In this document: positions 1 through 64,000 of the stretch, piece after piece
Position numbering within the stretch: position 1 is the first letter of the stretch
Layout: every line of letters begins with the position of its first letter
Origin: Rhizophagus irregularis
Lineage: Eukaryota
NCBI RefSeq assembly: GCF_026210795.1
Contig: NC_089430.1
Coordinates: forward strand, 5,456,001 to 5,520,000
Direction of reading: 5' to 3'
DNA length: 64,000 nucleotides
Made by a program: the position numbers and the translations under genes
Notes under the pieces: generated by a model
Seen by the model: only the letters and a program-made list of their open reading frames with translations
The model's database searches: none
What the model was told of the DNA's origin: nothing

Positions 1-481
1 TAATGACATTTTCAAAAGTCAGCGACATATATAATGCATGATGTACTGAGCCTAAAAACTCCTTATTGGCTAAACCAAATATTAATTTACGTAGAAATAA
101 CAATTTAAATCTTTATGAATTTTATAGTAATGATATTAATTATATACAATGAAAATAAAAAGAAAGAAATTTTTTTAAGGTATTGAAAATTTGAATTATG
201 ATCAAAGAGTATTATTGAAATAAAATACTGAGTTTATTTATTTTTAATTTATGAAAATTTATTCTATTTTTAAACAAATGATATGACTTCGATCAATTTA
301 TTATTTTACATGATCGAAGAATATCACAATTTCGCCTCAGTATCGACCTTATCGAACTGATTTTACCACTTTGAGAAACGAAACGCCTCAAAGATCAGTA
401 AACAATTTCCTACATGATCCAATAATGAACACACGTTAAGGATGGTTACAGTCTACTGAAATTTTTTTGATATTGCATATA

Positions 482-1066
482 CACTACTTGGACAAAAGTA
501 ACGGGAATTCGTATTTATTAATTACTTGAAAATGTACATAATAATAATACCTGAAATTTTTATATGTGATGACGTAGACAATGCAGAATATATATTCAAA
601 ATTTCATTATTCTAGCATTCATACAACTACATTAATTAAAGAAAACTCAGAAAGAAATTTTAATAATTATCTATATATTATATAATAAAAATAAACAAAT
701 AGTCTGATACTGTCAGTTTATTTGGAATTATACATAATAATGATACCAGAAATTTTAATATGTGGCAGTACAGGTTCTTAATTAATATATATACATCAAA
801 TTACTTTTTTCTAGTTTTTGTTTTTATATGGATTGTATAAAAAATTGAAAGAAAATTAAATTTTAAAAACAATAATACTGTTGCTAATTACTAAATTTCT
901 TTTTTTAATTAACATAGTTGTATGAAGGCTAGAACTATGAAATTTTGAATATATATTCTTTATTATCTATGTTATTACATATTAAAATTTCAAGTATTAT
1001 TAATATGTATGTTTTTGAGTAATTAATAAAATATGATGAATTCCCGCTACTTTTGTCCAAGTAGTG
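482..1066. mobile_element. Tc1/mariner-type MITE (non-autonomous)
   Basis: About 29-bp TIRs (CACTACTTGGACAAAAGTAACGGGAATTC and GAATTCCCGCTACTTTTGTCCAAGTAGTG, 1 mismatch), flanked on both sides by TA; no ORF. Confidence 0.85.
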
Positions 1067-2222
1067 TATTTCTTATTTCTGGAAGGACTGAGGACGAATA
1101 TATATTGTAAACTGTGTATGTGATAAGCAAAGGAAACTGTTTGATTAATGATGACAGTTCTTTAAATCAAGATATTTCTTTAAGTGTTTTCCATTTTTTT
1201 ACGTAATACAGAAAGATATTCAATGTATGAGTTTAACAAGCAAATTATATTCATTGTACTTTTATCACGCTCTATATTTTAAACTTTTTAATCATTATTT
1301 ATTTAATCAAATAATTATGACATAAAATTCTACCTAACGTCATTCCTATCACTTTTATCATAAAAAAAAATGCCATTCAAATAAATAAATAAAGCAAAAA
1401 AAAAAACAATTCAATCCACCTTGTTTTAAGAAATCTAATGCTGAAAAGAATTTTTTTTAAAATTATAATGACCATTTTTCTTCTGTAAAAAAAAAATTGT
1501 CAACCGATCGGGTACTCATTCATACAAATATTTTTATTTTTTAAGATTTATACAGAAAAAAATAAATAAATAATTCATTTTTCGAAGAAACTACTTTATT
1601 CCATTCTATTTATGATAAGTTTACAAAGTAAAAAGAATTTTTTTTTTTGTTAATACTTTAAAAAGGCGTTAAATTATATTGAGTTGTGGGTCTTTTAAAT
1701 GTTTTTTTTTTTGTGTTTTGTTTTTATTAATTCATCTTTAGAAATTTTAACTAGAGACTCGAGTTAATAATAAGTTTTATACGGAATAGTTTTTTCTTTG
1801 TGTTTCTTTGTTATTATTAATGTAACTTTCTTATTTTTTTTTTAAGAACGTATCAACTTGTAAGTCAAACGAATAATTCGAGTCGACGTATTGACTTATG
1901 ATTCGTTACATATGTTGATCGAATCCCGACTCTTTGATTTTGTTGATGCATTAATATTTTGTCAATAGCAATAAAGACTTTATCAAACAATTGCCTTCTT
2001 TTAATAAAAAATGTTTACCTGAACCGGATAGATACCGACTGAATCGATCCGTTCAGAGCTTTATTTAAGTCGCATATTTTTACACGCGAATAAAATGCAA
2101 GAGTCGATCTGCAAATCGCTACGCTTTTTTAGTGCTAAATGATATACATCCTCTATATCCACAGTACAAAAAAAAATGATCGACGGAAATTTTTTCTTCC
2201 TCGAATTAATTTCATATTAATC

Positions 2223-3389
2223 ATGTTCATATTTAATTTAATTTATATCTTATTATTTATTCGAATTTCATTAACTGAATACGTTGATTATCAAAAAACA
2301 AGTATATTGGCGGCTTCAAATGATTCATTATTATGGGGAACCTATCGACCAAATTTATATTTTGGTACAAGACCACGTTTACCCGAATCATTATTAACAG
2401 GGTTAATATGGTTTGGAATCGAGAATGCGTCGAGTTTTAGTCGTATCCAATAAAATAATTAGGAATATTTCATTTTGATTTTTTTTTTGGTTTTTTTTTG
2501 ATTTTATTATTCCTTAAAACAGGTTGTTTTTTCCGTTAAGAAATTAGACATGCATGTGATCAGGGAGATGGATTAGATGAATATAGTTTTAAAAAACATG
2601 ATGGTCGTAATTTTGCTATACAAACATTATCTGATAGTAAAAATAATATTAAATTAAAAACTGAATTATTAAAAAATTCTGGAGGAGGTCACGGTATGAA
2701 TTATTAAAAAAAAGACCTTTTTTGTTTTTAAAATAATAAATTATTAACTTTATTTATAAATTTTAGGCGGAGATTGGGCAGTTCGTATATCTGGAACACC
2801 AATAAATAATAATAGTAAAGAAAAATTATTTTTTATTAAGGAAAGAAAGAATCTGTGAACGTGAAATTAATATTTTTTCGTGAATCTTAGAACCTTCTGG
2901 AATTTCATTTCTTTATTATTTTGGACTTGAAGGAGATGGTTCAATTGAATTGACTAATCCGTTGGATGAAATGGTGAATATTATTTATATTTATATTATA
3001 ATTATATACAGCATATATATTGTTAGTTTACATAAATTTTTTTTGTATAGGGTTTAGATACTCAAGTCGAACTTAAAGGAGAAACTCCAGATTTAGGACA
3101 ATTCTCAATTATATTAAAAGAAGGTAAAATTATTTTGTTAAATTTATTTCAATAATCTCTTACTTAATATCAAGATTTTAAATTTATAGATCCAAATAAT
3201 AGGATGCCATCAAATGTTCATTCAAAAGCATCAGAATTAGCCGATTTATCAAAAATTCATTATTGGGGACGTTTAGTTCCTGATGGAGATATTTGGCGAG
3301 CTAAAGGTAAATGAATAACAAGAAAAAAAAATATTTATTTTACAAATATCAAAAAATATTCATACGATTTTTTTTTTAAAAAAAAAAAG

Positions 3390-3441
<52 letters not shown>

Positions 3442-6099
3442 ATTACAGGGTCATTTGATTTCAAAATATCAGAATATAATAAAAAATCCGGAAACAAAAT
3501 CTATTCCTCCACCAAAATATTTATTTGCATTGAAAAATGAAGTCAAAGAAAATTCAAATTTTTTTATTTTTCAAAAGATGATTGAAGGACCTTTTCAAGT
3601 AAGATTTGTTATTTGAAAAAGTGTTTGATATAATAGTGTGTACGTGTTAACATGTGAAACTTTTTTATATTATTATTGTTATTATTTTAGTTTGATATAA
3701 TTTTTCAATCTAATTCATCACCTATTCATCTTGATTGTGAGTAAAGAATAATATATAGGAGAATTATTGTTATGTTTTCAACATATATACTTTTTCGAAT
3801 AACTTAAAACTTTTTTCATCATCTTCCATTATTGGTTTATTAGCCGAAAGTCTTACGTCTGGTCTTAAATCCAAATCTCAAGAATTTGATCAAAGATTTG
3901 AAAAAACATTTGGATTGAGGGAAAAAGGATTTAATGATAGTCAAATTTATTTCGCACAAACTATTATGAGCAATCTGATTGGAGGGATCGGGTATTCATT
4001 CATTTTATTGATATTTTTATTCATCGAGAATTACCGTTATTAATTGATCTTTTTTTTTTAATAGATATTTTTATGGGTCAAGCATTGTTGACAGATCATT
4101 TACAGATAGCGATGAAGATGAAGAAGAATTTTGGACAAAATATCGAGAAGCAGATCCAAGATTAACACCACCTTTAGCTTTATTTACAGCAACGCCATCT
4201 CGACCTTTTTTTCCACGTGGATTTTATTGGTAATTTCGTTTGTTATGTTTATATCCACAATGAAATCACTATTTATGAAGAAAAATTCCATTTTATATAT
4301 TATTAGGGATGAAGGATTTCATCAATTATTAATTGGTAAATGGGACAATGATTTAAGGTGAGGTTTGATGAGTTTTAATGATCTTTTTTTTTTATAAATT
4401 ATAGTTTAATATAATTTTTTCCTTTTGTTAGTTTGGATATTATTAAACATTGGGTTTCTTTAATTGATAATGATGGATGGGTTGCTAGGGAACAAATTTT
4501 AGGAGAGGAAGCTCGAAGCAAGGTTTGGAATTTTTTATCATTTATTACTTTTTATTTAATATAAAATATTTGAATTTTTTTTTATTTAGGTTCCAGAAGA
4601 GTTTCAAATACAGTATCCACATTATGCAAACCCTCCAACATTATTAATGGCAATAAAATCTTTTATGTTAAGAGTTGATAATTTAGAGAACAAAAATACT
4701 ATCAATATAGATGGTGAGTTTTTTTTCTTTAAAAATTTTTATAATTTATTATAAATTATTAGTTCAAAATTTTTAACTGAACAAAAAAATTTTTTTTTTT
4801 CTAATCTTTGAATTAGATATTGGAGAACAAATATTTAGTGATCATATTTTAAGTACGACAGATCCAACAATTATTTCGTCAAGATTTATGTTAGATAAAA
4901 AATTGGCAAATGATTTCTTGAAAGAAATTTATCCAAAATTAAAGTTAAATTATAAATGGTTTAGAAGAACTCAATGGGGTGAAGTTAAAGAATGGGGTAG
5001 AAGAGCAAGAAGCAGAGAAGCTTATAGATGGCGTGGTCGAACTCCTGGACATACCTTAACTTCTGGTATACAAATTTTTTTTTTTTATGCTAAAAATTAA
5101 AAAAAAAAACTATATAAATAAAAAAAATCTATTTATTTACCCGATAGGACTTGATGATTACCCTAGACCAACACCACCACATCCCGCTGAATTACATGTT
5201 GATCTTATGTGTTGGGTTGGATTTATGGCAAGATCACTTAAAGAAATTGCAGAAAGGTTAGAAGAGGAAGATGATGCTGATGATTACACGAAAGAATACA
5301 AAAATATTGTTGCTAATTTAAATGGTAAATTAAAACCACCTTTTTTAGTTATTAAATTGTTTGATAAATTTATTTATATATAAATATATTTATACTAGAT
5401 CTACATTGGAGCGAAGAACATGATGCTTTTTGCGATTTATCAGTTGATGAAGATGGTAAGATTTATATGAAGATATTTGTTAGTTTCAAGCGACTATCCT
5501 GCAACGTCGTTATTTATATTCTAATTATCTTCTTTTTTTCTTAGAGGACTCAATATTTGTTTGTCATAAGGGATATTTATCATTATTTCCAATGGTATTA
5601 GAATTACTACCTAATGATTCGCCAAAATTAGGAGCAATATTAGATATGATTTATAATCCGAGCGAATTATGGTCAAAGTAAGATAACATCTTATTATTAT
5701 AATAATCCTTAAATAATTCCTTATTATATATTTCTTATTCATATCATTCATATTTTATTAGATATGGGTTAAGATCATTATCAAAATCTGATAGATTTTT
5801 CCATACAGGAGAAGACTATTGGAGAGGAAATGTATGGATGAATATCAATTATTTAGTGTTATCTTCATTGTACAAAGTAAGAATGTTTAAAAATAACTTA
5901 ATTACATGAGTTTCAAAATTGTCCAATATTTTAAAACGTGATTTATTTTTTTTTATAGAACTACGCAGCTATTGAGGGTCCCTATAAAGAGAAAGCAAAA
6001 ACTATATATAAAGAGTTGAGAATTAATATAATTGAAAATGTTTATAAGGTAAAGTGATTTAAAATTTTAATATTGATTTCGGATTTAGCTTGATTTAAC

Positions 6100-6138
<39 letters not shown>

Positions 6139-6361
6139 TCAGGAATTTGAGAGAACCGGCTATGTATGGGAACAATATTCAGAAGATACAGGTGTAGGTT
6201 TAAGGAGGTAAGTTAAAGATTATTAAACGAATTGAAAAATAATGTTTTGATACGTAATAATATAATATTAATTTTTTCTTTTTTTTTTTTAATTACATAA
6301 TAGTCATCCATTTACAGGTTGGACGTCCTTAGTAACATTAATTATGGCGGAGGAGTATTAA
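2223..6361 (+). CDS. CWH41: Mannosyl-oligosaccharide glucosidase / ER glucosidase I (GH63), about 20 introns
   Basis: Exon peptides [111 protein letters not shown] and HPFTGWTSL, with GT-AG introns and TAA at 6359-6361. The start could instead be the in-frame ATG at 2139. Confidence 0.93.
3378..3439 (+). repeat. About 60-nt poly(A) tract inside a glucosidase intron
   Basis: Homopolymer run directly visible between donor (~3308) and acceptor (~3448). Confidence 0.9.
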
Positions 6362-6949
6362 ATTATTTTAATATAGAAAAAATTAATGTTTTTTTTTCTT
6401 AAAAAGGAATTTTTTTTTTTAATTATTAATTAATTTTCTTTATTAATTAATTTTCTTTATAATTTATTTTTTTTCTCTTTATTTGATTGATTATCATCTT
6501 TTTATTTATTCAATTTTGAAAAAGTTATTTAATAAAAAATCAATAAAAAATAGAATTTTTTATTCTTTAAAAATTTTATAAAATCAAAGTAAATAATTTT
6601 ATAATTTTATATTGATAGAATTTATTGATTAACAATACAACTTTTAAAAACGACATTTAAAGAAAATGAACTAAATCTTATTAAAATAACTTGTATAAAA
6701 TGAATATTGCAATTAACAGTCTTTTTTCATCGTTACTATAATATTCTTATAAAAAAAAAGATACTTTCAGGAATTACATTATTATTTCTTAAGTTCTTAC
6801 ATATATATTTCTTCAAATTAATTTATTTATGATAAAAAGATTATAGAAGAATCTATAAAGCTTTAATCTTTATTAAATTTTTTGAAAAAACACAGTATAA
6901 TATTAAACAAACCTAATAATTTATTATCATAAACAACAATTAATCAAAT

Positions 6950-7508
6950 GTTTTTTATTGGCCGGAGGAAGAATTTTACGATCTTCAAAAAAAGGATTGG
7001 TACAAAAATATTAAAGAAGCAACCACTGGAATAGTTAAAGTACAAAATGCTAAAGATTAGTTGGCTCAAAAAAAGATTTTGGATGAAGATCTATACGCTT
7101 ATAATCAAATTAACGCGTCATCTAGCCGAAAAAAAACAGCAACGAAATCTACGGACGGCACAAAAGAAGGGAAGAAACGCGTTATGGAAAGTGAAGAAGA
7201 AGAGGAATGGCAAGCTGTGCAGAGAAAAGACAAGATCAAAATAAAAATAAAAAAACAAAATAGTTTAGTTTTATATTGGTTTAATTATTGGTTTTTGTTT
7301 CTTTCTTGTACACTTTATTTTAGGATAGTTCTAGTGTAGATTACGTAAAATATTTTAGGATAGTTCTAGTGTAGATTACGTAAAATATATAGATAGTAAT
7401 TTAGTTATAAAGGTGCGGCTATTCTTGATACGTACTTTTAGGTATTTTCTCAATTGTAATCTATGATTATAATTAATAAAGGAATGCGTTACTGATGTAA
7501 AAAAAAAA
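6950..7508 (+). mobile_element. Probable degenerate retroelement 3' remnant with a short tandem duplication
   Basis: K/E-rich reading frame broken by a stop, a ~36-bp tandem duplicate at ~7317-7390 and an A-run at 7499-7508; no diagnostic domain. Confidence 0.3.
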
Positions 7509-9011
7509 CGATATTGGCCGGATTAATTCGGACTGCCCTAACGTAACCCCGGCGGTGATGAAACGTCATGTGAATTTCGGGACATTTTTTTCAAGGGTAA
7601 CCGTCGGAAAAATCCCCGATTTTTGCAGTTGCGCTATTTACGCGGAAAAAAAATGATCAAATGATTTTTAACACTAATCTATGAATTCAATATTCAAGTT
7701 ATGCAACGATAGGATTATCTTAGGATACCCTAAGATTTTATCAGATTGTACAAATTCTTATATAAATTTATGTAAATATTATAAAAGAACGGCATAATTA
7801 AAAATTTTTTCTATTTATTACAGTTGTGATATATTATTTAATTTTTTAATACAATAGAACAAAACCATATAAAATAAAAACAATAAAAAAAATATAATAA
7901 TAGTATGCTTAAAAAGAAATAAAATTCCATATATGACTGATCCTATTAATAAATCTCAATTATTCGATTACAGACTTTTCAGTCTTAATATGCTTAACTA
8001 TAAAGTAAAAATTATGGATTAGTTGACATCCAGTCTGGATGTCAACTAAATATCCAGTGTTATTAATAATGTGATATAAAAGTAATAAATTTTACTTACT
8101 GTGATCTTGAGTTTCAGTTTGTAATACTTTAGTGATATCACGTTTTTTTGGTCTATATTTTAGATTGTATTTGATGAAAAAGTACTAACTATATTAATTA
8201 TATTAAGATAAAATTTATAAAACATAATTTAAATATTATTGCTTTATGTCTAAATCAAGACTCCATTCGGGTTTGTGATAAACTTTACTAGGTAATACTA
8301 TATTATTCAATTTCAGAATAATAAATCGCGCTATTACATGTAAGTCTGTAGATTGAAATGGTGAAACTCTCTTATTTTTAGTTCTTCAAATATGGTAAAT
8401 ATTTTTTTAGAAGCCAGCTTAAATTCAAATTTTAATCAATTTATGTTATCATTTCACATTACAGCATTATATATTATTTTAAGAGCAGCAGTTTCCAAAG
8501 AACTTTTTTAAACTAATGTAATAGTATTAGTTCTATTGTCACATAAAACATTTAAGTTAATAAGCACTGGATGTTAATAAATATTACAATTGTAAAATAT
8601 CGGCAAGTTAATTTTTAAATTTTACAATAATAAATTCTTTTTGCATTAAAATCTGAATTATATTCATTCCAATTAATTTTATTCTTTTATTATGTTTTAT
8701 ATTTTAAAAATTTAAATCGTTATTTATTTAAATCAATGAATACAAACATAAATATAATTAAATATGAAGTCATTATGATTTAAAATTCTACCTAACATAA
8801 TTTATATATAAAAAAAAAAAAAATTTTGCAATTCAAATAATTATAGAAAAGCAAAAAAAAAAAAATTCTATCTCCCTGGATTTTAAGAAAGCCGATGTTA
8901 AGCAGAATTTTAGATTATAATGGCAAATTTTTTGAAAAAAAAAATAATAATTTTATAATTAAACTCGGTATAGCAGCAAAAAACTAAATAAGGATATATA
9001 TAATTATAATT

Positions 9012-12000
9012 TTATTCTATTCCATCTTTTTTTCTTTCACTCTCAGATTCGTTATTTTGACTTAAGAAAAAATTTTTTCCTTTACTCCCCGATTCGCTAT
9101 TTTGACCTAAGAAAAAAAAAGATTATATTAATTACGAATTGAAAAAAACGTGATTATTATGCAGAAAATAATATTTACTATCTTCATTATCATTCAATCG
9201 AGAAATATTGATTTGTGAAGATTCTATTTAATAAATTAAGACTTATTGTTAGTATTTATAAACTAAATATTCTTAAAATTATAAGTGGAATATTACCATT
9301 TTTGTTAATATTCAACTGAGAAATATTGATTTGACAAGATTCTATTTAATAAATTGATACTTTATTATTAGTATTTTATACATTAAATATTTTTAATGTT
9401 GTAAGTAGAATATTTACCATTCTCGTTAATATTCAATTGAGAAATATTGATTTGTAAAGATTCTATTTAATAAATTAAGACTTATCATTAATATTTATAA
9501 ACTGAATATTCTTAAAATTATAAGTGGAATATTTACCATTTTCGTTAATATTCAATTGAGAAATATTGATTTGCAAAGATTCTATTTAATAAATTGATAC
9601 TATTAGTATTTTATAAACTAGGTACTTATAAAGTCATTACATAAGTATGCTATTTACCACTAGTATTAATATTCATTTGAGAAAAGTTAAGTTGTAAAGA
9701 TTCTATTTAATAAATTAAAAGATTGTTATTAGTTGAATATTGACTAATATATTTAAAAAGTAACAATTAACAAAACATTTAATTAATACCTGAATATTCT
9801 TTGCTTATTATATTATCATTTTGTTCATAATAATCATCGGAATTTTTTGGTTCAGGAAGATTACTAAAATCAAGTAATCTACTTGTATAACTAGCTTCTG
9901 AATGTGTGTTATATATCCCTAAATTAGATGTAATGTTATTTAATGAATTGCTGTTTATTTCATCTGCTTCCTTAATTTGTGCTTGTAACTCTTCGTTTGA
10001 TCCATTATGCCATCTTCGTAAAATATTGTTTATTTCTTTTGTTATTGGCCGTTCTGATGGATTGGCATCTAAGCATCTTTTAATTAAATGTACAATTAAT
10101 TGTGGTACTTTAATGTTAAACCTCGGTCTAAATCCTTTACAAATTTTTATTGCTAGATTATTATCATGTTTTAAATCATGATATGGGGATAATCCAGAAA
10201 TTACTTCATACATTATTATACCAAAACTATAAATATCAGTAGCTTTGGTATAATTTTGTCCTCTTAAAATTTCAGGGGCTATATAAGGTAAAACACCATA
10301 TATGTTGTTTTTTGCATTCTCTAATTCATTATAATTTGCAGGTTTACATAATCCCATATCAGTTATAGCAGTTTTATATTTAAACTTTAATATATTCCCA
10401 ATATGCAAATCTCGATGAATTAATTCCTTTTCATGAATACATTCAAGTCCATTTACAATATGTCGTAAATAATCAAACTTTTTATTCCAATTAAGCTTAC
10501 TATATTCTTTATCTAAATAATTTCGTAAACTTCCATCTTCTGCATAATCTAAAATCATTATATAATTTTTCGTTTCTGGATCCTGTGTTATCCCATAAAA
10601 TCCAACAATCACAAAATTATCCATTCCTACTTTATTATGCAATATAAACTATGTGAATGCAATATTACAAAATATTTTAGTAACACTAATAATTTAAATT
10701 TTATTAACATAATAATAAATTAAATTAATCAGATAATACCTCATTAATAAATTCTGGTGTAATATTTTTTGAATTATTCAAACTTTTCAGAGCTACCAAT
10801 ATATCATTGCTATTTCTTTTCCATTTTTGATTTTTACTATCCCAATCAGTTATAAATCCATTAGTTAAATATGCTCTGTATACTTTTCCGAACCCACCTT
10901 TTGCAATATATTTAATATCATAAAATCTATTATAAGGTATCCATTCCAATGCTTCCTTTACATCTTTATGAGCTGATAATTGAGTATCTTGAATAAATTT
11001 ATCAATATCATCATTACCACTAGTCCAATTTTCAAAATTTCGTTGAAAGTATATTGAATTACAGTATATTTTATTACACTCTTTACATTTATTATTCAAA
11101 ACTATCATCATATAATTTTTTGTTTCTGGATCCTGAGTTATTCCATAAAATGTATGTTCAATTTTAATCTACAAATGTAATAATATGTTAGAAAAATAAA
11201 ATTTTAAAATTTTGTTGAGTAATAAGCTTATTAGTATACTACCTTATTTGCAAGTTCAAATGTAAGATCATTGGGAGTATTTAAACTTTTCAAATTCACA
11301 AACATATTAAGATTGTTTCTTCTCCAATTTTGATTTACATTATCCCAACTTTTATCATTTTCATCATAACTTATATATCCATCAATCCAATTTGCTCTAT
11401 ATACTTTACCAAAATCATCTTCTGCAATATATTTAATATCATGAAATCTATCATAAGGTATCCATTCTAATGCTTCTCTTGCAACTTTATGTACTGATAA
11501 CTGAGTATTTTGAATAAATTTATCAATATCATCATTGCCACTAGTCCAATTTTCAAAATTTTGTTGAAAGTAAATTGAATTACATATTTTATTACACTCT
11601 TTACATTTATTATTCAAAACCATCATATAATTTTTTGTTTCTGGATCCCAAGTTATTCCATAAAATTCATGTTCAATTTTAATCTACAAATGTAATAATT
11701 TATTAGAAATAAAGTATTTATAATTTTGTTAATAATTAACTGAAGCTTATACCTCATTTACAAATTCTAATGTAAGAATGTTTGAAGTATTTAAACTCTT
11801 CAAATTAACAAACATATTGCATCCTTCTCTTATCCAATTTTGATTTTCATTATCCCAACTTCCACTATTTTTACAATCACTTATATGTCCATCAATCCAA
11901 TTTGCTCTATATACTTCACAAAACTCATCTTTTGCAATATATTTAATATCATGAAATCTATCATGAGGCATCCATTCTAATGCATGTGATATTTCATTAT

Positions 12001-13709
12001 CATTATGAACTGATAGCTGGCTATCTTGAATAAATTTGTCAATATCATCATTACCACTAGTCCAATCTATGAATTTATATTGAAAGTGTATTGTGTTACA
12101 TATTTTGTTGCACATTTTACATTTATTACTCAAAACCATCATATAATTTTTTGTTTCTGGATCCTGAGTTATTCCATAAAATTCATGTTCAAATTTAATC
12201 TACAAATGTAATAATTTATTAGAAATAAAGTATTTATAATTTTGTTAATAATTAACTGAAGCTTATACCTCATTTACAAATTCTAATGTAAGAATGTTTG
12301 AAGTATTTAAACTCTTCAAATTAACAAACATATTGCATCCTTCTCTTATCCAATTTTGATTTTCATTATCCCAACTTCCACTATTTTTACAATAACTTAT
12401 ATGTCCATCAATCCAATTTGCTCTATATACTTCACAAAACTCATCTTTTGCAATATATTTAATATCATGAAATCTATCATAAGGCATCCATTCTAATGCA
12501 TGTGATATTTCATTATCATTATGAACTGATAGCTGGCTATCTTGAATAAATTTGTCAATGTCATCATTACCACTAGTCCAATCTATGAATTTATATTGAA
12601 AGTGTGTTGTGTTACATATTTTGTTGCACATTTTACATTTATTACTCAAAACCATCATATAATTTTTTGTTTCTGGATCCTGAGTTATTCCATAAAATTC
12701 ATGTTCAAATTTAATCTACAAATGTTATAATATATTAGAAATAAAATATTTATAATTTTGTTAATAATTAACTGAAGCTTATACCTCATTTACAAATTCT
12801 AATGTAAGAATGTTTGAAGTATTTAAACTCTTCAAATTAACAAACATATTGCATCCTTCTCTTATCCAATTTTGATTTTCATTATCCCAACTTCCACTAT
12901 TTTTACAATAACTTATATGTCCATCAATCCAATTTGCTCTATATACTTCACAAAACTCATCTTTTGCAATATGATATTTAATATCATGAAATCTATCATG
13001 AGGTATCCATTCTAATACTTCACTTACATCTTCATGAGCTGATAACTGAGTATTTTTAATAAATTTATCAATATCATTATTGCCACTAGTCCAATCTATG
13101 AATTTCCGTTGAAAGTGAATTGAATTACATATTTTATTGCACCTTTCACATATATTATTCAAAACCATCATATAATTTTTTGTTTCTGGATCCTGAGTTA
13201 TTCCATAAAATATACGTTCAAATTTAATCTACAAATGTAATGATATATTAGAAATAAAATATTTATAATTTTGTTATGTAATTAACTGAAGCTTATACCT
13301 TATTTACAAATTCTAATGTAAAAATGTTTGGAGTATTTAAACTCTTCAAATTCACAAACATATTGTATTCATTTCTTATCCAATTTTGATTTTCATTATC
13401 CCAACTTTTATCATTTTCATCATAACTTATATATTCATCAATCCAATTTGCTCTATATACTTTACCAAACTCATCATCTTTTGTAATATTATACAATTTA
13501 TCATAAGGTATCCATTCTAATACTTCTAATACTTTACTTACATCTTCATGAACTGATAACTGAGTATTTTGAATAATTTTATCAATATTATCATTACCAC
13601 TAGTCCAATTTTTAAAATTATGTTGAAATTGTATTGAATAACAGATGCAATTACATTTTTTACATATCTCGCTAGCATCTGATAGCTTAATTAGCCCAAA
13701 AGAATCCAT
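9012..13709 (-). CDS. Kinase A: tyrosine-kinase-like protein kinase with 6 N-lobe modules (5 degenerate, 1 intact) and a C-terminal micro-exon tail
   Basis: ATG 13709. Modules at ~516-bp period are joined by phase-0 introns. The last module has AKGGFGKVY and VALK; the catalytic exon has HRDLHIGN, TDMGL, YIAPE and DIYSFG. Five 45-nt exons follow, then terminal exon 9106-9012 ending in TAA. Confidence 0.88.
9179..9702 (-). repeat. Tandem array of five 45-nt micro-exons plus introns (~119-bp period)
   Basis: Exons 9702-9658, 9581-9537, 9462-9418, 9341-9297 and 9223-9179, each bounded by ttaaatAG and GTaa, encoding ESLQINISQLNINEN-like 15-mers. Confidence 0.9.
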
Positions 13710-16700
13710 GAGCAGGATTTTCACAATTTATAAACAAATTCAAATTGAGAGGATAAAAAAAAGCTAAAAAATTTGTGCGGGTTGAAAAGTGGAAAAAATA
13801 TTTATTTCGGACCGAGGTCATATAAATAGAAAATATAATCATCACGTGCTATGCATGTCATGTGACTTACATTATTCATTGTGGATTTGTTGAATACGAT
13901 TGAATTATGCATCCGGCGTGAAAATAAGATGTATAGAACTGGTCCTCCACAAATTTTGAGCTCTTCCCATAACAAAAAAAAATCAAAGAAAAAATTTTTA
14001 ATTTAGCATTTCAACGCACCGAGCGCAGTAACAGTAAGTTATATTACACAGGATTCTTGGCAAACGGTGATTTGTTACTTCAATGCATAAATAATTACCA
14101 TTTTTAGAAAGTAACACTGTCATACATTTAAAAACAAATTTCACGTCACAAATCTTCGTCAAAAGACACTAACTAAAAAAATTCCGAAATATTATATGAG
14201 TGGATTATGAGTTATGACACTTTTTTTAAGTGATACATATTGTAAATATTTTAATGCCTAGAACCTCTTTTTCATTATTTGTTTCTAGATAGATAAATAA
14301 ATAATATATTCATTTTTATTAATCCAATATCATTGTTTTATTTGCATGTTTATCATTTTCATTTTTTATTTGAAAAAATTTCTATCATTTTCTTAATAAA
14401 AATTCGAAGAAAAAGCCTGGTTCGTATGGATTGTGTTTATGTTTTCCATTTATGTTTAATCCACTTTTCACAATAATCACTTTTTTTTATTTTTTGTTTA
14501 TTCTTTTATTAACCTCTTAAGCTTGAATTTTTTTTTTATTATCAAATTTCATCGTCGTTATTAAAATAAAACGTGGATTATGTAAAAAAAAAATTTTTCA
14601 AAATATAAAATATTCGCAGTTCCGCACAAGAAATTAAAATGAATCATAATTGCAAAGAAATTTTTAGTCACCCAAAAATGAGAATTACTCACGCAAAAAA
14701 AAAAATAATAGCGTATAACCAAAATTGTCTAATAAAAAAAATAATAATAAATAATAAAAATTTACATTTTTTTTAAAAAAAAAATTCAGATTCAGAGTCA
14801 GCTTGATAATCAAACGGTTAAACTGTTGATCAGAAATAATTTTGTTAAAATTTTTTTTTTAAAAAAAAAATCCGCAGTCAAGCTTTGAAAGAGTTTAAGA
14901 AGATTATAGAAACTTTGAAAAGCGATGATAGTAATAATAATCCACCCGCTAAGAAAGAAAAATAATTTCGTTTGTTGCACAAAGTTACCATAAGTTAATA
15001 GTAAAGGACTCATCAATTGTAAATTGGAAAATAATAAGCATAAAATAGATATTTCATAAAATCTTACTTGTAGTCTTGTACGATACAAATAAAAAACTTG
15101 CGCATGCAAAACTATATATAATAAACAAAGCACAAAGTTACGATCCTAGGCTATTTAGTGCTTTTACAGCTAATTTGTTTAAATTTTCACTAACTAAATA
15201 TAAATTTGATTATATGGGATAAATCATTCATTTTCTTTTAAATCTGCCAATAGTAATTATTCAGAATGTGAAATTACTGGTTGAATCTGTGGAGAAAAGT
15301 AAGTTTATAAGTGCAATTTCGTTAATAATAATATTACTATTAATATTAAACATTCTTTATGGATTTCAATCAAAGATGATTAAAAGTTTGGAGAGTATAC
15401 GTATTTTTGTTTAACACTAATTATAGAATACATAGAATAGAAATGTAAACATAGTCGTTCAAATGTAACTGTCGTTTTTTCAAAATTAGTATTAGTGAAA
15501 TTGATACAATGACGATCATTAAAAATCACATAAAAAAATACGTAGAATTAAAATAAAGCGTCAAAAATATTTATATTGAGTTTCGTTATAATACAAAAAA
15601 AAAACTCATTTTATCCAATTATGGTTTTCCGTAGTAATTAATTATCATTAAAAACTAAAAAAAAAAATAAGAATGAAAAAATAATATTTTAGTTTCATAA
15701 TAAAAGTTTGTGATTTCAAAAATTAAAGAACATATCATACATAGGACTTAATTTAGTACTGTACTTATAAAATATGCTTAATACGTGTGATAAAAAGATT
15801 TCATATCCTTGTTTATAATATATAGTGAAAATATTATTAATAACTAATGGTTTATATCGTAATAATCTACTGATTTCACTCTTTTTTTTTTGTTTAAGAA
15901 TCAGATAAATTATTCAAGGAAATAATGATTGCCAAATTAAAGTTTTTACATTTTTTATAAATTTTTCCGTTAATTGGATTTTCTCGCTTGCAACCAAGGA
16001 CCAGTTTAAAATTCTTTACTTTAATATTCGTTAATGAGCTACTATCTAAATTAATAAAATTATTACTCATAACCCTATTTTACTTTTAATTTCAATAGAT
16101 TAATTTTAAATTTATTGTGATGCTTTTTCTTTTTAAAAAAAAAATGATCACGTGACTGGACATGTCGATCATTACATAATTAATACGAACTCCAAAACGC
16201 CAAATTTTTTTTTTGTTATCCAAATTTAGTTAACATCAGCGTGTTGAGGAAATCATATTATTCAATCGTAAATCTACAATGTGCATAACTAATTTTGATG
16301 ATACCAGTTAGTGATAAATGAGTTGACTAACAATGCAAAAAGTTAGAACTCCTTTCTTGAACGAATTTATACGTCTCTTTAGAATGAGAAGTTATTGATT
16401 TGATAATTTTCCCTGATCAGTTATTCGGTCATCCTGAATTTTTAAGAAATTTTTTTACAAAAAAAAAAATCTTTAGTCAGGAATAACTACTTTATTTTAT
16501 TTACTTTTCTTAACAATTTGCTTATTCTTGTTTTTTTCGGAAACGTTTCTATGATTCTATTTAGATGAAGTAGACTTCCCGCTTTTTTTTAATTTAGCTC
16601 TTTCTTAGCTAATTTGTGAGTTAAAAATTTACCCAATGTTTGTTATTGGCACATTAATATCTTAGTTTCAACTTTAAGTATTATGATGTAATGATTACCA

Positions 16701-16856
16701 AATAAATGATCGACGATTAAACCTTCCCATATATACAATAGCCTCAAGTCAGGCTGAAATTATATATTTTCCCTAAATCAATATAAAATTTTTTATTTAT
16801 TCTTTCTATTTTTTTTAACTTTCTTCAGATTAATTTAAATTTTAATTAAAAACCAA

Positions 16857-19800
16857 ATGTACTGTATAAAGAAATTAATCAAGTCATCAAACACTGACGA
16901 AGAATTGAATGATATATGTGAAAATTGTAAACGTGTATGTTATGGAATAAATTTTCAAAGAAATTTTAAAAATTGGACTAGTGGCAATAATTATATTGAT
17001 ATTTTTATTCAAGTTACTCAATTATCCGTTCATTATCAATGTGAAATATCAAATGCATTAGAATGGATACCTTATGATAAATTTTATAATATTAAATATA
17101 TTTTAGAAGATACTTTTGGTAAAGAATATAAAGCAAATTGGATTGATGGATATATTTATAAATGGAATAATTATTTTAAAAATTGGAAAAGACGTAATAA
17201 AAATATGTTTGTAATTTTAAAAAGTTTAAATGATCCAAAATATATTACATTAAATTTTATGAATGAGGTATAATTTTATATGAAAAATAATTTTTTTTTT
17301 TTTTACAAAATTTTAATCTTTACAATACTTTTAGATTGAAAAGAAACATGAAACTTATGGAATAACTCAAAATCCGAAAACGAAAAATTATATGATTGTA
17401 TTAGATGATAAATGCAAGTGTAATATCATATGTAATGCGAAAATTTTTCAACAAAACTTCAAAAATTGGACTAGTGGTAACAAAGATATCGACAAATTCA
17501 TTCAAGGTACACAATTATTGGCTCATAATAATGTAGAAAACACATTAGAATGGATACCATATGATAGATTCTATGATATCAATTATATTGCAGAAGATAA
17601 TATCTACAAAGCAAATTGGATTGATGGATGTATAGATGAATGGGATATTGAAAATCATAATTGGAAAAGATATAATCAAAATATGTTTGTAAATTTAAAA
17701 AGTTTAGATAATTCTAAAAATATTACATCAGAATTAATAAATAAGGTATAGTTCATTTTTGAATGAAAGTTTAAATATTTTTGTAAATTCACTATAATTT
17801 TAAAAAGCATTATTTAAATATTTTTACTAATATATTATATTTATAGGCCAATCAGACCAATCATAGGCTTTATGGAATAACTCAGGATCCAGAATCAAAA
17901 AATTATATGATGGTCTTAAATGATGAATGTAAAAAATGTTATCATGCATGTAATGCAACTATTTTTCAAAATAATTTTAAAAATTGGACCAGTGGTAATA
18001 ATGATATTGATAAACTTATTCAAGATACTCAGCTATCAGCTCATAAAAATGCAGGAAATGCATTAGAATGGATACCTTATGATAAATTTCACAATATCAA
18101 ACATATTGCAAAAGATGAATTTGGCGAAATATATGAGGCAAATTGGATTGATGGACTTATAGATAAATGGGATGATGAAAATCAAAATTGGAAAAGATAT
18201 AATCAAAATATGTTTGTAAATTTGAAGGGTTTAAATACCCCAGAAAATCTTACATTAGAATTTATAAATAAGGTATGATAAGCTTATTAACAAGATTATA
18301 AGTATTTTTTTTTTCTAACATATTATTATTACATTTGTAGATTAAAAGAGACCATGAATTGTATGGAATGACTCAGGATCCCAAAAAAAATTATATGATC
18401 GTTTTAAATAATAAATGTGCGAAATGTAATTATATATGTAATTCAATATATTTTCAAAGAAATTTTAAAAGTTGGACTAGTGGTAATAATGATATTGATA
18501 AGCTTATTCAAGATGCACAACTATCAACTCATGAAAATGCAGGAAATGCACTAGAATGGATACCTTATGATAGATTTTATAATATAAAATATATTTTAGA
18601 AGATAGTTTTGGTAAAGAATATAAAGCAAATTGGATTGATGGATATGTTTATAAATGGAATAATAATTTTAGAAATTGGAGAAGACGTAATAAAAATATG
18701 TTTGTAACTTTAAAAAGTTTAAATAATCCAAAAAATGTTAAATCAGTAATTATGAACGAGGTATTGTTTTAACGAAATTTTAAATTTTGATTCTTCCTAT
18801 TTTTACTATACTAATATATTATATTTATATTTAATAGATTCATAGTAGTTATGGAATAACTCAAGATCCACAGACAAAAAATTATATGATGGTTTTGAGT
18901 GATAAATGTAAAAAATGTAATAAAATATGTAATACAATATACTTTCAACGAAATTTTAAAAGTTGGACTAGTGGTAATAATGATATTGATAAGATTATTC
19001 AAGATGCACAATTATCAGCTCATAAAAATGCAAGAAATGTATTAGAATGGATACCTTATGATAAATTCTATAATATTAAATATATTGCAAAAGGTGGATT
19101 TGGCAAAGTATATAAAGCGAATTGGATTGATGGACGTATATGGGATTGGAATGATAAAAATCAAAATTGGGAAAGATATGGTAAAAATATGGTTGTGGCG
19201 TTGAAAAGTTTAAATAATTCGAAAAATGTTACATTTGAATTCATGAATGAGGTATAATTTATTTTTATTTGATCAATTATTAATGAAAATTCTAAAATTT
19301 TAATCGTATTAATTTTTATATTTAGATAACATCTCATCATAAAGTAAGTAATGATATTATTATTGGATTTTATGGAATAACTCAAGATCCGGAAACAAAA
19401 GATTATATGATGGTTTTAGAATATGCAATAAATGGAAGTTTACGAAATTATTTAGACACAAATTATAATAAATTAAGTTGGGAAAGAAAAATTAGAGATT
19501 TATGTGATGTTGCAAAGGGACTTGAATCCATCCATAATAATAACTTAATTCATCGAGATTTACATATTGGTAATATACTAATGGGTAATGATACAGTTTA
19601 TATAACTGATATGGGATTATGTAAACCTGCGGATTATAATGAATCAGAAAATGCAAAAAACAACACGTATGGTGTATTACCATATATAGCTCCTGAAATT
19701 TTAAGAGGAGAAAATTATACCGAAGCTTCAGATATTTATAGTTTTGGTATAATTATGTATGAAGTGATTTCTGGATTACCTCCATATCATGATCTCAACC

Positions 19801-20291
19801 ATGATCAATATTTAGCAATAAAAATTTGTCAAGGACTTAGACCAAGATTTAATATTAAAGTACCACAATTTATCGTTGATCTAGTTAAAAGTTGTTTAGA
19901 TGCAAACCCATTAAATCGACCAACAGCAAAAGAAATTTATGAAATTTTTAACCCATGGAGTTTATCAACAGAATTACGAAAACAAATTAGTAAAACGGTC
20001 GAAATAAACAACAATTCATCAAATAATAAAATACCTTCAACTAATTTAGGATTATCATATAAAACACATTCGGAAACTTTTTATGCAAGTAGATTGCTTA
20101 ATTTTGATAATCTACCTGAACCGAAAAATTCTGATGATTATTATGAACGAAATGATAATATAATTGGCATGGAAATTTCAGGTATTAATTAATTAATAAT
20201 AATTCAAATCACTTTTTAATATTATAATAATAATACTAATAATTGATTTTTAATTTATTAAATAGAATCTTTACAAATTGATATTTCTTAA
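16857..20291 (+). CDS. Kinase B: TKL-type kinase with 5 N-lobe modules
   Basis: ORF modules at 16857, 17392, 17907, 18359 and 18886 splice in frame; only the last has GGFGKVY/VALK. Catalytic exon ~19326-20181 (HRDLHIGN, TDMGL, APE). A single tail exon from 20266 (ESLQIDIS) ends at TAA 20289-20291. Confidence 0.87.
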
Positions 20292-21526
20292 TCGAATGAA
20301 AATGGTTATATACAGTTAATGTCTTTGAATAATTTTTTTTGATTCGTACTTAATATATTCTATAGTTTTTCCATGTTAAATAACAAACATAGGCAAAGAA
20401 AAATTTAGAATAAATTTAGGACCTTTTGTTCTATTCCTAAAAATCTTCTTATCAAAAATTTATGTTATGGTGTTTGAAATAGACAGTAGGATCTGCAGAA
20501 AAGGTCATAGGGAAAGGAAAAATTATCATTATATTTTATTGTAATATTTCTAAACATTTGCACAATAAAATAGTAATTTAAGTTAATAAATACTAATATC
20601 ATATGTAAAATGTGTCGAGATAATTTGTTATCTTTTCACGAATAAGCATTTCTTTTATTATTAATCTTACCATCAGACGTCAGTATATTGTCGAGTTACC
20701 AAGGCTGATAAATTCTTTTTTAAAGTAAAAAATCTGAAACTGAAAGTAATGATGTTTGTTTTATCTTATTTTATTTATTTTATTACTATTATTATTTTTT
20801 TCCTTTTTTTTATGAAGTGTATATCATGCGTTCTGTTTTTTTTATTAATCTAGTTTTTTTTTTGGTCAGCTTGTGAGTCATGTTATGCACACGACTCAAT
20901 CGACTCCTGATTTAAATTATTATGTCAGCATTTTTTATTGTATATTAATTCGTGATCCGTGAGTAGGGATGGAAAAAGTTCCAAATGGAGTGACTCAAAT
21001 TGGTTTTAAAACTGAACGTTGGAGCCATTTTTGAGCTGACCGAGCAGCTCAGTGAAACGAACGGTTTGACTCTGAAAATCAACTCTGGAAGCTAAACTGG
21101 TCACGTGGCATTACACAAATTCCAAAAAGAAAATTTGTGCTGATCATATAATTCCGGCCGGAATTATGAATATCAGAAGTGATTCAGGACCCAGAAATAT
21201 ATATCATATGGGCGAGTTTAGTTCATTTAAATTTAATTGATATAATTGCCTTATCTGTCCCATTACATAATACCAATGTGTTCGATATTCATGTGATATT
21301 ATGTCATGTGAATATACAGATTTTATTAAATAAAATTTTCCATCTAACTAATCGTTAAACAAAAATAACTTAACGAAAAAAATGCGTTCAACCCATCCGA
21401 CTAACCTTGGTATATATTTCAGGCTAAACCTGCTGATTTTTCTTTAAATTTATGAATTTGTTTTATTAGTTTTCTCTATTTTTTTTTTTTAGCTATTGTT
21501 TACTTACAGATTTCTCTTTTTTAGTC

Positions 21527-22141
21527 ATGTCTACTCAAGATTCAACTAAGTTATATTGCTCTATTTGCAAAAGGCGTGCAAAAGGGTTTAAAAATCGCTC
21601 AGGACTTCAACGACATGAAACACTAAAACATGTGTCCTACAATACACTTCCGTCACACGTTCGGTCAGTTCCAAACTCCGAACTTTCACATTTAAAAAAA
21701 GCTATAATCAAAGAGTTGCAAAAACGTCTTAAAAATCATCACACTGCTGTTGGGAAACAAGTATTTTCAATACATTGCAGTGAAGATGCTTTTGTTAGTA
21801 TTTTTAAAAATCATATAACTCGTTATTCTCCATGTGGGTCTTCTTATTTTTGTAGTTTTAAGGGGGAAAAAGCCTTTGAAGAAGTTGGAAAAATCTTGGA
21901 TGATGAAAATTGGGGAGAACGTAATTATGGAGGAGGGCAATTAAGCTTTGTCCGTTTGCATATGCCTGAGGTTGAAAATAGTAATTATGAACAAAGTGCA
22001 AAAAAATCTAAAACAAAATCATTAGTTAATGGAGAAATGACTGTTCAATGGAAGGTGACAGGGGGTAAAGATAAAGAGAACCATAAATTTGAAGCAGGTT
22101 CAGCTCAATTTCGTTTTTTTTTAGATCAATGTCAAATTTAA
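21527..22141 (+). CDS. 204-aa transposon-borne protein with an N-terminal C2H2 zinc finger
   Basis: Uninterrupted ORF with YCSICKRRAKGFKNRSGLQRHETLKH (C-x2-C...H-x4-H). A likely 5'UTR intron lies at ~21410-21492; the remainder of the protein is unrecognised. Confidence 0.75.
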   Translation: MSTQDSTKLYCSICKRRAKGFKNRSGLQRHETLKHVSYNTLPSHVRSVPNSELSHLKKAIIKELQKRLKNHHTAVGKQVFSIHCSEDAFVSIFKNHITRYSPCGSSYFCSFKGEKAFEEVGKILDDENWGERNYGGGQLSFVRLHMPEVENSNYEQSAKKSKTKSLVNGEMTVQWKVTGGKDKENHKFEAGSAQFRFFLDQCQI

Positions 22142-22251
22142 AGAAAATCTTATAATGTAAATAGCAAATAATAAAAAAAATTATATAGATAAATTAGTTC
22201 AATTGAATACGTTTTTTCATTTTTTTTTATTTGATAACAAATAAAATCCTG

Positions 22252-24523
22252 TTATTCGAGTCTGTATTTTTTGGATTTTTTAAAAAAATTAGGAACTCTA
22301 TTTGATGCAAAGTACAATTGCCGATTTTCATGCTCTAACATTTCCAAAATTGCTGATTTTCGCGAATTTCTATTCCCTCCATCTTTCAATGTGTTTTGAA
22401 AATAAAGGCATATCTGCATATGATTTTTTTTTTCAACTGGAGAACATGAAAATGCTGCCAATCCAAACTTATGATGAATTTCAAGAAACTCCGCAACATG
22501 ATTGCATAACACATGAATATATGGTGTTATATCCTGAATACGATACATGCCTCTAACAAAATTACCTCTATTTGGATGTCCTGTAGAAGGAGCTGTAAAT
22601 TCATCTAACCAAGATTTGGCCTTATAACGAAAAAATTCACCAGTTGTTTTTTTATCTTGTATTAGATGATATAGTTCATTAAATTGATCCCATAAGGCAC
22701 GGATTTGTATGGCTTGTGTTATTGATTGAAATACAGCAAAAAGGTCAAATTCTTTTAGAACTTTTAATTTGTCTGGACCCATTAATGAAGTATAAGACAG
22801 ATTATTTGTATTTTTTTCATGCCAAAATTGAAACGAAATATTAAGTCTTTGCATTTCTGATAAAATTTTTCCTTTCCAAATTTCTTCATTTGCAGTCTCA
22901 CGGCGGAGATCAGAAATCATTAGTTCCCACAGTCTATCTGTTAATCGCAAAAAAATATGCAACTCGTCAACCACCCAATTTTGTAATGGTATCATATGAA
23001 ATAAAGGTTCTTTGATATGGCCATTTATTTGTTTATAATTGACTTTAATATTATCCATTGATTTGTTGATTTTTTTTGAAGTAGTATTAATGCTATTTTT
23101 ATTACAATCACACCATGGACAGAAATACTGTGCATTAGCAGCATTCATTCCTAAACAAATTGCTAAAAATTTCCAATCGGAACTGAAATATAGTTCTACG
23201 GGCCATTGGTTGCCACCTATTTGATTAAAACCTTTCTCTTTTAATATACATAAATCAGAAATTAAAGGAGTTAATACATTCTTAAGAGACTCATATGTTT
23301 CAGCTCCTGGATATAAAACCAAAGTATAGTGGTTATCTGGTTTTTGTAATCCATTTAAATCATTCAATAATGTCATTGTGACCATTACATGTTTCACTTT
23401 GCGTCCAACATTACGCCCATCTCCTGAAATTCGAATATGTAATGTTGATTGTCTAGGAATTAAAATTCCTTTTTCAATATATAATGGTATTATATAGTTT
23501 AAAATATCTGTTATACGACGTTGACCTCCTTTTCCAATTGATTCTAACATATTTGTAATAATTTCACTATCAGTAATATTTGGTTCTTCTCTAATTGGTT
23601 CAAATTTAGTCAGTTGCAATAAATCAACAAGAGTTAGTGGGACCTGTTTCTTCATTTCTGCATTAATTTTTTGCCATATATCACATACTGCCTTTTCACA
23701 TGGAAGATCTTCAATTCGTGCTAGAGATCGATAAGCTTCTCTTGATATATGACCTTTATCCAAAGATTTAACTACTGCTTCAATTTTTTTTATTTCCTCT
23801 ATTTTATTCACCTTTCCAAAATTAATATCATATACATCATCATCTATCTCAAATTTTATTTGTTTAAGTTTTATTTGATCATCTGGATGAAATGTATTGT
23901 CTCTTTCTCTTTCAACAATATCTAAAATACTCTGTGATAATCCAAGTATTCTGCGACGTTTTTGAGAATTACCAAGATCAATAAATGGCCGAATTTTAAG
24001 ATCTAGAGACATTGTTCTACGCACTCGTTCAACACTAAGTAACTTGAGACCAAAAAGTAAAGGACCAGATATTTTTCCTTTATTTTCTTTGTTTGACTGG
24101 TCCCTATTTCGATTTTTCTCCATTTCTTTCATTCCATTAAACTCCTAATAGAATAATTAGTTAATATTTATTTCAACAATAAAAAATATTTTTAAAAAAT
24201 AAATGTACCTGATAATACTTGCAGGCAGCATCTGTAGATGTCTCCCAGGAATGTACTTCTCTTGAAAAATTAACTCCAAAGCAAATTTTGTATAAAGGTT
24301 TTTTTTCCACATATTCAATTGAACATTCAACTGTATAAATTGCTTTTCCATATTGGGTCTTGACAACATAATTATGAGGAATTGGATGTTTCGGATTCCT
24401 GGTATAATGAAGTTGTTCTGTAAGAGGATATGTTCCCTCTTTTATTATCTCGTAAAAATAGGTTCTTTTATTATCAAAAAGTTTTATAAATGAACTTTTA
24501 GGATAAGTGCCTTCTTCTTTCAT
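22252..24523 (-). CDS. About 735-aa DDE transposase with a RAG1/Transib-like core and an FYR-like N-terminus (2 exons)
   Basis: Exons 24523-24209 and 24144-22252 join in frame (YYQ|EFNGMKE). Motifs ISGDG, SSDWKFL, FCPWCD, DELH, TPYIHVLCNHV and AFSCSPVEKKN are collinear with RAG1 catalytic and Zn-binding motifs. Confidence 0.82.
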
Positions 24524-24999
24524 AATTTATGTTTTACGTAATTATACTAGATTTATAAAAATAAAAAATGAATATATTAAAAATGTGATAAGTAATAAAA
24601 AAAATTATTTGAAAAAATTTAATAAAAAAAAAAAAATATTTAAAAAAAAAGATGCGTCGAAAAATGACTATCAGATCAAAATTTGTTATGCTTTTAAATC
24701 AAGATTAAAACCTGTATTCAATCCAAATTTAGTTATAAGCCTGATGATCATTTCCCAAATTGAAAACTTAACCTTACTTATTTAATCTATTTATATACCT
24801 GACAATTGTAATCTGACAGACAAGAATCGATCTGAGGCACAACATGTACTGTACATGAATTTTTTTTGCGGGATTTTTTTTAAAACTATTTTTTTAGAAC
24901 AGATAACCTGAAAAGTGTATATTATATATATGCCTCAGTAAGTTTTTAGGGAAAGGTTTAATATTAATGTATTTTTATTAATAGTATTTCTTTTTCTTT

Positions 25000-26820
25000 A
25001 TAGGAAATAAACTTGGAGACCTTGTATTTGGCATCTCTTTAATAAATTACACGTCAGAGTTTGCCGAAGCAGTTCAAGAAAAGTTTAGCAAATTTAAAAA
25101 TATTGAAATTCCAAAAGCTATTAATTATGAGCTCCCAGTGTATTATTTATACGGTGATGTGCTCACCATATTGGGTTAGTTAGACAAGAGGGTTTTCTAG
25201 CATTTCGATTGTATATTTTTTTAGGTGGTTCTTCCAGTTTCCTTAGACGCAAAATTTTGGTAAGTTTTTTTTATTTTTATTTTTTTCTTAATTGTTTTTA
25301 TTTTAACAAACAATTTCTAACAGTTTGTTCTTTCCTTTATCTAGGCAGTTCTCTTTGGATATTGGATTCTAGTAAGGTTAATTTCTATTTTTTTTGTATT
25401 TTATTTTAGTGAACTTTACTAACAGTTCATTTTTTCCAATTTTTTCATTTCTTTTAGATTTTGCCAATTCTCTCTGAAAATAGAGGTGGTGTCCTTCTTT
25501 TTTGTTTTCTTCTGTCTTGTTTTCTTTTGCCTTTTTATTAACTTTTATTTTTCTTTTTTGTAGATTTTGTCTTTTTTTTTTCTTTTAGATTTTGGCGGCT
25601 TCTTTTTTTCAGATTTCTCTAGGTTTGCTTATTCTCTTCAGGTTATTTTTTTTCTTTTCATTTCATTACTAATTTTCACCTTGCTTTTTCATTTTATTAG
25701 GTTTTAATACTTTTTCTTAGGTTTCTGCAGCTTTCTTTACGGAATAGAGATTGGTATTCTTTTACTTTAATTTTATTTTTCCGTCATTTTCTTTACTAAT
25801 TTATCCTTTCTTTGGCTGGCTCTTCTTTTTTTTAGGTGCCAGCGATTTTTCTTTTTTAGGCTTGACAGTTCTCTTTGGAAATAAAGGTTAATGCCCAATT
25901 TTTTTCATTATTTTTTTTTGTTTCGTTTTCTTTTACTAATGTTCATTTTGTTCATTTATTTCTTTTCTTTAGGTTTCAGACAGCTTGTTCTTAGAATCTG
26001 TAAGTTCCAGTACTTTTTTCTTTATAATTTAACAAAACTTTAACTAACGATTTCTTTTTTTTTCCTTTTTTAGGCGGATTTCTTAGACGTGCGTAATGGT
26101 GTGTGGTATTTTTCTTTAACTTGTTTATTTATGAACTATTAACTAGCAGTTTTTTCCTTTTTTAGGTAATTTTTCAGGCTCTTGGACACACGGAAATTTG
26201 GTGAGAGGAACAAATGATTACTACATTTCGCTTTTTTGGACTATTTAAAAATGATTTTTTTAACTTTTTTTATATTTGTAGGAATGGTATCACATCGGAA
26301 CCCTAGGTAAGTTTTTCGAGAAGCTTTTGAAAGCATCATCAAAGAAAATAATATATTAAAGTATTTTTTTATTTGTAGGCTCCGCACTTCTTTTCTTTGA
26401 ATGACTTTTTTTTAATGAAACTCTCACTAACGTTTCATTCATTCTTTTTTTTTAGATGGTTCTGAAGTGTGGAATTTCAGTTGAAATTTGTCAATGACGA
26501 ATTTAGAGATCTTGGGATGTTATAATGGGTCATCATAAAGATGTGATCCAAATCATCAAGATTAACTGGATTATCTGTCAGAACCTCCCTTGAAAGGTAT
26601 TTTAAAGATAAAGATGGCAGATTTTTTTTTTAATTAGGGATGTTAGTAAAGTTACTAACACCTCTTTATTTATTTATTTTTTATAGAAAGGAACCACTTC
26701 AGTATTAATGGAACAGCTTTTGAAGGCATTTAAAGGAGAAGGGAATTTTTTAGTCTGGGATTATCTAGCTAATGGATTGATCAGATTCATCCAGATCGTA
26801 CCTCAGGGTGAAGGATATAT
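25000..26820 (+). other. Chain of tiny exon-like segments with splice signals inside the transposon (putative spliced non-coding or degenerate transcript)
   Basis: About a dozen repeated GT(aag)...CTAAC/CTAAT...polyT-AG units separated by ~25-40 nt segments; no convincing ORF. Confidence 0.45.
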
Positions 26821-27544
26821 TTCACTGCTTTCTTATTGTAGCAAGTTTACTATTAGCGTGAAAACATTTTGAGTAAAAAAATTTAGTTTAACAAAGTACC
26901 TCATAATTAGCCACATGTTAACACTTTTAATTATTATCTTTTATCTAATAATAATTTACGTCATGAATGCATTATTTATTAAAAGCGTATGTAAAGTTAA
27001 ACTAGTCATATATATGGTTAAAGTAGCTATTACATTTCAACGATTCTAGTAAAGTAGCTGCTAGAAATTTGTTTTTTATTTAGAATCTTCGTATTTTAAT
27101 ATAATGTTAATTTTAGCCAAAATTACGCTAATTCTGGCCAAATTTTAAATCGCACTAAACTGTATTTTTTAAAAGTCGAATATACTTATCGGATTATTGT
27201 ATTACATATTCTATTTTTGCTGCATCTTTGTTGCTATAAAATTCAACGTATTTGGATGATGAATCAAATTCGCCGATATGTATAAGGGTCAGGTTTGAGT
27301 TTGCGTATTTTAAACTAAAAAAATCATGAAAATCTTTCCTTTTTTAGATAATTTTTGATAATGCCGGTCATAATATTATTTCCTATTATAGTAACGGGCT
27401 AACATTATCATAATTCCGGCCCTGAAAAAATGCGTACAGCTTATAGTAAAAAAATTTTTTCATCACCTGACCCCTATATATATATTTCTGGGTCCTAGTG
27501 ATTCGGTTCTAAACTCTGCTCTGATGGAGTCAGTTCCACAAATG

Positions 27545-28400
27545 TAATAGGCGAAAAATAGATAGTGAATTTTATATAGAGTTTATTATATATAGAAAAG
27601 TTCCTAGAAAATAATGAAATAGATATAATAGACTGCTGCAACGAAAAAGAATACAAAAACATAAAAGAGATGAAGAAAAAAGCGAGAGAGATATTAAATG
27701 GAAAGGAGTTACGTGGACGATAAATCATCAAATTGAGATAATAGATGAAGCGCTATTAGTTAATGAATATAATTTAATTTGGAAGAAAAAAATTATAACT
27801 GGAGGATTTCGAAAATGAAGAAAGAAAGTTACTGACGTGATATGGAAAAACAAAATTCTCAATAGCGAAAAATTAGATGATTTATTTATGTATAATTTTA
27901 GAAAAGAATTCGACTGGCAATCGACTTTTGAATTTGTCAGTAACCGCATAAATTTTACTCAAAGACAATGCAATCAAAAAGATACGAAGGATAGATCTTA
28001 TTGAATAAAAAATCTATTAAAAGAATTACCAACTTAGGATACTCTTTTTAAAAGAAACACTGACAAAATAGAAAATGATATATGTAAAAGATGTGGGAAA
28101 AATGAGAAAGAAACTTGGGAACATATTTGGCTATGTGAAGATAATGTGTTCACAATAGATGAAATTGTACAAGAATCAATATATAGGTTTGAAAAACGGT
28201 TAGAAGACGATAACAAAAATGATGAAATTAAAATTTTAAGGAATTATAATTTTAATCTTAGAACACCCTTCGATAATATTGAGAGGAAAAAGTCGAATAT
28301 GGGAGATACTTAGAGAAGTGTACAATGAAAATTTCAACAAATTGACGAATAAAAAAGAAGAAAAAGCAGTAATTAAATTATGGAATTGGCTCTTTTACGA
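27545..28400 (+). pseudogene. Non-LTR retrotransposon (LINE) ORF2 C-terminal remnant
   Basis: Frame with stops containing KELPT*DTLFKR...CKRCGKNEKETWEHIWLC, the CCHC zinc knuckle found downstream of LINE reverse transcriptases. Confidence 0.7.
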
Positions 28401-28643
28401 AATGATCGCCAAAAGTGACACTATTACACTGCATTTCTTTTGTTATCCGGATTTAGTCTTGTTTTACACAACACAAATCACCTGATTATTGCATTATATA
28501 TAATTCGCTCTATGCAGAGATAAAATTTTTCTTTCTGTTTTTCCTGCAAAATATATTTCCCACAATCCTTACTCCACCTTTTTTTATTAGTATTTATTAT
28601 TAATTACTTATTTTACTTTTAATCAATTCTTATTGAATTGCAA

Positions 28644-31600
28644 ATGAGTCAAATTATAAGGAAATTATTATTGTCATTTCGTAATGATAAGTGTGAAAGT
28701 TGCGGAAATGATCATTGTTATGTAAAACATTTTCAGAAAAATTTTAAAAATTGGACCAGTGGCAATGATAATATTGATAAATCTATTCAAGATACTCAGC
28801 TATCAGCTCATAATGATGTGAAGAAAGCATTAGAATGGATACCTTATGATAAATTTCACAATATTAAATATATTGCAAAAGATGAATTTGGCGAAATATA
28901 TATAGCAAATTGGATTGATGGAAAAATACGTTATTGGGATGTTGCAAATCAAAATTGGAGAAGAAATAATCATAATATGTTTGTAAATTTGAAGAGTTTA
29001 AATATACCAAACATTCTTATATTATTAGAATCTGTAAGTGAGGTATTATAAGCTTGTTAACAAGATTATAATTAATTTTTTTCTAACATATTATTATTAT
29101 ATTTGTAGATTAAAAGAGATGAATTTTATGGAATAACTCAGAATCCAGAAACAAAAAATTACATGATAGTTTTTAATAATATATGTAAAAAATGCCATGA
29201 AAATTGTTATTCAATATATTTTCAACAAAATTTCAATTATTGGACTAGTGATAATAATGATATTGATAAATTTATTCAAGATACTCAGCTATCAGCTCAT
29301 AATGATGTGAAGAAAGCATTAGAATGGATACCTTATGATAAATTTCACAATATTAAACATATTGCAAAAGATGAATTTGGCGAAATATATATAGCAAATT
29401 GTATTGATGGAAATATACGTTATTGGGATGTTGCAAATAAAAATTTGAGAAGAAATAATCATAATATGTTTGTAAATTTGAAGAGTTTAAATATTCCAAA
29501 CATTCTTATATTATTAGAATCTGTAAGTGAGGTATGATAAGCTTGTTAACAAGATTATAATTAATTTTTTTCTAACATATTATTATTATATTTGTAGATT
29601 AAAAGAGATGAATTTTATGGAATAACTCAGAATCCAGAAACAAAAAATTACATGATAGTTTTTAATAATATATGTAAAAAATGCCATGAAAATTGTTATT
29701 CAATATATTTTCTACAAAATTTCAATTATTGGACTAGTGATAATAATGATATTGATAAATTTATTCAAGATACTCAGTTATCAACTCATTATAATGTGAA
29801 GAAAGCATTAGAATGGATACCTTATGATAAATTTCATAATATTAAATATATTGCAAAAGATGAATTTGGCGAAATATATATAGCAAATTGGATTGATGGA
29901 AATATACGTTATTGGGATGTTGCAAATCAAAATTGGATAAGAAATAATCATATGTTTGTAAATTTGAAAAGTTTAAATACTCCAAACATTCCTATATTAG
30001 AATCTGTAAATGAGGTATGATAAGCTTGTTGACAAGATTATAATTATTTTTTTTTTAACATATTATTATTATATTTGTAGATTAAAAGAGATGAATTTTA
30101 TGGAATAACTCAGAATCCAGAAACAAAAAATTACATGATGGTTTTGATTAATATATGTGAAGAGTGTGATAAAATATGTAATTCAATACATTTTCAACGA
30201 AATTTTAAAAGTTGGACTAGTGACAATGATGATATTGATAAATTTATTCAGGATACTCAGCTATCAGCTCATAATGATGTGAAGAAAGCATTAGAATGGA
30301 TACCTTATGATAAATTTCACAATATCAAATATATTGCAAAAGATGAATTTGGAGAAATATATAAGGCAAATTGGATTGATGGAAATATAAGTTATTGGAA
30401 TAATAAAAATGAAAATTGGATAAGAAGTCATCATGATATGTTTGTAAATTTGAAAAGTTTAAATATTCCAGAAAATTTTACATCAGAATTTATAAATAAG
30501 GTATGACAAGCTTATTAACAAGATTATAAGTATTTTTTTTCTAACATATTATTACATTTGTAGATTAAAGGATATGAAATTTATGGAATAACTCAGGATC
30601 CAAAAAAACAAAATTATGTGATGGTTTTGGGTGATATATGTAAAAAATGTAATGAAAAATGTAATTCAATATATTTTCAACGAAATTTCAATTATTGGAC
30701 TAGTGATAATGATGATATTGATAAATTTATTCAAGACACTCAGCTATCAGCTCATAATAATGTGAATAAAGCATTAGAATGGATACCTTATGATAAATTT
30801 TGCAATATCAAACATATTGCAAAAGGTGAATTTAACAAAATATACATAGCAAATTGGATTGATGGAAATATAAGTTATTGGAGTTATTGGGATGATGCAA
30901 ATCAAAATTTGGAAAGAACTAATCATAATATGTTTGTAAATTTGAAGAGTTTAAATACTCCAGAAAATCTTACATTAGAATTTATAAATAAGGTATGACA
31001 AGCTTATTAACAAGATTATAAGTATTTTTTATTCTAACATATTATTACATTGGTAGATTAAAAGAGAGCGTGAATTTTATGGAATAACTCAGAATCCAGA
31101 AACAAAAAATTACATGATGGTTTTAAATAATATATGTGAAAAGTGTAATTCAATATGCAATACAATATACTTTCAACGAAATTTTAAAAGTTGGACTAGT
31201 GGTAATAATGATATTGATAAGATTATTCAAGATGCACAACTATCAGCTCATGAAAATGCAGGAAATGTATTAGAATGGATACCTTATGATAAATTTTATA
31301 ATATTAAATATATTGCAAAAGGTGGATTTGGCAAAGTGTATAAAGCGAATTGGATTGATGGACGTATATGGGATTGGAATGATAAAAATCAAAATTGGGA
31401 AAGATATGGTAAAAATATGGTTGTGGCGTTGAAAAGTTTAAATAATTCGAAAAATGTTACATTTGAATTCATGAATGAGGTATAATTTATTTTTATTTGA
31501 TCGTTTAATGAAATTCTAAAATTTTAATCGTATTAATAGTTATTTCTGTATTTAGATAACATCTCATCACAAAGTAAGTAATGATATTATCATTGGATTT

Positions 31601-32525
31601 TATGGAATAACTCAAGATCCGGAAACAAAAAATTATATGATGGTTTTGGAATATGCAACAAATGGAAATTTACGAAATTATTTAGACACAAATTATAATA
31701 AATTAAGTTGGGAAAGAAAAATTAGAGATTTATGTGATGTTGCAAAGGGACTTGAATCCATTCATAATAATAATCTAATTCATCGAGATTTACATATTGG
31801 TAATATACTAATGGGTAATGATACAGTTTATATAACTGATATGGGATTATGTAAACCTGCGGATTATAATGCATCAGTAAATGCAAAAAACAACGCGTAT
31901 GGTGTATTACCATATATAGCTCCTGAAATTTTAAGAGGAGAAAATTATACCGAAGCTTCAGATATTTATAGTTCTGGAATAATTATGTATGAAGTAATTT
32001 CTGGGTTACCTCCATATCACGATATCAGCCATGATCAATATTTAGCAATAAAAATTTGTCAAGGACTTAGACCAAGATTTAATATTAAAGTACCCCAATT
32101 TATTATTGATTTAGTTAAAAATTGCTTAGATGCAAACCCATTAAATCGACCAACAGCAAAAGAAATTTATGAAATTTTTAACCCATGGAGTTTAACAGCA
32201 GAATTACGAGAACAAATTAGTAAAGCGGACGAAATAAACAACAATTCATCAAATAATAAAATACTTTCAACTAATTTAGGATTATCATATAAAACACATT
32301 CGGAAGCTTTTTATGCGAGTAGATTGCTTAATTTTGATAATCTTCCTGAACCAAAAAATTCCGACGATTATTATGAACATAATGATAATATAATAAGCAA
32401 GGAATTTTCAGGTATTATTTAATAATTTTGTTAATTAAAATGCAAGTTTTAAAGATACTACTAATAAACTTTTCATTTATTAAATAGAATCTTTACAAAT
32501 TGATATTGCTCAATTGAATATTTAG
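28644..32525 (+). CDS. Kinase C: TKL-type kinase with 6 N-lobe modules
   Basis: ATG 28644; modules at ~490-bp period. The last module and catalytic exon (~31556-32411) are nearly identical to kinase B, with DIYSSG instead of DIYSFG. Tail exon from 32488 (ESLQIDIAQLNI) ends at TAG 32523-32525. Confidence 0.87.
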
Positions 32526-34150
32526 TTGTAAATTTTTAATTAATATAGTTAATGATTAATATTTCTTATTATTCATGTTCAATTTGTTGTTTTATTTTTT
32601 TTTTTTAGCTTTAAAATATCGAATTCAATAAGCACAGAAAAAGTTTTGAACAAAACTCTTTTAGTTTCTAGTTACCAATATTATAAGTATTATTGTATTT
32701 ATTATGATTAGTATACATTGATATTACTATTTTTTTTTTTATATAAATCATTAAATCATTACAATTTAAAACTCTGTTTAACGTTGGTTTTTTTAACTTC
32801 ATCATTAAAACATTTTGAAATATTTTTTTTTTACTTTTCTTTACTAATTGAAGAGCAAAAAAAAAAATTTTTTTTTATTATTAGTGCTAAATAGGGTTTT
32901 AAATTTTAAGGACAGTTATTTAAATTGTATATTCATTTGTATTATTTTATTGGTTAAATAAATTATTAAAATTCTAAGCAAATACGAGACGTGAAAAGAT
33001 TTTAAAAAAGTGAAGTAATTAATGCACAATTTGAACTTTTTAAATTATTTTACAGCAGATTTTGTACATGAATAGGCAAGGTTTTCAGATCTTATATGAA
33101 TTTATTTTATTAATCTTTATCATCAAACAATATAAAAAAGCATAAACCGCTTATCTTCCCATTTTAACAATAAACACTGACCAAAAGTGTGAATTCTTTT
33201 TTAATAATGAAGAGTCGAAAGTAAAGATATCGCTGAGAATTTATTCTTGCGCCATATAAAAACAACTTTACTAATTATTTCAATTAAAAACGTTAATTGA
33301 ACTTAATTTTAAGCGATCTAATAGAATAACTAAAAGATATCAACAACTTTATAATTTATACATATAAAATATTGTTTAACTCTAGAAATTTGAATTAGTA
33401 CCTTTAACCAATATAAAACTTCACATATGACATTTATGTATTTATAAAAGCAAAATGTTACAATCCTTCTCAAAAAACTAATCTAAATTAAATACTTGCT
33501 ATAAGATCATTGTTTCATAATTTAGAAAAAGCTATTAATAATATTAATATAAAAGTACAGACTTTCAAAAACTGTAATCTTCAATAAATGATTAAGTATT
33601 AATTATTTACTATGCTAGTAATAAATAAATGGGTTATCATCTAAAGGATAACAACCATTTGTTTATGGATAACATAGTAAATACTAACTCCTGGACACGG
33701 ACATCTAGGCATCTAATTGATCAATGATCACCATATTATCAGCTTGACGAAACTTTTTTTTGTTTCTTCTTTCCTTTAGTTTTTACAATTTCCTTAAAAA
33801 TGGCAAGCAAGAACGTCTTTTAAAGAAAAATTCATGTTACCTCTTATAGATTTAAATAGAAATACACTCAATATTTCATCTCAAAATGCGACTCTTTATT
33901 TGGAGGAATTGTAATACAACTATAAATTTTAGTTAATAAAAACTTAACACAAATTTAAGATGTATTATAATAATAACATCAATAAAAAATTGATAAATTA
34001 TATTCAATTAGACCATATATAACTATTACAAACTATAACTTAGTTATTATACTGAATACCTAATTTATAAAATGGCAAAAAAAATTCTAGATAATCATTA
34101 GTGAGCAGGGGATAAATTTTCTATGTATTTAATGCATGACCACTTTTATG

Positions 34151-35647
34151 CCCTATAAGAAATATGTATACGGAAAGGATACGTTTTGTATACATTTTAT
34201 GTACGTTTCTATAGATTCCGTATACAAATTCCGTATATTTAATAAGCAATTCATTTTTGAACATTTTTTAAAAAAACTAATGTATAAGAAATGTATACGG
34301 AAAAAATTAATCATACGGAATGTATACGGAATTTTTAAACTTAATATTTTTAGAAAATAATTTTACAAAAATTCCGTATCATAACACGAGATCACATGAT
34401 TGTTTATTGTTTTGTTATGATACGTTTTTAGTTTTTTATATAAACCCTTACTTTGATGAGTTTGATCTTCCGATCTTCCTTTCTGTCTTTCCTTTCCTTT
34501 CTCTTTCTCTTGTCTTATTTTTGTTATTTTTTCTAAATTTTTCTTCTTTCTTCGTCACCTTTTAAAAATAATTTTTTTTTTTCGTACCCTCACTTTAAAA
34601 AAAATTTTTTTTCGCCACTCCTTTGAAAAAAAATTTTTTCTTTTATTCCCACTCTTCTTTTTTTTTAAAAAAAATTTCTTCTTTCTATTTCTATTTCCTC
34701 TTTATAAAAAAATTTTTATTTTTCTAACTTTGACGACCTCCCTTTAAAAAAAAAATTTTTTTTAACTTTCCTAACTTCGTTACCCCTCTTTTTAAAAAAA
34801 TTTTTTTTTTGGTTTATTCTTTATTCCCCTTTCTTCTTTATTTATATTTAATTTCATAGGCCAGTTTTTTTTGTGAGAATATTCAGTTTCTTTTTTGTAG
34901 ATCAGTTTGGGAGTCCTTTTTTTTTGTAGGATGATTCAGAATTTTTTTCTTTTTTTAGGTCAGTTCAAATTTTCTTGTTTTTTTGTAAGTTGTGTTCAGA
35001 TTCTTTTCTTTTTGTAGGTTGTTTCAGTTTTGTTGCTTCAGAGTCTTCTTTTTTTGTAGGTCAGTTTTGGATTTAATTTGTTGTTTTGGTTTCTTTTTCA
35101 TTAGACGCCTCATAATTCTTTTCTTTTATGTAGGTCAGACATTCTGGAGTTCTCTTTCTTTTTTTGTAGGAATGCTGACTTTTGGTGACTTGGACGATTG
35201 CAGATACTATATTAGGGGGGGTTTTGTTTCCAATCTTTTTTTTGTTCTTTTAGGTTGTTTGACTCCAAATGAACCTGAACTTATAGATAATTTTGGTTGC
35301 AATAGGTGGTTTTAATAAGGAGGGAATTTTCATAATGTATTTGTACTTTGTTTATTTTTTATTTTTTATTTAATTTAATAAAGTGAAATTAGATTTATGT
35401 AAATACAATTATAGTAAACTGTAATACAAATAGTAAATTCAGTGAGTAAATCGTATAAATTTCGTGATAAAATCAGTGATCAAATCATGTAAATTCCACA
35501 TAAATCCCGTGCAAATTCCGTATCCAAACCATATTTTTAGTGATATGGAATTGTGCATTTTTCCGTATCCTATTATGATACGTTATTTCTAAGGAAAAAA
35601 AATCGTATAAAAACTTTATAAAAAACGTATCCAATTTTTTTATAGGG
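34151..35647. mobile_element. Non-autonomous DNA transposon with CCCTATAA termini and 3-bp TSD (CMC/EnSpm-like)
   Basis: CCCTATAA..TTATAGGG ends flanked by ATG on both sides; many subterminal TTCCGTAT/ATACGGAA repeats in both orientations; T-rich non-coding interior. Confidence 0.65.
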
Positions 35648-35935
35648 ATGTTGGATGGACCAATAACCGGTCGCAAGAGATTAGACTCGTTCTAATGATA
35701 GATTCAAAAACTGTCGCTACAGGTTATCTGGATCGGCTTTTTATCATGGAAGCACAATTCGAATTTACAAAATCAGTTGATATTCTCCTATTTAAATTTC
35801 AGTTATATAAATTTTTGATTAGTTTTTTTTTTAAAAGGATTTAAAATTAAAAACAATTTTGAGATACCATAAGATCCCATTTTATCGCATTTCCACAATC
35901 AGATTGATTCAAATTATTATCGCCTACACTGCTTA

Positions 35936-36120
35936 CCCTGTAAAAAAGTCGATCCGTTTATTATATTCCGTCCTTTTTCCGTAAAAGGCTCATATTTCCG
36001 GAATTAATAACCTTATATCACGGAATTTATCGAATTATTTATATTTTCTGTGAATTGATCCGTGAAAGGCACATTTTTACAGAGTTTTTACGGAAATGAC
36101 GGATAAAATTTTTTATAGGA
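35936..36120. mobile_element. Small degenerate MITE related to the preceding element
   Basis: CCCTGTAAAAAA...TTTTTTATAGGA ends with internal TCCGT/ACGGA repeats; TSD not clean. Confidence 0.45.
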
Positions 36121-37290
36121 CTATACAAAGATTAGATGCTTTATTCAGTCCTGTTAAGAAAAAAAAATAGAACCAACTTAAAAATTGTTCATTAATTAAA
36201 TAGGTGATTTATAATAAAGTTTAAAAAAATTTCATCGCCAAACATGAAGGATGATATTGTGTCCAATCAGCTGAATTTGACTGGATGTTGCATTTAACGA
36301 AATTGATGCTAAAATCTTTGATTATCGCTAGCAATTTTTTATTATATTTTTTTTTTTTTAATATTTTTAACATTAAAAGTATTAATAAATATGCTGGTAA
36401 CCATCGTCGTACCTGTATTAGAGGATATTAGTGGCCGGAGTTTCATGACGTTTTTAATTCTTCCAACAGGAATATTTAGCAAAACTCTTTAATAATCGGA
36501 ATTGATCGTAAAAATATAAAAATATTAAATATGCTATTAACTTGAAATTGAGAAAAACCAAATTTTTTAATAGGAGTTAACAAATTGTTTATTTACTAGT
36601 CATATACACAAAAAGAGATAAAGAAATTAACAGAACATAGCTCATCAAGAGTAGATAGATATCGAAAATAGCAAGTCACATGTATTTAAGGAGTTAGGTA
36701 AAACTGTCAAGAAATTCTATGATTCTAATTAATAATTTTATTTAATTTGCAATTATAGTTTATAAGGATCCTTTTGACAGATAACAAAGGATATGTTGAA
36801 GCAGCAACCAAAACGGTATCAACAGGAGCGAGTGAAGTACGATTTCTTCAAAAATGAAACCTATAAAAAAAATTATACTATCATCATTTATCAAAGACTA
36901 AATTTGCAAATAAATTTTTTAAGTCGTTTATCGCTTACTCAATCAATGATTCTACTTGTAAAGGAACGCTGATATTTATCTTTTTGAATCCAGGAATAAC
37001 AATTGGCCTTGCTGTAAGTGTGAACAAGAGATCTTCTGGCGGAAAGCCATATTGACAACATATTACACATTGAGTGTAAATATAAAAAATTTTCCAACAA
37101 TATAATTAATTTGTTTTGACAAGAAACCAAATAAGTTATTACATCAATTAAAAAAAATTTAAATAGTTATAAATTTTGAGTTTAAAAAACTATAAACACG
37201 AATATCATGAGCCCAAATTGGTAAACATCTATGCACTTTTTAAGAATATAATTATTTTGATAAAATATTAATAATTACCAATATAATTTC

Positions 37291-37440
37291 AGGACCCGAA
37301 ACATTTACTACTGTATTAACTGTACGTATTTTTTAAGGGCCGGAATTATGATAATTTCGGGCAGTATTCAAAAAAGGTAATGGATTTGCACAAGGCATTA
37401 TCTATAAAAGGAAAGATTTTTATGATTTTTTTTTTTTGGC
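37291..37440. mobile_element. Solo end fragment of the AGGACCC transposon family
   Basis: Starts AGGACCCGAAA and matches the reverse complement of ~27320-27450 (GGGCCGGAATTATGATAAT, AAAAGGAAAGATTTT). Confidence 0.7.
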
Positions 37441-37559
37441 GCTGAAACATCAGTATGGTGGTGGTTTTCTTGTATCAACCATATTTAAGCTGTTTTTTTT
37501 TAGATATGAGCTTTATATACTGTTACTAGAAGAAATTATTATGGACTACTTACAGTTCA

Positions 37560-37675
37560 GAATTCAATCTGAAAAATTCTGAAACAAATAATATTAATAA
37601 TTCAATTTTGATTTATTAAACTGAATATTTACAAATTGATATTTCTTAAAAATTGAAAACGAAAATGGTAAACTT
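37560..37675 (+). pseudogene. Remnant of a kinase 3' end and tail micro-exon
   Basis: atttattaaa...TTTACAAATTGATATTTCT...GAAAATGgtaaa matches the kinase tail exon, but the acceptor AG is lost. Confidence 0.5.
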
Positions 37676-38793
37676 TTGTAGTAATAATTGTAAACTGTTT
37701 TTTATTCATACCTAATTTATATTTCTATCTTTTTATTAGATCAAAATAGCAATAAAATCTATTATTCAATTTAACATAGTTGCAGTGAAATTATAAATTT
37801 TGATTTATTATTTTCGATCTAAACATTATCAGAGAAAATTTTACTATATAACTTATTCTGCTTAACAATAATTTTTCCGCAAGGAAGGTTTAAAAATTGT
37901 TTATAAATTTAAACTTAAAATGGAGTAGATATATATTTATGTATATTTTTGCTTTTAATAATTTATTGAATTTCAAATAATAATATTAAATCGAAAAAAT
38001 GGAAAAGGATGACCACCAACATTTTTTAATTATTATTCACGTGTAATGAGAAGTATTAATAAAAAAAAAATTTTTTTTTACTTATTAATTTAGAAATACC
38101 TCGTAAATATTTGAGATATATACTTTATTGAGAGGAGCTAATATTAGAATTTCTCAAAAATTTTACCCCACAGGATTATTAAATATTTTTTTTGCGATTT
38201 TTGCAGATTTTGGAGTCATTATTTCAATTTATAAAATATTCACTGTTTTTTAAATTACTATTTTTAAAAATTATAGTAATATATATTAAAAGTATTTATG
38301 AATAAATTTTTAGACTTAGTATTATTAAAAAAAAGTGGGGCTATTTTTCTCAAATTATGCTAAAATTATGTTAATTTGTGACTTTAAAAGATTATTTGTA
38401 ACATTTTAAATTTTATAAGAAACATATTAAACATTTGAATAATCTCAGTTTTTTTTAATAAAAATTTTAAGCTAATTTGGCTAATAATTTATAGACTTAT
38501 CTATAGGGGAATGATAGATTTTATATGACTTTCCATATTCTTTAATTTATAAGCAAATTTGTAAAATTATGTACTTTATAATAATTACATTAAGATATAC
38601 AGTAAAAATTTCAAGAAATTTGAATAAAAATAGATAAACTTGACTATGTCGTGATTATAGGCGGATCGGCAATTAATGAAATTTAAATTATAATAGGCTT
38701 TGTTATTTACTTTATATATATATATTTTTTTATTTTTTAAGCAACTGTAACGCATTTTTCTTTATTAAAGATAGTATATCCAATATCGAAATA

Positions 38794-40112
38794 CACATGC
38801 CGATCAAAAATATCCGGCCACTTTTCAAAATGAAATAAATTTATAAATTTAATATGACAAAAATAAAAATTTAAATAAAATATATTTATTTATGACTCAA
38901 TTTATTAAATTATAAAAAAAATTAATAATATTTAATAATTAATTCTATTGCCATTTGCGGCAATAACTGCTTCAATTCTTTGGGGCATACTATCGATTAA
39001 TTTCTTATAATATTCCGGCGGAATATCCTCCCATGCATCCTTAACATATTTTTCAAGGACTTTAATACTAGATGGTGGTGGAGTACGACGACGTACCATT
39101 ACTTTCATCTCCGACCAAAGATTCTCAATCGGATTTAGGTCAGGGCTTTGTGACGGCCAATTGAGAACCACAATTCCAGCATTTTCACGGGCGGTCATTG
39201 CAATTTTTGAACGGTGTGGTGGGGCATTATCCTCTTGGAAAATTCCGTTACCTTGTGGGAAAAAGTCATGCAAAGTAGGTATGACATAATCATTAATAAT
39301 TTTGGCATGGGTTTGTCCAGTAACTGAACCATTTATCGGAACAATTGGTCCAAGCCCATTCCAGGAAAAACACCCCCAAAACATTTTATTGGGACTATGT
39401 TTTACAGTAACTGCAACACAGTCAGGGTTTAATTCTTCCCCAGGTTCACGCCATACCCTTCCCTGACGGCCTTGTTGAAATTGTGTAAAAGTACTTTCGT
39501 CTGAAAAAAGTACTCTCCTCCACCGTCTTGTTCCCCAGTTTTCATGTGCATGGGCCCATTCGAGGCGAGCTTGACAGTGTGCCTCTGTCATTGCAGGTGT
39601 TTTACGTGGCATACAAGCAGTAAGCCCAACTTTCTTTAGGTTACGACGTATGGTAACAGCAGAAATAGGCTGTTTTGTATGAGCTGTCCAAACTGTTGCA
39701 AGCTTTTTTGTACAAAGCCGACGGTTTTCACCATTTTCTTGAACAAAACTCTTAAGTTCCTGCTGAGCTGTTGAATTTAAAAGTGGAGGACGGCCTGGTT
39801 GTTTTTTTGGTGTTAAGGAATGAGTTTCACGAAGGCGCTTAAGTATATCGTTAACAGTTGTTTTCCCACATCCCAACTGCTTAGCAATTGTGCGACTTGA
39901 TTGTCCACAATTATGACCATAAACAATAGCACCACGTGTTTTTGGGGTAAGTGGCTTCATATTTTTAGAAAGTTCTAGAAAACATAAGGTTTGGGGATAT
40001 GTTTATTATGATTATAAATACAAAATAACGTGTTGATTACGTCATATTAATATGTCATGATCTACATAATTTTGCCAAATCAAAGTGGCCGGATATTTTT
40101 GATCGGCATGTG
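38794..40112 (-). mobile_element. Full-length Tc1-family transposon (1.3 kb)
   Basis: Perfect ~31-bp TIRs CACATGCCGATCAAAAATATCCGGCCACTTT; TA on both flanks. Confidence 0.95.
38932..39960 (-). CDS. Tc1 transposase, DD34E, intact 342 aa
   Basis: N-terminal HTH, GRPP linker, LFSDES, FQEDNAPPH and SPDLNPIENLW; 34 residues between the second D and the E. Confidence 0.95.
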   Translation of the reverse strand: MKPLTPKTRGAIVYGHNCGQSSRTIAKQLGCGKTTVNDILKRLRETHSLTPKKQPGRPPLLNSTAQQELKSFVQENGENRRLCTKKLATVWTAHTKQPISAVTIRRNLKKVGLTACMPRKTPAMTEAHCQARLEWAHAHENWGTRRWRRVLFSDESTFTQFQQGRQGRVWREPGEELNPDCVAVTVKHSPNKMFWGCFSWNGLGPIVPINGSVTGQTHAKIINDYVIPTLHDFFPQGNGIFQEDNAPPHRSKIAMTARENAGIVVLNWPSQSPDLNPIENLWSEMKVMVRRRTPPPSSIKVLEKYVKDAWEDIPPEYYKKLIDSMPQRIEAVIAANGNRINY

Positions 40113-41081
40113 TACCTAGACCCGTTCCGTGTAAACACGAAACCAATCTATAACAGAGCGATCTATCCTAATACAATAAAAAACACAAAAGAAATAAATA
40201 AAAAAAAAACAAATCCGTATAAATCTAAACTAACAATGGACCTAACTAAAATAACAACTTAAAAAAAAAGAAAATAACTAATCTAAGAAACTAAAATTAA
40301 AAGAAGCTCTTGCTAATCTAGTAAAAAAAAACTATGTAACTAATGTTTAGGTCGAACGCTTCCCCACATTTAGTTCCTTATCTAAACCATAATTACTCCT
40401 AGCTAATTTATTACATCTTATCGCTCATTTGTTATTGGAATATATTTTTTACGTTAAATCACGTGGCTTCGATTATAAGATACAAAATTCTCAGCCGATA
40501 CTTCCTACCTAAATTCTTCTTTATTCTTTTATTTTCTTCTTCCTCACTTCCTCAATTCTTTGGATTTCGTTTCGTGACGGCGACTCCACAATCGGTCGTT
40601 TCTCTCCAACTTCTATTTCATCCGTCTTACGATTTTCATCCTTCAGTCTGTTTTTAAATTCATCGTTGAGCGTTGGTGTATTCTTACAAAATTCCGCCAA
40701 ACTGATGATTTTGTGACCAAAAAGGAAGAAATTATTCGTTTTCATCAACCATGTTTTTAGCGTTTCCAGTTTCGAATCTAACCCATTCTCCATTCTCATC
40801 TCTTGTGTCGTATCTATATTGATTGTCTGCCATTCAATTCCATTAGATGTCTGGTTTGTTATTTACTTTATATTTATTTATTCAAACATTTCGATTTATA
40901 TCTTATGATGTAGAAAATTAGCATGTGATCGACCATCGATCATTGCACCCTTGTTATCCAGATTTAGAAAGTAAGGATGCACAAATATATCATATGATCA
41001 TAAATAGGCAATCTCTTACCGAAATTATTTCTGTCCTTTGAGAAGGGAAACATTCGTTCATCTAGAGCTAGTGGAAGTGAA

Positions 41082-44000
41082 ATGGAGAACGCTAATTTTG
41101 GTAGTAATATTATTATTACATTATTATTACGGCATTTTCTTTCTTTTTTTTTCTTTTGATAAAGATTCATAATGTTCAAACTTACTTTTAATAAATAAAT
41201 TGACTAGCATTAAGAAATAGACGACGTCAACCTCCTGTACAACCTCAACCTATTGTTAATAATACTATTTATGATATTGCTTGTGACCAGTTTACTAGAT
41301 TTATTAGACAAATTAGTCAACATAAACAAAAAATTGTTTATGGGTCGATTTTAATTGGTTTAATTTTTATATATGTAAGAAATTATTCTTAAGAAAAATT
41401 TTAATAATAATTTACATTAATTTTCATTAACAACTTTATATATTTGAATTTACTTCAAAGAAATATTACAGTTTCAACATCCCGAAACCGACTCAATTAC
41501 CATTATCGGATATTAACGCACCAGCTATACTCTTAATTGGAAAAACGGGTATGCCTTGATATCATACCTTTCTTTTTAATTAATTAACTTTTTTTCATTA
41601 AGAATATAATTATACATTTACTTGAAAGGCTCTGGCAAAAGTACGCTAGGAAATTTATTGTTGGGAACCTATGAAGATGAAAAACCGACTTTCAAATTCT
41701 CTGATAGCTTTGTAAGTAAAAAAAATGAATGTACTCGAGTTTAAATAATTTCGTTTATATTAGTTTCTAATTCCCAAAATTATTAGTCAGCCGTTACTCA
41801 GAACTCTAGTATTGCGAGGATTCAAATTGGTAATGAAATTTATAACATTATCGATACGCCAGGAATTTTTGACACTGATAACCCCAACGAAGTTGTCCTA
41901 GAAAAAATTGCTCGAACCATCCAAAAATGTGCTTATGGGATTAAGGCCATATTATTCGTAATTGGTGAGTGAGAATAGAGATTATATTCATGATAGAGAG
42001 GTGTATATATTAAAATATTTAAAATGTTTATAGAAGCAAAACGGTTCACGATAGAACAAAAGGAAATGGTCGACAGAATAAAATTATTTCTAGGAGATGG
42101 GTCTCTTCAATACATGATTTCTGTCTTTTCGCATTGTAGCCGTAAGCAGACCGAAGATCCTGAATATTTTAGAAAGTTTTCTTGGAATCCAGAAATGAAG
42201 GCTTTCGTCAATTCCATGGGTAATCGGTGGGCTATTTCTCCGAATCCAGAAAATTACCCTCCTAATAATCCTGTACGTAAACAACGTCTTGGAGATTTAC
42301 AAAATCATATCGTCTCTATAGATGGAAAGTATACGAATGAACTATTCGAAAAGGTCCAGAAAGAACAGGAAGAAAATGAAAGAAAAACGAGAGAAGAGGA
42401 AGTGAAGCGACAAAAAGAATACGATGAAAATAAAAGGAGAGAAGGCGAAGCCATTGCAAGGAAGATTTATGATAAGAATAGAGCAGAAGACGAGAGAAAA
42501 GCAGAAGAAAGACGAATAATGGAAATTAAATATATTAAGGATGCTTTACTTGGACAAATAAATATATTAGTTGAGAAAGTAGCCAATCTTACCAAGGATA
42601 ATGAGAACCTTAAAGAGAAAGTAGCCAATCTTACCAAGGAACACGAAAAGGCTGAACGCGAAAAGGCTGAACGCGAAAAGCCTGAACGCGAAAAGACTGA
42701 ACGTGAAAAGGCTGAACGCGAAAAGGCTGAACACGAGAAGAATCAGAGTTGTTTCGGGCTTGAGACACAAGTCGAACTTGAATCAGGAAAGATTGTTCAA
42801 ATGTCAGAACTTAAAACAGGAGATCGGGTGTTATCAAACATAAGAAATGGTATTGCTGAATACTCTGAAATTTATCTTATTAACCTGTACGTAAACAACG
42901 TCTTGGAGATTTACAAAATCATATCGTCTCTATAGATGGAAAGTATACGAATGAACTGCTCGAAAAGGTCTGGAAAGAACAGGAAGAAAATGAAAGAAAA
43001 ACGAGAGAAGAGGAATTGAAGCGACAGAAAGAATACGACGAAAATAAAAGGAGAGAAGGCAAAGCCATTGCAAGGAAGATTTATGATAAGAATAGAGCAG
43101 AAGACGAGAGAAAAGCAGAAAAAAGACGAAAAATGGAAATTAAATATATTAAGGATGCTTTACTTAGACAAATAAATATATTAGGTGAGAAAGTAGCCAA
43201 TCTTACCAAGGATAATGAGAACCTTAAAGAGAAAGTAGCCAATCTTACCAAGGATAATGAGAACCTTAAAGAGAAAGTGGCCAATCTTACCAAGGAACAC
43301 GAAAAGGCTGAATGCGAAAAGGCTGAACACAAGAAGAATCAGAGTTGTTTCGGGCTTGAGATACAAGTCGAGCTTGAATCAGGAAAGATTATTCAAATGT
43401 CAGAACTTAAAACAGGAGATCGGGTGTTATCAAACATAAGAAATGGTATTGCTGAATACTCTGAAATTTATCTTATTGCTCACATTGAAAAACTCGAGTA
43501 TGAAGAAAAGTTTGCTAAAGTCAGCTTTATTAGATCAGATGGATCTAAAGGCATTTTATTTATTAGATTTTATTGTGATTTACTAAAGTTAAATTATTTA
43601 TTTATATCATATTTTTACTTTTTTTTAGGTCAATTACGGCTTACAACTACTCATTATGTCTTTGATGAAAATTTATCAATTATATTCGCCAAAGATCTAC
43701 GTCCCGGAGAAACAAAGATATTGGTATCAGATGATAACAATAAACTAGTTTCGGTCTTTGTAGATGATGTGACAATCGTAAGTTTTAATCTATACTCAAT
43801 CTTTTATTAGTATAATAAAATTACTTTTCTTGATAATTAATTACATTTATATTTTAAACAGGAGATGTATGATAAGTGCATTAGTTTCTACACACGAGCT
43901 GGGTCAGTTATCGCTGATGGTGTACAAACGCTCATGGATTTGGTTTTTTTACCAGTTCGTTTGTGGACTTATATTATACCAAGAGAAGAACGGCTTCGTC

Positions 44001-44200
44001 CATATGTTCAGTTCTTAGAAACTATATACCTTTTATTTATAAATACTATGGAAAAAGGCAAACGACTTATTGAAAACTTAATATCTTCGGTTCCATATGT
44101 TCAGTTCTTAGAAACTATATACCTTTTATTTATAAATACTATGGAAAAAGGCAAACGACTTATTGAAAACTTAATATCTTCGGTACAAAATTGTAAATAA
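41082..44200 (+). pseudogene. GIN1-like copy 1 (TM-AIG1 GTPase-coiled coil-Hint), rearranged; Hint module inactivated
   Basis: The spliced 5' part is intact (LLIGKTGSGKST, SAVT, DTPG). A ~610-bp internal duplication (~42268-42881 / ~42882-43477) shifts the frame, giving a stop at 42935. The downstream Hint lacks LCSCYDQCPPS and there is a further ~90-bp tandem duplication at the C-terminus. Confidence 0.8.
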
Positions 44201-44483
44201 ATTTGGTTTAGATGATAATATTTTCTTTATTAAAGTAAAGTAATCTAAATAATGATATTTTGTTAATAAATTAATTTATTCGAAAATTTTATGTACGAAC
44301 AATTTTTGGTGTGACTTGAAGAAATTATAAGTAATTAGAAATAAAACTACAAAATGATTAATGTCATATCTATATAATTAAAAAAATGGTGCGGTAATTT
44401 GGTTTGTTATTAATAATAAGAGACTAATCTAACATTTTATAATAAAAACTTTATTGAGTACGTCATAAAATGCAGTAGATGTA

Positions 44484-45051
44484 CAGTGGGTTGCCAAAAG
44501 TGACCGACCGCCTAAAAATTAATAAAATCAGTTATTTTCATTAACAATTTTATGCTTATTTTAAAATTAGAAATATAACAACTATTTTAAAGTATTTTTA
44601 TACTTAATTAATAATAAAATTGTGTATAAATAATTAATTTTAATGTGATGCCAAAAATCGATTTTTCAACTAAAAATTAGCTTATTTTCAAAAAATCAGA
44701 AAAATTCGATAAAATTTCACCAAAATTCATGATTTAAAAGCAGATTTTTCCAAGAATTGCTGATTAAAATTTTCTGATTTTTTGAAAATAAGCTAATTTT
44801 TAGTTGAAAAATCAATTTTTGGCATCTATTCTACTCTAGCTACTCTGGTTAAAAAGTCATTTTTTTTTCATATTAAAATTAAATATTTATGCACAATTTT
44901 ATTATTAATTAAATTAATTAAGTATAAAAATACTTCAAAATAGGCCAATAGGGTTTTTATATTTCTAATTTTAAAATAAGTATAAAATTGTTAATGAAAA
45001 TAACTGATTTTATTAATTTTTAGGCGGTCGGTCACTTTTGGCAACCCACTG
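44484..45051. mobile_element. Foldback-type Tc1/mariner MITE
   Basis: CAGTGGGTTGCCAAAAGTGACCGACCGCC termini, TA flanks, and inverted repeats covering over 200 bp per arm. Confidence 0.92.
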
Positions 45052-46161
45052 TATTATAAACTCTATCACATTTATCATATTCCAAATTAACCAAACGAAT
45101 CTGATTAGGTTTGTTTGATATCAGTTCTTTACGCTTAAATTTATTAAGCAATTTATGTGGTTAGGTAGCAGAAGGTTTATTAGTGTATAATTAAACAATA
45201 TATTAAACAATGTATCAAAATTATCCGATCAGACGTGTTGTATAGCGCTGTACGTCGGCATATACTTCCAAACACGAATAAAGGATTTCACTTGATAAAA
45301 AACTATCAATTTATAACTTAAATAAAAACTTTATTTATTCCCTTACTTTACTACAAGAAAATTGACCTATATTTATAATAAATTATACATATACTAATAA
45401 ATTTAACATATCTACTATGTATAATATGACTAACATGTTCAATACGTTGATCATAACCAACATGTTAATTAGGTTCGACATGTTAATCATGTTCGGCATA
45501 TTAATTATGTCTGACATGTTAATCATGTTAAACATTTGCAACATCGATAAATTTCGGAGTGGCACATGATGATCACATGACAATAGGCTATGTATAATAA
45601 ATACATTGTTAATTATTGATAATTATAGGCATGCCTAACATTCCGAGCCTTGGTATAATTTATAAAAAAAAAAATAGAGTATAACTCTAATATTGACATT
45701 ATCAAATTTTGAGTGTGTATTTAATGAATAAATATTATAATCAAAACCTCTACTTATAAATTACCATATAAAACTTGATGAATTAAATAATGTATTAAAT
45801 ATTTATTCTGTTGCATGTTCAAAATTGGCAAAAATTGGTAAAGTTATTGTTAACTAGGAACCTCCCTCAATGATTCATCAAACGATTTGATTGGCTAAAA
45901 AAGCTATATTTCCTAATTTGTGGCATGTTTTCTCATGTTGATGCCATTTTTATTTATTTTTGCTTCAATTGATTGAAATTCTTAGGCATTATCTCAATCA
46001 CTTACCGATCTCATTGAGAGAAGTGCTTGAGAACGGCCTTAATCGACTGCAATCAAGGAATCGAAGATGTGTGGATCAAAAATTGATTAACCTTTGATTA
46101 ATCACGTGAAATCAATTTTTTTACTCAATTTAAACGTTGGACGTTTATATCACCATTAGAG

Positions 46162-48751
46162 GCTCTTTTCAAAAACTCTTTCCCTTTCCATTTTTTTTAT
46201 TAAAATCTGCAGTAAACAAATTTTCTTACCTTAAAAAAAGGAAAAAATTTTTTTGAGAGGCGAGGACCCTGGGACGGCCTCTACGGAAAGGTTCCCTCTC
46301 ACTTTACCTGTCCCTTGAAAGAGTCAGAGATGGAATATAAAACTATCTCTATAGTAATATGCCTATAGAGGCTATTTCTTTACGTTCTTTTCAAAAAAAT
46401 GTCCAAAAAATTCCTTCTCCTAATGAATATAGTTTTAGTATTTCAGTAAAAAAATTTCACGTGAAAAATAATAACCGTACCGGTTATAACAAGATTTATG
46501 AATTCAGGCGTTCAAAAAGTTACTTTTTTGAGCTGGCCAATCAATTTTCAGGCACCAATGATATTCACCTTACTATTCACACAAACATGAATACTACCCC
46601 TATTCGGTATACATCATCAAGTCCTTTTCCAAACACAAAATTTAAAATTATTAAAATGCTCACGCACTTTTTTTCTCTACAACGAGTCATTCCACGTAGA
46701 ATACAACAGAAATATTTCAACCTTATTTGCCAAAAATTATTAGAGCGCTTAAACATTATCCGGTCACGTGCCAGCAATATTTTTCTACCTGATAATGAAG
46801 AGCATTATCGCTTTAGAAGTCTAATTCACAACAAAACTTCTAAAACTTTCTTCAACTTCTCGTACAAAAGATATCGTTTTCACTTCGGCCTTTATGTACC
46901 TTGTCAATCTCTAATGAGCTTGAAAAAGTCTAACGACATACACCTTTGTTGTACCCCTAGTCCTTTTGTGATGACTAATGATCAACATGCATGCATCGAC
47001 CATCAAAAAGTTTTTTTTAGAAATCGCCTTTATCATTTTATTAAACAAAATAATCGCGAAGATTCACCTTTGGTGAATTTTAAATCTTCACACGCCAACA
47101 AAATCTTCAACGAATGGAACGAGGGCACAGAAAAATGAATTTTTTCACGATGCTTCAGTATTGAATACTCTATGAAATATATGGCTACTAGTAACAAAAA
47201 TGTCATACACAAACAATACCGTTATATGTACTCTAAACGGATGTTTGATCTCAAATTCATACCTTCTCCTAATCCGTGCACCAAAAAGAAACAGATGAAT
47301 CATTTTAATCGCAAATGCAATAGAGTTTTTAATACACGCTACGACTCGGCCTGTGTTAGTTTCAGAGAGAAACTTAAAGCCACTAGAAATAATCATTTTC
47401 TTTTTCACAAATCTCAAACTGTTCATAAACTTATTTCACACCTTAAATACTTATCCACATCAGATATTCCTAATATTACTGATCACCCCTTCAAAGTTCC
47501 GTTCTACGTACCTCTAGGTTAACCCTCAGTTCCTAAAGAACATCTTTTATTAGACGAACCTAAACTAGTGTTCCCAAGCGAGTTTAAATTCACAGTACCT
47601 TTAAACGCACCCCAATTTAGGGCGAATTCATCAGAAATTTCGATGAACAACTACAATTTTAATAACCTTACTGACATCTAAAGGTAATATTACCTTTTCA
47701 CCACACCCAGCTCATACCATAGTGGCTACTGTGGAAAATTACAACCCAATACCTGCGACATTAGAGTGGACTTTGAGTCTAAGGAAATTACCAGAGAGAT
47801 ACGAACCTTTCGTTCCCAGATCACCTATTTATGATGCACATCAAAATTATTTACCTCCAGGTTCAGCAGAATGGTCAGGTGCTGTTCACAGGTTCTATGC
47901 ATTACGAGACATAGAACCAGGCTCAGATGCCGATTACCGTAGATTAAGGTTATCCCAAGATCATGGTACCAGCCTTAAACACATTCAACGTCGACTAGAC
48001 ACTACGACTTACCTTACAACTGTTCAAACTCGTTATCATCGGTATATGACACATGCTACCGGCAATTGTTCGGATAAAGCCTATAATCATGAACTTCGAT
48101 GTTACACGCAATACATCAACTCCTTACCAAAGGATTATATGATCCCACATCTTGAGGATATTGCTTACAATGACACTTCCGACGATACTAAAGAACTGGA
48201 AGTTCATCCCAAGAAATGGGACAGTTTTATTAACTTTAACGATCATCACCTTTATAAAGATCAACTTAAACGTGATGGGTTACCCTACCGACTCCCCCGC
48301 CTCTGGATCGAACAAATTTTAACTTTTTTTCTTTTTATTAAAGATTTATATTACACATTTTTTTGTAATGAGTCACTCACTTTTAGCCCTTTTTCCTTCA
48401 TTTTATTCTAATCATTTTACTTTTTATTAGTTTATCACGAAGTTTATCTACTTAATAACAATTAAGAATAGTGTGAATCATTCCACCTCTGACAGTATTT
48501 ACAGGTGGTCGCCCACATGGGTGAAAAGAAAAATAGGGCTGTTCCTTTTTTTTTGGTTTCGGTCATTTCATGACTTAGGTTATGTCTAGGTTGTTTTTTT
48601 AAATAACAAGGCAGGACAACTTCTTTGGGCTTCTCCCAAGAGGTTGGGCTTCATCATTAGCTTAGAATTTAGTAGACTTATAGTTTATAACTATTCTTAT
48701 GTAACGTTACGCTCCAGTCATGTCTATATCTTAAAAATAAAAATAAAAAAA
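46162..48751 (+). mobile_element. 2.6-kb retroposed insertion (A-rich tail, 15-bp TSD) carrying a broken ORF with no recognisable RT
   Basis: ATATCACCATTAGAG at 46147-46161 and 48752-48766; A-rich tail at 48733-48751; intronless ORF pieces 46359-47138, 47172-47522 and 47722-48411. Confidence 0.8.
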
Positions 48752-49044
48752 ATATCACCATTAGAGATATTAATTAAAGTGGTTAAGCTGCGCCTATTAT
48801 TACATATGGCTCGCTCGCTCGATGATTAAACCAATCGGAAATGGTCCCGGATTTTTGAATAACTGTATATTTCTGAAAATAGCTATGGAACAAAGATCAC
48901 AAGACCCATTACATTGCAACGAATGCAACGTTGGAAAAAAAGTTCACGTGACGAAGCCCCTTAGAACTTTAAAAATTCACATTTCATTTTTAATTAAGGT
49001 ATGATTTATTTACTATATTCTTATTAATTTATTGTTATAATACA

Positions 49045-49224
49045 AGGACCCGAAATATATATAAAGAGGTAAGGTGACTTTCAAATTTTTTATTAATAGG
49101 TTTAGTACATAAAATTTTCTAATCAGAAAAAATACTTTAACCTCTGATCATCATGTGATTTGCCATTGATGTAAAATTTTATGCAATAATGCACCTTACC
49201 CCTACATATATATTTCGGGGTCCT
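49045..49224. mobile_element. 180-bp MITE of the AGGACCC transposon family
   Basis: Both ends read AGGACCC(C)GAAATATATAT..GGTAAGGTG; flanks ATAATACA/ATATTACA (7 of 8 match); the paralogous empty site near 59833 has one copy (CTATTACA). Confidence 0.88.
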
Positions 49225-49849
49225 ATATTACAATCAAAGTATCATTTATGCAGAAATTAAATATTTATTTCATGAGGACATTGTTTCAAACAGTTAATGA
49301 ACTTTTCGGATTTTATTCTTAAATTACAAATTAAATCAATGTATTATTCACATTATTACTTTTTTTAACGATTAATAACTGAAAAATACTTAACAAGTAT
49401 TCAGGCCAGATTGTTCGAGTTGATTTTAGTTAATAAAATCTAAAAAAGATTAAATTCTTTTAAAATTCTGAACTAGGTGACAGGTTTTTTTAAACAAATA
49501 AAACAGTTTACCTTTTCTCGTTTTCTCCCAGAACGATTCCAATAGTGATATTTTTTTCGTACGGTTGGATTTGTTATGGGGTTTTGTTTTTATTAATTTT
49601 ATTAATTTAACTTTTTTTTTTTGACCAGTTCGTGAGTCATGTGAGTCAAATTGCGTACTATTTATTGATATATTAAGTGCCGACATTATTAAATTATTAG
49701 AATCAAAAATGGACGAGTGAAGGAAATATTATTAGAATGTTGAATTATAATGGGCTTGTTATTATATGAATTTATTCATTTATTTATATTTACTTATTGA
49801 TCAAATAAAAAAAAACAAAATTTGTGAAATTAATGCAATGTTTCGATTT

Positions 49850-50160
49850 ATATGTAAATTGAAATCGCACTAAACTTATGTAAAATCATATAGATCATTA
49901 TATAATACGCCTTGTTATCCATATTTAGGAAGTTATGCATTTTGTTTATATGCATTGGAATGGTAATATACAAAATTTCTATCCTCGAAAGTTTACAAAA
50001 TCTAATGAGAAAAAACGATGAGGGATTATACAGCCACAAATCTTCGTTCATCTAGAGCTAGTGGAAGTGGAATGTCAGACACCACTTATTCAGGTATTAT
50101 TATATTATCACATTATTATTACGGTATTTTTCTTTTTCTTTTTTTTTTGTTAAAGATGTA
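49850..50160 (+). pseudogene. Orphan promoter and first exon of a fourth GIN1-like copy
   Basis: Shares the CTTGTTATCCAnATTTAG upstream motif and the NLRSSRASG..SDT..G|gtatt exon 1 with the other copies; no downstream exons. Confidence 0.65.
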
Positions 50161-50239
50161 CTATCCTATTAATTTTAATTTAAAGATTTCAATGGATTCT
50201 TATACGATTCTTATACTTAAAGTATTAAGCTAATTCAGT

Positions 50240-50375
50240 CATAATTATACATGTAACGCAATGCATTTTCAGCGAAATCTTGAAAATTGGACTAGTGGAA
50301 ATAATGATATTGATGAATTTAAAAGTTTAAATAATTCAAAGAGTGTTACATTGGAATTTACGAATGAGGTATAAT
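50240..50375 (+). pseudogene. Deleted solo kinase N-lobe module
   Basis: CNAMHFQRNLENWTSGNNDIDEF joined directly to KSLNNSKSVTLEFTNE|gtata. Confidence 0.7.
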
Positions 50376-51890
50376 AAATTTAATTAGTATTAAATAAAAT
50401 TCCAAAGTTCATTTATTATTTCTTTTTCTTCTTATCACCAAGTTAATTTATAAATTTGCAATTATAAATCGTCATTGTACTAATTTTCCCATGGTATTGG
50501 AAAGACAACATTTATGAAATTTAAAACAAGCAGGCTATGTACAGAGTCTAACTGTCAAACGTCACTATAAATATATAACCATTGGAGCTAAGATCCGCCT
50601 TACCAAAGTTTTAGAAATAATATACAGGAGCGGTTAATATAACAAGAAAAGGACAGTATTTCTTTAGGATGTTTGATGCGATGAAATTAGAAGTTGATAT
50701 AGTTGGCAGGCGGTAAAGAGGAGAAAGATAAATTAGACGAAAGAAAATATAAAAATCTATAGTGGACACTTCGCCAAAATAATTAACATAACAGATAAAC
50801 AATATCAGATATATATTAATATACTTTAATGACGAAAAGGATATGATGAAGGCCGTTCATAATTCTGCAATGCAAGAGAAAATTGGCGCAGGACTGCAGA
50901 TTAAAGGGCAAGATGAACTAATAGATAAAGAAAGATTCTTCAGCAAACCGGAAATTTGAAAGACGGCAAATAACGTCGCTAATTCTCATTCAGAGGATGA
51001 ACAATATCTTGAAGCGACAGATAGTCTAACGGGTTCAATGATTCCAAGTAACTTTTTGTTGATAGAATTAAAGATATCAAAAGGTAAAGGAGAAGTTGTC
51101 GAATCGGAAAAGAAGAATTAAATAGGAACAAAAAACGTATTGTGGAAACCTATGGTAGTTAGGAAGATAGCGATAGTGATTAACCATTCAATAGAATAAA
51201 AAAATGTGGGAAAGTAGGGTTAGGTTTTGTTTCTTTTTCTCGTCGGAAAAGAGTATGGGATAACCTAGTCAAGTGAAATGGGAATCTTTGCCTAGTATCG
51301 ATTACATTTCCGTTGAACGAATGAAGTTTAATTTGACTATACTTTTCTGATATTTCATTTCACTTTTTCTGATTTTTTTAGAAATTATATATTTAATATT
51401 TTTATGTTCACCTTAATGGGAATGTAGAATTACACTATTAATGGAAATACACAAATTTCTGGGATTACGTTAATATAGCAAAATCAGTGGTTGGGTATGT
51501 CTCATTATAGCGGATCGGCAATTGATAGAATTTGAATTATAATTTACTTTATATGTAACCGTGTTAAGTGCTGGTTATACCCGGCTTGTAAACCGGGTCC
51601 GATTGATTAACATCTGGAATTTTTTGATTTGTAATCATTTGTAATCATCCGGACCCATGACTTCTGCCGCCATTACATGGAATCCGAGCTAATTACACAT
51701 CGGATCCAATGGGAACCTGGACGAAAACTGCGCTAACTTATGATATAGAAAATTTATCACGTGAACGATTATATAAGGATAAGTCTATCATTTATAATGC
51801 GCCTTGTTATCCAAATTTAGCATAATTCGCTTACGAATTTTTTTCTATCCTCGAAAATTTATTTGTCTTTGAAATAAATTGAGAAAAACA

Positions 51891-53566
51891 ATGGAAAATC
51901 TTCGTTCATCTAGAACTAGAATATCAGACACCAATATAGGTATTATTATTGTTATTATTAAATATTACATTATTATTACGGTATTTTTCTTTTTTCTTTT
52001 TTCTTTTTTTTTTAATATATTTCTCAATATTATTTCAATAAATTGACTAGAATTAAGAAATAGTCAACGTCGACGTTCTATACCTCAATCTACTTCAAAT
52101 AACCGATTTTCTAGACGAAATGGCCAAAATAACATTTTTACTTATGTAACATCCCTAATTGCAATTTTTGTGTTTTATAATCTTGTAATTAATGTATTTA
52201 AATTTACTACAAATTTATTTTACGGATCCGACATTTCAGGTATATCGCATAATACTATAATTTTAATTACTCTTGCATATTTATTTATATGTATTGTGTT
52301 ATTAGGTAACTTCTACTTCTGAACTTTTAATTAAGCCCCGCCTCTCTTTAGTTAATCGATTATTTCTATGATCTGAATAATTATGACAGATAATATGTAA
52401 GGAACATAAAATCCGTTTTCAAATTTCATATTTTTTTAATACTTATCGATTTTCACACTTTAGACCTAAATTGAAATCGCATTTATCGGATATCGATTCA
52501 CCAGTCATACTCTTAATTGGGAAAACAGGTATACCTTGATATTGCGTTTTTATTTTGGTCGTTTATATTATTTCCATTGAAGACATGTAATTCATCCTTT
52601 TGTAAAGGTGCTGGTAAAAGCACTCTGGGAAACTCATTGTTAAAAACCTCCGAAAATGAAAACCCGACTTTTCTTGTTTCTGATAGCTTTGTAAGTATAA
52701 AAAATAAATGTACTCTATTTAAATAATTTCATTTATACCAGTTTTTCTAACTTTTAAAAAATGATTAGTCATCCGTTACTAAAAAATCAGGTTTTGCGAA
52801 TATACAAATCGGTAACGAAATTTATAACATTGTCGACACGCCAGGGATTTTTGACACTGATGATCCCAACGATGTTGTCCTAGAAGAAATTGCTCGAACT
52901 ATCCAAAAATGTTCTTATGGGATTAAGGCCATATTATTCGTAATTGGTAAGTGAGGATAATAATGATAACATTCACAATAGAGAGGTATATGTTTAAAAA
53001 GTTATTTATAGAAGCAAAACGGTTCACAGAAGAGCAAAAGGAAATAATCAACAGAGTAAAATTATTTTTCGGTGAAGAGGCCCTCCAATACATGATTTCT
53101 GTCTTTTCGCATTGTAACCGTAAGCAGACAAACGATCCTGAATATTTTAAAAATGTTTCTTGGAATCGGGAAATGAAGGCTTTAGTCAATTCCATGGGTA
53201 ATCGGTGGGCTATTTCTCCGAGCCCAGATATTTTCACGCTTAATAATCTTGTACATAACCAACGCCTCGAAGAATTACAAAATCACATTGTCTCTATAGA
53301 TGGAGTGTATACAAATGAATTACTCGAGAAAGCTCGGAAAAGACAAGATGAAAATGCAAGAATTGCGAGAGAAGCAGAAGAGAAACGACAAAAAGAATAC
53401 GATGAAAATAAAAGGAGAGAAGGTGAAGCCATTGCAAGGAAGAATTATGAGAAGCAGAAAGAAATAGATGAGAGAAAAACAAATGAAAGACGAAAAAAGG
53501 AAATCGAGGATATAATGGAATTTCTACTTAAACAAATAAATAGCCTAAAAAAGACAGTGGATAATA
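51891..53566 (+). CDS. GIN1-like copy 2: TM-AIG1 GTPase-coiled coil, cut off just before the Hint domain by unrelated sequence
   Basis: ATG 51891; LLIGKTGAGKST, SSVT, DTPG. Homology to copy 3 stops at KKTVDN; the frame reads on into T-rich foreign DNA to a stop at 53658. Linker exons at 52240-52460 are unresolved and it may be a pseudogene. Confidence 0.7.
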
Positions 53567-56000
53567 AGGGCTGGCCATCAGGATTTTTTTTCTTTGGTAT
53601 CAAGCATGTCTTCTTTATTTTTTCTTTCTTATTTGTTTATTCAATGTTATATTTCTAATTTCTTTCCTTTTTTTTCTTTCTTTTAAGTCTTTAGGTTTTT
53701 TGATTTGGTGTTTAAAGGTATGTTTTCTCTTTTTTTGTTTTCGTTCCTTACTTTTCGTTTTTTAATTCCTTTCTTTTTTTTTAGGTCTTCGGATTTTTCG
53801 GCTCTATGGTTAAAGGTAAGTTTTCATTCTTTTTCTTTTTCTTTGTTTTTTGTTCTTGCTTTTTATTTCTAATATTTTTTTTTCTTTCTTTAGTAGGTTT
53901 TTTTCTTCGAGTTTGCAGTCAAAGGTGTGTTTTTGCTTTTCTTTTTATTTTTGTTTTTTATATTTTGTTTCATACTAAATACTAATTATATTCTATTCTT
54001 TATTTTATGGATTTTTCATTTACGCCTTTTTCTGGTTCTTTTCCGTTCTTCTTCCCCTTTTTTTTGCTCTTTTTCGTTCCTCCTTCCCTTTTTTTCTTTC
54101 GTCCCCTTCTTTTTCTTATTATTTCTCATTCCTTCTCTTTTTCCCGTTCTTTTTCCTCCTTATTATTTTCGTTTCTTCTCCTCTTTATTACTCTTTTTCG
54201 TTCCCCTTCTCTTTTCTTGTTTCTTTCATCCTCTTTCTTTACTCTTATTCTTTTTCACCCCTCTTTTTTTATTTTACTTTTTCGCTCTTTCTTCCTTTTT
54301 CTTGTCCTTTTTTGTTCCTTTTTTTGCTCCCTCATTCTGTTATTTTCATTTTCATCTATTTTTTCATCATTTTTCGTTCCCTATTATTCATCATTTTTCA
54401 TTTCTTATCATTTTGTTAATCACCTTTTCATCTTTCATCATTTTGTTAATCAATTCCGTCTTTTTCATCCCTTATGATTTTTTCGTTACCTTGTTTGTTC
54501 GTTGTTAAAATATAATGTATATTTCTTGATTTGGTCGGTGTTTCTTAAAATACTTATAAAATAAGTCTTTATTGTTAAAAATCTTAAAATAAATAAATAA
54601 TTTATTTATGAAAGAAAAAATTGGTTTTGATCATTCATTAAGTTTTTTTTTTATAATTAAAATGGGAAAATAAACATAAATTTCTCGTGTAGTGTTAATT
54701 AGCTAATCAAAATTTAGGGATGAAAAATAGCATTACAGTACTCACCCAGGGTGAGGAATAAATTTACTCTTATGCAAATGTTTATACTAATAATATATGA
54801 TTTTATAATGCTATGTTTAGGCTTGTGTCTTAAATAGGGAAAATTAAGACTTTTCAGATGAAATAAAGTATATTTATTATATCTAGCTTAATAATTATTA
54901 TATTATAAAAATTTTTTCAAGTAAATACGTCGGTATAATTACCACTTTCGTTATTAGATATTTTACTTTTTGAACGTATATTAGATTGATGTTTGATTCA
55001 GTCATTTCATTATTATTAGCTATTTGAAATGTTCCAAATTTTTTTTGAAATATTTTGAATTTAACTTAAATTACCTATAATTTTTTTCTTATTTGCTTTA
55101 CTTGCATTTGACTTCTTTCCACCTCTTCCACTTCTTTTACCTTTTCCATCTCGCATTTTTAAAATTTAATAATTAGTCATTGAAAAAAGGTCGTTAAAGT
55201 TCATTTATTAATTATTTTAGAAATTTATCAATAATGATGAATTAATAACAGTTAATTACTAATATTTATTTGAAAGCTTACTTAAGCATAGTCTAATAAG
55301 GGAAACGTCTAAAAACCGTGTGATTTTATACTATTCGAATTTTTTCTTTAGTTAATATGAGATCGAACCTGGCTTTAGATCTTACCATTGTAAAGGCTAG
55401 TTGAAATTATTAATTTTGGGGCGCAGTATTTTAAGTGTATAAAAATTTGAAGTGTTTTAAATGTACTGCGTCCGTAATGACGTAAAACTATTTTTTTTCG
55501 TAAAACTATTCTTTGAAGGAGTTAGATTTTTAAATTGTTTTTATAACTTTATTATACAGTTCGACACTATAGTGTAATACTTAATATAAGAATATTAGCG
55601 ACAGGTGTTTTGGTGTTTTGATTATTGTTTCTTTATTAGAAGTAAGAGTAACGTCGAAAGGTATAAATACACCTTAAAGTCATGGGCTTAAATACCATTT
55701 TTTTCATTGGAATTTCGTTTATATTTTACCTGATTATTTTGGATTCATTTTTCCTTTTTTTTTATGATGAAAAAGAGCCACCTTAGATATTATATTTAAG
55801 GGTTTATTGAGGTTATTAATAAGGGGGAAAACTATCGCAGTTTAATTTTAGGATTTGAAATACAGGGGAATGGTTTTAAAATAAAGTTATTTTAGGATTT
55901 ATTATTTTTGTTATTTTATTTTATTATGAAACTCAGAATATATTAATATTTTATTGCATTAAATAAAGGATTATTTTTGTAGCTTGTGATGGCAAACGTC
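53567..56000. mobile_element. Probable transposon-derived insertion (AGGGCTGGCCATC end, T-rich low complexity, splice-signal array)
   Basis: Abrupt compositional change at 53567; only a partial inverted match (GATGGC near 55988); no TSD found, so the right boundary is uncertain. Confidence 0.4.
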
Positions 56001-56629
56001 TTTATGATGGGTACAAGTTCTACACCATCAAAAAAAATTCGGACATGTGATTTTGAGCATGTGATTTTACTATATACAGCGGCAGTTGTGGTAACAATTC
56101 TTACATCCAAGATAATTTCCTGATGTAATTACCTATAAGAACTGCTTTTATTTATGCCTAATTGTATTTCTATTTTTATGAGATCAAAATAGTTATCTAA
56201 AGAAATAAATTCTAATATTCAATTTCATTTTAGTTGCGGAGGCTCTAAAATTGTTTATAAATTTACATAATTACACTTAAAATGAAGTTAGATAATATAT
56301 ATTATGTATATTTTTGCTTTCAATAATTATTGAATCACAAATAATAAAATTAAATCAAAAAAAAAAATGAAAAGGATGACTACCAACATTTTTAATTATT
56401 AGAAATCAAATTGAGAAACATTAAGAATTTTCATGGGCCTATTATTTATATGTATTTGATTGTACCACGCTAAAAATTATGAAATTGGACACGTGATCGA
56501 TCATATAAGAGTATGTCGATCATCTTGTTATCCAGATTTAGAAAAAGGATGCATTTTGTTCACATGCTAATCACATATACAAAAATTTTCTATCCTCGAA
56601 CAGTCGAACTTTAACTTTGAGAAAAAACG

Positions 56630-59250
56630 ATGAAGGATGATACAATCACACCGGATGAAGAAAATCTTCGCTCACCGAAAATTTCAACACCTGGAACTAG
56701 TCGAAGTGTAACGTTAGACACCAATAAACCAGGTATTATTATTATTTTTTTATTATTATTACATTATTATTATAGTATTTTCTCTTTTTTTTTGATATAT
56801 TTTAATATTTTTTCCAATTTTATTTCAATGAAATGACTAGTATTAAGAAATAGACAACGCCAACGTTCACAATCTCAACCGCCTACTATTAATTACCAAT
56901 CTACTAGGCAAATTGAACAAAATAAGCCATTTACTAATCTAATTTTAATTATTTTAGTTATTTTAATTTTATTTATTGCGTCATATGTGTTTGTAAGAAA
57001 TTATTCTTAATGCTCGAAAATTTTAGTAAGAGTTCGTTCGCATTAATTTTCATTGATATATTTTAATTTACCTCAAAGATATTTTACGGACCCAACATTC
57101 TAGGTATATCGCATAAATGTATAATACTATAATTTACCTACTTTTACTTTACATATTAAATATATTAATATATTTATACTTTATTAGGTAACTTCTACTT
57201 TCGAACTTCTGATTTAAACATCATTTCTCTTTAGTAAACCAATTATTCCTTTGGACTGGATAATTATAGCATATAATAAGTAAGGACTGAGAATATAAAA
57301 TCGTTTTTCACGAAATTTATACTTTTTAATACAGTATTTATCAATTTGCACTCTTTAGACCTGAACCGATTCCGACTTTATTGGATATTGACATTATTGA
57401 CGCACCAGCCATACTCTTAATTGGAAAAACGGGTATGCCTTGATATTGTGTCTTTCTTTTTAACAATTTGAATTTTTTTTTATTGAAAATATGTTATACA
57501 TTTGTTTGAAAGGCGCGGGTAAAAGCACATTAGGGAATTTATTGTTGAAAACTTCCGAATATGAAAACCCGACTTTTCCTGTCTCTGATAGCTTTGTGAG
57601 TATAAAAAATAATGTACTCTATTTTAGATAATTTTATTTACTATTATTTCTAACTCGTAAAATGATTAGTCATCCTTCACTAAAAAATCTGGTTTCGCGA
57701 CAATAAAAATTGATAATAAAACTTATAACGTTATCGACACGCCAGGAATTTTTGACACTGATAACCCCAACGAAGTTACTCTAGAAGAAATTGCTCGAAC
57801 TATCCGAAAATGTTCTTATGGGATTAAGGCCATATTGTTCGTAATTGGTAAGTGAAAATACTAATTATATTATTCACAATAGAGAGATATATATTTAAAA
57901 AATTGTTTATAGAAGCCAAACGGTTCACGATAGAACAAAAAGAAATGGTTAACAAAATAAAATTATTTCTCGGAGATGAAGCGCTCCGATATATGATAAC
58001 TGTCTTTTCGTTTTGTGACAAAAAGCAAACCGAAAATCTTGATAATTTTAAAAAGTCATCTTGGAATAAAGAATTTAAGGATTTCATCAATTCCATGGGT
58101 AATCGATGGGCTATTTCTCCGAACTCAGATATTTTCCCGCCTGATAATCGTGTGCATCAACAACGCCTCAGAGAATTATGGAATCATATTATTTCTATAG
58201 ATGGAGTGTACACAAATGAATTACTCAAAAAAGCTCGGAAAAAACAAGAAGAAAATGCAAGAATTGCGAAAGAAGCGGAAGAGAAACGAAAAAGAAAATA
58301 CGATGAAAGTAGGAGAAGAGAAGGTGAAATAAATGCATTGGCGAAATATGAGATGTGGAGGGCAGAAGATGAGAAACAAGCAAAAGAAAGACAAAAAAAG
58401 GAAATAAAGGAGATAGTGGGATCTCTACTCAAAAAAATAGAAGCCCTAGAAAAAAGAGTGGATGAACTTTCCGGTGGTTGTTTCGAGCTTGAAACACAAG
58501 TCAAGCTTGAATCGGGAAGAATTATTAAAATGTCAGAACTTCAAACAGGGGATCGAGTGCTATCAAACGTAAGAAATGATATTGATGAATATTCAGAAGT
58601 TTATCTTATTGCTCACATTGGAAAACTCGAGCATGAAGAAAAGTTTGCTAAAGTCAACTTTACTAGACCGGATGGATCTAAAGGTATTTTTGGGGGATAA
58701 TTTGCTTGTAATTTGACAAATAAATAAATTATTCATTCTTATGATCTATTTTCATTTTTTTAGGACAATTGCGGCTCACAACTACTCATTATGTCTTTGA
58801 TGAAAATTTATCAATAATATTCGCTAAAGATCTGCGTCCTGGAGAAACAAAGATTTTGGTATCAGATGATAACAATAAGCTAGTTTCAGTCTTTGTGGAT
58901 GATGTAACAATAGTGAGTTTTCAAACTTTTATTAATACTGTAAAAGTTAATACTTTTCTTGACAATTAATACCCTGATATTTTAAACAGGAATTACATGA
59001 TGAGTACATTAGTTTCTACACACGAGCTGGGTCAGTTATCGCCAATGGTGTGCTTTGTTCCTGTTACGATCAATGCCCACCGTCTCAAATGCTTATGGAT
59101 CTGGTTTTTTTACCAGTTCGTTTGTGGACTTATATTATACCAAGTACACATCGTGAAGAACGACTTCATCCATATGTTCAGTTCTTTGAAACTGTATATC
59201 TTTTATTTATAAATTTTATGGGAAAAGGCAAACGACTTATTGGAAACTAA
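56630..59250 (+). CDS. GIN1: GIN1-like copy 3, apparently complete: TM helix, AIG1/GIMAP GTPase, coiled coil, Hedgehog-type Hint plus SRR-like tail
   Basis: LLIGKTGAGKST, DTPG, GG|CFELETQV, LRLTTTHYVF, FYTRAGSVIANGVLCSCY, VFLPVRLW...LHPYVQF, TAA 59248-59250. Same architecture as Glomus mosseae GmGIN1. Splicing between 57104 and ~57410 is not resolved. Confidence 0.82.
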
Positions 59251-59269
59251 ATCGTTAGTACAAAAATGT

Positions 59270-62200
59270 AAATTAATTTGGTTTAGATGATAATATTTCA
59301 TGATATTTTGTTAATAAATATTTTATTTGAAAATTTGATAGCGGTAATTTGATTTGTGATTGATAATAAGAGACTAATTTACAAACCATATTCCAAATTA
59401 ACCAGACGAATCTGACTGATGTGCAGAGGTCAAGTTTAATGTAGGCTACAATAAATGGTTCGTTAATCATGATAATACATAGCCTCTGAGCCTTGGTATC
59501 ATTTATAAAAAAAAACCTAGTACTTTAATATTGATATTATCAAGATCGGGATTAATTTTGAATTAATAAATATGATAATCAAAAATCTATAAATTATATA
59601 AAACTCATTCAAATGATCAAAAATTGGTAAATCTATTGTTATCTAGGGAATTTAATCGACTTAAAAAGTTATAAATGATGCGAGATCAATTAAAATCCAA
59701 AAATCGATTGACCTTTGATTGATCACGTGCAATCGATTTTTTACTTAATTTAAACGATTGAAACTTGCACATTTTTACAATAATTCATTTTTATTATAAT
59801 TATTTTACTATATTCCTTATTAATTTATTGTTCTATTACAATCAAAGTATCTTTTATGTTTGAATTAAAAAAAAATTAGTATTATTAATTTCATGGGAAG
59901 TTGGGAAATCTATATCAACGACATTGTTTAAATCAGTTTATGAACTTTTCTGATTCTATCTTCATCCTTAAATCACAAATTAAATAAATGAATTAATCGC
60001 ATTACTTCTTTTAACGGTTAATAGCTGAAAAATACTTAATAAGTATTCAGGCCAAATTGTTCGAATTGACTTAAGTTAATAAAATCTTTTTACAATTAAA
60101 AGGATTAAACTTTTTTAAAAAATATAAACCAGGATAACAAGGTTTTTTAAACGAAATAAAATAGTTTACCTTTTTCTCCAATTAGATGAAAACAAAGTGT
60201 TTTCGTGCGGTTAGTTTGTTGAGGTTTTTGTTTTTATTAATTTAACATTTTTTTTGCCCAGCTCGTGAGTTAAAGTGAATAATGTGAGTTAAATTTCGTA
60301 CTATTATTGATATATTAATATATTATATTTTCTAGTTTTAGATGATGGTATTATTATCCAAAAAAAAATCGTAATTTAAGTCGCAAACTTTGCTATAAGA
60401 TTATTAAATTAAAGACTGTTTGTCAAGGAAATTACAATTCTAATATTTGGAAAAATTTTTGAAAATTATAATTAGTTAAAAATATAACAATGATTAATTA
60501 TTTCTTTCCTTTAAAGGGTGATCTAAATTTTTTTAACTAAGCAAAGCAAAATCGTATTGTACCATGTACATGATTATAATTTATATTGTGTGATGCATTA
60601 ACCGAAAAAGCCTATGCAACAGAGTGACCAAAAAATTTAGGAAATTAAAAAAATTTTGTTAAGGCATAATTTAAGATACCGCCATTTGACCATTTAAGGG
60701 TATAACTCTTAAATCTGAACTCACAAAACTTACAAAAAAAAGTATTTTTGTATGATTTTGATCGACATCCGCATATTTTCTAGGTTAACATATTTTTTTC
60801 AGACGCCTTTTTATAGGTTATTCTATTATTAAATCTGAATTCATTTTTAATTTGAAGATTTCAATGGATTCTTATACTAAAAAGTATTAAGCTAATTCAG
60901 TCATAATTATACATGTAACGCAATGCATTTTCAGCGAAATCTTTGAAAATTGGACTAGTGGGAATAATGATATTGATGAATTTATTCAAAAAACTCAGCT
61001 ATTAGCTCATCATGATGTAAAAGAATCGGCATTAGAATGGATAACTTATGATAGATTTTATATTGCAAATTGCAAGTATGAAGTAATTTGGATTGATGGG
61101 ATATGATATTATTTATTGGAATAGAGTACATCAAAATTGGAAAGGAAAGATTGTAATATGTTTGTTAATTTGAAATGTTTAAATAATTCAAAGAGTGTTA
61201 CATTAGAATTTACGGATGAGGTATAATAATTTATAAATTTGCAATAATAAATCTTCTTTGTACTAATTTTCCTATGATATTGGAAAGACGACATTTATGA
61301 AATTTAAAATAAGCAGGCTACGTAGAGAGTCTAACTGTCAAACGTTGCTATAAATATAAAACCGTTGGAGCTGAGATCCGCCTAATTAAAGTTTTAGAAA
61401 TAGTATACAGGAGCGGTGAATATAAAATGAAAAGGACGGAGTATTTCTTTAGGATGTTTGATGCGAAGCTTACCTCACGTGAAATTAGAAATTGATATAC
61501 TGTAGAGTGTAGTAATTAGCAGGTGGTAAAGAAATTAAAAGAAGAGAAAGATAAATCAGACGAAAGAAATAATGGACACTTCGCCAAAATAATTAACATA
61601 AACAATATCAGATATATATTAATAATATACTTTAACGACGAAAAGGATATGATGAAGGCCGTTCATAATTCTGCAATGCAAGAGGAAATTGACGCAGGAC
61701 TGCAGATTAAAGGGCAAGATGAACTAATAGGTAAAGAAGGATTCTTCAAGAAACCGGGAATTCGAAAAATGGCAAATAACGTAGTTAATTCTCATAGTCT
61801 AACGGGTTCAATGATTCCGAGTAACGTTTTAGTTAACGATTTTAGCAAATTTGAATGCAGAACTGAATTTAACGATAGAATTAAAGATATCAATGTTAGT
61901 GTGGAAGGATCAAAAGGTAAAGGAGAAGTTGTCGAATCGGAAAATGATGAAGAATTGAATGGGAACAAAAAACGTGTTGTAAAAACCCATGGCAGTAAGG
62001 AAGATTAACCATTCAATAGAATAAACAAATGTGGGAAAGTAGGGTTAGGTTTTGTTTCTTTTTCTCGCCGGAAAAGAGTATGGGATAACCTAGTCAAGTG
62101 AAATGGGAAATCTTTGCCTAGTATCGATTACATTTCCATCGAACGAACGAAGTTTAATTTGACTATACTTTTCTGATATTTCACTTTTTTTGATTGAATT

Positions 62201-62313
62201 TATATATTTAATATTTTTGTGTTCACCTTAATGGGATTGTAATAATAGGAAAATAGTTAGTAATTGCATTATTAATGGAAATACACAAATTTCTGGGATT
62301 ACGTTAATATAGC
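59270..62313 (+). repeat. Segmental duplicate of ~44190-51480, minus the insertions in that copy
   Basis: Collinear blocks, e.g. 49000-49680 vs 59800-60320 and 50160-51480 vs 60820-62313, including the solo kinase module and a K/E-rich ORF remnant. Confidence 0.85.
60905..61225 (+). pseudogene. Frameshifted solo kinase N-lobe module
   Basis: NWTSGNNDIDEFIQKTQLLAHHDVKESALEWITYDRFY...LEFTDE|gtata, with indels. Confidence 0.7.
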
Positions 62314-62559
62314 AAATAAATTTTTAGAAAAAATGTAGTCCATAGTATAAAATTAATAAGTAGTAGGCGTAGGCCGTAGGCGCCCTACTTCCGTTAATAG
62401 ATAGAATAACCTGGTGTATATTAGTGTTATGCTTACTGTATTTTTTTTTCTTTATAAATGTATTCTCATTCTTGAATTCCATTATAATAAAAGGGAAATG
62501 CGCGTTACTAACAAAAAAAATCGTCTTTGTATTAATATCTGAGTTATGCTTACGCTATA

Positions 62560-63280
62560 TGGATATGTGTGAAAAATAATGGTGTCACTGAAATGGCTTT
62601 ATTAAAAGAAAGTATCAATAAAGTGTTGTCCGATGATTTGAATGTCAACGAAGCGGCGAATCAACGTCCTGAATTTGAAGAACCAATTTTGGATGAAGCA
62701 TCAACTAAATCTAACATAATGACCACGGCGGAAGGTTTAGTTAGAGAATTGACGAGAGGACTAATCAACGAAAATGGCTCAGAATATGTAAGACTGGTAG
62801 TGAAAAATCATTGCTGAGATTGGTTCTGGACGAATACTTGACAAATATTCAAAAATTGATATGGATGGAACGATGCAACGAAACAATAGAATTAGAAAAA
62901 CAAATGGGAATTTTTAAATATCTAGAGAGAAAAAAGAAGGGAGTTAAAGGTAGTAGTGACGAAGGAGAGAGAGATTTAGATAATATTGAAAATATTGAAA
63001 AACAAAAAAAAGAATAAAAAAAAAACATTTTAAAAATAGATTTAGCAGGAAAAACAAAGGAAGACGTATTTAGATTAGGCAATTCAGATCGATTTAAAAT
63101 AGCAAATCAGGTACATGTAATAGGTATTTAGTAAATACTTAGATTTATTTAGTTTATACTATATTAAAATCCAGGTGGATGTGTCTAAATTTTTTTAAAT
63201 ACTTTCTAATATGTAAATATATATATGAAGTTCAATGTATTAATTATAGTGACAAAATTTTCTTTTTGAAAAAAAAAGAA
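62560..63280 (+). pseudogene. Probable LINE ORF2 C-terminal/3' remnant
   Basis: Broken frame with IQKLIWMERCNETIELEK followed by a K/E-rich tail and an A-run near 63269. Confidence 0.45.
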
Positions 63281-63389
63281 TAATTTTATAATTAAACTTT
63301 GATATGATATACTATCAGCAAAAAATTAAATAAAGATATATAATTTAAAAAACAATACATTAATTACGGATGAAAACTGAAACGTTAAG

Positions 63390-64000
63390 TTAACTATTTT
63401 CATTAACGTTAATATTCAATTGAGAAATATTGATTTGTAAGGATTCTATTTAATAAATTAAGGCTTATTGTTAGTAATTGTGAACTAAGAGTATTTTAAA
63501 AATCGTTATATTTACCATTTTCATTAATATTCAATTGAGAAATGTTGATTTGTAAAGACTCTATTTAATAAATAATACTTTATATTATTAGTATTTTATA
63601 AACTAAGTGTTTTAAAGTCATTATATTTACCATTCTCATTAGTACTCAATTGAGAAAGATTACGCCGTAAAGATTCTATTTAATAAATTAATATTTTATT
63701 ATCAGTATTTATAAACTATGTATTTTTAAAGTTATACCACAGGTAAAATATTTACCATTCTTATCAATATTCAATTGAGAAAACCTAAGTTGTAAAGATT
63801 CTATTTAATAAATTGAAGTTATTATTAGTATAATATTAACTAAATATATCTACAAAGTAACAATTAATAAATTGCTTTATTAATACCTGAAAATTCCTCG
63901 CTTATTATATTATCATTTTTCTCATAATAATCATCAGAATTTTTTGGTTCGGGAAGATTATTGAAATCAAGCGATCTACTTGTATAAATAGCTTCCGAAT
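63390..64000 (-). CDS. Kinase D: 3' end of a fourth kinase with four tail micro-exons (gene continues beyond the window)
   Basis: SEAIYTSRSLDFNNLPEPKNSDDYYEKNDNIISEEFS|gt, then exons 63800-63756, 63675-63631, 63560-63516 and 63445 onward (stop at 63390 if unspliced). Confidence 0.82.

What the first reader, a model, noticed from the sequence alone, without database searches (positions are those of the whole stretch)
10738..13709. Kinase built from a tandem array of disabled kinase N-lobes ahead of one active domain
Each ~516-bp unit encodes a Cys motif (CxxCxxxC), NWTSGN, LEWIP and kinase subdomains I-V, but no C-lobe. Upstream units replace the Gly loop GGFG with acidic DEFG/DDFG/DEFC and VALK with VNLK, and some change the helix-C Glu to Lys (NEV to NKV). 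Only the last unit is canonical. The same rule holds in kinases B and C, which suggests selection rather than decay. Inference: the half-kinase repeats act as a variable sensor, decoy or autoinhibitory array.
Basis: partly seen in the sequence, partly recalled or inferred. Interest (0 to 1): 0.8.

Follow-up and report, generated by a model that had tools for sequence, protein, structure and literature searches.

The report
Kinase with chain of half-kinase baits
In root-symbiotic (arbuscular mycorrhizal) fungi, many kinase genes carry a chain of differing copies of the kinase's own front half ahead of one complete kinase; the copies have lost the ATP-binding features, are predicted to keep their fold, and likely act as baits that catch proteins aimed at the kinase, as a single such copy does in a wheat resistance protein.

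Summary
Confirmed and family-wide. Window 13709-9790 (minus) is a spliced Rhizophagus irregularis-type TKL kinase gene: five upstream modules (putative Cys3-His zinc knuckle, WTSGN helix, LEWIP, N-lobe beta1-beta5, no C-lobe), then one canonical N-lobe and a C-lobe with HRD, DMG and APE. Neighbouring genes B (4+1) and C (5+1) follow the same plan. Spliced RNA joins repeat exons (all six introns of B; three of A). In the 120 best homologues, the GGF loop is in 73 of 73 C-lobe-adjacent modules and 3 of 336 upstream ones; upstream modules also lose 8-10 residues of the alphaC-beta4 loop. The same plan occurs in Acaulospora, Gigaspora and soil contigs. Modules are under purifying selection (omega 0.51, no stops), and one alone is predicted to fold as an N-lobe (pLDDT 89). 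Corrections: the acidic loop is local (51 of 336), not a family rule, and selection for disabling is not shown; relaxation suffices. The closest precedent is the single partial kinase duplication (KDup/PKF) of wheat RWT4/WTK3, which binds a fungal effector. Best reading (0.45): a multivalent, diversified bait array wired to its own kinase. No ligand, activity or docking is shown. I found no description of the array in ten literature searches.

The parts
9790..13709 (-). Kinase gene A, main coding part. Exons 13709-13299, 13228-12785, 12715-12269, 12199-11753, 11683-11243, 11168-10740, 10648-9790; at least 1,176 aa with the first tail micro-exon
   Evidence: Exons 1-6 match RirG_095140 (P0007) at 99.8% over 875 aa; that record stops at the sixth intron, which RNA contigs join in 4 of 4 runs
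13151..13664 (-). Module A1: Cys motif, WTSGN, LEWIP, N-lobe; loop DDEFG, VNLK, helix-C Lys, short alphaC-beta4 loop
12638..13150 (-). Module A2: KDEFC, VNLK, helix-C Glu kept, short loop
12122..12637 (-). Module A3: KDEFC, VNLK; near-copy of A4 (1 synonymous and 6 non-synonymous differences)
   Evidence: intron 12784-12716 joined in 1 of 4 contig runs
11606..12121 (-). Module A4: KDEFC, VNLK
11088..11605 (-). Module A5: EDDFG, VNLK, helix-C Lys; predicted to fold alone as a capped kinase N-lobe
   Evidence: pLDDT 88.8, pTM 0.81; best matches EGFR, RIPK2 and JAK3 kinase domains, about 107 aligned columns
10550..11087 (-). Module A6: canonical N-lobe (KGGFG, VALK, helix-C Glu, full-length alphaC-beta4 loop)
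9790..10549 (-). Hinge, C-lobe and tail. HRDLHIGN at 10417-10394, DMG in place of DFG, APE
   Evidence: (PF07714, E 6e-38)
9170..9702 (-). Five 121-bp repeats, each an acceptor plus a 45-nt phase-1 micro-exon that would add a 15-aa ESLQ-type unit to the tail
   Evidence: joint into the first micro-exon in 4 of 4 contig runs, first-to-second in run X24 (may come from a paralogue)
16857..20300 (+). Kinase gene B: 4 upstream modules, 1 canonical N-lobe, C-lobe; 987 aa
   Evidence: equals P0032 over 979 aa; all six introns joined at GT..AG in run X24; AlphaFold2 pLDDT 79.7
28644..32520 (+). Kinase gene C: 5 upstream modules, 1 canonical N-lobe, C-lobe

Best explanation
This is a spliced TKL-type kinase gene in which the kinase's own capped N-lobe has been copied five times ahead of one complete, likely active kinase, and the copies likely serve as a multivalent, diversified bait array for proteins that engage this kinase family's N-lobe. 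Shown: gene structure, splicing of repeat exons, family-wide restriction of canonical motifs to the last unit, purifying selection on the module core. Predicted: each module folds by itself as an N-lobe under a helical cap with a Cys3-His zinc site; the protein is soluble and intracellular (no hydrophobic segment). Inferred: copies arise by unequal crossing-over between phase-0 cassettes. Freed from a C-lobe, they lose the Gly loop, the beta3 Ala and the alphaC-beta4 loop but keep the cap and sheet, and each copy drifts or is selected to a different surface. A foreign or non-self protein (a kinase-directed effector of an endobacterium, mycoparasite or virus, or a kinase of another fungal genotype) would bind one module and cluster or release the terminal kinase, which would then signal defence or incompatibility.
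For: Structure and splicing. Family rule (120 best of 368 hits; 73 C-lobe-adjacent and 336 upstream near-complete modules counted): GGF 73/73 vs 3/336; ALK 68/73 vs 5/334; long alphaC-beta4 loop 69/72 vs a short one in 303/316; fully canonical 67/72 vs 0/315; Cys3+His 57/63 vs 276/300. Selection on the 14 window modules: omega 0.51, below 1 at p=4e-8; beta3 0.07, beta4-beta5 0.20, WTSGN helix 0.30; Cys-knuckle region 0.94 and helix linker 1.35. Weak positive selection: M2a vs M1a p=0.026, M8 vs M7 p=0.014, three sites in the cap with posterior over 0.8. Copies within one protein differ (mean identity 66%, 83 proteins). Same plan in 11 of 13 Acaulospora morrowiae and 16 of 25 Gigaspora rosea proteins by a crude motif scan and in soil contigs L029, L038, L042. 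Modules group by lineage (3 label changes), not by dead or active state (22), so baits track their own kinase. Precedent: the single KDup/PKF of wheat RWT4/WTK3 resembles the kinase N-terminus and binds the effector PWT4 (10.1101/2024.04.30.591956, 10.1101/2024.08.30.610185; passages). Endobacteria of these fungi carry kinases taken from Glomeromycotina (PMC10507103; passages).
Against: No ligand, kinase activity or phenotype is known. Positive selection is weak, comes from my own codon-model script on 14 recombining paralogous repeats (which inflates false positives), and falls in the cap, which is about as variable in active modules. The C-lobes themselves are only 65% identical across the family, so the modules are not uniquely fast. 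Any in-frame repeat ahead of a needed kinase must stay open and folded, which can explain much of the purifying selection without a binding role. The full-length model has pTM 0.53, so it gives no fixed route from module to kinase. In wheat the effector is modelled between KDup and a separate pseudokinase domain, which is absent here. No single read or contig spans a whole gene.
Confidence: 0.45

Rival explanations
1. The array is a scaffold for the fungus's own partners: each capped N-lobe docks a substrate, an adaptor or another family kinase, and repetition gives avidity or builds kinase clusters without any foreign ligand.
For: The cap, hairpin Trp/Arg and YGITQxP residues are as conserved in upstream as in active modules. 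The closest solved folds are RIPK1/2, BRAF and EGFR kinase domains, which are activated through N-lobe contacts (established knowledge, recalled).
Against: Copies within one protein average only 66% identity, whereas avidity for one partner would favour uniform copies. Whether the conserved residues are exposed was not tested.
Confidence: 0.25
2. The array is a tolerated by-product: phase-0 cassettes duplicate easily in a repeat-rich genome, and selection only keeps the frame open and the modules folded so that the terminal kinase is still made.
For: About half of the sites evolve near omega 1 (M1a). ATP-site features decay in many different ways (256 loop strings in 336). These kinases belong to high-copy, often methylated, transposon-neighbouring families (PMC8647823; passages). 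Single-module kinases are common: 28 of 78 metagenome loci show one canonical unit and a C-lobe, although most of these contigs are short.
Against: The plan recurs in three fungal families and several kinase subfamilies with up to about ten or more modules. The same crossing-over that adds cassettes would remove useless ones. A weak signal of positive selection exists.
Confidence: 0.2
3. The nearest dead module folds back on the catalytic domain and holds it off (autoinhibition), with the acidic loop mimicking phosphate or occupying the basic cleft.
For: Upstream loops lose the positive charge of the active loop (mean +1.7 vs 0.0), the beta3 Lys is kept in 285 of 334, and window modules are mostly acidic there.
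Against: The acidic loop is in only 51 of 336 modules. The module next to the kinase is no more like the active unit in beta3-alphaC than the others. One site cannot use 4-10 inhibitors. Acaulospora modules shown have another residue pattern at beta3.
Confidence: 0.1

Closest known systems
Wheat RWT4/WTK3 (Pm24) integrated partial kinase duplication (KDup / pseudo-kinase fragment, PKF)
   Same: A partial copy of the kinase's own N-terminal part sits directly ahead of an active kinase, has lost catalytic motifs and clusters with its own kinase; in wheat it binds the effector PWT4 (passages).
   Different: Wheat has one copy of about 104-145 aa that lacks the catalytic Lys, in a tandem kinase with a C-terminal pseudokinase and a partner NLR. 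Here there are 1 to 10 or more copies, each a whole N-lobe with a Cys3-His cap, in a fungal TKL lineage; no second kinase domain and no NLR partner is seen. The resemblance is presumably convergent.
Expanded Glomeromycotina TKL / PK_Tyr_Ser-Thr kinases
   Same: The terminal domain is PF07714. The family is known as a high-copy signalling class (PMC8647823; passages).
   Different: Records name these proteins 'kinase-like', 'Ypk2p', 'hypothetical' or 'uncharacterized', and some split the gene (RirG_095140). No Pfam family describes the module (the C6_DPF hit is a summed Cys-rich match).
Kinase-pseudokinase tandems (JAK JH1/JH2; plant tandem kinase proteins)
   Same: A non-catalytic kinase-derived unit lies in cis to an active kinase; JAK is the top full-length Foldseek row, at TM-score 0.25.
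   Different: Those pseudokinases are complete two-lobed domains (established knowledge); here only N-lobes are repeated, with no C-lobe and so no nucleotide cleft.

Membership tests
TKL-type protein kinase (terminal domain) | Gly-rich loop, beta3 Lys, helix-C Glu, HRD...N, DxG, APE | tested here: met
   A6: KGGFG, VALK, NE, HRDLHIGN, DMG, APE. Family: HRD 75 of 81, D(M/F/L)G 76 of 81, APE 71 of 81. DMG replaces DFG.
TKL-type protein kinase (terminal domain) | Best profile and fold among TKL/TK kinases | tested here: met
   PF07714 scores above PF00069; RIPK1/2 dominate the Foldseek rows.
TKL-type protein kinase (terminal domain) | Phosphotransfer activity | not testable with these tools
   Motifs only.
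Pseudokinase (classical, two-lobed) | Complete bilobal kinase fold lacking one or more catalytic residues | tested here: not met
   Modules end after beta5, with no hinge or C-lobe.
Plant tandem kinase protein (RWT4/WTK3 type) | Two complete kinase or pseudokinase domains | tested here: not met
   One C-lobe per gene in A, B and C.
Integrated partial kinase duplication (KDup/PKF-like) | N-terminal partial duplicate of the protein's own kinase N-terminus, without catalytic motifs | tested here: met
Integrated partial kinase duplication (KDup/PKF-like) | Direct binding of a foreign effector needed for signalling | not testable with these tools
   No ligand known.
Integrated partial kinase duplication (KDup/PKF-like) | Raised dN/dS or positive selection on the duplicate | tested here: inconclusive
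   Omega 0.51 overall; p=0.026 and p=0.014 for a small positive class, with recombination uncontrolled.
Zinc-binding knuckle (Cys3-His) | Four ligands converging on one metal | tested here: inconclusive
   Cys4, Cys7, Cys11 and His42 co-conserved in 276 of 300 upstream modules; geometry and metal not examined. Other subfamilies have a four-Cys motif.

The most novel reading that the evidence does not exclude
Arbuscular mycorrhizal fungi have a large, undescribed class of intracellular immune or non-self receptors built from their own kinase: a recombining array of stand-alone kinase N-lobes serves as the variable recognition repeat (the role that LRR, TPR or WD40 repeats play elsewhere) and triggers a single C-terminal kinase. 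The kinase N-lobe would thereby have become an autonomous, zinc-capped repeat domain, in Glomeraceae, Acaulosporaceae and Gigasporaceae.
Probability: 0.35. Interest if true: 0.88.

Novelty: new variant of a known kind. Interest (0 to 1): 0.68.

Why it matters
The kinase N-lobe is normally half of an enzyme. Here it behaves as a free-standing, repeated domain, which kinase specialists would not expect and which Pfam does not describe. The huge kinase expansion of mycorrhizal fungi has no agreed function; this architecture gives a testable one (bait arrays for kinase-directed foreign proteins, convergent with wheat RWT4/WTK3) and names the part to delete or use as bait. It also shows that public gene models split or miscount these genes.

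Tried and rejected
Pseudogene or decay: rejected (open frame, in-frame length changes, spliced RNA, omega below 1). Assembly artefact: rejected; the modules differ, P0007 matches at 99.8%, and the plan recurs in other species. 'Acidic loop as a family rule': rejected. 'Selection actively removes GGFG from upstream modules': not shown. The cap of an active module is as close to a dead module of its own protein as to any other active module in 22 of 69 cases, against 0 of 69 for the Gly loop, but one-way copying from dead to active with selection on the active copy gives the same pattern. Allelic module-number variation: not shown; 7 of the 8 protein pairs with near-identical C-lobes and different module counts have identical C-lobes and appear to be alternative gene models of one locus, so counts from records are unreliable. 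NG86 omega (0.70 overall, 1.6 at motif sites) was set aside as biased in AT-rich DNA, and the ML values are used. RNA gaps: the run search listed no holder on record as RNA; three polyA runs gave gene A only about 1-7-fold depth, mostly from paralogues; introns 13298-13229 and 11242-11169 were not seen joined, and 11184-11327 had no contig cover in 4 of 4 runs, which proves nothing either way; skip joints 11683-13299 and 11683-12785 may be isoforms or cross-mapping between repeats. No relative in prokaryote genomes or viral contigs by pattern scan, and no solved structure by sequence. Earlier scan findings: none returned.
Full report
Observation. The window is AT-rich and holds three genes of one plan. 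Gene A starts at 13709 on the minus strand. Six phase-0 GT-AG introns of 69-91 nt join seven exons into one open frame. The WTSGN motif recurs every 513-521 bp. Each protein module runs from a CxxCxxxC motif through a WTSGN helix and LEWIP into beta1-beta5 of a kinase N-lobe; the intron sits after helix C. Modules A1-A5 read DDEFG, KDEFC (three times) and EDDFG in the Gly loop and VNLK in beta3, A1 and A5 have Lys for the helix-C Glu, and all five have a short alphaC-beta4 loop. A6 is canonical and continues into a C-lobe with HRDLHIGN, DMG and APE (PF07714). Gene B has 4+1 modules and gene C 5+1. Exons 1-6 of A match RirG_095140 at 99.8% and B matches another Rhizophagus irregularis record at 100% over 979 aa.

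Expression. In raw reads of run X24 all six introns of gene B are joined at the predicted GT..AG sites (11-29 reads each), with cover along the whole gene; the intron before the C-lobe exon is also joined in the other three runs. For gene A, contigs join the last module to the C-lobe exon in 4 of 4 runs, so the public model that ends the gene there is split in error. Intron 12784-12716 is joined in 1 of 4 runs, a repeat-to-repeat junction that cannot be placed uniquely in 3 of 4, and contigs cover the first module and its start codon. No read or contig spans a whole gene.

Family rule. A search with one module found 368 proteins over 262 aa; the 120 listed are Rhizophagus irregularis, clarus or diaphanus, except one row without a name. 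This ranking favours multi-module proteins. Of 732 module hits, 577 were near-complete; 168 of these lie in records without a downstream C-lobe and were set aside, leaving 73 C-lobe-adjacent and 336 upstream modules. GGF occurs in 73 of 73 versus 3 of 336; beta3 ALK in 68 of 73 versus 5 of 334; the helix-C Glu in 71 of 72 versus 184 of 316; a 16-18-residue alphaC-beta4 spacer in 69 of 72, versus 5-9 residues in 303 of 316; all four features in 67 of 72 versus 0 of 315. The beta3 Lys is kept in 285 of 334 upstream modules and Cys3+His in 276 of 300. The acidic loop is local: 51 of 336 read [DE][DE]F, 185 are shortened, and there are 256 different strings. Proteins with an active unit hold 2-10 modules by motif count, but record-based counts are unreliable.

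Breadth. A profile search of cluster representatives gave 3,122 hits at E up to 0.001. Of 20 looked up, 17 are Rhizophagus and 3 Acaulospora morrowiae. A search with two Acaulospora modules added Gigaspora rosea and one Diversispora protein. By a crude motif scan, 11 of 13 Acaulospora and 16 of 25 Gigaspora proteins show degenerate units ahead of one canonical unit; the Diversispora protein has two intact units. Soil contigs L038 and L042 show 5+1 and L029 3+1, each with a C-lobe. On a quick tree of 109 sampled modules with the Gly loop and beta3-alphaC columns removed, lineage labels need 3 changes and dead/active labels 22. Only 5 branches are starred, and one kept column also defined the Rhizophagus subfamily labels. 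The modules therefore track their own lineage's kinase, through repeated origin or continued exchange; I cannot tell which. Pattern scans found no relative in prokaryote genomes or viral contigs.

Selection. On the 14 upstream modules of the window, my codon-model script gives omega 0.51 (below 1, p=4e-8), with half of the sites near 0.09 and half near 1. By region: beta3 0.07, beta4-beta5 0.20, LEWIP 0.28, WTSGN helix 0.30, hairpin 0.49, Gly loop 0.58, alphaC region 0.84, Cys-knuckle region 0.94, helix linker 1.35; the intervals printed are conditional on fixed rates and too narrow. A small positive class is weakly favoured (p=0.026 and 0.014), with three cap sites above 0.8 posterior; recombination among repeats can produce this. 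Neutral evolution would leave a stop in about 14 of 14 modules; none has one. Against over-reading: the C-lobes are themselves only 65% identical, and an in-frame repeat ahead of a needed kinase must stay open and folded whatever its role.

Structure. AlphaFold2 on gene B's protein gives every module the same helix-and-sheet pattern (mean pLDDT 79.7, pTM 0.53, so no fixed arrangement); the kinase matches RIPK1/2 and related domains. Module A5 alone gives pLDDT 88.8 and pTM 0.81 and matches about 107 columns of EGFR, RIPK2 and JAK3 kinase domains. No Pfam family describes the module. No hydrophobic segment is present in P0007 or P0032. The alphaC-beta4 loop packs on the C-lobe in intact kinases (established knowledge, recalled), so its shortening fits life without a C-lobe. 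Docking of a module on the kinase and the zinc geometry were not obtained.

Mechanism. Most likely (0.45) the array is a multivalent, diversified bait: each copy offers the surface of this family's capped N-lobe in a different version, a foreign or non-self protein binds one copy, and the terminal kinase is clustered or released. The ligand and the relay are inferred. Rivals: a scaffold for the fungus's own partners (0.25), a tolerated by-product (0.2), autoinhibition (0.1).

Comparison with what is known. Wheat RWT4/WTK3 carries one partial kinase duplication that resembles the kinase N-terminus, clusters with its own kinase and binds the blast effector PWT4 (10.1101/2024.04.30.591956 and 10.1101/2024.08.30.610185; passages seen). 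The fungal proteins work plausibly like it but are not tandem kinase proteins or classical pseudokinases, since the repeated unit has no C-lobe. The kinase expansion in these fungi is known (PMC8647823; passages), and their endobacteria carry host-derived kinases (PMC10507103; passages). Passages of PMC10197012 and PMC8778642 did not mention the array. Ten full-text searches (listings and abstract starts seen) showed no description of repeated N-lobes in these kinases. The library lacks most subscription papers, including possibly the main genome papers, and I read no supplements, where domain lists could mention it.

Verdict. A real, selected, lineage-wide architecture; a new variant of the partial-kinase-duplication idea, with the N-lobe turned into a repeat domain. 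Interest 0.68.

Noticed in passing
window 9170-9702 (-) and 63408-64000 (-): The 121-bp and 115-bp tandem repeats are arrays of acceptor plus 45-nt micro-exon that would add 15-aa ESLQ-type units to the kinase tail, so gene A is repeat-expanded at both ends. The alternating polar/hydrophobic, Q/N-rich units could be a beta-stacking or oligomerisation tail (speculation, not tested). The copy at the window's end probably belongs to a further kinase beyond it.
   Followed up: partly
window 17869-20297 vs 30097-32519: Genes B and C are 87% identical over their 3' 2.4 kb and their active N-lobes differ little (dN 0.025, dS 0.10), while their first modules differ: recent exchange or duplication of the kinase end with different arrays.
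   Followed up: partly
window 11683-13299 and 11683-12785 (-): RNA joints that skip one or more whole modules at the exact splice sites; possible module-skipping isoforms, or cross-mapping between repeats and paralogues.
   Followed up: no
window 41997-43810, 52951-53658, 57852-58700 (+): Three related genes with AIG1-type GTPase and/or Hint matches; the AIG1+Hint expansion is described for Glomeromycotina (PMC8778642 passage).
   Followed up: no
window 38932-40002 (-): Open Tc1/mariner-type transposase (DDE_3, HTH_Tnp_Tc3_2).
   Followed up: no
window 21470-24526: ORFs of 223, 630 and 117 aa without a Pfam match above cut-off; possibly parts of a transposon.
   Followed up: no
protein P0310 (Gigaspora rosea): A degenerate capped N-lobe module at the C-terminus of a ubiquitin-hydrolase record; a true fusion or a gene-model merge.
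   Followed up: no
protein P0316 (Diversispora epigaea): Two identical, still canonical N-lobe units ahead of a C-lobe in a record with TPR matches: a possible fresh duplication before decay, or an assembly duplicate.
   Followed up: no

What the first reader, a model, noticed from the sequence alone, without database searches (positions are those of the whole stretch)
9179..9702. CRISPR-looking repeat is an array of 45-nt micro-exons encoding an N/Q-rich, possibly amyloid-like 15-mer
Five exact 45-nt phase-1 exons encode ESLQLNFSQMNINTS, ESLQINISQLNINEN (x2), ESCQINISQLNINKN and ESSQINISRLNDNED. The conserved part is the exon and the variable spacer is the intron. The alternating hydrophobic/N-Q pattern suggests stacked beta-strands. 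Speculation: a polymerisation motif at the end of a TKL kinase, analogous to the RHIM of RIPK1/3 or fungal amyloid signalling motifs.
Basis: partly seen in the sequence, partly recalled or inferred. Interest (0 to 1): 0.7.

Follow-up and report, generated by a model that had tools for sequence, protein, structure and literature searches.

The report
Repeated tail exons of fungal kinase
In a mycorrhizal fungus, five tiny spliced exons repeat a short end-of-protein motif that related kinases carry in one to six copies, likely a docking site multiplied to grip a partner harder rather than an amyloid switch.

Summary
Observation confirmed. Five 45-nt, phase-1, AG/GT-bounded exons end an intact 1265-codon TKL-type kinase gene of Rhizophagus irregularis. 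All six introns are skipped in transcript-like contigs of two studies, and a public gene model already holds the five units (P0026).

The amyloid/RHIM reading is weak. The unit is a copy of the family's C-terminal motif S-L-Q-I-[D/N]-I-S-Q-L. Of 69 motif-bearing relatives, 39 have one copy, 22 have copies 30-140 residues apart and 8 have 15-residue arrays. Single copies have Asp, not Asn, at the centre (37 of 39). Several genes stop right after the 7-residue core. Distant Glomeromycotina kinases end in an acidic version, [ST]-x-x-hydrophobic-[DEN]-hydrophobic: 32 of 101 in a fresh set against 9.9 in shuffles. There is no RHIM tetrad or Pfam amyloid motif, no NLR in the window, and the motif was found only in kinases.

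Best reading: a short linear docking (possibly phospho-) motif multiplied by exon duplication and swapped between paralogues; partner unknown. An Asn-ladder beta-solenoid in the tight arrays is not excluded (about 12%); no amyloid predictor or multimer fold was available.

The parts
9658..9702 (-). motif exon 1 (45 nt, phase 1-1)
   Evidence: joints 9702/9790 and 9581/9658
9537..9581 (-). motif exon 2
9418..9462 (-). motif exon 3; absent from X11 contigs (skipped, or an allele/paralogue with fewer units)
9297..9341 (-). motif exon 4
9179..9223 (-). motif exon 5 (most diverged)
9012..9106 (-). last coding exon (acidic then basic end, two 45-nt internal repeats) and TAA stop
   Evidence: (joint 9104/9177)
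9790..10648 (-). kinase C-lobe exon with HRD, DMG and APE motifs, then the conserved tail strand and linker; ends in phase 1
   Evidence: Pfam PK_Tyr_Ser-Thr E 6e-38; joints
10740..11168 (-). sixth N-lobe exon, the only one with an intact Gly-rich loop; pairs with the C-lobe
   Evidence: joint 10648/10740 in X1, X2, X6
11243..13709 (-). five further phase-0 exons (13709-13299, 13228-12785, 12715-12269, 12199-11753, 11683-11243), each a Cys-motif plus kinase N-lobe unit with a degenerate Gly loop
63401..63800 (-). second array: four 45-nt motif units at the end of a paralogous kinase
   Evidence: P0071
20266..20310 (+). single motif exon of a paralogue; stop codon right after the 7-residue core
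32488..32532 (+). single motif exon of a paralogue; stop four residues after the core

Best explanation
The five repeats are spliced 45-nt exons, each a copy of the short motif that ends many kinases of this expanded fungal family, and together they likely form a multivalent docking tail that binds a partner protein more tightly than one copy would. Shown: the exons are spliced in; the motif sits on its own exon behind a phase-1 intron; relatives carry 1-6 copies at different spacings; a [ST]-x-x-hydrophobic-[DEN]-hydrophobic core recurs at the C-terminus of distant Glomeromycotina kinases. Inferred: a symmetrical phase-1 exon can be duplicated with its intron by unequal crossing-over without breaking the frame, and whole tails were swapped between paralogues. 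Predicted and untested: the tail is disordered, each core binds a folded partner as an added beta-strand, the leading Ser/Thr may be a phosphorylation switch, and copy number tunes avidity. The partner is unknown.
For: Splicing. Column conservation over 123 motif instances: S 0.90, L 0.81, Q 0.93, I 0.85, D/N 0.93, I 0.73, S 0.89, Q 0.86, L 0.90, falling off after position 13; 0 hits in 5 shuffles of the set. Copy number among 109 relatives: 0 in 43, 1 in 31, 2 in 24, 3-6 in 11. Of 109 distinct subfamily tails, 71 have the motif and 21 of the other 38 are gene models that read into the intron. Spacing is free (15, 21, 30-40, up to 136 residues), as expected of independent sites rather than a register-dependent fold. 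Five relatives and one window gene end within 7 residues of the motif's Ser. Generalised core: 35 of 80 distant tails against 8.7 shuffled (pattern chosen by eye from that set). With the pattern fixed, a fresh set gave 32 of 101 against 9.9+-3.0, and 15 of 50 after redundancy filtering against 4.9+-2.0; S/T at position -3 in 33 of 76 against a background of 0.15. AlphaFold2: kinase pLDDT about 90, single motif 54-64, six-copy array 30-40. Nine window exons: no indels, pN 0.17 against pS 0.35. Array-bearing kinase domains are not one clade (AU p 4.8e-7), yet 11 of 13 share a related last segment.
Against: No partner was identified and no binding or phosphorylation data exist. Low pLDDT fits an amyloid motif just as well. 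In 15-residue arrays the central Asp is mostly Asn (25 of 32 against 2 of 39 in single copies), which changes a conserved position of the supposed docking core and would suit stacking. Constraint on the copies is only moderate (ratio about 0.5, few sites, no test; units A5 and B2 carry non-conservative changes). 69 of 101 tails in the fresh set lack the generalised pattern; by eye many are gene calls ending in the intron, but I did not count them. That set includes a few subfamily members and related sequences are not independent.
Confidence: 0.55

Rival explanations
1. The tight 15-residue arrays fold into a beta-solenoid or cross-beta polymer with Asn/Gln ladders and cluster the kinase, as the RHIM does for RIPK1/3, possibly as a gain in one tail type.
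For: Alternating hydrophobic/polar pattern in two stretches per unit, no Pro, N+Q 36%. Asp-to-Asn at the centre in arrays (25 of 32). Arrays are kept in R. irregularis, R. diaphanus and R. clarus. Known amyloid motifs occur singly or in 2-3 copies at effector C-termini (PMC9815663, passages). The top structure row of the Atlas was a beta-helix cluster, but at TM 0.30 on a model with pLDDT 0.49, under the tool's bar.
Against: No RHIM tetrad, no Gly; RHIMs are 18-22 residues with a (V/I)-Q-(V/I/L/C)-G core (bioRxiv 10.64898/2026.02.19.706818 and PMC7375649, passages). No amyloid-motif Pfam hit. Single and widely spaced copies dominate and are acidic. The Asn form probably arose once and travelled with a shared tail, so it is not repeated evidence. 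No second protein family with the motif and no NLR nearby. The fold search ranks RIPK1/2/4 no higher than BTK, BRAF, EGFR or FGFR.
Confidence: 0.15
2. One copy is functional and the extra exons are a tolerated by-product of unequal crossing-over in a repeat-prone, birth-and-death gene family.
For: The same gene has six duplicated N-lobe exons. Copy number varies 1-6 among close paralogues with no relation to N-lobe number (rho 0.06). Period-240 structure. Degenerate units A5 and B2. Possible copy-number difference in X11.
Against: All five are spliced in with exact 45-nt length while the introns collect indels; pN is below pS. Arrays persist across three species.
Confidence: 0.2
3. The motif binds the kinase itself (its own or a neighbour's N-lobe or substrate groove) as an autoinhibitory or oligomerising strand; many N-lobes and many motifs would give a multivalent network.
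For: The tail strand upstream of the motif is modelled on the kinase with pLDDT about 90. The gene has six N-lobe units and five motifs. A Ser/Thr leads the core.
Against: No correlation between N-lobe and motif numbers (rho 0.06, p 0.53, n 109). AlphaFold2 with 84-92 sequences did not dock the motif confidently although two N-lobes were present.
Confidence: 0.1

Closest known systems
RHIM of RIPK1/RIPK3
   Same: Short aliphatic/Gln motif C-terminal to a TK/TKL-fold kinase; hydrophobic-Q-hydrophobic core.
   Different: No Gly tetrad; core of 7-9 rather than 18-22 residues; Asp in most relatives; up to six copies; no second protein family sharing it was found. RHIM features come from passages of PMC7375649 and bioRxiv 10.64898/2026.02.19.706818.
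Fungal NLR amyloid signalling motifs (HET-s/HRAM, PP, sigma, PUASM)
   Same: C-terminal, single or repeated, N/Q-containing with alternating hydrophobics.
   Different: Those pair an NLR N-terminus with an effector C-terminus, often in adjacent genes (PMC9815663, passages). Here the carrier is a kinase, no NLR lies in the window and no Pfam model matches.
Repeated docking motifs in kinase or receptor tails (IRAK1 TRAF6-binding motifs, LRP6 PPPSP repeats; recalled, no call)
   Same: Several copies of a short motif in a predicted-disordered tail behind a signalling domain.
   Different: No sequence likeness; here each copy is its own exon, and the partner is unknown.
Beta-strand-addition motifs: SUMO-interacting motif, Atg8-interacting motif, pLxIS (consensus recalled, no call)
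   Same: Hydrophobic-acidic-hydrophobic core with nearby Ser/Thr and acidic flanks; some distant tails look SIM-like.
   Different: The subfamily consensus fits none of them exactly; leads only, not tested.
Expanded PF07714 kinase families of Rhizophagus irregularis
   Same: This gene is a member; PMC6123716 (passages) reports PF07714 as the commonest motif in expanded genes; the five exons are in the public model P0026.
   Different: My searches found no description of the tail motif, its exon arrays or the tandem N-lobe exons.

Membership tests
RHIM | (V/I)-Q-(V/I/L/C)-G core tetrad | tested here: not met
   0 tetrads in the spliced protein; 1 of 371 fetched proteins has one in its last 150 residues
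RHIM | match to the RHIM profile | tested here: not met
   no hit at E<=10 for 7 proteins; HMMER filters drop weak matches
RHIM | forms amyloid that drives kinase activation | not testable with these tools
   needs a fibril or cell assay
Fungal amyloid signalling motif | same motif at an NLR N-terminus and an effector C-terminus | tested here: inconclusive
   10 of 10 hits among 6751 candidates of 378-1204 aa are kinases; a single copy in another protein would score too low; no whole genome was held
Fungal amyloid signalling motif | NLR gene adjacent or within about 20 kb | tested here: not met
   no NACHT or NB-ARC hit in 78 distinct stop-free stretches of the window (8, 73, minus overlap in kind only; of 104 listed the kinase N-lobe repeats and antisense frames were left out); only about 9 kb of window lies downstream of the gene; short exons could be missed
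Fungal amyloid signalling motif | beta-arch prediction (ArchCandy) or prion foci | not testable with these tools
CRISPR array | unrelated spacers, no splicing | tested here: not met
   spacers are homologous introns and are spliced out
Tandem duplicated symmetrical exons | homologous exons of length 3n with the same phase on both sides, included in mRNA | tested here: met
Tandem duplicated symmetrical exons | mutually exclusive use | tested here: not met
   consecutive joints in X1 and X5; one possible skip in X11
TK/TKL-fold protein kinase (PF07714) | profile match with beta3 Lys, HRD, D-x-G and APE | tested here: met
   TKL versus TK subgroup not resolved by a tree
Short linear docking motif | short conserved core in a predicted-disordered tail, free spacing and copy number | tested here: met
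Short linear docking motif | binds a defined folded domain | not testable with these tools
   partner unknown

The most novel reading that the evidence does not exclude
An ancestral acidic docking motif was turned, by exon multiplication and an Asp-to-Asn change, into a self-stacking beta-solenoid that polymerises these kinases: an independently evolved, exon-tunable counterpart of the RIPK necrosome in arbuscular mycorrhizal fungi, spread between paralogues by tail swapping.
Probability: 0.12. Interest if true: 0.8.

Novelty: new member of a known kind. Interest (0 to 1): 0.38.

Why it matters
The expanded kinases of arbuscular mycorrhizal fungi have no described wiring that my searches could find. 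A short motif shared by their C-termini, across Rhizophagus, Glomus, Diversispora, Gigaspora and Acaulospora records, gives a concrete bait to find their common downstream partner. The gene is built from two kinds of duplicated exon, N-lobe units in front and motif units behind, which suggests modular diversification. A practical point: many gene models miss the motif exon and read into the intron (21 of 109 tails). If the arrays were amyloid, this would be the first kinase-borne amyloid signalling I could find in this lineage, but the evidence favours the plainer reading.

Tried and rejected
CRISPR: rejected (homologous spacers, spliced). One motif per N-lobe: no correlation. A special link to RIP kinases: the fold search does not separate RIPK from BTK, BRAF, EGFR or FGFR. 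Independent origins of the Asn form: not claimed, because arrays share a last segment although their kinase domains are not one clade (the 30 rows were picked after seeing the tree). PDB sequence search with the repeats: one chance-level hit, E 0.23. ESM Atlas by features: three unnamed Mucoromycota clusters of 90-151 aa at 0.87-0.88, lead only, perhaps kinase fragments; the Atlas search for the N-lobe unit did not complete. Multimer folding of four copies of the repeats: tool not available, nothing was folded. No whole genome was held, so no genome-wide motif scan. No run was on record as RNA; RNA status is inferred from intron-skipping joints. The scan's earlier findings: nothing by sequence or place. 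Nine paper searches found no description of this motif or array; most subscription papers are outside the library; PMC4857004 was not held; no supplements were read, and the motif tables of PMC9815663 could bear on the amyloid question.

Full report
Setting. The window is eukaryotic, about 25% GC; no whole genome was held. Protein searches place it in Rhizophagus irregularis: P0026 is 99% identical over the aligned part of the kinase exon query and its last 130 residues equal the spliced window frame.

Observation. They follow a kinase exon (10648-9790; Pfam PK_Tyr_Ser-Thr E 6e-38) that ends in phase 1, and precede a last exon from 9106. The 13-exon frame is open for 1265 codons with beta3 Lys, HRD, DMG and APE motifs. 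Upstream are six phase-0 exons of 411-447 nt, each a Cys motif plus an N-lobe; only the sixth has an intact Gly loop. A two-unit relative folds as two N-lobes and one C-lobe.

Splicing. Seven of 24 listed runs were laid. X1 (P1) and X5 (P2) show 6 of 6 joints with CT..AC ends; X7 shows 1; X11 shows 3 plus a joint from 9341 to 9537 and no cover of unit 3. X2 and X6 each show 2 in a table that was cut. X3 runs through the introns. The runs are only guessed to be RNA and are contigs; no contig spans all five units. The X11 joint may be exon skipping, an allele or a paralogue, since one of its two contigs has several other letters and units 2 and 3 are 96% alike.

The introns are copies too. Across the nine array units of the window (five here, four at 63800-63401) intron cores differ at 23% of aligned sites with many gaps, while exons have no indels; pooled pS is 0.35 and pN 0.17; by distinct changes the ratio is 0.53. 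Pairs are not independent and sites are few, so this is moderate constraint, untested statistically. Tandem periods of 121 and 240 point to duplication of one- and two-exon blocks.

The family. Among 109 relatives longer than 506 aa the motif occurs 123 times, never before the catalytic loop, and 0 times in five shuffles; copies number 0 (43 proteins), 1 (31), 2 (24) and 3-6 (11), at spacings from 15 to 136. Of 109 distinct subfamily tails in the full set, 71 have the motif, 21 are models that read into the phase-1 intron, and 17 are other. Of 69 proteins typed, 39 are single, 22 widely spaced and 8 tight arrays; the central residue is Asp in 37 of 39 single, 40 of 50 widely spaced and 4 of 32 array units, Asn in 25 of 32 array units; N+Q is 27%, 25% and 35%. 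Five relatives and the window gene at 20266 end within seven residues of the motif's Ser. Motif number does not track N-lobe number (rho 0.06). Array-bearing kinase domains are not one clade (AU p 4.8e-7 on 30 rows chosen), but 11 of 13 array proteins share a related last segment; I infer tail exchange between paralogues, so the Asn form counts as about one event.

Deeper conservation. Distant kinases end in [ST]-x-x-hydrophobic-[DEN]-hydrophobic, mostly followed by acidic residues or the C-terminus: 35 of 80 tails against 8.7 shuffled (pattern chosen by eye from this set). With the pattern fixed, a fresh search (records of Rhizophagus, Glomus, Funneliformis, Gigaspora, Diversispora, Geosiphon, Ambispora and metagenomes) gave 32 of 101 tails (119 proteins, 18 dropped for no anchor or a tail under 15 residues) against 9.9+-3.0, and 15 of 50 after redundancy filtering against 4.9+-2.0; S/T is enriched strongly only at position -3 (33 of 76; weakly at -1, 19 of 78). 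Two thirds of tails lack the pattern; many look like intron read-through, uncounted. So the shared, probably ancestral element is short and acidic, not N/Q-rich.

Structure. AlphaFold2 models the kinase and the first tail strand confidently; the single motif has pLDDT 54-64 and a six-copy array 30-40. This fits a disordered tail and does not separate docking from amyloid. The fold search returns BTK, RIPK1/2/4, BRAF, EGFR and FGFR at similar E-values.

Amyloid tests. RHIMs are 18-22 residues with a (V/I)-Q-(V/I/L/C)-G core (passages of PMC7375649, and bioRxiv 10.64898/2026.02.19.706818; the latter also says Gly substitutions often raise nucleation, so lack of Gly argues against RHIM membership, not against amyloid as such). 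The protein has no such tetrad and no amyloid-motif Pfam hit. Fungal signalling motifs pair NLR N-termini with effector C-termini, often in adjacent genes, and may be single or repeated (passages of PMC9815663; PMC10197012). A search with a six-copy array returned 10 proteins, all kinases (blind to single copies and to proteins outside 378-1204 aa). All 11 motif hits in the six frames of the window are at kinase ends, and no NLR domain was found in the stop-free stretches scanned. For amyloid: the two-strand alternating pattern, 36% N+Q, no Pro, the Asp-to-Asn shift and retention in three species.

Mechanism. Most likely (0.55) each unit is a short linear motif that adds a beta-strand to a folded partner, perhaps gated by phosphorylation of the leading Ser/Thr, and exon duplication raises avidity. 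Splicing, conservation and copy variation are shown; duplication mode and tail exchange are inferred; binding, phosphorylation and avidity are untested. Rivals: tolerated expansion (0.2), amyloid or beta-solenoid (0.15), binding to the kinase itself (0.1). Likenesses to SIM, AIM, pLxIS, IRAK1 and LRP6 motifs are recalled, not tested.

Novelty. The kinase expansion is known (passages of PMC6123716) and the five exons are already in a public gene model. Nine searches (listings only, apart from the five papers read in passages) found no account of the tail motif, its exon arrays or the N-lobe repeats. It is a new example of a known kind: a short motif multiplied by symmetrical exon duplication. 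Interest 0.38.

Noticed in passing
window 10740-13709 (-), 16839-19254 (+), 28623-31482 (+): Three kinase genes each carry 5-6 tandem exons that encode a Cys motif plus a whole kinase N-lobe in front of one C-lobe; in the gene studied only the last has an intact Gly loop. Relatives have up to 10 units. No Pfam hit for the unit alone; no paper found.
   Followed up: partly
window 41997-44197, 52951-53655, 57852-59247 (+): Several AIG1-family GTPase genes, most followed in frame by a Hint (hedgehog/intein) module; an unusual fusion worth its own look.
   Followed up: no
window 9015-9106 (-): The last exon holds its own two 45-nt internal repeats and ends in a basic patch; in most array-bearing relatives it looks like a nuclear localisation signal (recalled pattern), partly degenerate here.
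   Followed up: no
P0103, P0109: A Mycoplasmataceae endobacterium record and a similar unnamed protein carry this kinase with the tail strand and a motif-like end, behind leucine-rich repeats.
   Followed up: no
window 38935-40002 (-): Intact-looking Tc1/mariner transposase (DDE_3, HTH_Tnp_Tc3_2).
   Followed up: no
window 2139-6361 (+): Glycosyl hydrolase family 63 (glucosidase I-like) gene, downstream neighbour of the kinase.
   Followed up: no
window 22255-24144 (-): 630-codon stop-free stretch with no Pfam hit, possibly transposon-derived.
   Followed up: no
public models P0004, P0009, P0015 and others: 21 of 109 subfamily gene models miss the motif exon and read into the phase-1 intron; P0026 and P0111 include the units but drop parts of the kinase.
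   Followed up: partly

Follow-up and report, generated by a model that had tools for sequence, protein, structure and literature searches.

The locus at 21178 to 27504 of the window (the whole stretch of Rhizophagus irregularis DNA that was analysed, 64,000 nucleotides) is, with a probability of about 0.88, composed of two transposons, one nested in the other: a 232-bp repeat with AGG ends holds, within its left end, a 6076-bp RAG1-like element. This outer repeat is likely a MITE from a family of P-element type and likely gave rise to the 8-bp duplication. A sequence-only reading had described the locus as a single AGG-ended transposon and missed that a second pair of TIRs is present at 21205 and 27280; the outer MITE is the owner of the AGG ends and of the 8-bp TSD. 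That a RAG1-type enzyme has a novel chemistry at its ends and target was a claim that arose because two nested elements were read as one, and it is removed. What remains is a Glomeromycota lineage of the RAG1/Transib/Chapaev type (CMCT) that Pfam does not assign, with CA..TG ends of the ordinary kind and a predicted N-terminal FYR domain.

Nested architecture of the locus

The features of the locus, in order of position, are:

21178..21185, unstranded: 8-bp TSD of the outer MITE, left copy, exact match to 27497-27504
21186..21204, plus strand: left 19-bp AGG TIR of the outer P-like MITE, severed from the remaining MITE by the inner insertion (sequence; Logan contig joints)
21202..21204, unstranded: left copy of the candidate 3-bp TSD, TAT, for the inner element, within a run of TA; a 1-bp reading fits too
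21205..27280, unstranded: inner RAG1-like (CMCT-type) DNA transposon, 6076 bp (TIR pair; unitig ends; end segments unlike the MITE)
21205..21226, plus strand: inner left TIR, 22 bp, CATAT start, 18/22 matches to the right TIR
21527..22141, plus strand: ORF2 encoding 204 aa with a C2H2-like finger at the N-terminus, convergent with the transposase gene
22252..24144, minus strand: transposase exon 2, 630 aa, with NBD-like helices, RNase H DDE core and ZnC2/ZnH2
24145..24208, minus strand: transposase intron, 64 nt, GT-AG, skipped in contig 20 of run X18
24209..24523, minus strand: transposase exon 1, 105 aa
25004..27155, plus strand: third transcript with many introns, 8 GT..AG joints listed in run X18
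27259..27280, minus strand: inner right TIR, ATATG end on the plus strand
27281..27496, plus strand: remaining outer P-like MITE with the right AGG TIR at 27478-27496; the first 3 bases, TAT, are the candidate inner TSD
27497..27504, unstranded: 8-bp TSD of the outer MITE, right copy, exact match to 21178-21185

Both outer features named in the sequence-only reading were recovered: a perfect 19-bp TIR starts with AGGACCC at 21186 and ends at 27496, and the duplication AGTGATTC flanks it exactly. Excision of the inner element in silico restored a MITE that is identical to an intact copy located elsewhere (L048) at 223 of 234 positions, and the 216 bp at 27281-27496 align without gaps to positions 19-234 of this copy. 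By contrast, neither of the two tested end segments of the inner element aligned with the MITE. Logan contigs joined 21204 to 27284 in 4/4 runs, and contig depth was approximately 5000-31000 over 27281-27496 versus 7-50 in the flank. Unitigs started exactly at 21205 in runs X9 and X10 and ended exactly at 27280 in X9; a variant 30 bases inside may also produce such a break. In the proposed order of events, a P-like transposase would first have inserted the MITE with an 8-bp stagger into an R-N6-Y target, and the inner element would then have entered the MITE at base 19, within the TA run of the latter.

A P-like element might instead have captured a RAG1-like module, with all 6.3 kb then being mobilized together as a non-autonomous P derivative with passive cargo. 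In favour of such a capture, neither the two outer TIRs nor the TSD are damaged, and a RAG1-like gene was found at a distance of up to 500 bp in 2/54 AGG loci. However, the module carries its own TIRs at the exact break of the MITE, has an intact catalytic triad and yields a spliced transcript, and contigs break at the inner and not at the outer ends. We consider passive transport very improbable.

The nested inner element is bounded by 22-bp TIRs with CA..TG termini; among 100000 random position pairs, none matched as well. It is flanked by TAT on both sides, exact at 3 bp in this one copy within a TA run, which is the only complete inner element obtained. For the same single copy, a 1-bp duplication fits the consensus length of the MITE better and a 5-bp duplication matches at 4/5 positions. 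Judged by the flanking bases, the TSD of the inner element is probably 3 bp. CA..TG ends and a short duplication are within the range published for CMCT elements (PMC12730594). From the fold and the precedent of RAG and Transib, the inner element would move by cut-and-paste with a DDE enzyme (D347/D428/E676) containing a C2H2 zinc site (C447/C450/H649/H654). The transposase would bind the 22-bp CATAT ends, introduce nicks, form hairpins on the flanks and insert the element with a short stagger, most likely of 3 bp. For recent activity, there are no more than hints.

The AGG-ended MITE family and its probable P-like enzyme

The outer MITE is a high-copy repeat of approximately 232 bp. AGG ends face a different transposase in 14/54 metagenome loci, with every end directed towards the gene and with some of the 14 loci containing only terminal, non-catalytic pieces of the P-like gene; a RAG1-like gene is faced in 1/54, namely L032. 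For P0361, which is homologous to the AGG-linked enzyme with 79% identity over one exon, a structure model matched the Drosophila P transposase (6p5a) with an E-value of 1.3e-9, whereas the E-values for RAG, Transib and Hermes were 0.06 or worse. The AGG ends and the 8-bp stagger, formerly ascribed to the RAG1-like enzyme, are features of the separate MITE, the coding relatives of which carry a transposase with P-element fold.

That a single element is present after all, with a RAG1-like transposase that recognises AGG ends and generates an 8-bp TSD, is extremely improbable. Perfect outer TIRs and a TSD do enclose intact genes, and in locus L032 a 42%-identical relative also adjoins an AGG end. 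However, L032 was found via a search for AGG ends, and its similarity to the MITE stops at 70 bp, where CATATC follows. In L029, the AGG end points away from the RAG1-like gene. The inner TIR pair, the reconstituted MITE and the P-fold transposases at AGG ends likewise argue against a single element, and the unitig breaks at 21205 and 27280 hint at CATAT-bounded copies that lack AGG ends and lie in unrelated sequence.

P elements normally generate a TSD of 8 bp and are further characterized by GTP dependence and a 17-nt staggered cleavage of their ends (PMC7776569). Among AGG copies with two ends, 4/12 had a TSD matching at 7/8 or 8/8 positions, compared to 0/132 cross pairs. The remaining 8/12 showed no clean TSD (1-5 of 8), for which assembly chimeras or age are our guess. 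The only AGG element that has both ends and also a full P-like gene, L018, is one of these, with a TSD match of 3/8. In 49 single AGG flanks, a pyrimidine was present at -1 in 40/49 and a purine at -8 in 38/49, yielding a symmetric R-N6-Y target; for this count, 17/69 ends were dropped for lack of the sub-terminal motif and 3 more as duplicates or for short flanks, while L003 and L015 were kept although they are probably not family members. YAGG ends with a 6-bp TSD were considered and rejected: wherever a TSD is present (4/4 copies), both outer positions match, and the purine is missing from L038. In the viral (11 loci) and prokaryote (14 loci) sets, the AGG pattern did not occur as an opposed pair of exact ends; these loci were treated as chance matches and left outside all counts. 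The AGG-linked P-like family is widespread in Glomeromycota, and an abundant, unclassified family of AGG-ended MITEs is now tied to a P-fold transposase in these genomes. Previously, only 11 fungal P transposases were reported, as single occurrences (PMC5751038).

The inner transposase, ORF2 and the third transcript

The inner transposase has 735 aa encoded in two exons (24523-24209 and 24144-22252). The open reading frame is not unbroken, as had been stated, since it is split by the 64-nt intron, and the inner element contains three transcription units in place of the two genes described before. All six RAG1 core motifs that had been aligned by eye were confirmed (D347, D428, C447/C450, H501, H649/H654 and E676, with a D-to-C spacing of 19), and their residues are retained in 71-74 of 74 homologs. 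Single-sequence searches of PDB and Pfam with the window transposase returned nothing useful. A profile search matched mouse RAG1 at an E-value of 9e-8 and also BbRAG1L, whereas fungal-only profiles reached RAG1 or RAG1L only at 0.06-0.4.

The fold was computed for the homolog P0001, which differs from the window protein at 10/735 positions, D347N included. This model matched RAG1 with an E-value of 3e-13 and a Z-score of 25.8 (23.7-25.8 across comparisons; rmsd 4.6, 444 residues aligned), compared to 22.1 for BbRAG1L, 21.6 for HzTransib, 12.5 for P and 8.6 for Hermes. The enzyme is of neither the P nor the hAT kind, the scores for P and Hermes being below that for RAG1. Of the proposed distinct RAG1-related family, the RAG1/Transib-like enzyme is upheld by profile and fold, while its use of AGG ends and of an 8-bp stagger is not supported. 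RAG1 was the best structural match over residues 217-728, and three rows extended into the NBD region (model 149-728 versus RAG1 398-1008, Z approximately 20, rmsd approximately 8), where the sequence match was not significant. Residues 6-154 are predicted to form an FYR-like domain (Z 12.2 to 2wzo, rmsd 3.5, 127/146 aligned in the model); sequence-level searches found no match to FYR.

Relatives of the inner transposase occur in Glomeromycota, a nucleariid and marine invertebrates; the 45 pattern matches from viral contigs and the 87 from prokaryote genomes yielded no confirmed relative. In a tree of 32 rows, all kept and all members of this family, without outgroup and with weak deep branches, the fungal rows were separate from the named animal rows (94/87).

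Compatible with the nesting, the inner element may be no more than a divergent Transib or Chapaev, perhaps already recorded as 'Transib' or 'CMC' in curated libraries of R. irregularis, a classification that we regard as quite possible but somewhat short of even odds. The motifs C(2)C, LH and H(4)H are hallmarks of Chapaev (PMC4079192), and among 74 family members, 4 had weak matches to DUF1280 (best 2.9e-5) and 3 matched RAG1. Transib and new CMC families were reported in R. irregularis (PMC11075540), 20 fungal Transib-like proteins have been counted (PMC9435367), and Transib TSDs range from 2 to 5 bp with variable termini, the CAC trait being labile (2026 preprint). On the other hand, the window protein has no Pfam match to these families, the profile that finds RAG1 and BbRAG1L did not list HzTransib at E-values up to 10, and the termini are CAT instead of CAC. 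In addition, the parts of the Transib and Chapaev literature that were consulted describe neither an FYR-like domain nor the partner gene.

Homologs of ORF2 and the transposase have consecutive locus tags in 6 pairs, and L032 shows the same layout. No RAG2, kelch or PHD signal was found in ORF2 with Pfam or Atlas, and an exon-chain search detected no open frame above approximately 115 codons for the third transcript in this copy. Binding of chromatin or of the ends would be the putative role of both the predicted FYR domain and the C2H2 protein inherited together with the transposase. A more far-reaching proposal, which we consider rather doubtful, is that an unnamed CMCT lineage in Glomeromycota, a nucleariid and marine invertebrates has a structure nearer to that of RAG1 than Transib has, also in its NBD-like helices, and that the FYR-capped fungal transposase with a co-inherited C2H2 partner in the accessory role of RAG2 represents a second, independent two-component transposase of RAG1 type. 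In mycorrhizal fungi, Pfam overlooks this transposase of RAG1 fold, which is intact, spliced and low in copy number and combines a predicted FYR domain of chromatin type with a conserved partner other than RAG2. It is a possible outgroup for studying the gain of extra domains and a partner by RAG1.

Comparison with known systems

The P superfamily and the AGG family are alike in the transposase fold of coding members, the 8-bp TSD and the existence of short non-autonomous derivatives. P elements terminate in CA..TG, whereas the outer MITE has AG..CT termini and is therefore filed as P-like and not as a canonical P member.

With RAG1/RAGL (ProtoRAG), the inner element shares the DDE and zinc ligands, the D-to-C spacing and a convergent second gene, and the fold of the RAG/RAGL core is predicted for the inner transposase, in which the catalytic and zinc residues are present. 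However, identity to RAG1 is only approximately 14% and the inner N-terminus is predicted to be FYR-like. In place of the RAG2-like partner with kelch and PHD domains there is the 204-aa C2H2 protein, and the bipartite, RSS-like TIRs starting with CAC contrast with 22-bp TIRs that start with CAT and have no RSS-like heptamer. Transib has the HzTransib fold, the C(2)C and H(4)H motifs and CA..TG termini in common with the inner element, but its ends are CAC with an RSS-like heptamer, whereas both inner ends are CATAT. To the 5-bp TSD of Transib, the single inner copy compares with 4/5 matches at 5 bp and an exact match at 3 bp. Beyond Transib, the inner element has extra N-terminal domains and two further transcription units.

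Chapaev shares C(2)C, LH and H(4)H with the inner transposase (C447/C450, L500-H501, H649/H654). An AT-rich 3-bp TSD of the inner element would lie within the range of Chapaev/Chapaev3 (CMC), and there is weak similarity to DUF1280. Chapaev ends are invariantly CAC..GTG and the TSD of Chapaev3 is TWA (PMC4079192), unlike the CAT..ATG ends and TAT flanks observed here. The supplement text of PMC12730594 contains no Rhizophagus entry. The inner element fits the CMCT definition of that study by motifs, predicted fold and CA..TG termini. With regard to the 2-5-bp TSD of the definition, TAT matches exactly and 1 bp fits as well in this one copy within a TA run.

Two nested elements at the locus

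The locus is a transposon of the CMCT type (RAG1/Transib/Chapaev grouping), whose transposase is predicted to have the RAG1 fold and whose set of domains and genes is unusual, situated within an ordinary P-like MITE. The sequence-only reading had described a single RAG1-like element with AGG ends; the 19-bp terminal inverted repeat (TIR) and the 8-bp target site duplication (TSD) are both present exactly as it stated.

Features of the nest and its surroundings (window coordinates)
21178-21185 and 27497-27504: 8-bp TSD
21186-21204 and 27281-27496: outer AGG-ended P-like MITE
21205-27280: inner RAG1-like transposon, with the transposase gene on the minus strand
21527-22141, plus strand: ORF2
25004-27155: third transcribed unit
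19326-20192 and 28623-29051: protein-kinase-like frames flanking the nest, assigned by eye
37291-37432: lone diverged AGG end, 71% like the right part of the MITE
49045-49224: second AGG-ended MITE, 180 bp, TSD 7/8

Public contigs joined 21204 to 27284 in four of four runs, and depth over the final 230 bp was several-hundred-fold that in the flank, a depth that does not equal copy number. At the contig break points lies a second inverted-repeat pair (21205-21226 and 27259-27280), whose arms match at 18/22 positions; it has CA..TG termini and is flanked by TAT on both sides. Unitigs started exactly at 21205 (runs X9 and X10) and ended exactly at 27280 (X9), as expected if other inner copies have different flanks. 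Deletion of the inner part left a remainder 223/234 identical to the intact MITE of metagenome locus L048, with 27281-27496 aligning without gaps to MITE positions 19-234. In locus L032, which carries a 42%-identical transposase relative plus its ORF2, MITE similarity ends after 70 bp and is followed by CATATC. The inner TIRs at the break points, the restored MITE and L032 together indicate that it is the host MITE that owns both the AGG ends and the 8-bp TSD; the single-element reading fails because two elements were taken for one. From the one copy, the inner TSD can be read as 3 bp (exact), 1 bp (fitting the MITE consensus length) or 5 bp (matching at 4/5).

The left flank (20964-21185) opens with TAGGGATG, which resembles hAT ends. 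It is repeated in public contigs, contains a motif shared with the MITE interior and is possibly a third, truncated nesting layer; no matching right end was found nearby, nor was a partner for the AGG end at 37291-37432. The kinase-like frames beside the nest are of a kind usual in the expanded kinase arrays that these fungi carry.

Transposase, accompanying transcripts and activity

The window DNA is AT-rich and fungal, and the transposase falls in a 735-aa cluster named from Rhizophagus irregularis; among 120 matches listed, every named one came from Glomeromycota. The length of the 735-aa frame proposed earlier was correct, but the frame is not unbroken, as two intact exons are separated by a 64-nt intron, which was spliced out in one contig of run X18. 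This run was classified automatically as RNA, and its GT..AG joints fit that assignment. All six proposed RAG1-like motifs were found in the protein; the mouse RAG1 residues paired with them are presumably the counterparts. The catalytic residues D347, D428 and E676 are conserved in 73/74, 74/74 and 72/74 homologs, respectively, and the zinc residues are conserved as well. A profile including distant relatives matched mouse RAG1 (E 9e-8), pairing the second aspartate, CxxC, two histidines and the glutamate. The profile search retrieved 4007 proteins at E ≤ 0.001, and those named among 20 distant matches checked were from Lithocolla, Argopecten, Clytia, Haliotis, Nematostella and Entrophospora.

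Folds were predicted for P0001, a near-identical homolog with 10 differences including D347N (AlphaFold, pLDDT 85.7). In agreement with the proposed RAG1 likeness, the best structural match of the model was RAG1, both in Foldseek (E 3e-13; BbRAG1L 1e-9, HzTransib 5e-7, Hermes 6e-4) and in VIA-align (Z 25.8, rmsd 4.6, 444 aligned; BbRAG1L 22.1, HzTransib 21.6, P transposase 12.5, Hermes 8.6), and a wide structure search gave the same ranking. Residues 6-154 are predicted to form a FYR-like domain (2wzo: Z 12.2, rmsd 3.5, 127/146 aligned); a search at the sequence level yielded no FYR match.

ORF2 encodes a C2H2-like protein of 204 aa without a detectable kelch signal. Its named homologs, among 85, are all from Glomeromycota, and six, from R. 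irregularis, R. diaphanus and Diversispora, have locus tags consecutive to transposase homologs. In the third unit, many GT..AG introns were spliced in X18, and no open frame above about 115 codons was found in the window copy. Contig depths of this transcript in X18 were far above those of the transposase, and its first joint was alternatively spliced. In X9, contig cover on this transcript fell within 24600-26380 and one contig entered at 26380 from other sequence, which suggests an inner-element variant with a different internal part.

Hairpin-type cut-and-paste is established for RAG and Transib. By analogy with their biochemistry, the inner element would be mobilized in this way, with a short stagger, from its CATAT ends. 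Hints of recent activity come from the intact genes, from copies in other runs that are nearly identical and from the breaks at the inner ends. One X10 contig of about single-copy depth connects 21203 to 27281 through five different letters, and is a candidate for either the footprint of an excision or a variant copy of the MITE.

The family behind the AGG ends

A scan for AGG ends yielded 54 metagenome loci. Among 12 two-ended copies, four had an 8-bp TSD matching at 7/8 or 8/8, compared to 0/132 cross pairs, and eight lacked such a match. Single flanks (49) had a pyrimidine at -1 in 40 and a purine at -8 in 38 cases, and flank symmetry was maximal at 8 (46/5000 permutations). The 8-bp stagger is genuine for this family, and P elements generate 8-bp TSDs (PMC7776569, available text).

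In 14/54 loci a different multi-exon protein lay inside the AGG end, which always faced that gene; RAG1-like genes occurred side by side with AGG ends in only 2/54. In one of these, L029, the AGG end (108-126) points away from a divergent RAG1-like gene (443-2445) about 320 bp downstream. Elements with the multi-exon transposase, which has no Pfam assignment, include L018:483-5230, L034, L040, L047, L054, L014 and others, and homologs occur in Rhizophagus, Gigaspora, Diversispora, Melampsora and two agarics. A modelled full-length homolog (79% identical over one exon) is predicted to adopt the Drosophila P transposase fold (E 1.3e-9), compared to E 0.06 or worse for RAG, Transib and Hermes. 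These data point to a P-like family, widespread in fungi, that has AG..CT ends and 8-bp targets of the form R-N6-Y.

Comparison with published families

Among the listed results of an open-access literature search, there was no description of the RAG1-like inner family, of an FYR-bearing transposase or of P-like elements with AGG ends in these fungi. R. irregularis was reported to contain Transib and new CMC families, and the inner family may already be in the curated library of that study (PMC11075540, in extract). In the available portions of earlier surveys, Transib in fungi was restricted to soybean rust (PMC1131882) or its occurrence noted (PMC7204232), 11 P transposases and no fungal Transib were found (PMC5751038), and 20 fungal Transib-like proteins were counted (PMC9435367), the supplement text of which, as far as accessible, had no match for Rhizophagus, Gigaspora or Diversispora; the accessible part of PMC11952901 does not mention Transib. 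Chapaev was defined in PMC4079192 and equated with DUF1280 in PMC3985635 (both in extract). Transib ends are described as labile, with TSDs of 2-5 bp (preprint 10.64898/2026.08.26.747230, in part). According to the available text of PMC12730594, CMCT elements are defined by the motifs found here, CA..TG ends and 2-5-bp TSDs, a definition that the inner element fits by its motifs and ends and would fit by its TSD in the 3-bp or 5-bp reading.

Follow-up and report, generated by a model that had tools for sequence, protein, structure and literature searches.

A RAG1/Transib-like transposon of Rhizophagus irregularis with a convergent, conserved zinc-finger partner gene

Transposases of the RAG1 type have been described as working either alone, as in Transib, or together with RAG2L. 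Other superfamilies of DNA transposons commonly have a second or helper gene; MuDR and EnSpm both carry one, that of MuDR being convergent, and a convergent layout alone is not specific to RAG. Transib, the RAG1-type transposase without a partner, is described as a single-gene element in the accessible text of PMC7204232, and its TIR heptamer with an invariant CAC, its CACAATG termini and its target site duplications (TSDs) of 5 bp are reported in the available part of PMC1131882, while a 2026 preprint, as far as its available text goes, states that neither TIR nor TSD is constant across Transib (bioRxiv 10.64898/2026.08.26.747230). Transib belongs to the CMCT clade, together with EnSpm, Chapaev, Plavaka, ESTA and Lanisha, and the accessible portion of the work on this clade includes no Glomeromycota (PMC12730594). 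For fungi, the available text of a Pfam-based survey reports that no Transib was found (PMC5751038), 20 Transib-like proteins have been listed in a study one supplement of which is without Rhizophagus, Glomus, Gigaspora and Diversispora (PMC9435367), and Transib is named, without structure, as newly detected in R. irregularis in the accessible part of PMC11075540, whose repeat library may include the transposon family described here. The available text of a further paper mentions Transib in its references only (PMC13465315). In Harbinger elements, a Myb-like protein binds the transposon ends and imports the transposase, according to the accessible part of PMC9392472.

Here, we analysed a window of 64,000 nucleotides of R. 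irregularis (NC_089430.1, positions 5,456,001 to 5,520,000), to which all coordinates below refer. An earlier note on this DNA, made from the sequence alone, had described a ProtoRAG-like transposon in which a zinc-finger gene, instead of RAG2, lies convergently with the transposase. The RAG1/Transib-like transposon occupies positions 21205–27280 (6076 bp), as delimited by a TIR pair, an empty-site joint and contig ends. Its left TIR (21205–21227, forward strand), recognised by end comparison, starts with CATAT and is shared with metagenomic loci; the right TIR (27258–27280, reverse strand) is identical to it at 18 of 23 positions and is the only other sequence in the window to score above 16/23 in a TIR scan. 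The termini are CA at 21205 and TG at 27280. Three of four public DNA runs contain the empty-site joint 21204->27284, and contigs start exactly at 21205 in two runs (X9, X10) and end at 27280 in one (X9). End comparison points to TAT as the probable TSD (3 bp, forward strand, 27281–27283 and also 21202–21204): the perfect repeat is 3 bp long and a 5-bp reading contains one mismatch, the length being uncertain because the single insertion site lies in an AT microsatellite.

The transposon itself is nested. It sits in a non-autonomous host element with AGGACCC termini (21186–27496, about 232 bp without the insertion), which has a perfect 19-bp inverted repeat (21186–21204 and 27478–27496) and an 8-bp TSD (21178–21185, identical to 27497–27504). 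The match of its left arm ends after 19 bp and picks up again at 27281, and the summed contig depth in the public DNA runs is 4,600–28,000 at 27336–27572 versus 4–420 within the transposon. The second, CATAT pair of TIRs, the empty-site joints and the jump in depth past the right end therefore show that the transposon, 6076 bp long, has inserted into a high-copy element of about 232 bp. As an alternative, the perfect AGGACCC repeats of 19 bp were considered as the transposon's own TIRs, and they were ruled out by the 8-bp TSD, the very high copy number and the empty-site joints. A related short copy of the AGGACCC element lies at 49045–49224, with a TSD matching at seven of eight positions (perfect at the first site), and a lone end was seen near 37291; the family is very high-copy. 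Partner and transposase genes lie inside both nested TIR pairs, so that the earlier statement that the two genes share the same TIRs is correct for either pair, although it left unsaid which was meant. A third layer of nesting is suggested by raised left-side contig depth outside the host element (20824–21184, 27504–27800) and a palindrome at 21147–21168.

The transposase is encoded on the reverse strand by two exons and comprises 735 aa in total. Exon 1 (24209–24523) encodes a 105-aa N-terminal domain and is separated by a GT..AG intron (24145–24208) from exon 2 (22252–24144, 630 aa), and a 735-aa database protein (P0087) begins with exon 1. In exon-2 numbering, the residues D242, D323, E571, C342/C345, H396 and H544/H549 are intact, and the family conserves D242, D323, E571, the CxxC, H396 and the H-x4-H. 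The C(2)C and H(3-4)H motifs, here C342-x2-C345 and H544-x4-H549, are located after the second D and before the E. Foldseek places RAG1 first for the structural model (pLDDT 85; E 1.3e-13, TM 0.55–0.63), followed by amphioxus RAG1L (1.3e-10) and HzTransib (1.9e-7), the predicted fold being that of RAG1. By sequence alone the likeness to RAG1/Transib is marginal: in profile comparison the region of the second Asp and the CxxC aligns weakly to RAG1 (E 0.05–0.5), and this marginal likeness may explain why Transib was missed in fungi by the Pfam-based survey, as given in its accessible text (PMC5751038). A helix after the CxxC (H363-372) falls within the region that aligns to RAG1L. The N-terminal domain is conserved and has no match in Pfam or PDB; a possible likeness of this exon to the FYR domain found no support in Pfam and profile searches. 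The N-terminal domain is a candidate for the surface that the partner would contact. RNA contigs give substantial coverage of the transposase in only one of four runs, an observation given no weight because expression cannot be ranked from contigs.

The partner gene (21527–22141, forward strand) is an intact ORF for a protein of 204 aa with an N-terminal C2H2-type finger, an alpha/beta domain, a disordered Lys-rich linker at residues 149–166 and a pI of 9.5. Its stop lies 110 bp from that of transposase exon 2, tail-to-tail, and both the open frame and this gap agree with the earlier note. The finger, C11-x2-C14-x15-H30-x4-H35, has the classical pattern CxxC..F..L..H-x3-5-H with a longer loop. 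It is weak in the window copy (14 bits for Pfam zf-C2H2 versus a cut-off of 25.2) and supported at the level of the family, since 21 of 30 aligned relatives match zf-C2H2_4 at E<=0.1 and the family profile matches solved C2H2 proteins via its first 40 positions; the fourth zinc ligand is a His in only 22 of 45 relatives. The AlphaFold model (pLDDT 79) consists of the finger, a long helix and a mixed alpha/beta domain and is not a propeller, and neither kelch nor PHD is among the families listed in Pfam scans of the partner and 30 aligned relatives, in line with the earlier observation that the protein lacks both patterns. No Myb family is listed in the Pfam scans of partner and relatives, the predicted model not being a three-helix bundle, and no chromatin-reader or enzyme domain was found by Pfam scans and structure search. 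Foldseek returned no match at E<=0.001 in PDB and viral structures, ESM Atlas gave sub-0.9 leads only, and the best match in a VIA structure search had a Z of 4.2, not a clear match and one that says nothing on whether the fold is new or different. No homology to the transposase was detected in any part of the protein (hhalign probability 0.3%).

Homologues of the partner number 85 close ones and 190 profile matches. All named matches are from Glomeromycota (Rhizophagus, Glomus, Diversispora, Acaulospora, Gigaspora, Scutellospora, Racocetra, Dentiscutata, Cetraspora), and no relatives were found in IMG/VR or GTDB genomes. The family is basic (median pI 9.4 in 45 non-redundant relatives), and conservation is highest in columns of zinc ligands, aromatic residues and glycines; no column of acidic residues exceeds 80% in these 45 relatives. 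Among the window copy and six metagenomic loci (L001-L006), pS is far greater than pN in all 21 pairs (p<=2.2e-8), and the 18 finite dN/dS ratios range from 0.09 to 0.26, with three pairs saturated and with dN lowered by the restriction to well-aligned codons. Judged by this comparison, which the earlier note had proposed, the gene is under purifying selection. Three of the six metagenomic loci have a frameshift or stop, as in decaying copies, and L001, L003 and L005 are intact. Two variant forms were also seen: a 257/258-aa form that has an additional finger at its N-terminus (P0212/P0344), common to two Gigaspora species in one 90% cluster and a possible domestication, and a predicted protein (P0226) in which a C-terminal piece of the transposase is fused to a partner-family body, which may reflect a same-strand layout in some lineage or an artefact of the gene model.

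The partner is transcribed. RNA contigs cover its ORF in four of four runs from two studies, answering the expression check that had been suggested, and a 5'UTR intron (21410–21524, forward strand, GT..AG, donor read from the sequence) is spliced in two runs of one study; contigs of these runs (X17, X18) join 21401->21524 with 27 exon-like letters between. DNA contigs contain a joint 21397->21517 with unknown letters between, which is read as a diverged copy and not a deletion, though it makes the case for splicing slightly weaker. Close to the transcript's 5' end lies a conserved subterminal motif, AACC(C/G)ATC (21390–21397, forward strand), a candidate binding site. It is kept upstream of the partner in all seven sequences (the window and 6/6 loci; in tandem in four), 140–206 bp inside the left end, despite near-saturated synonymous sites in the partner comparisons; over the whole window it is not enriched (4 found, 1.8 expected).

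We tentatively favour the reading that the partner binds DNA and assists the transposition of its own element, with a role like that of the Myb-like protein in Harbinger. The basic, non-catalytic protein would bind subterminal DNA of the element, with AACC(C/G)ATC as candidate site, through its finger together with the alpha/beta domain; a single finger usually binds DNA weakly. It would help the transposase to enter the nucleus or to reach the ends, a task that falls to the Myb-like protein in Harbinger. The likeness to Harbinger is functional only, the partner being without a Myb domain.

The same motif, located where the transcript of the partner itself has its 5' end, also speaks for a somewhat unlikely alternative: that the protein is a transcriptional or anti-silencing regulator that binds the DNA of its own element and keeps it expressed or unmethylated, leaving the transposase untouched. 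Such a role would resemble that of VANC, a protein that acts against silencing. Intact partner genes that persist with the left end and without an adjacent transposase (see below) are in keeping with such a function, as is the report, in the accessible part of PMC12730594, of fungal CMCT elements with likely anti-methylation genes and TET/JBP carriage. The lack of any chromatin-reader or enzyme domain in the searches above speaks against it, however, and the partner follows the tree of the transposase, in contrast to TET/JBP genes, which move from element to element according to the same available text (PMC12730594).

Linkage of the two genes across Glomeromycota was judged by adjacent locus tags or accession numbers in the listed records. 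In the OCT59 series, 6 of 11 zinc-finger tags adjoin the tag of a transposase among those listed, against a chance expectation of about 0.0013 for each; a transposase record whose contig equals in size that of the window's own protein was left out, since its partner is shown without a name. Over all listed zinc-finger records, 20 of 54 are adjacent to a transposase, including records from R. diaphanus, Diversispora epigaea and Gigaspora margarita and a subfamily whose identity is as low as 31% in the partner and 44% in the transposase, a count that is approximate owing to redundancy across assemblies, RhiirA1 tags that are not always positional and one PKK accession under PKC; the other 34, in lists of up to 15 members per cluster, are without an adjacent transposase. 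Near-clade transposases of R. clarus have a partner gene on an equal-sized contig in six of six cases, which is co-location and not adjacency, and a diverged 1481-nt DNA contig contains both genes in the same layout. Partner and transposase distances are correlated (Mantel rho 0.88 for 21 pairs, 0.94 for 13 adjacent-tag pairs including the window and 0.51 for 16 near-clade pairs; 2,000 permutations, p<=0.003), with most of the value coming from deep splits and 8 of the 21 pairs matched solely by equal-sized contig. The two trees largely agree, the subfamilies of a single species are grouped in the same way in each, and the pairing persists down to about 30% identity of the partner and 44% of the transposase.

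The pairing has exceptions. No transposase lies beside the zinc-finger gene at any of the six metagenomic loci, among the matches listed (592 stretches); in the window as control, 200 bp of downstream sequence are needed to show the transposase, and five of the six loci have that much. The left terminus CATAT is present upstream of the gene at five of these loci, and the sixth shows none within its 280 bp of upstream sequence. In G. rosea, comparison by eye placed none of 11 listed zinc-finger genes on a contig equal in size to those of three listed transposases (best 120 of 229 matches). For four of five distant transposase clusters no partner was seen, though their partner subfamilies lay outside the enumeration, and the fifth has one candidate, matched by equal-sized contig only. 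The earlier note had proposed co-occurrence as a check and named a gene found mainly outside elements as the contrary outcome. Adjacency and co-divergence agree with the former, the unaccompanied zinc-finger genes and the six loci without a transposase go partly the other way, yet five of those six loci retain the left end. Loci with the partner alone border on fragments of host genes that by eye look endonuclease-like (L001:1-440, L003:1100-1377) and DEAD-box-like (L005:1750-1900), which is consistent with truncated elements. The absence of a neighbouring transposase at all six metagenomic loci argues against strictly obligate pairing. On balance, the partner is an old, integral gene of the element, and truncated or non-autonomous copies can retain it as well.

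The partner-only loci and the unpaired Gigaspora copies, as well as the one 257/258-aa form common to two Gigaspora species at >=90%, would also be expected of a captured cargo or host-beneficial gene, partly domesticated and without a role in transposition. We consider this very improbable, as no host family outside the element lineage appeared beyond finger-only matches (190 profile matches, some of them looked up), the pairing is kept to the low identities given above and the distance between partner and left end is fixed. Selection, adjacency elsewhere, co-divergence and a spliced transcript support the conclusion that the partner is not random cargo. The earlier proposal of a recruited cofactor is partly upheld, in that the evidence supports a gene that is not random cargo and is unrelated to RAG2, while the cofactor role itself is one that we infer.

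Tight co-divergence would also suit a partner that takes the place of RAG2 without being related to it in structure, built into the transpososome as a stoichiometric subunit where it would brace the ZnB region and activate cleavage. In structure, the transposase comes nearer to RAG1/RAG1L than to HzTransib, and its helix H363-372 may correspond to the alpha11-alpha12 RAG2-binding region (PMC9435367). Subgroup I Transibs, however, retain the RAG2-binding region without any partner (PMC9435367), the partner looks like a basic DNA binder, and partner-only loci exist, all of which make such a subunit improbable. Under the favoured reading of a DNA-binding transposition helper, the partner would have been recruited likely once, early in the Glomeromycota lineage and independently of RAG2, and would have been inherited with the transposase since. 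An unlikely stronger form holds that the RAG1/Transib lineage gained a partner subunit twice, RAG2 in the V(D)J branch and the zinc-finger protein in Glomeromycota, the latter being obligate in the transpososome; if true, it would provide a natural second experiment in the control of a RAG1-type enzyme by a partner.

The transposon contains a third transcription unit, spliced and with a micro-exon (24900–26955, start approximate, forward strand), which was recognised from RNA contigs and lies head-to-head with the transposase. It is touched by RNA contigs in all four runs, with exon-skipping joints in three, and no long ORF was found within 24900–26955; several indels distinguish the RNA contigs that stem from related copies, and the unit may be non-coding. 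The insertion is flanked by tandem-repeat tyrosine-kinase-like genes (10000–20200 and 28600–32420; exon repeats of about 490–520 bp), and an intact-looking frame for a 356-aa Tc1/mariner-like transposase was recognised by eye at 38932–40002 on the reverse strand.

A multi-copy family of arbuscular mycorrhizal fungi, so far unannotated and labelled 'C2H2-type domain-containing protein', is now defined as transposon-borne, and the element ends are corrected for repeat libraries. In a widespread lineage of fungi the conserved partner is a different one, and this makes the question of how and why RAG1 became dependent on RAG2 accessible to a tractable comparison. The finding is less surprising in that other superfamilies of DNA transposons often have helper genes and that Transib is already listed for R. 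irregularis. No published description of a zinc-finger partner of a RAG1/Transib-like transposase was found, Repbase and subscription journals lying outside the search.

With PIF/Harbinger, the element shares a small second gene of DNA-binding type that is less conserved than the transposase, a functional analogy as far as the available text of PMC9392472 describes it; the transposase there belongs to another superfamily, and the Myb/trihelix domain of the Harbinger protein is absent from the partner. With the CMCT clade, it shares the C(2)C and H(3-4)H motifs, CA..TG termini and a TSD, here provisional, within 2–5 bp, whereas the accessible part of PMC12730594 describes no zinc-finger partner of such kind. 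The DDE triad, CxxC, H-x4-H and fold match are common to Transib (HzTransib, Subgroup I/II), which is single-gene, in contrast to the conserved second gene, third transcript and CATAT ends found here. With ProtoRAG/RAGL, the likeness consists of a RAG1-fold DDE transposase, the fold being predicted, and a second gene convergent within the TIRs; to this extent the ProtoRAG-like description stands, but it is a likeness of layout only. The second gene of ProtoRAG/RAGL encodes a kelch propeller and PHD and not a 204-aa C2H2 and alpha/beta protein, its termini, like those of classical Transib, are CAC while both ends here are CATAT, and the TSD of both is 5 bp compared with a perfect 3-bp repeat, or 5 bp with one mismatch, at one AT-repeat site. 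The transposase here also has its 105-aa N-terminal domain without a Pfam match. The element is not a member of RAGL/ProtoRAG, since it has neither a kelch-PHD partner nor CAC ends; it is a new, real and well-supported two-gene variant of the RAG1/Transib-like (CMCT) transposons.
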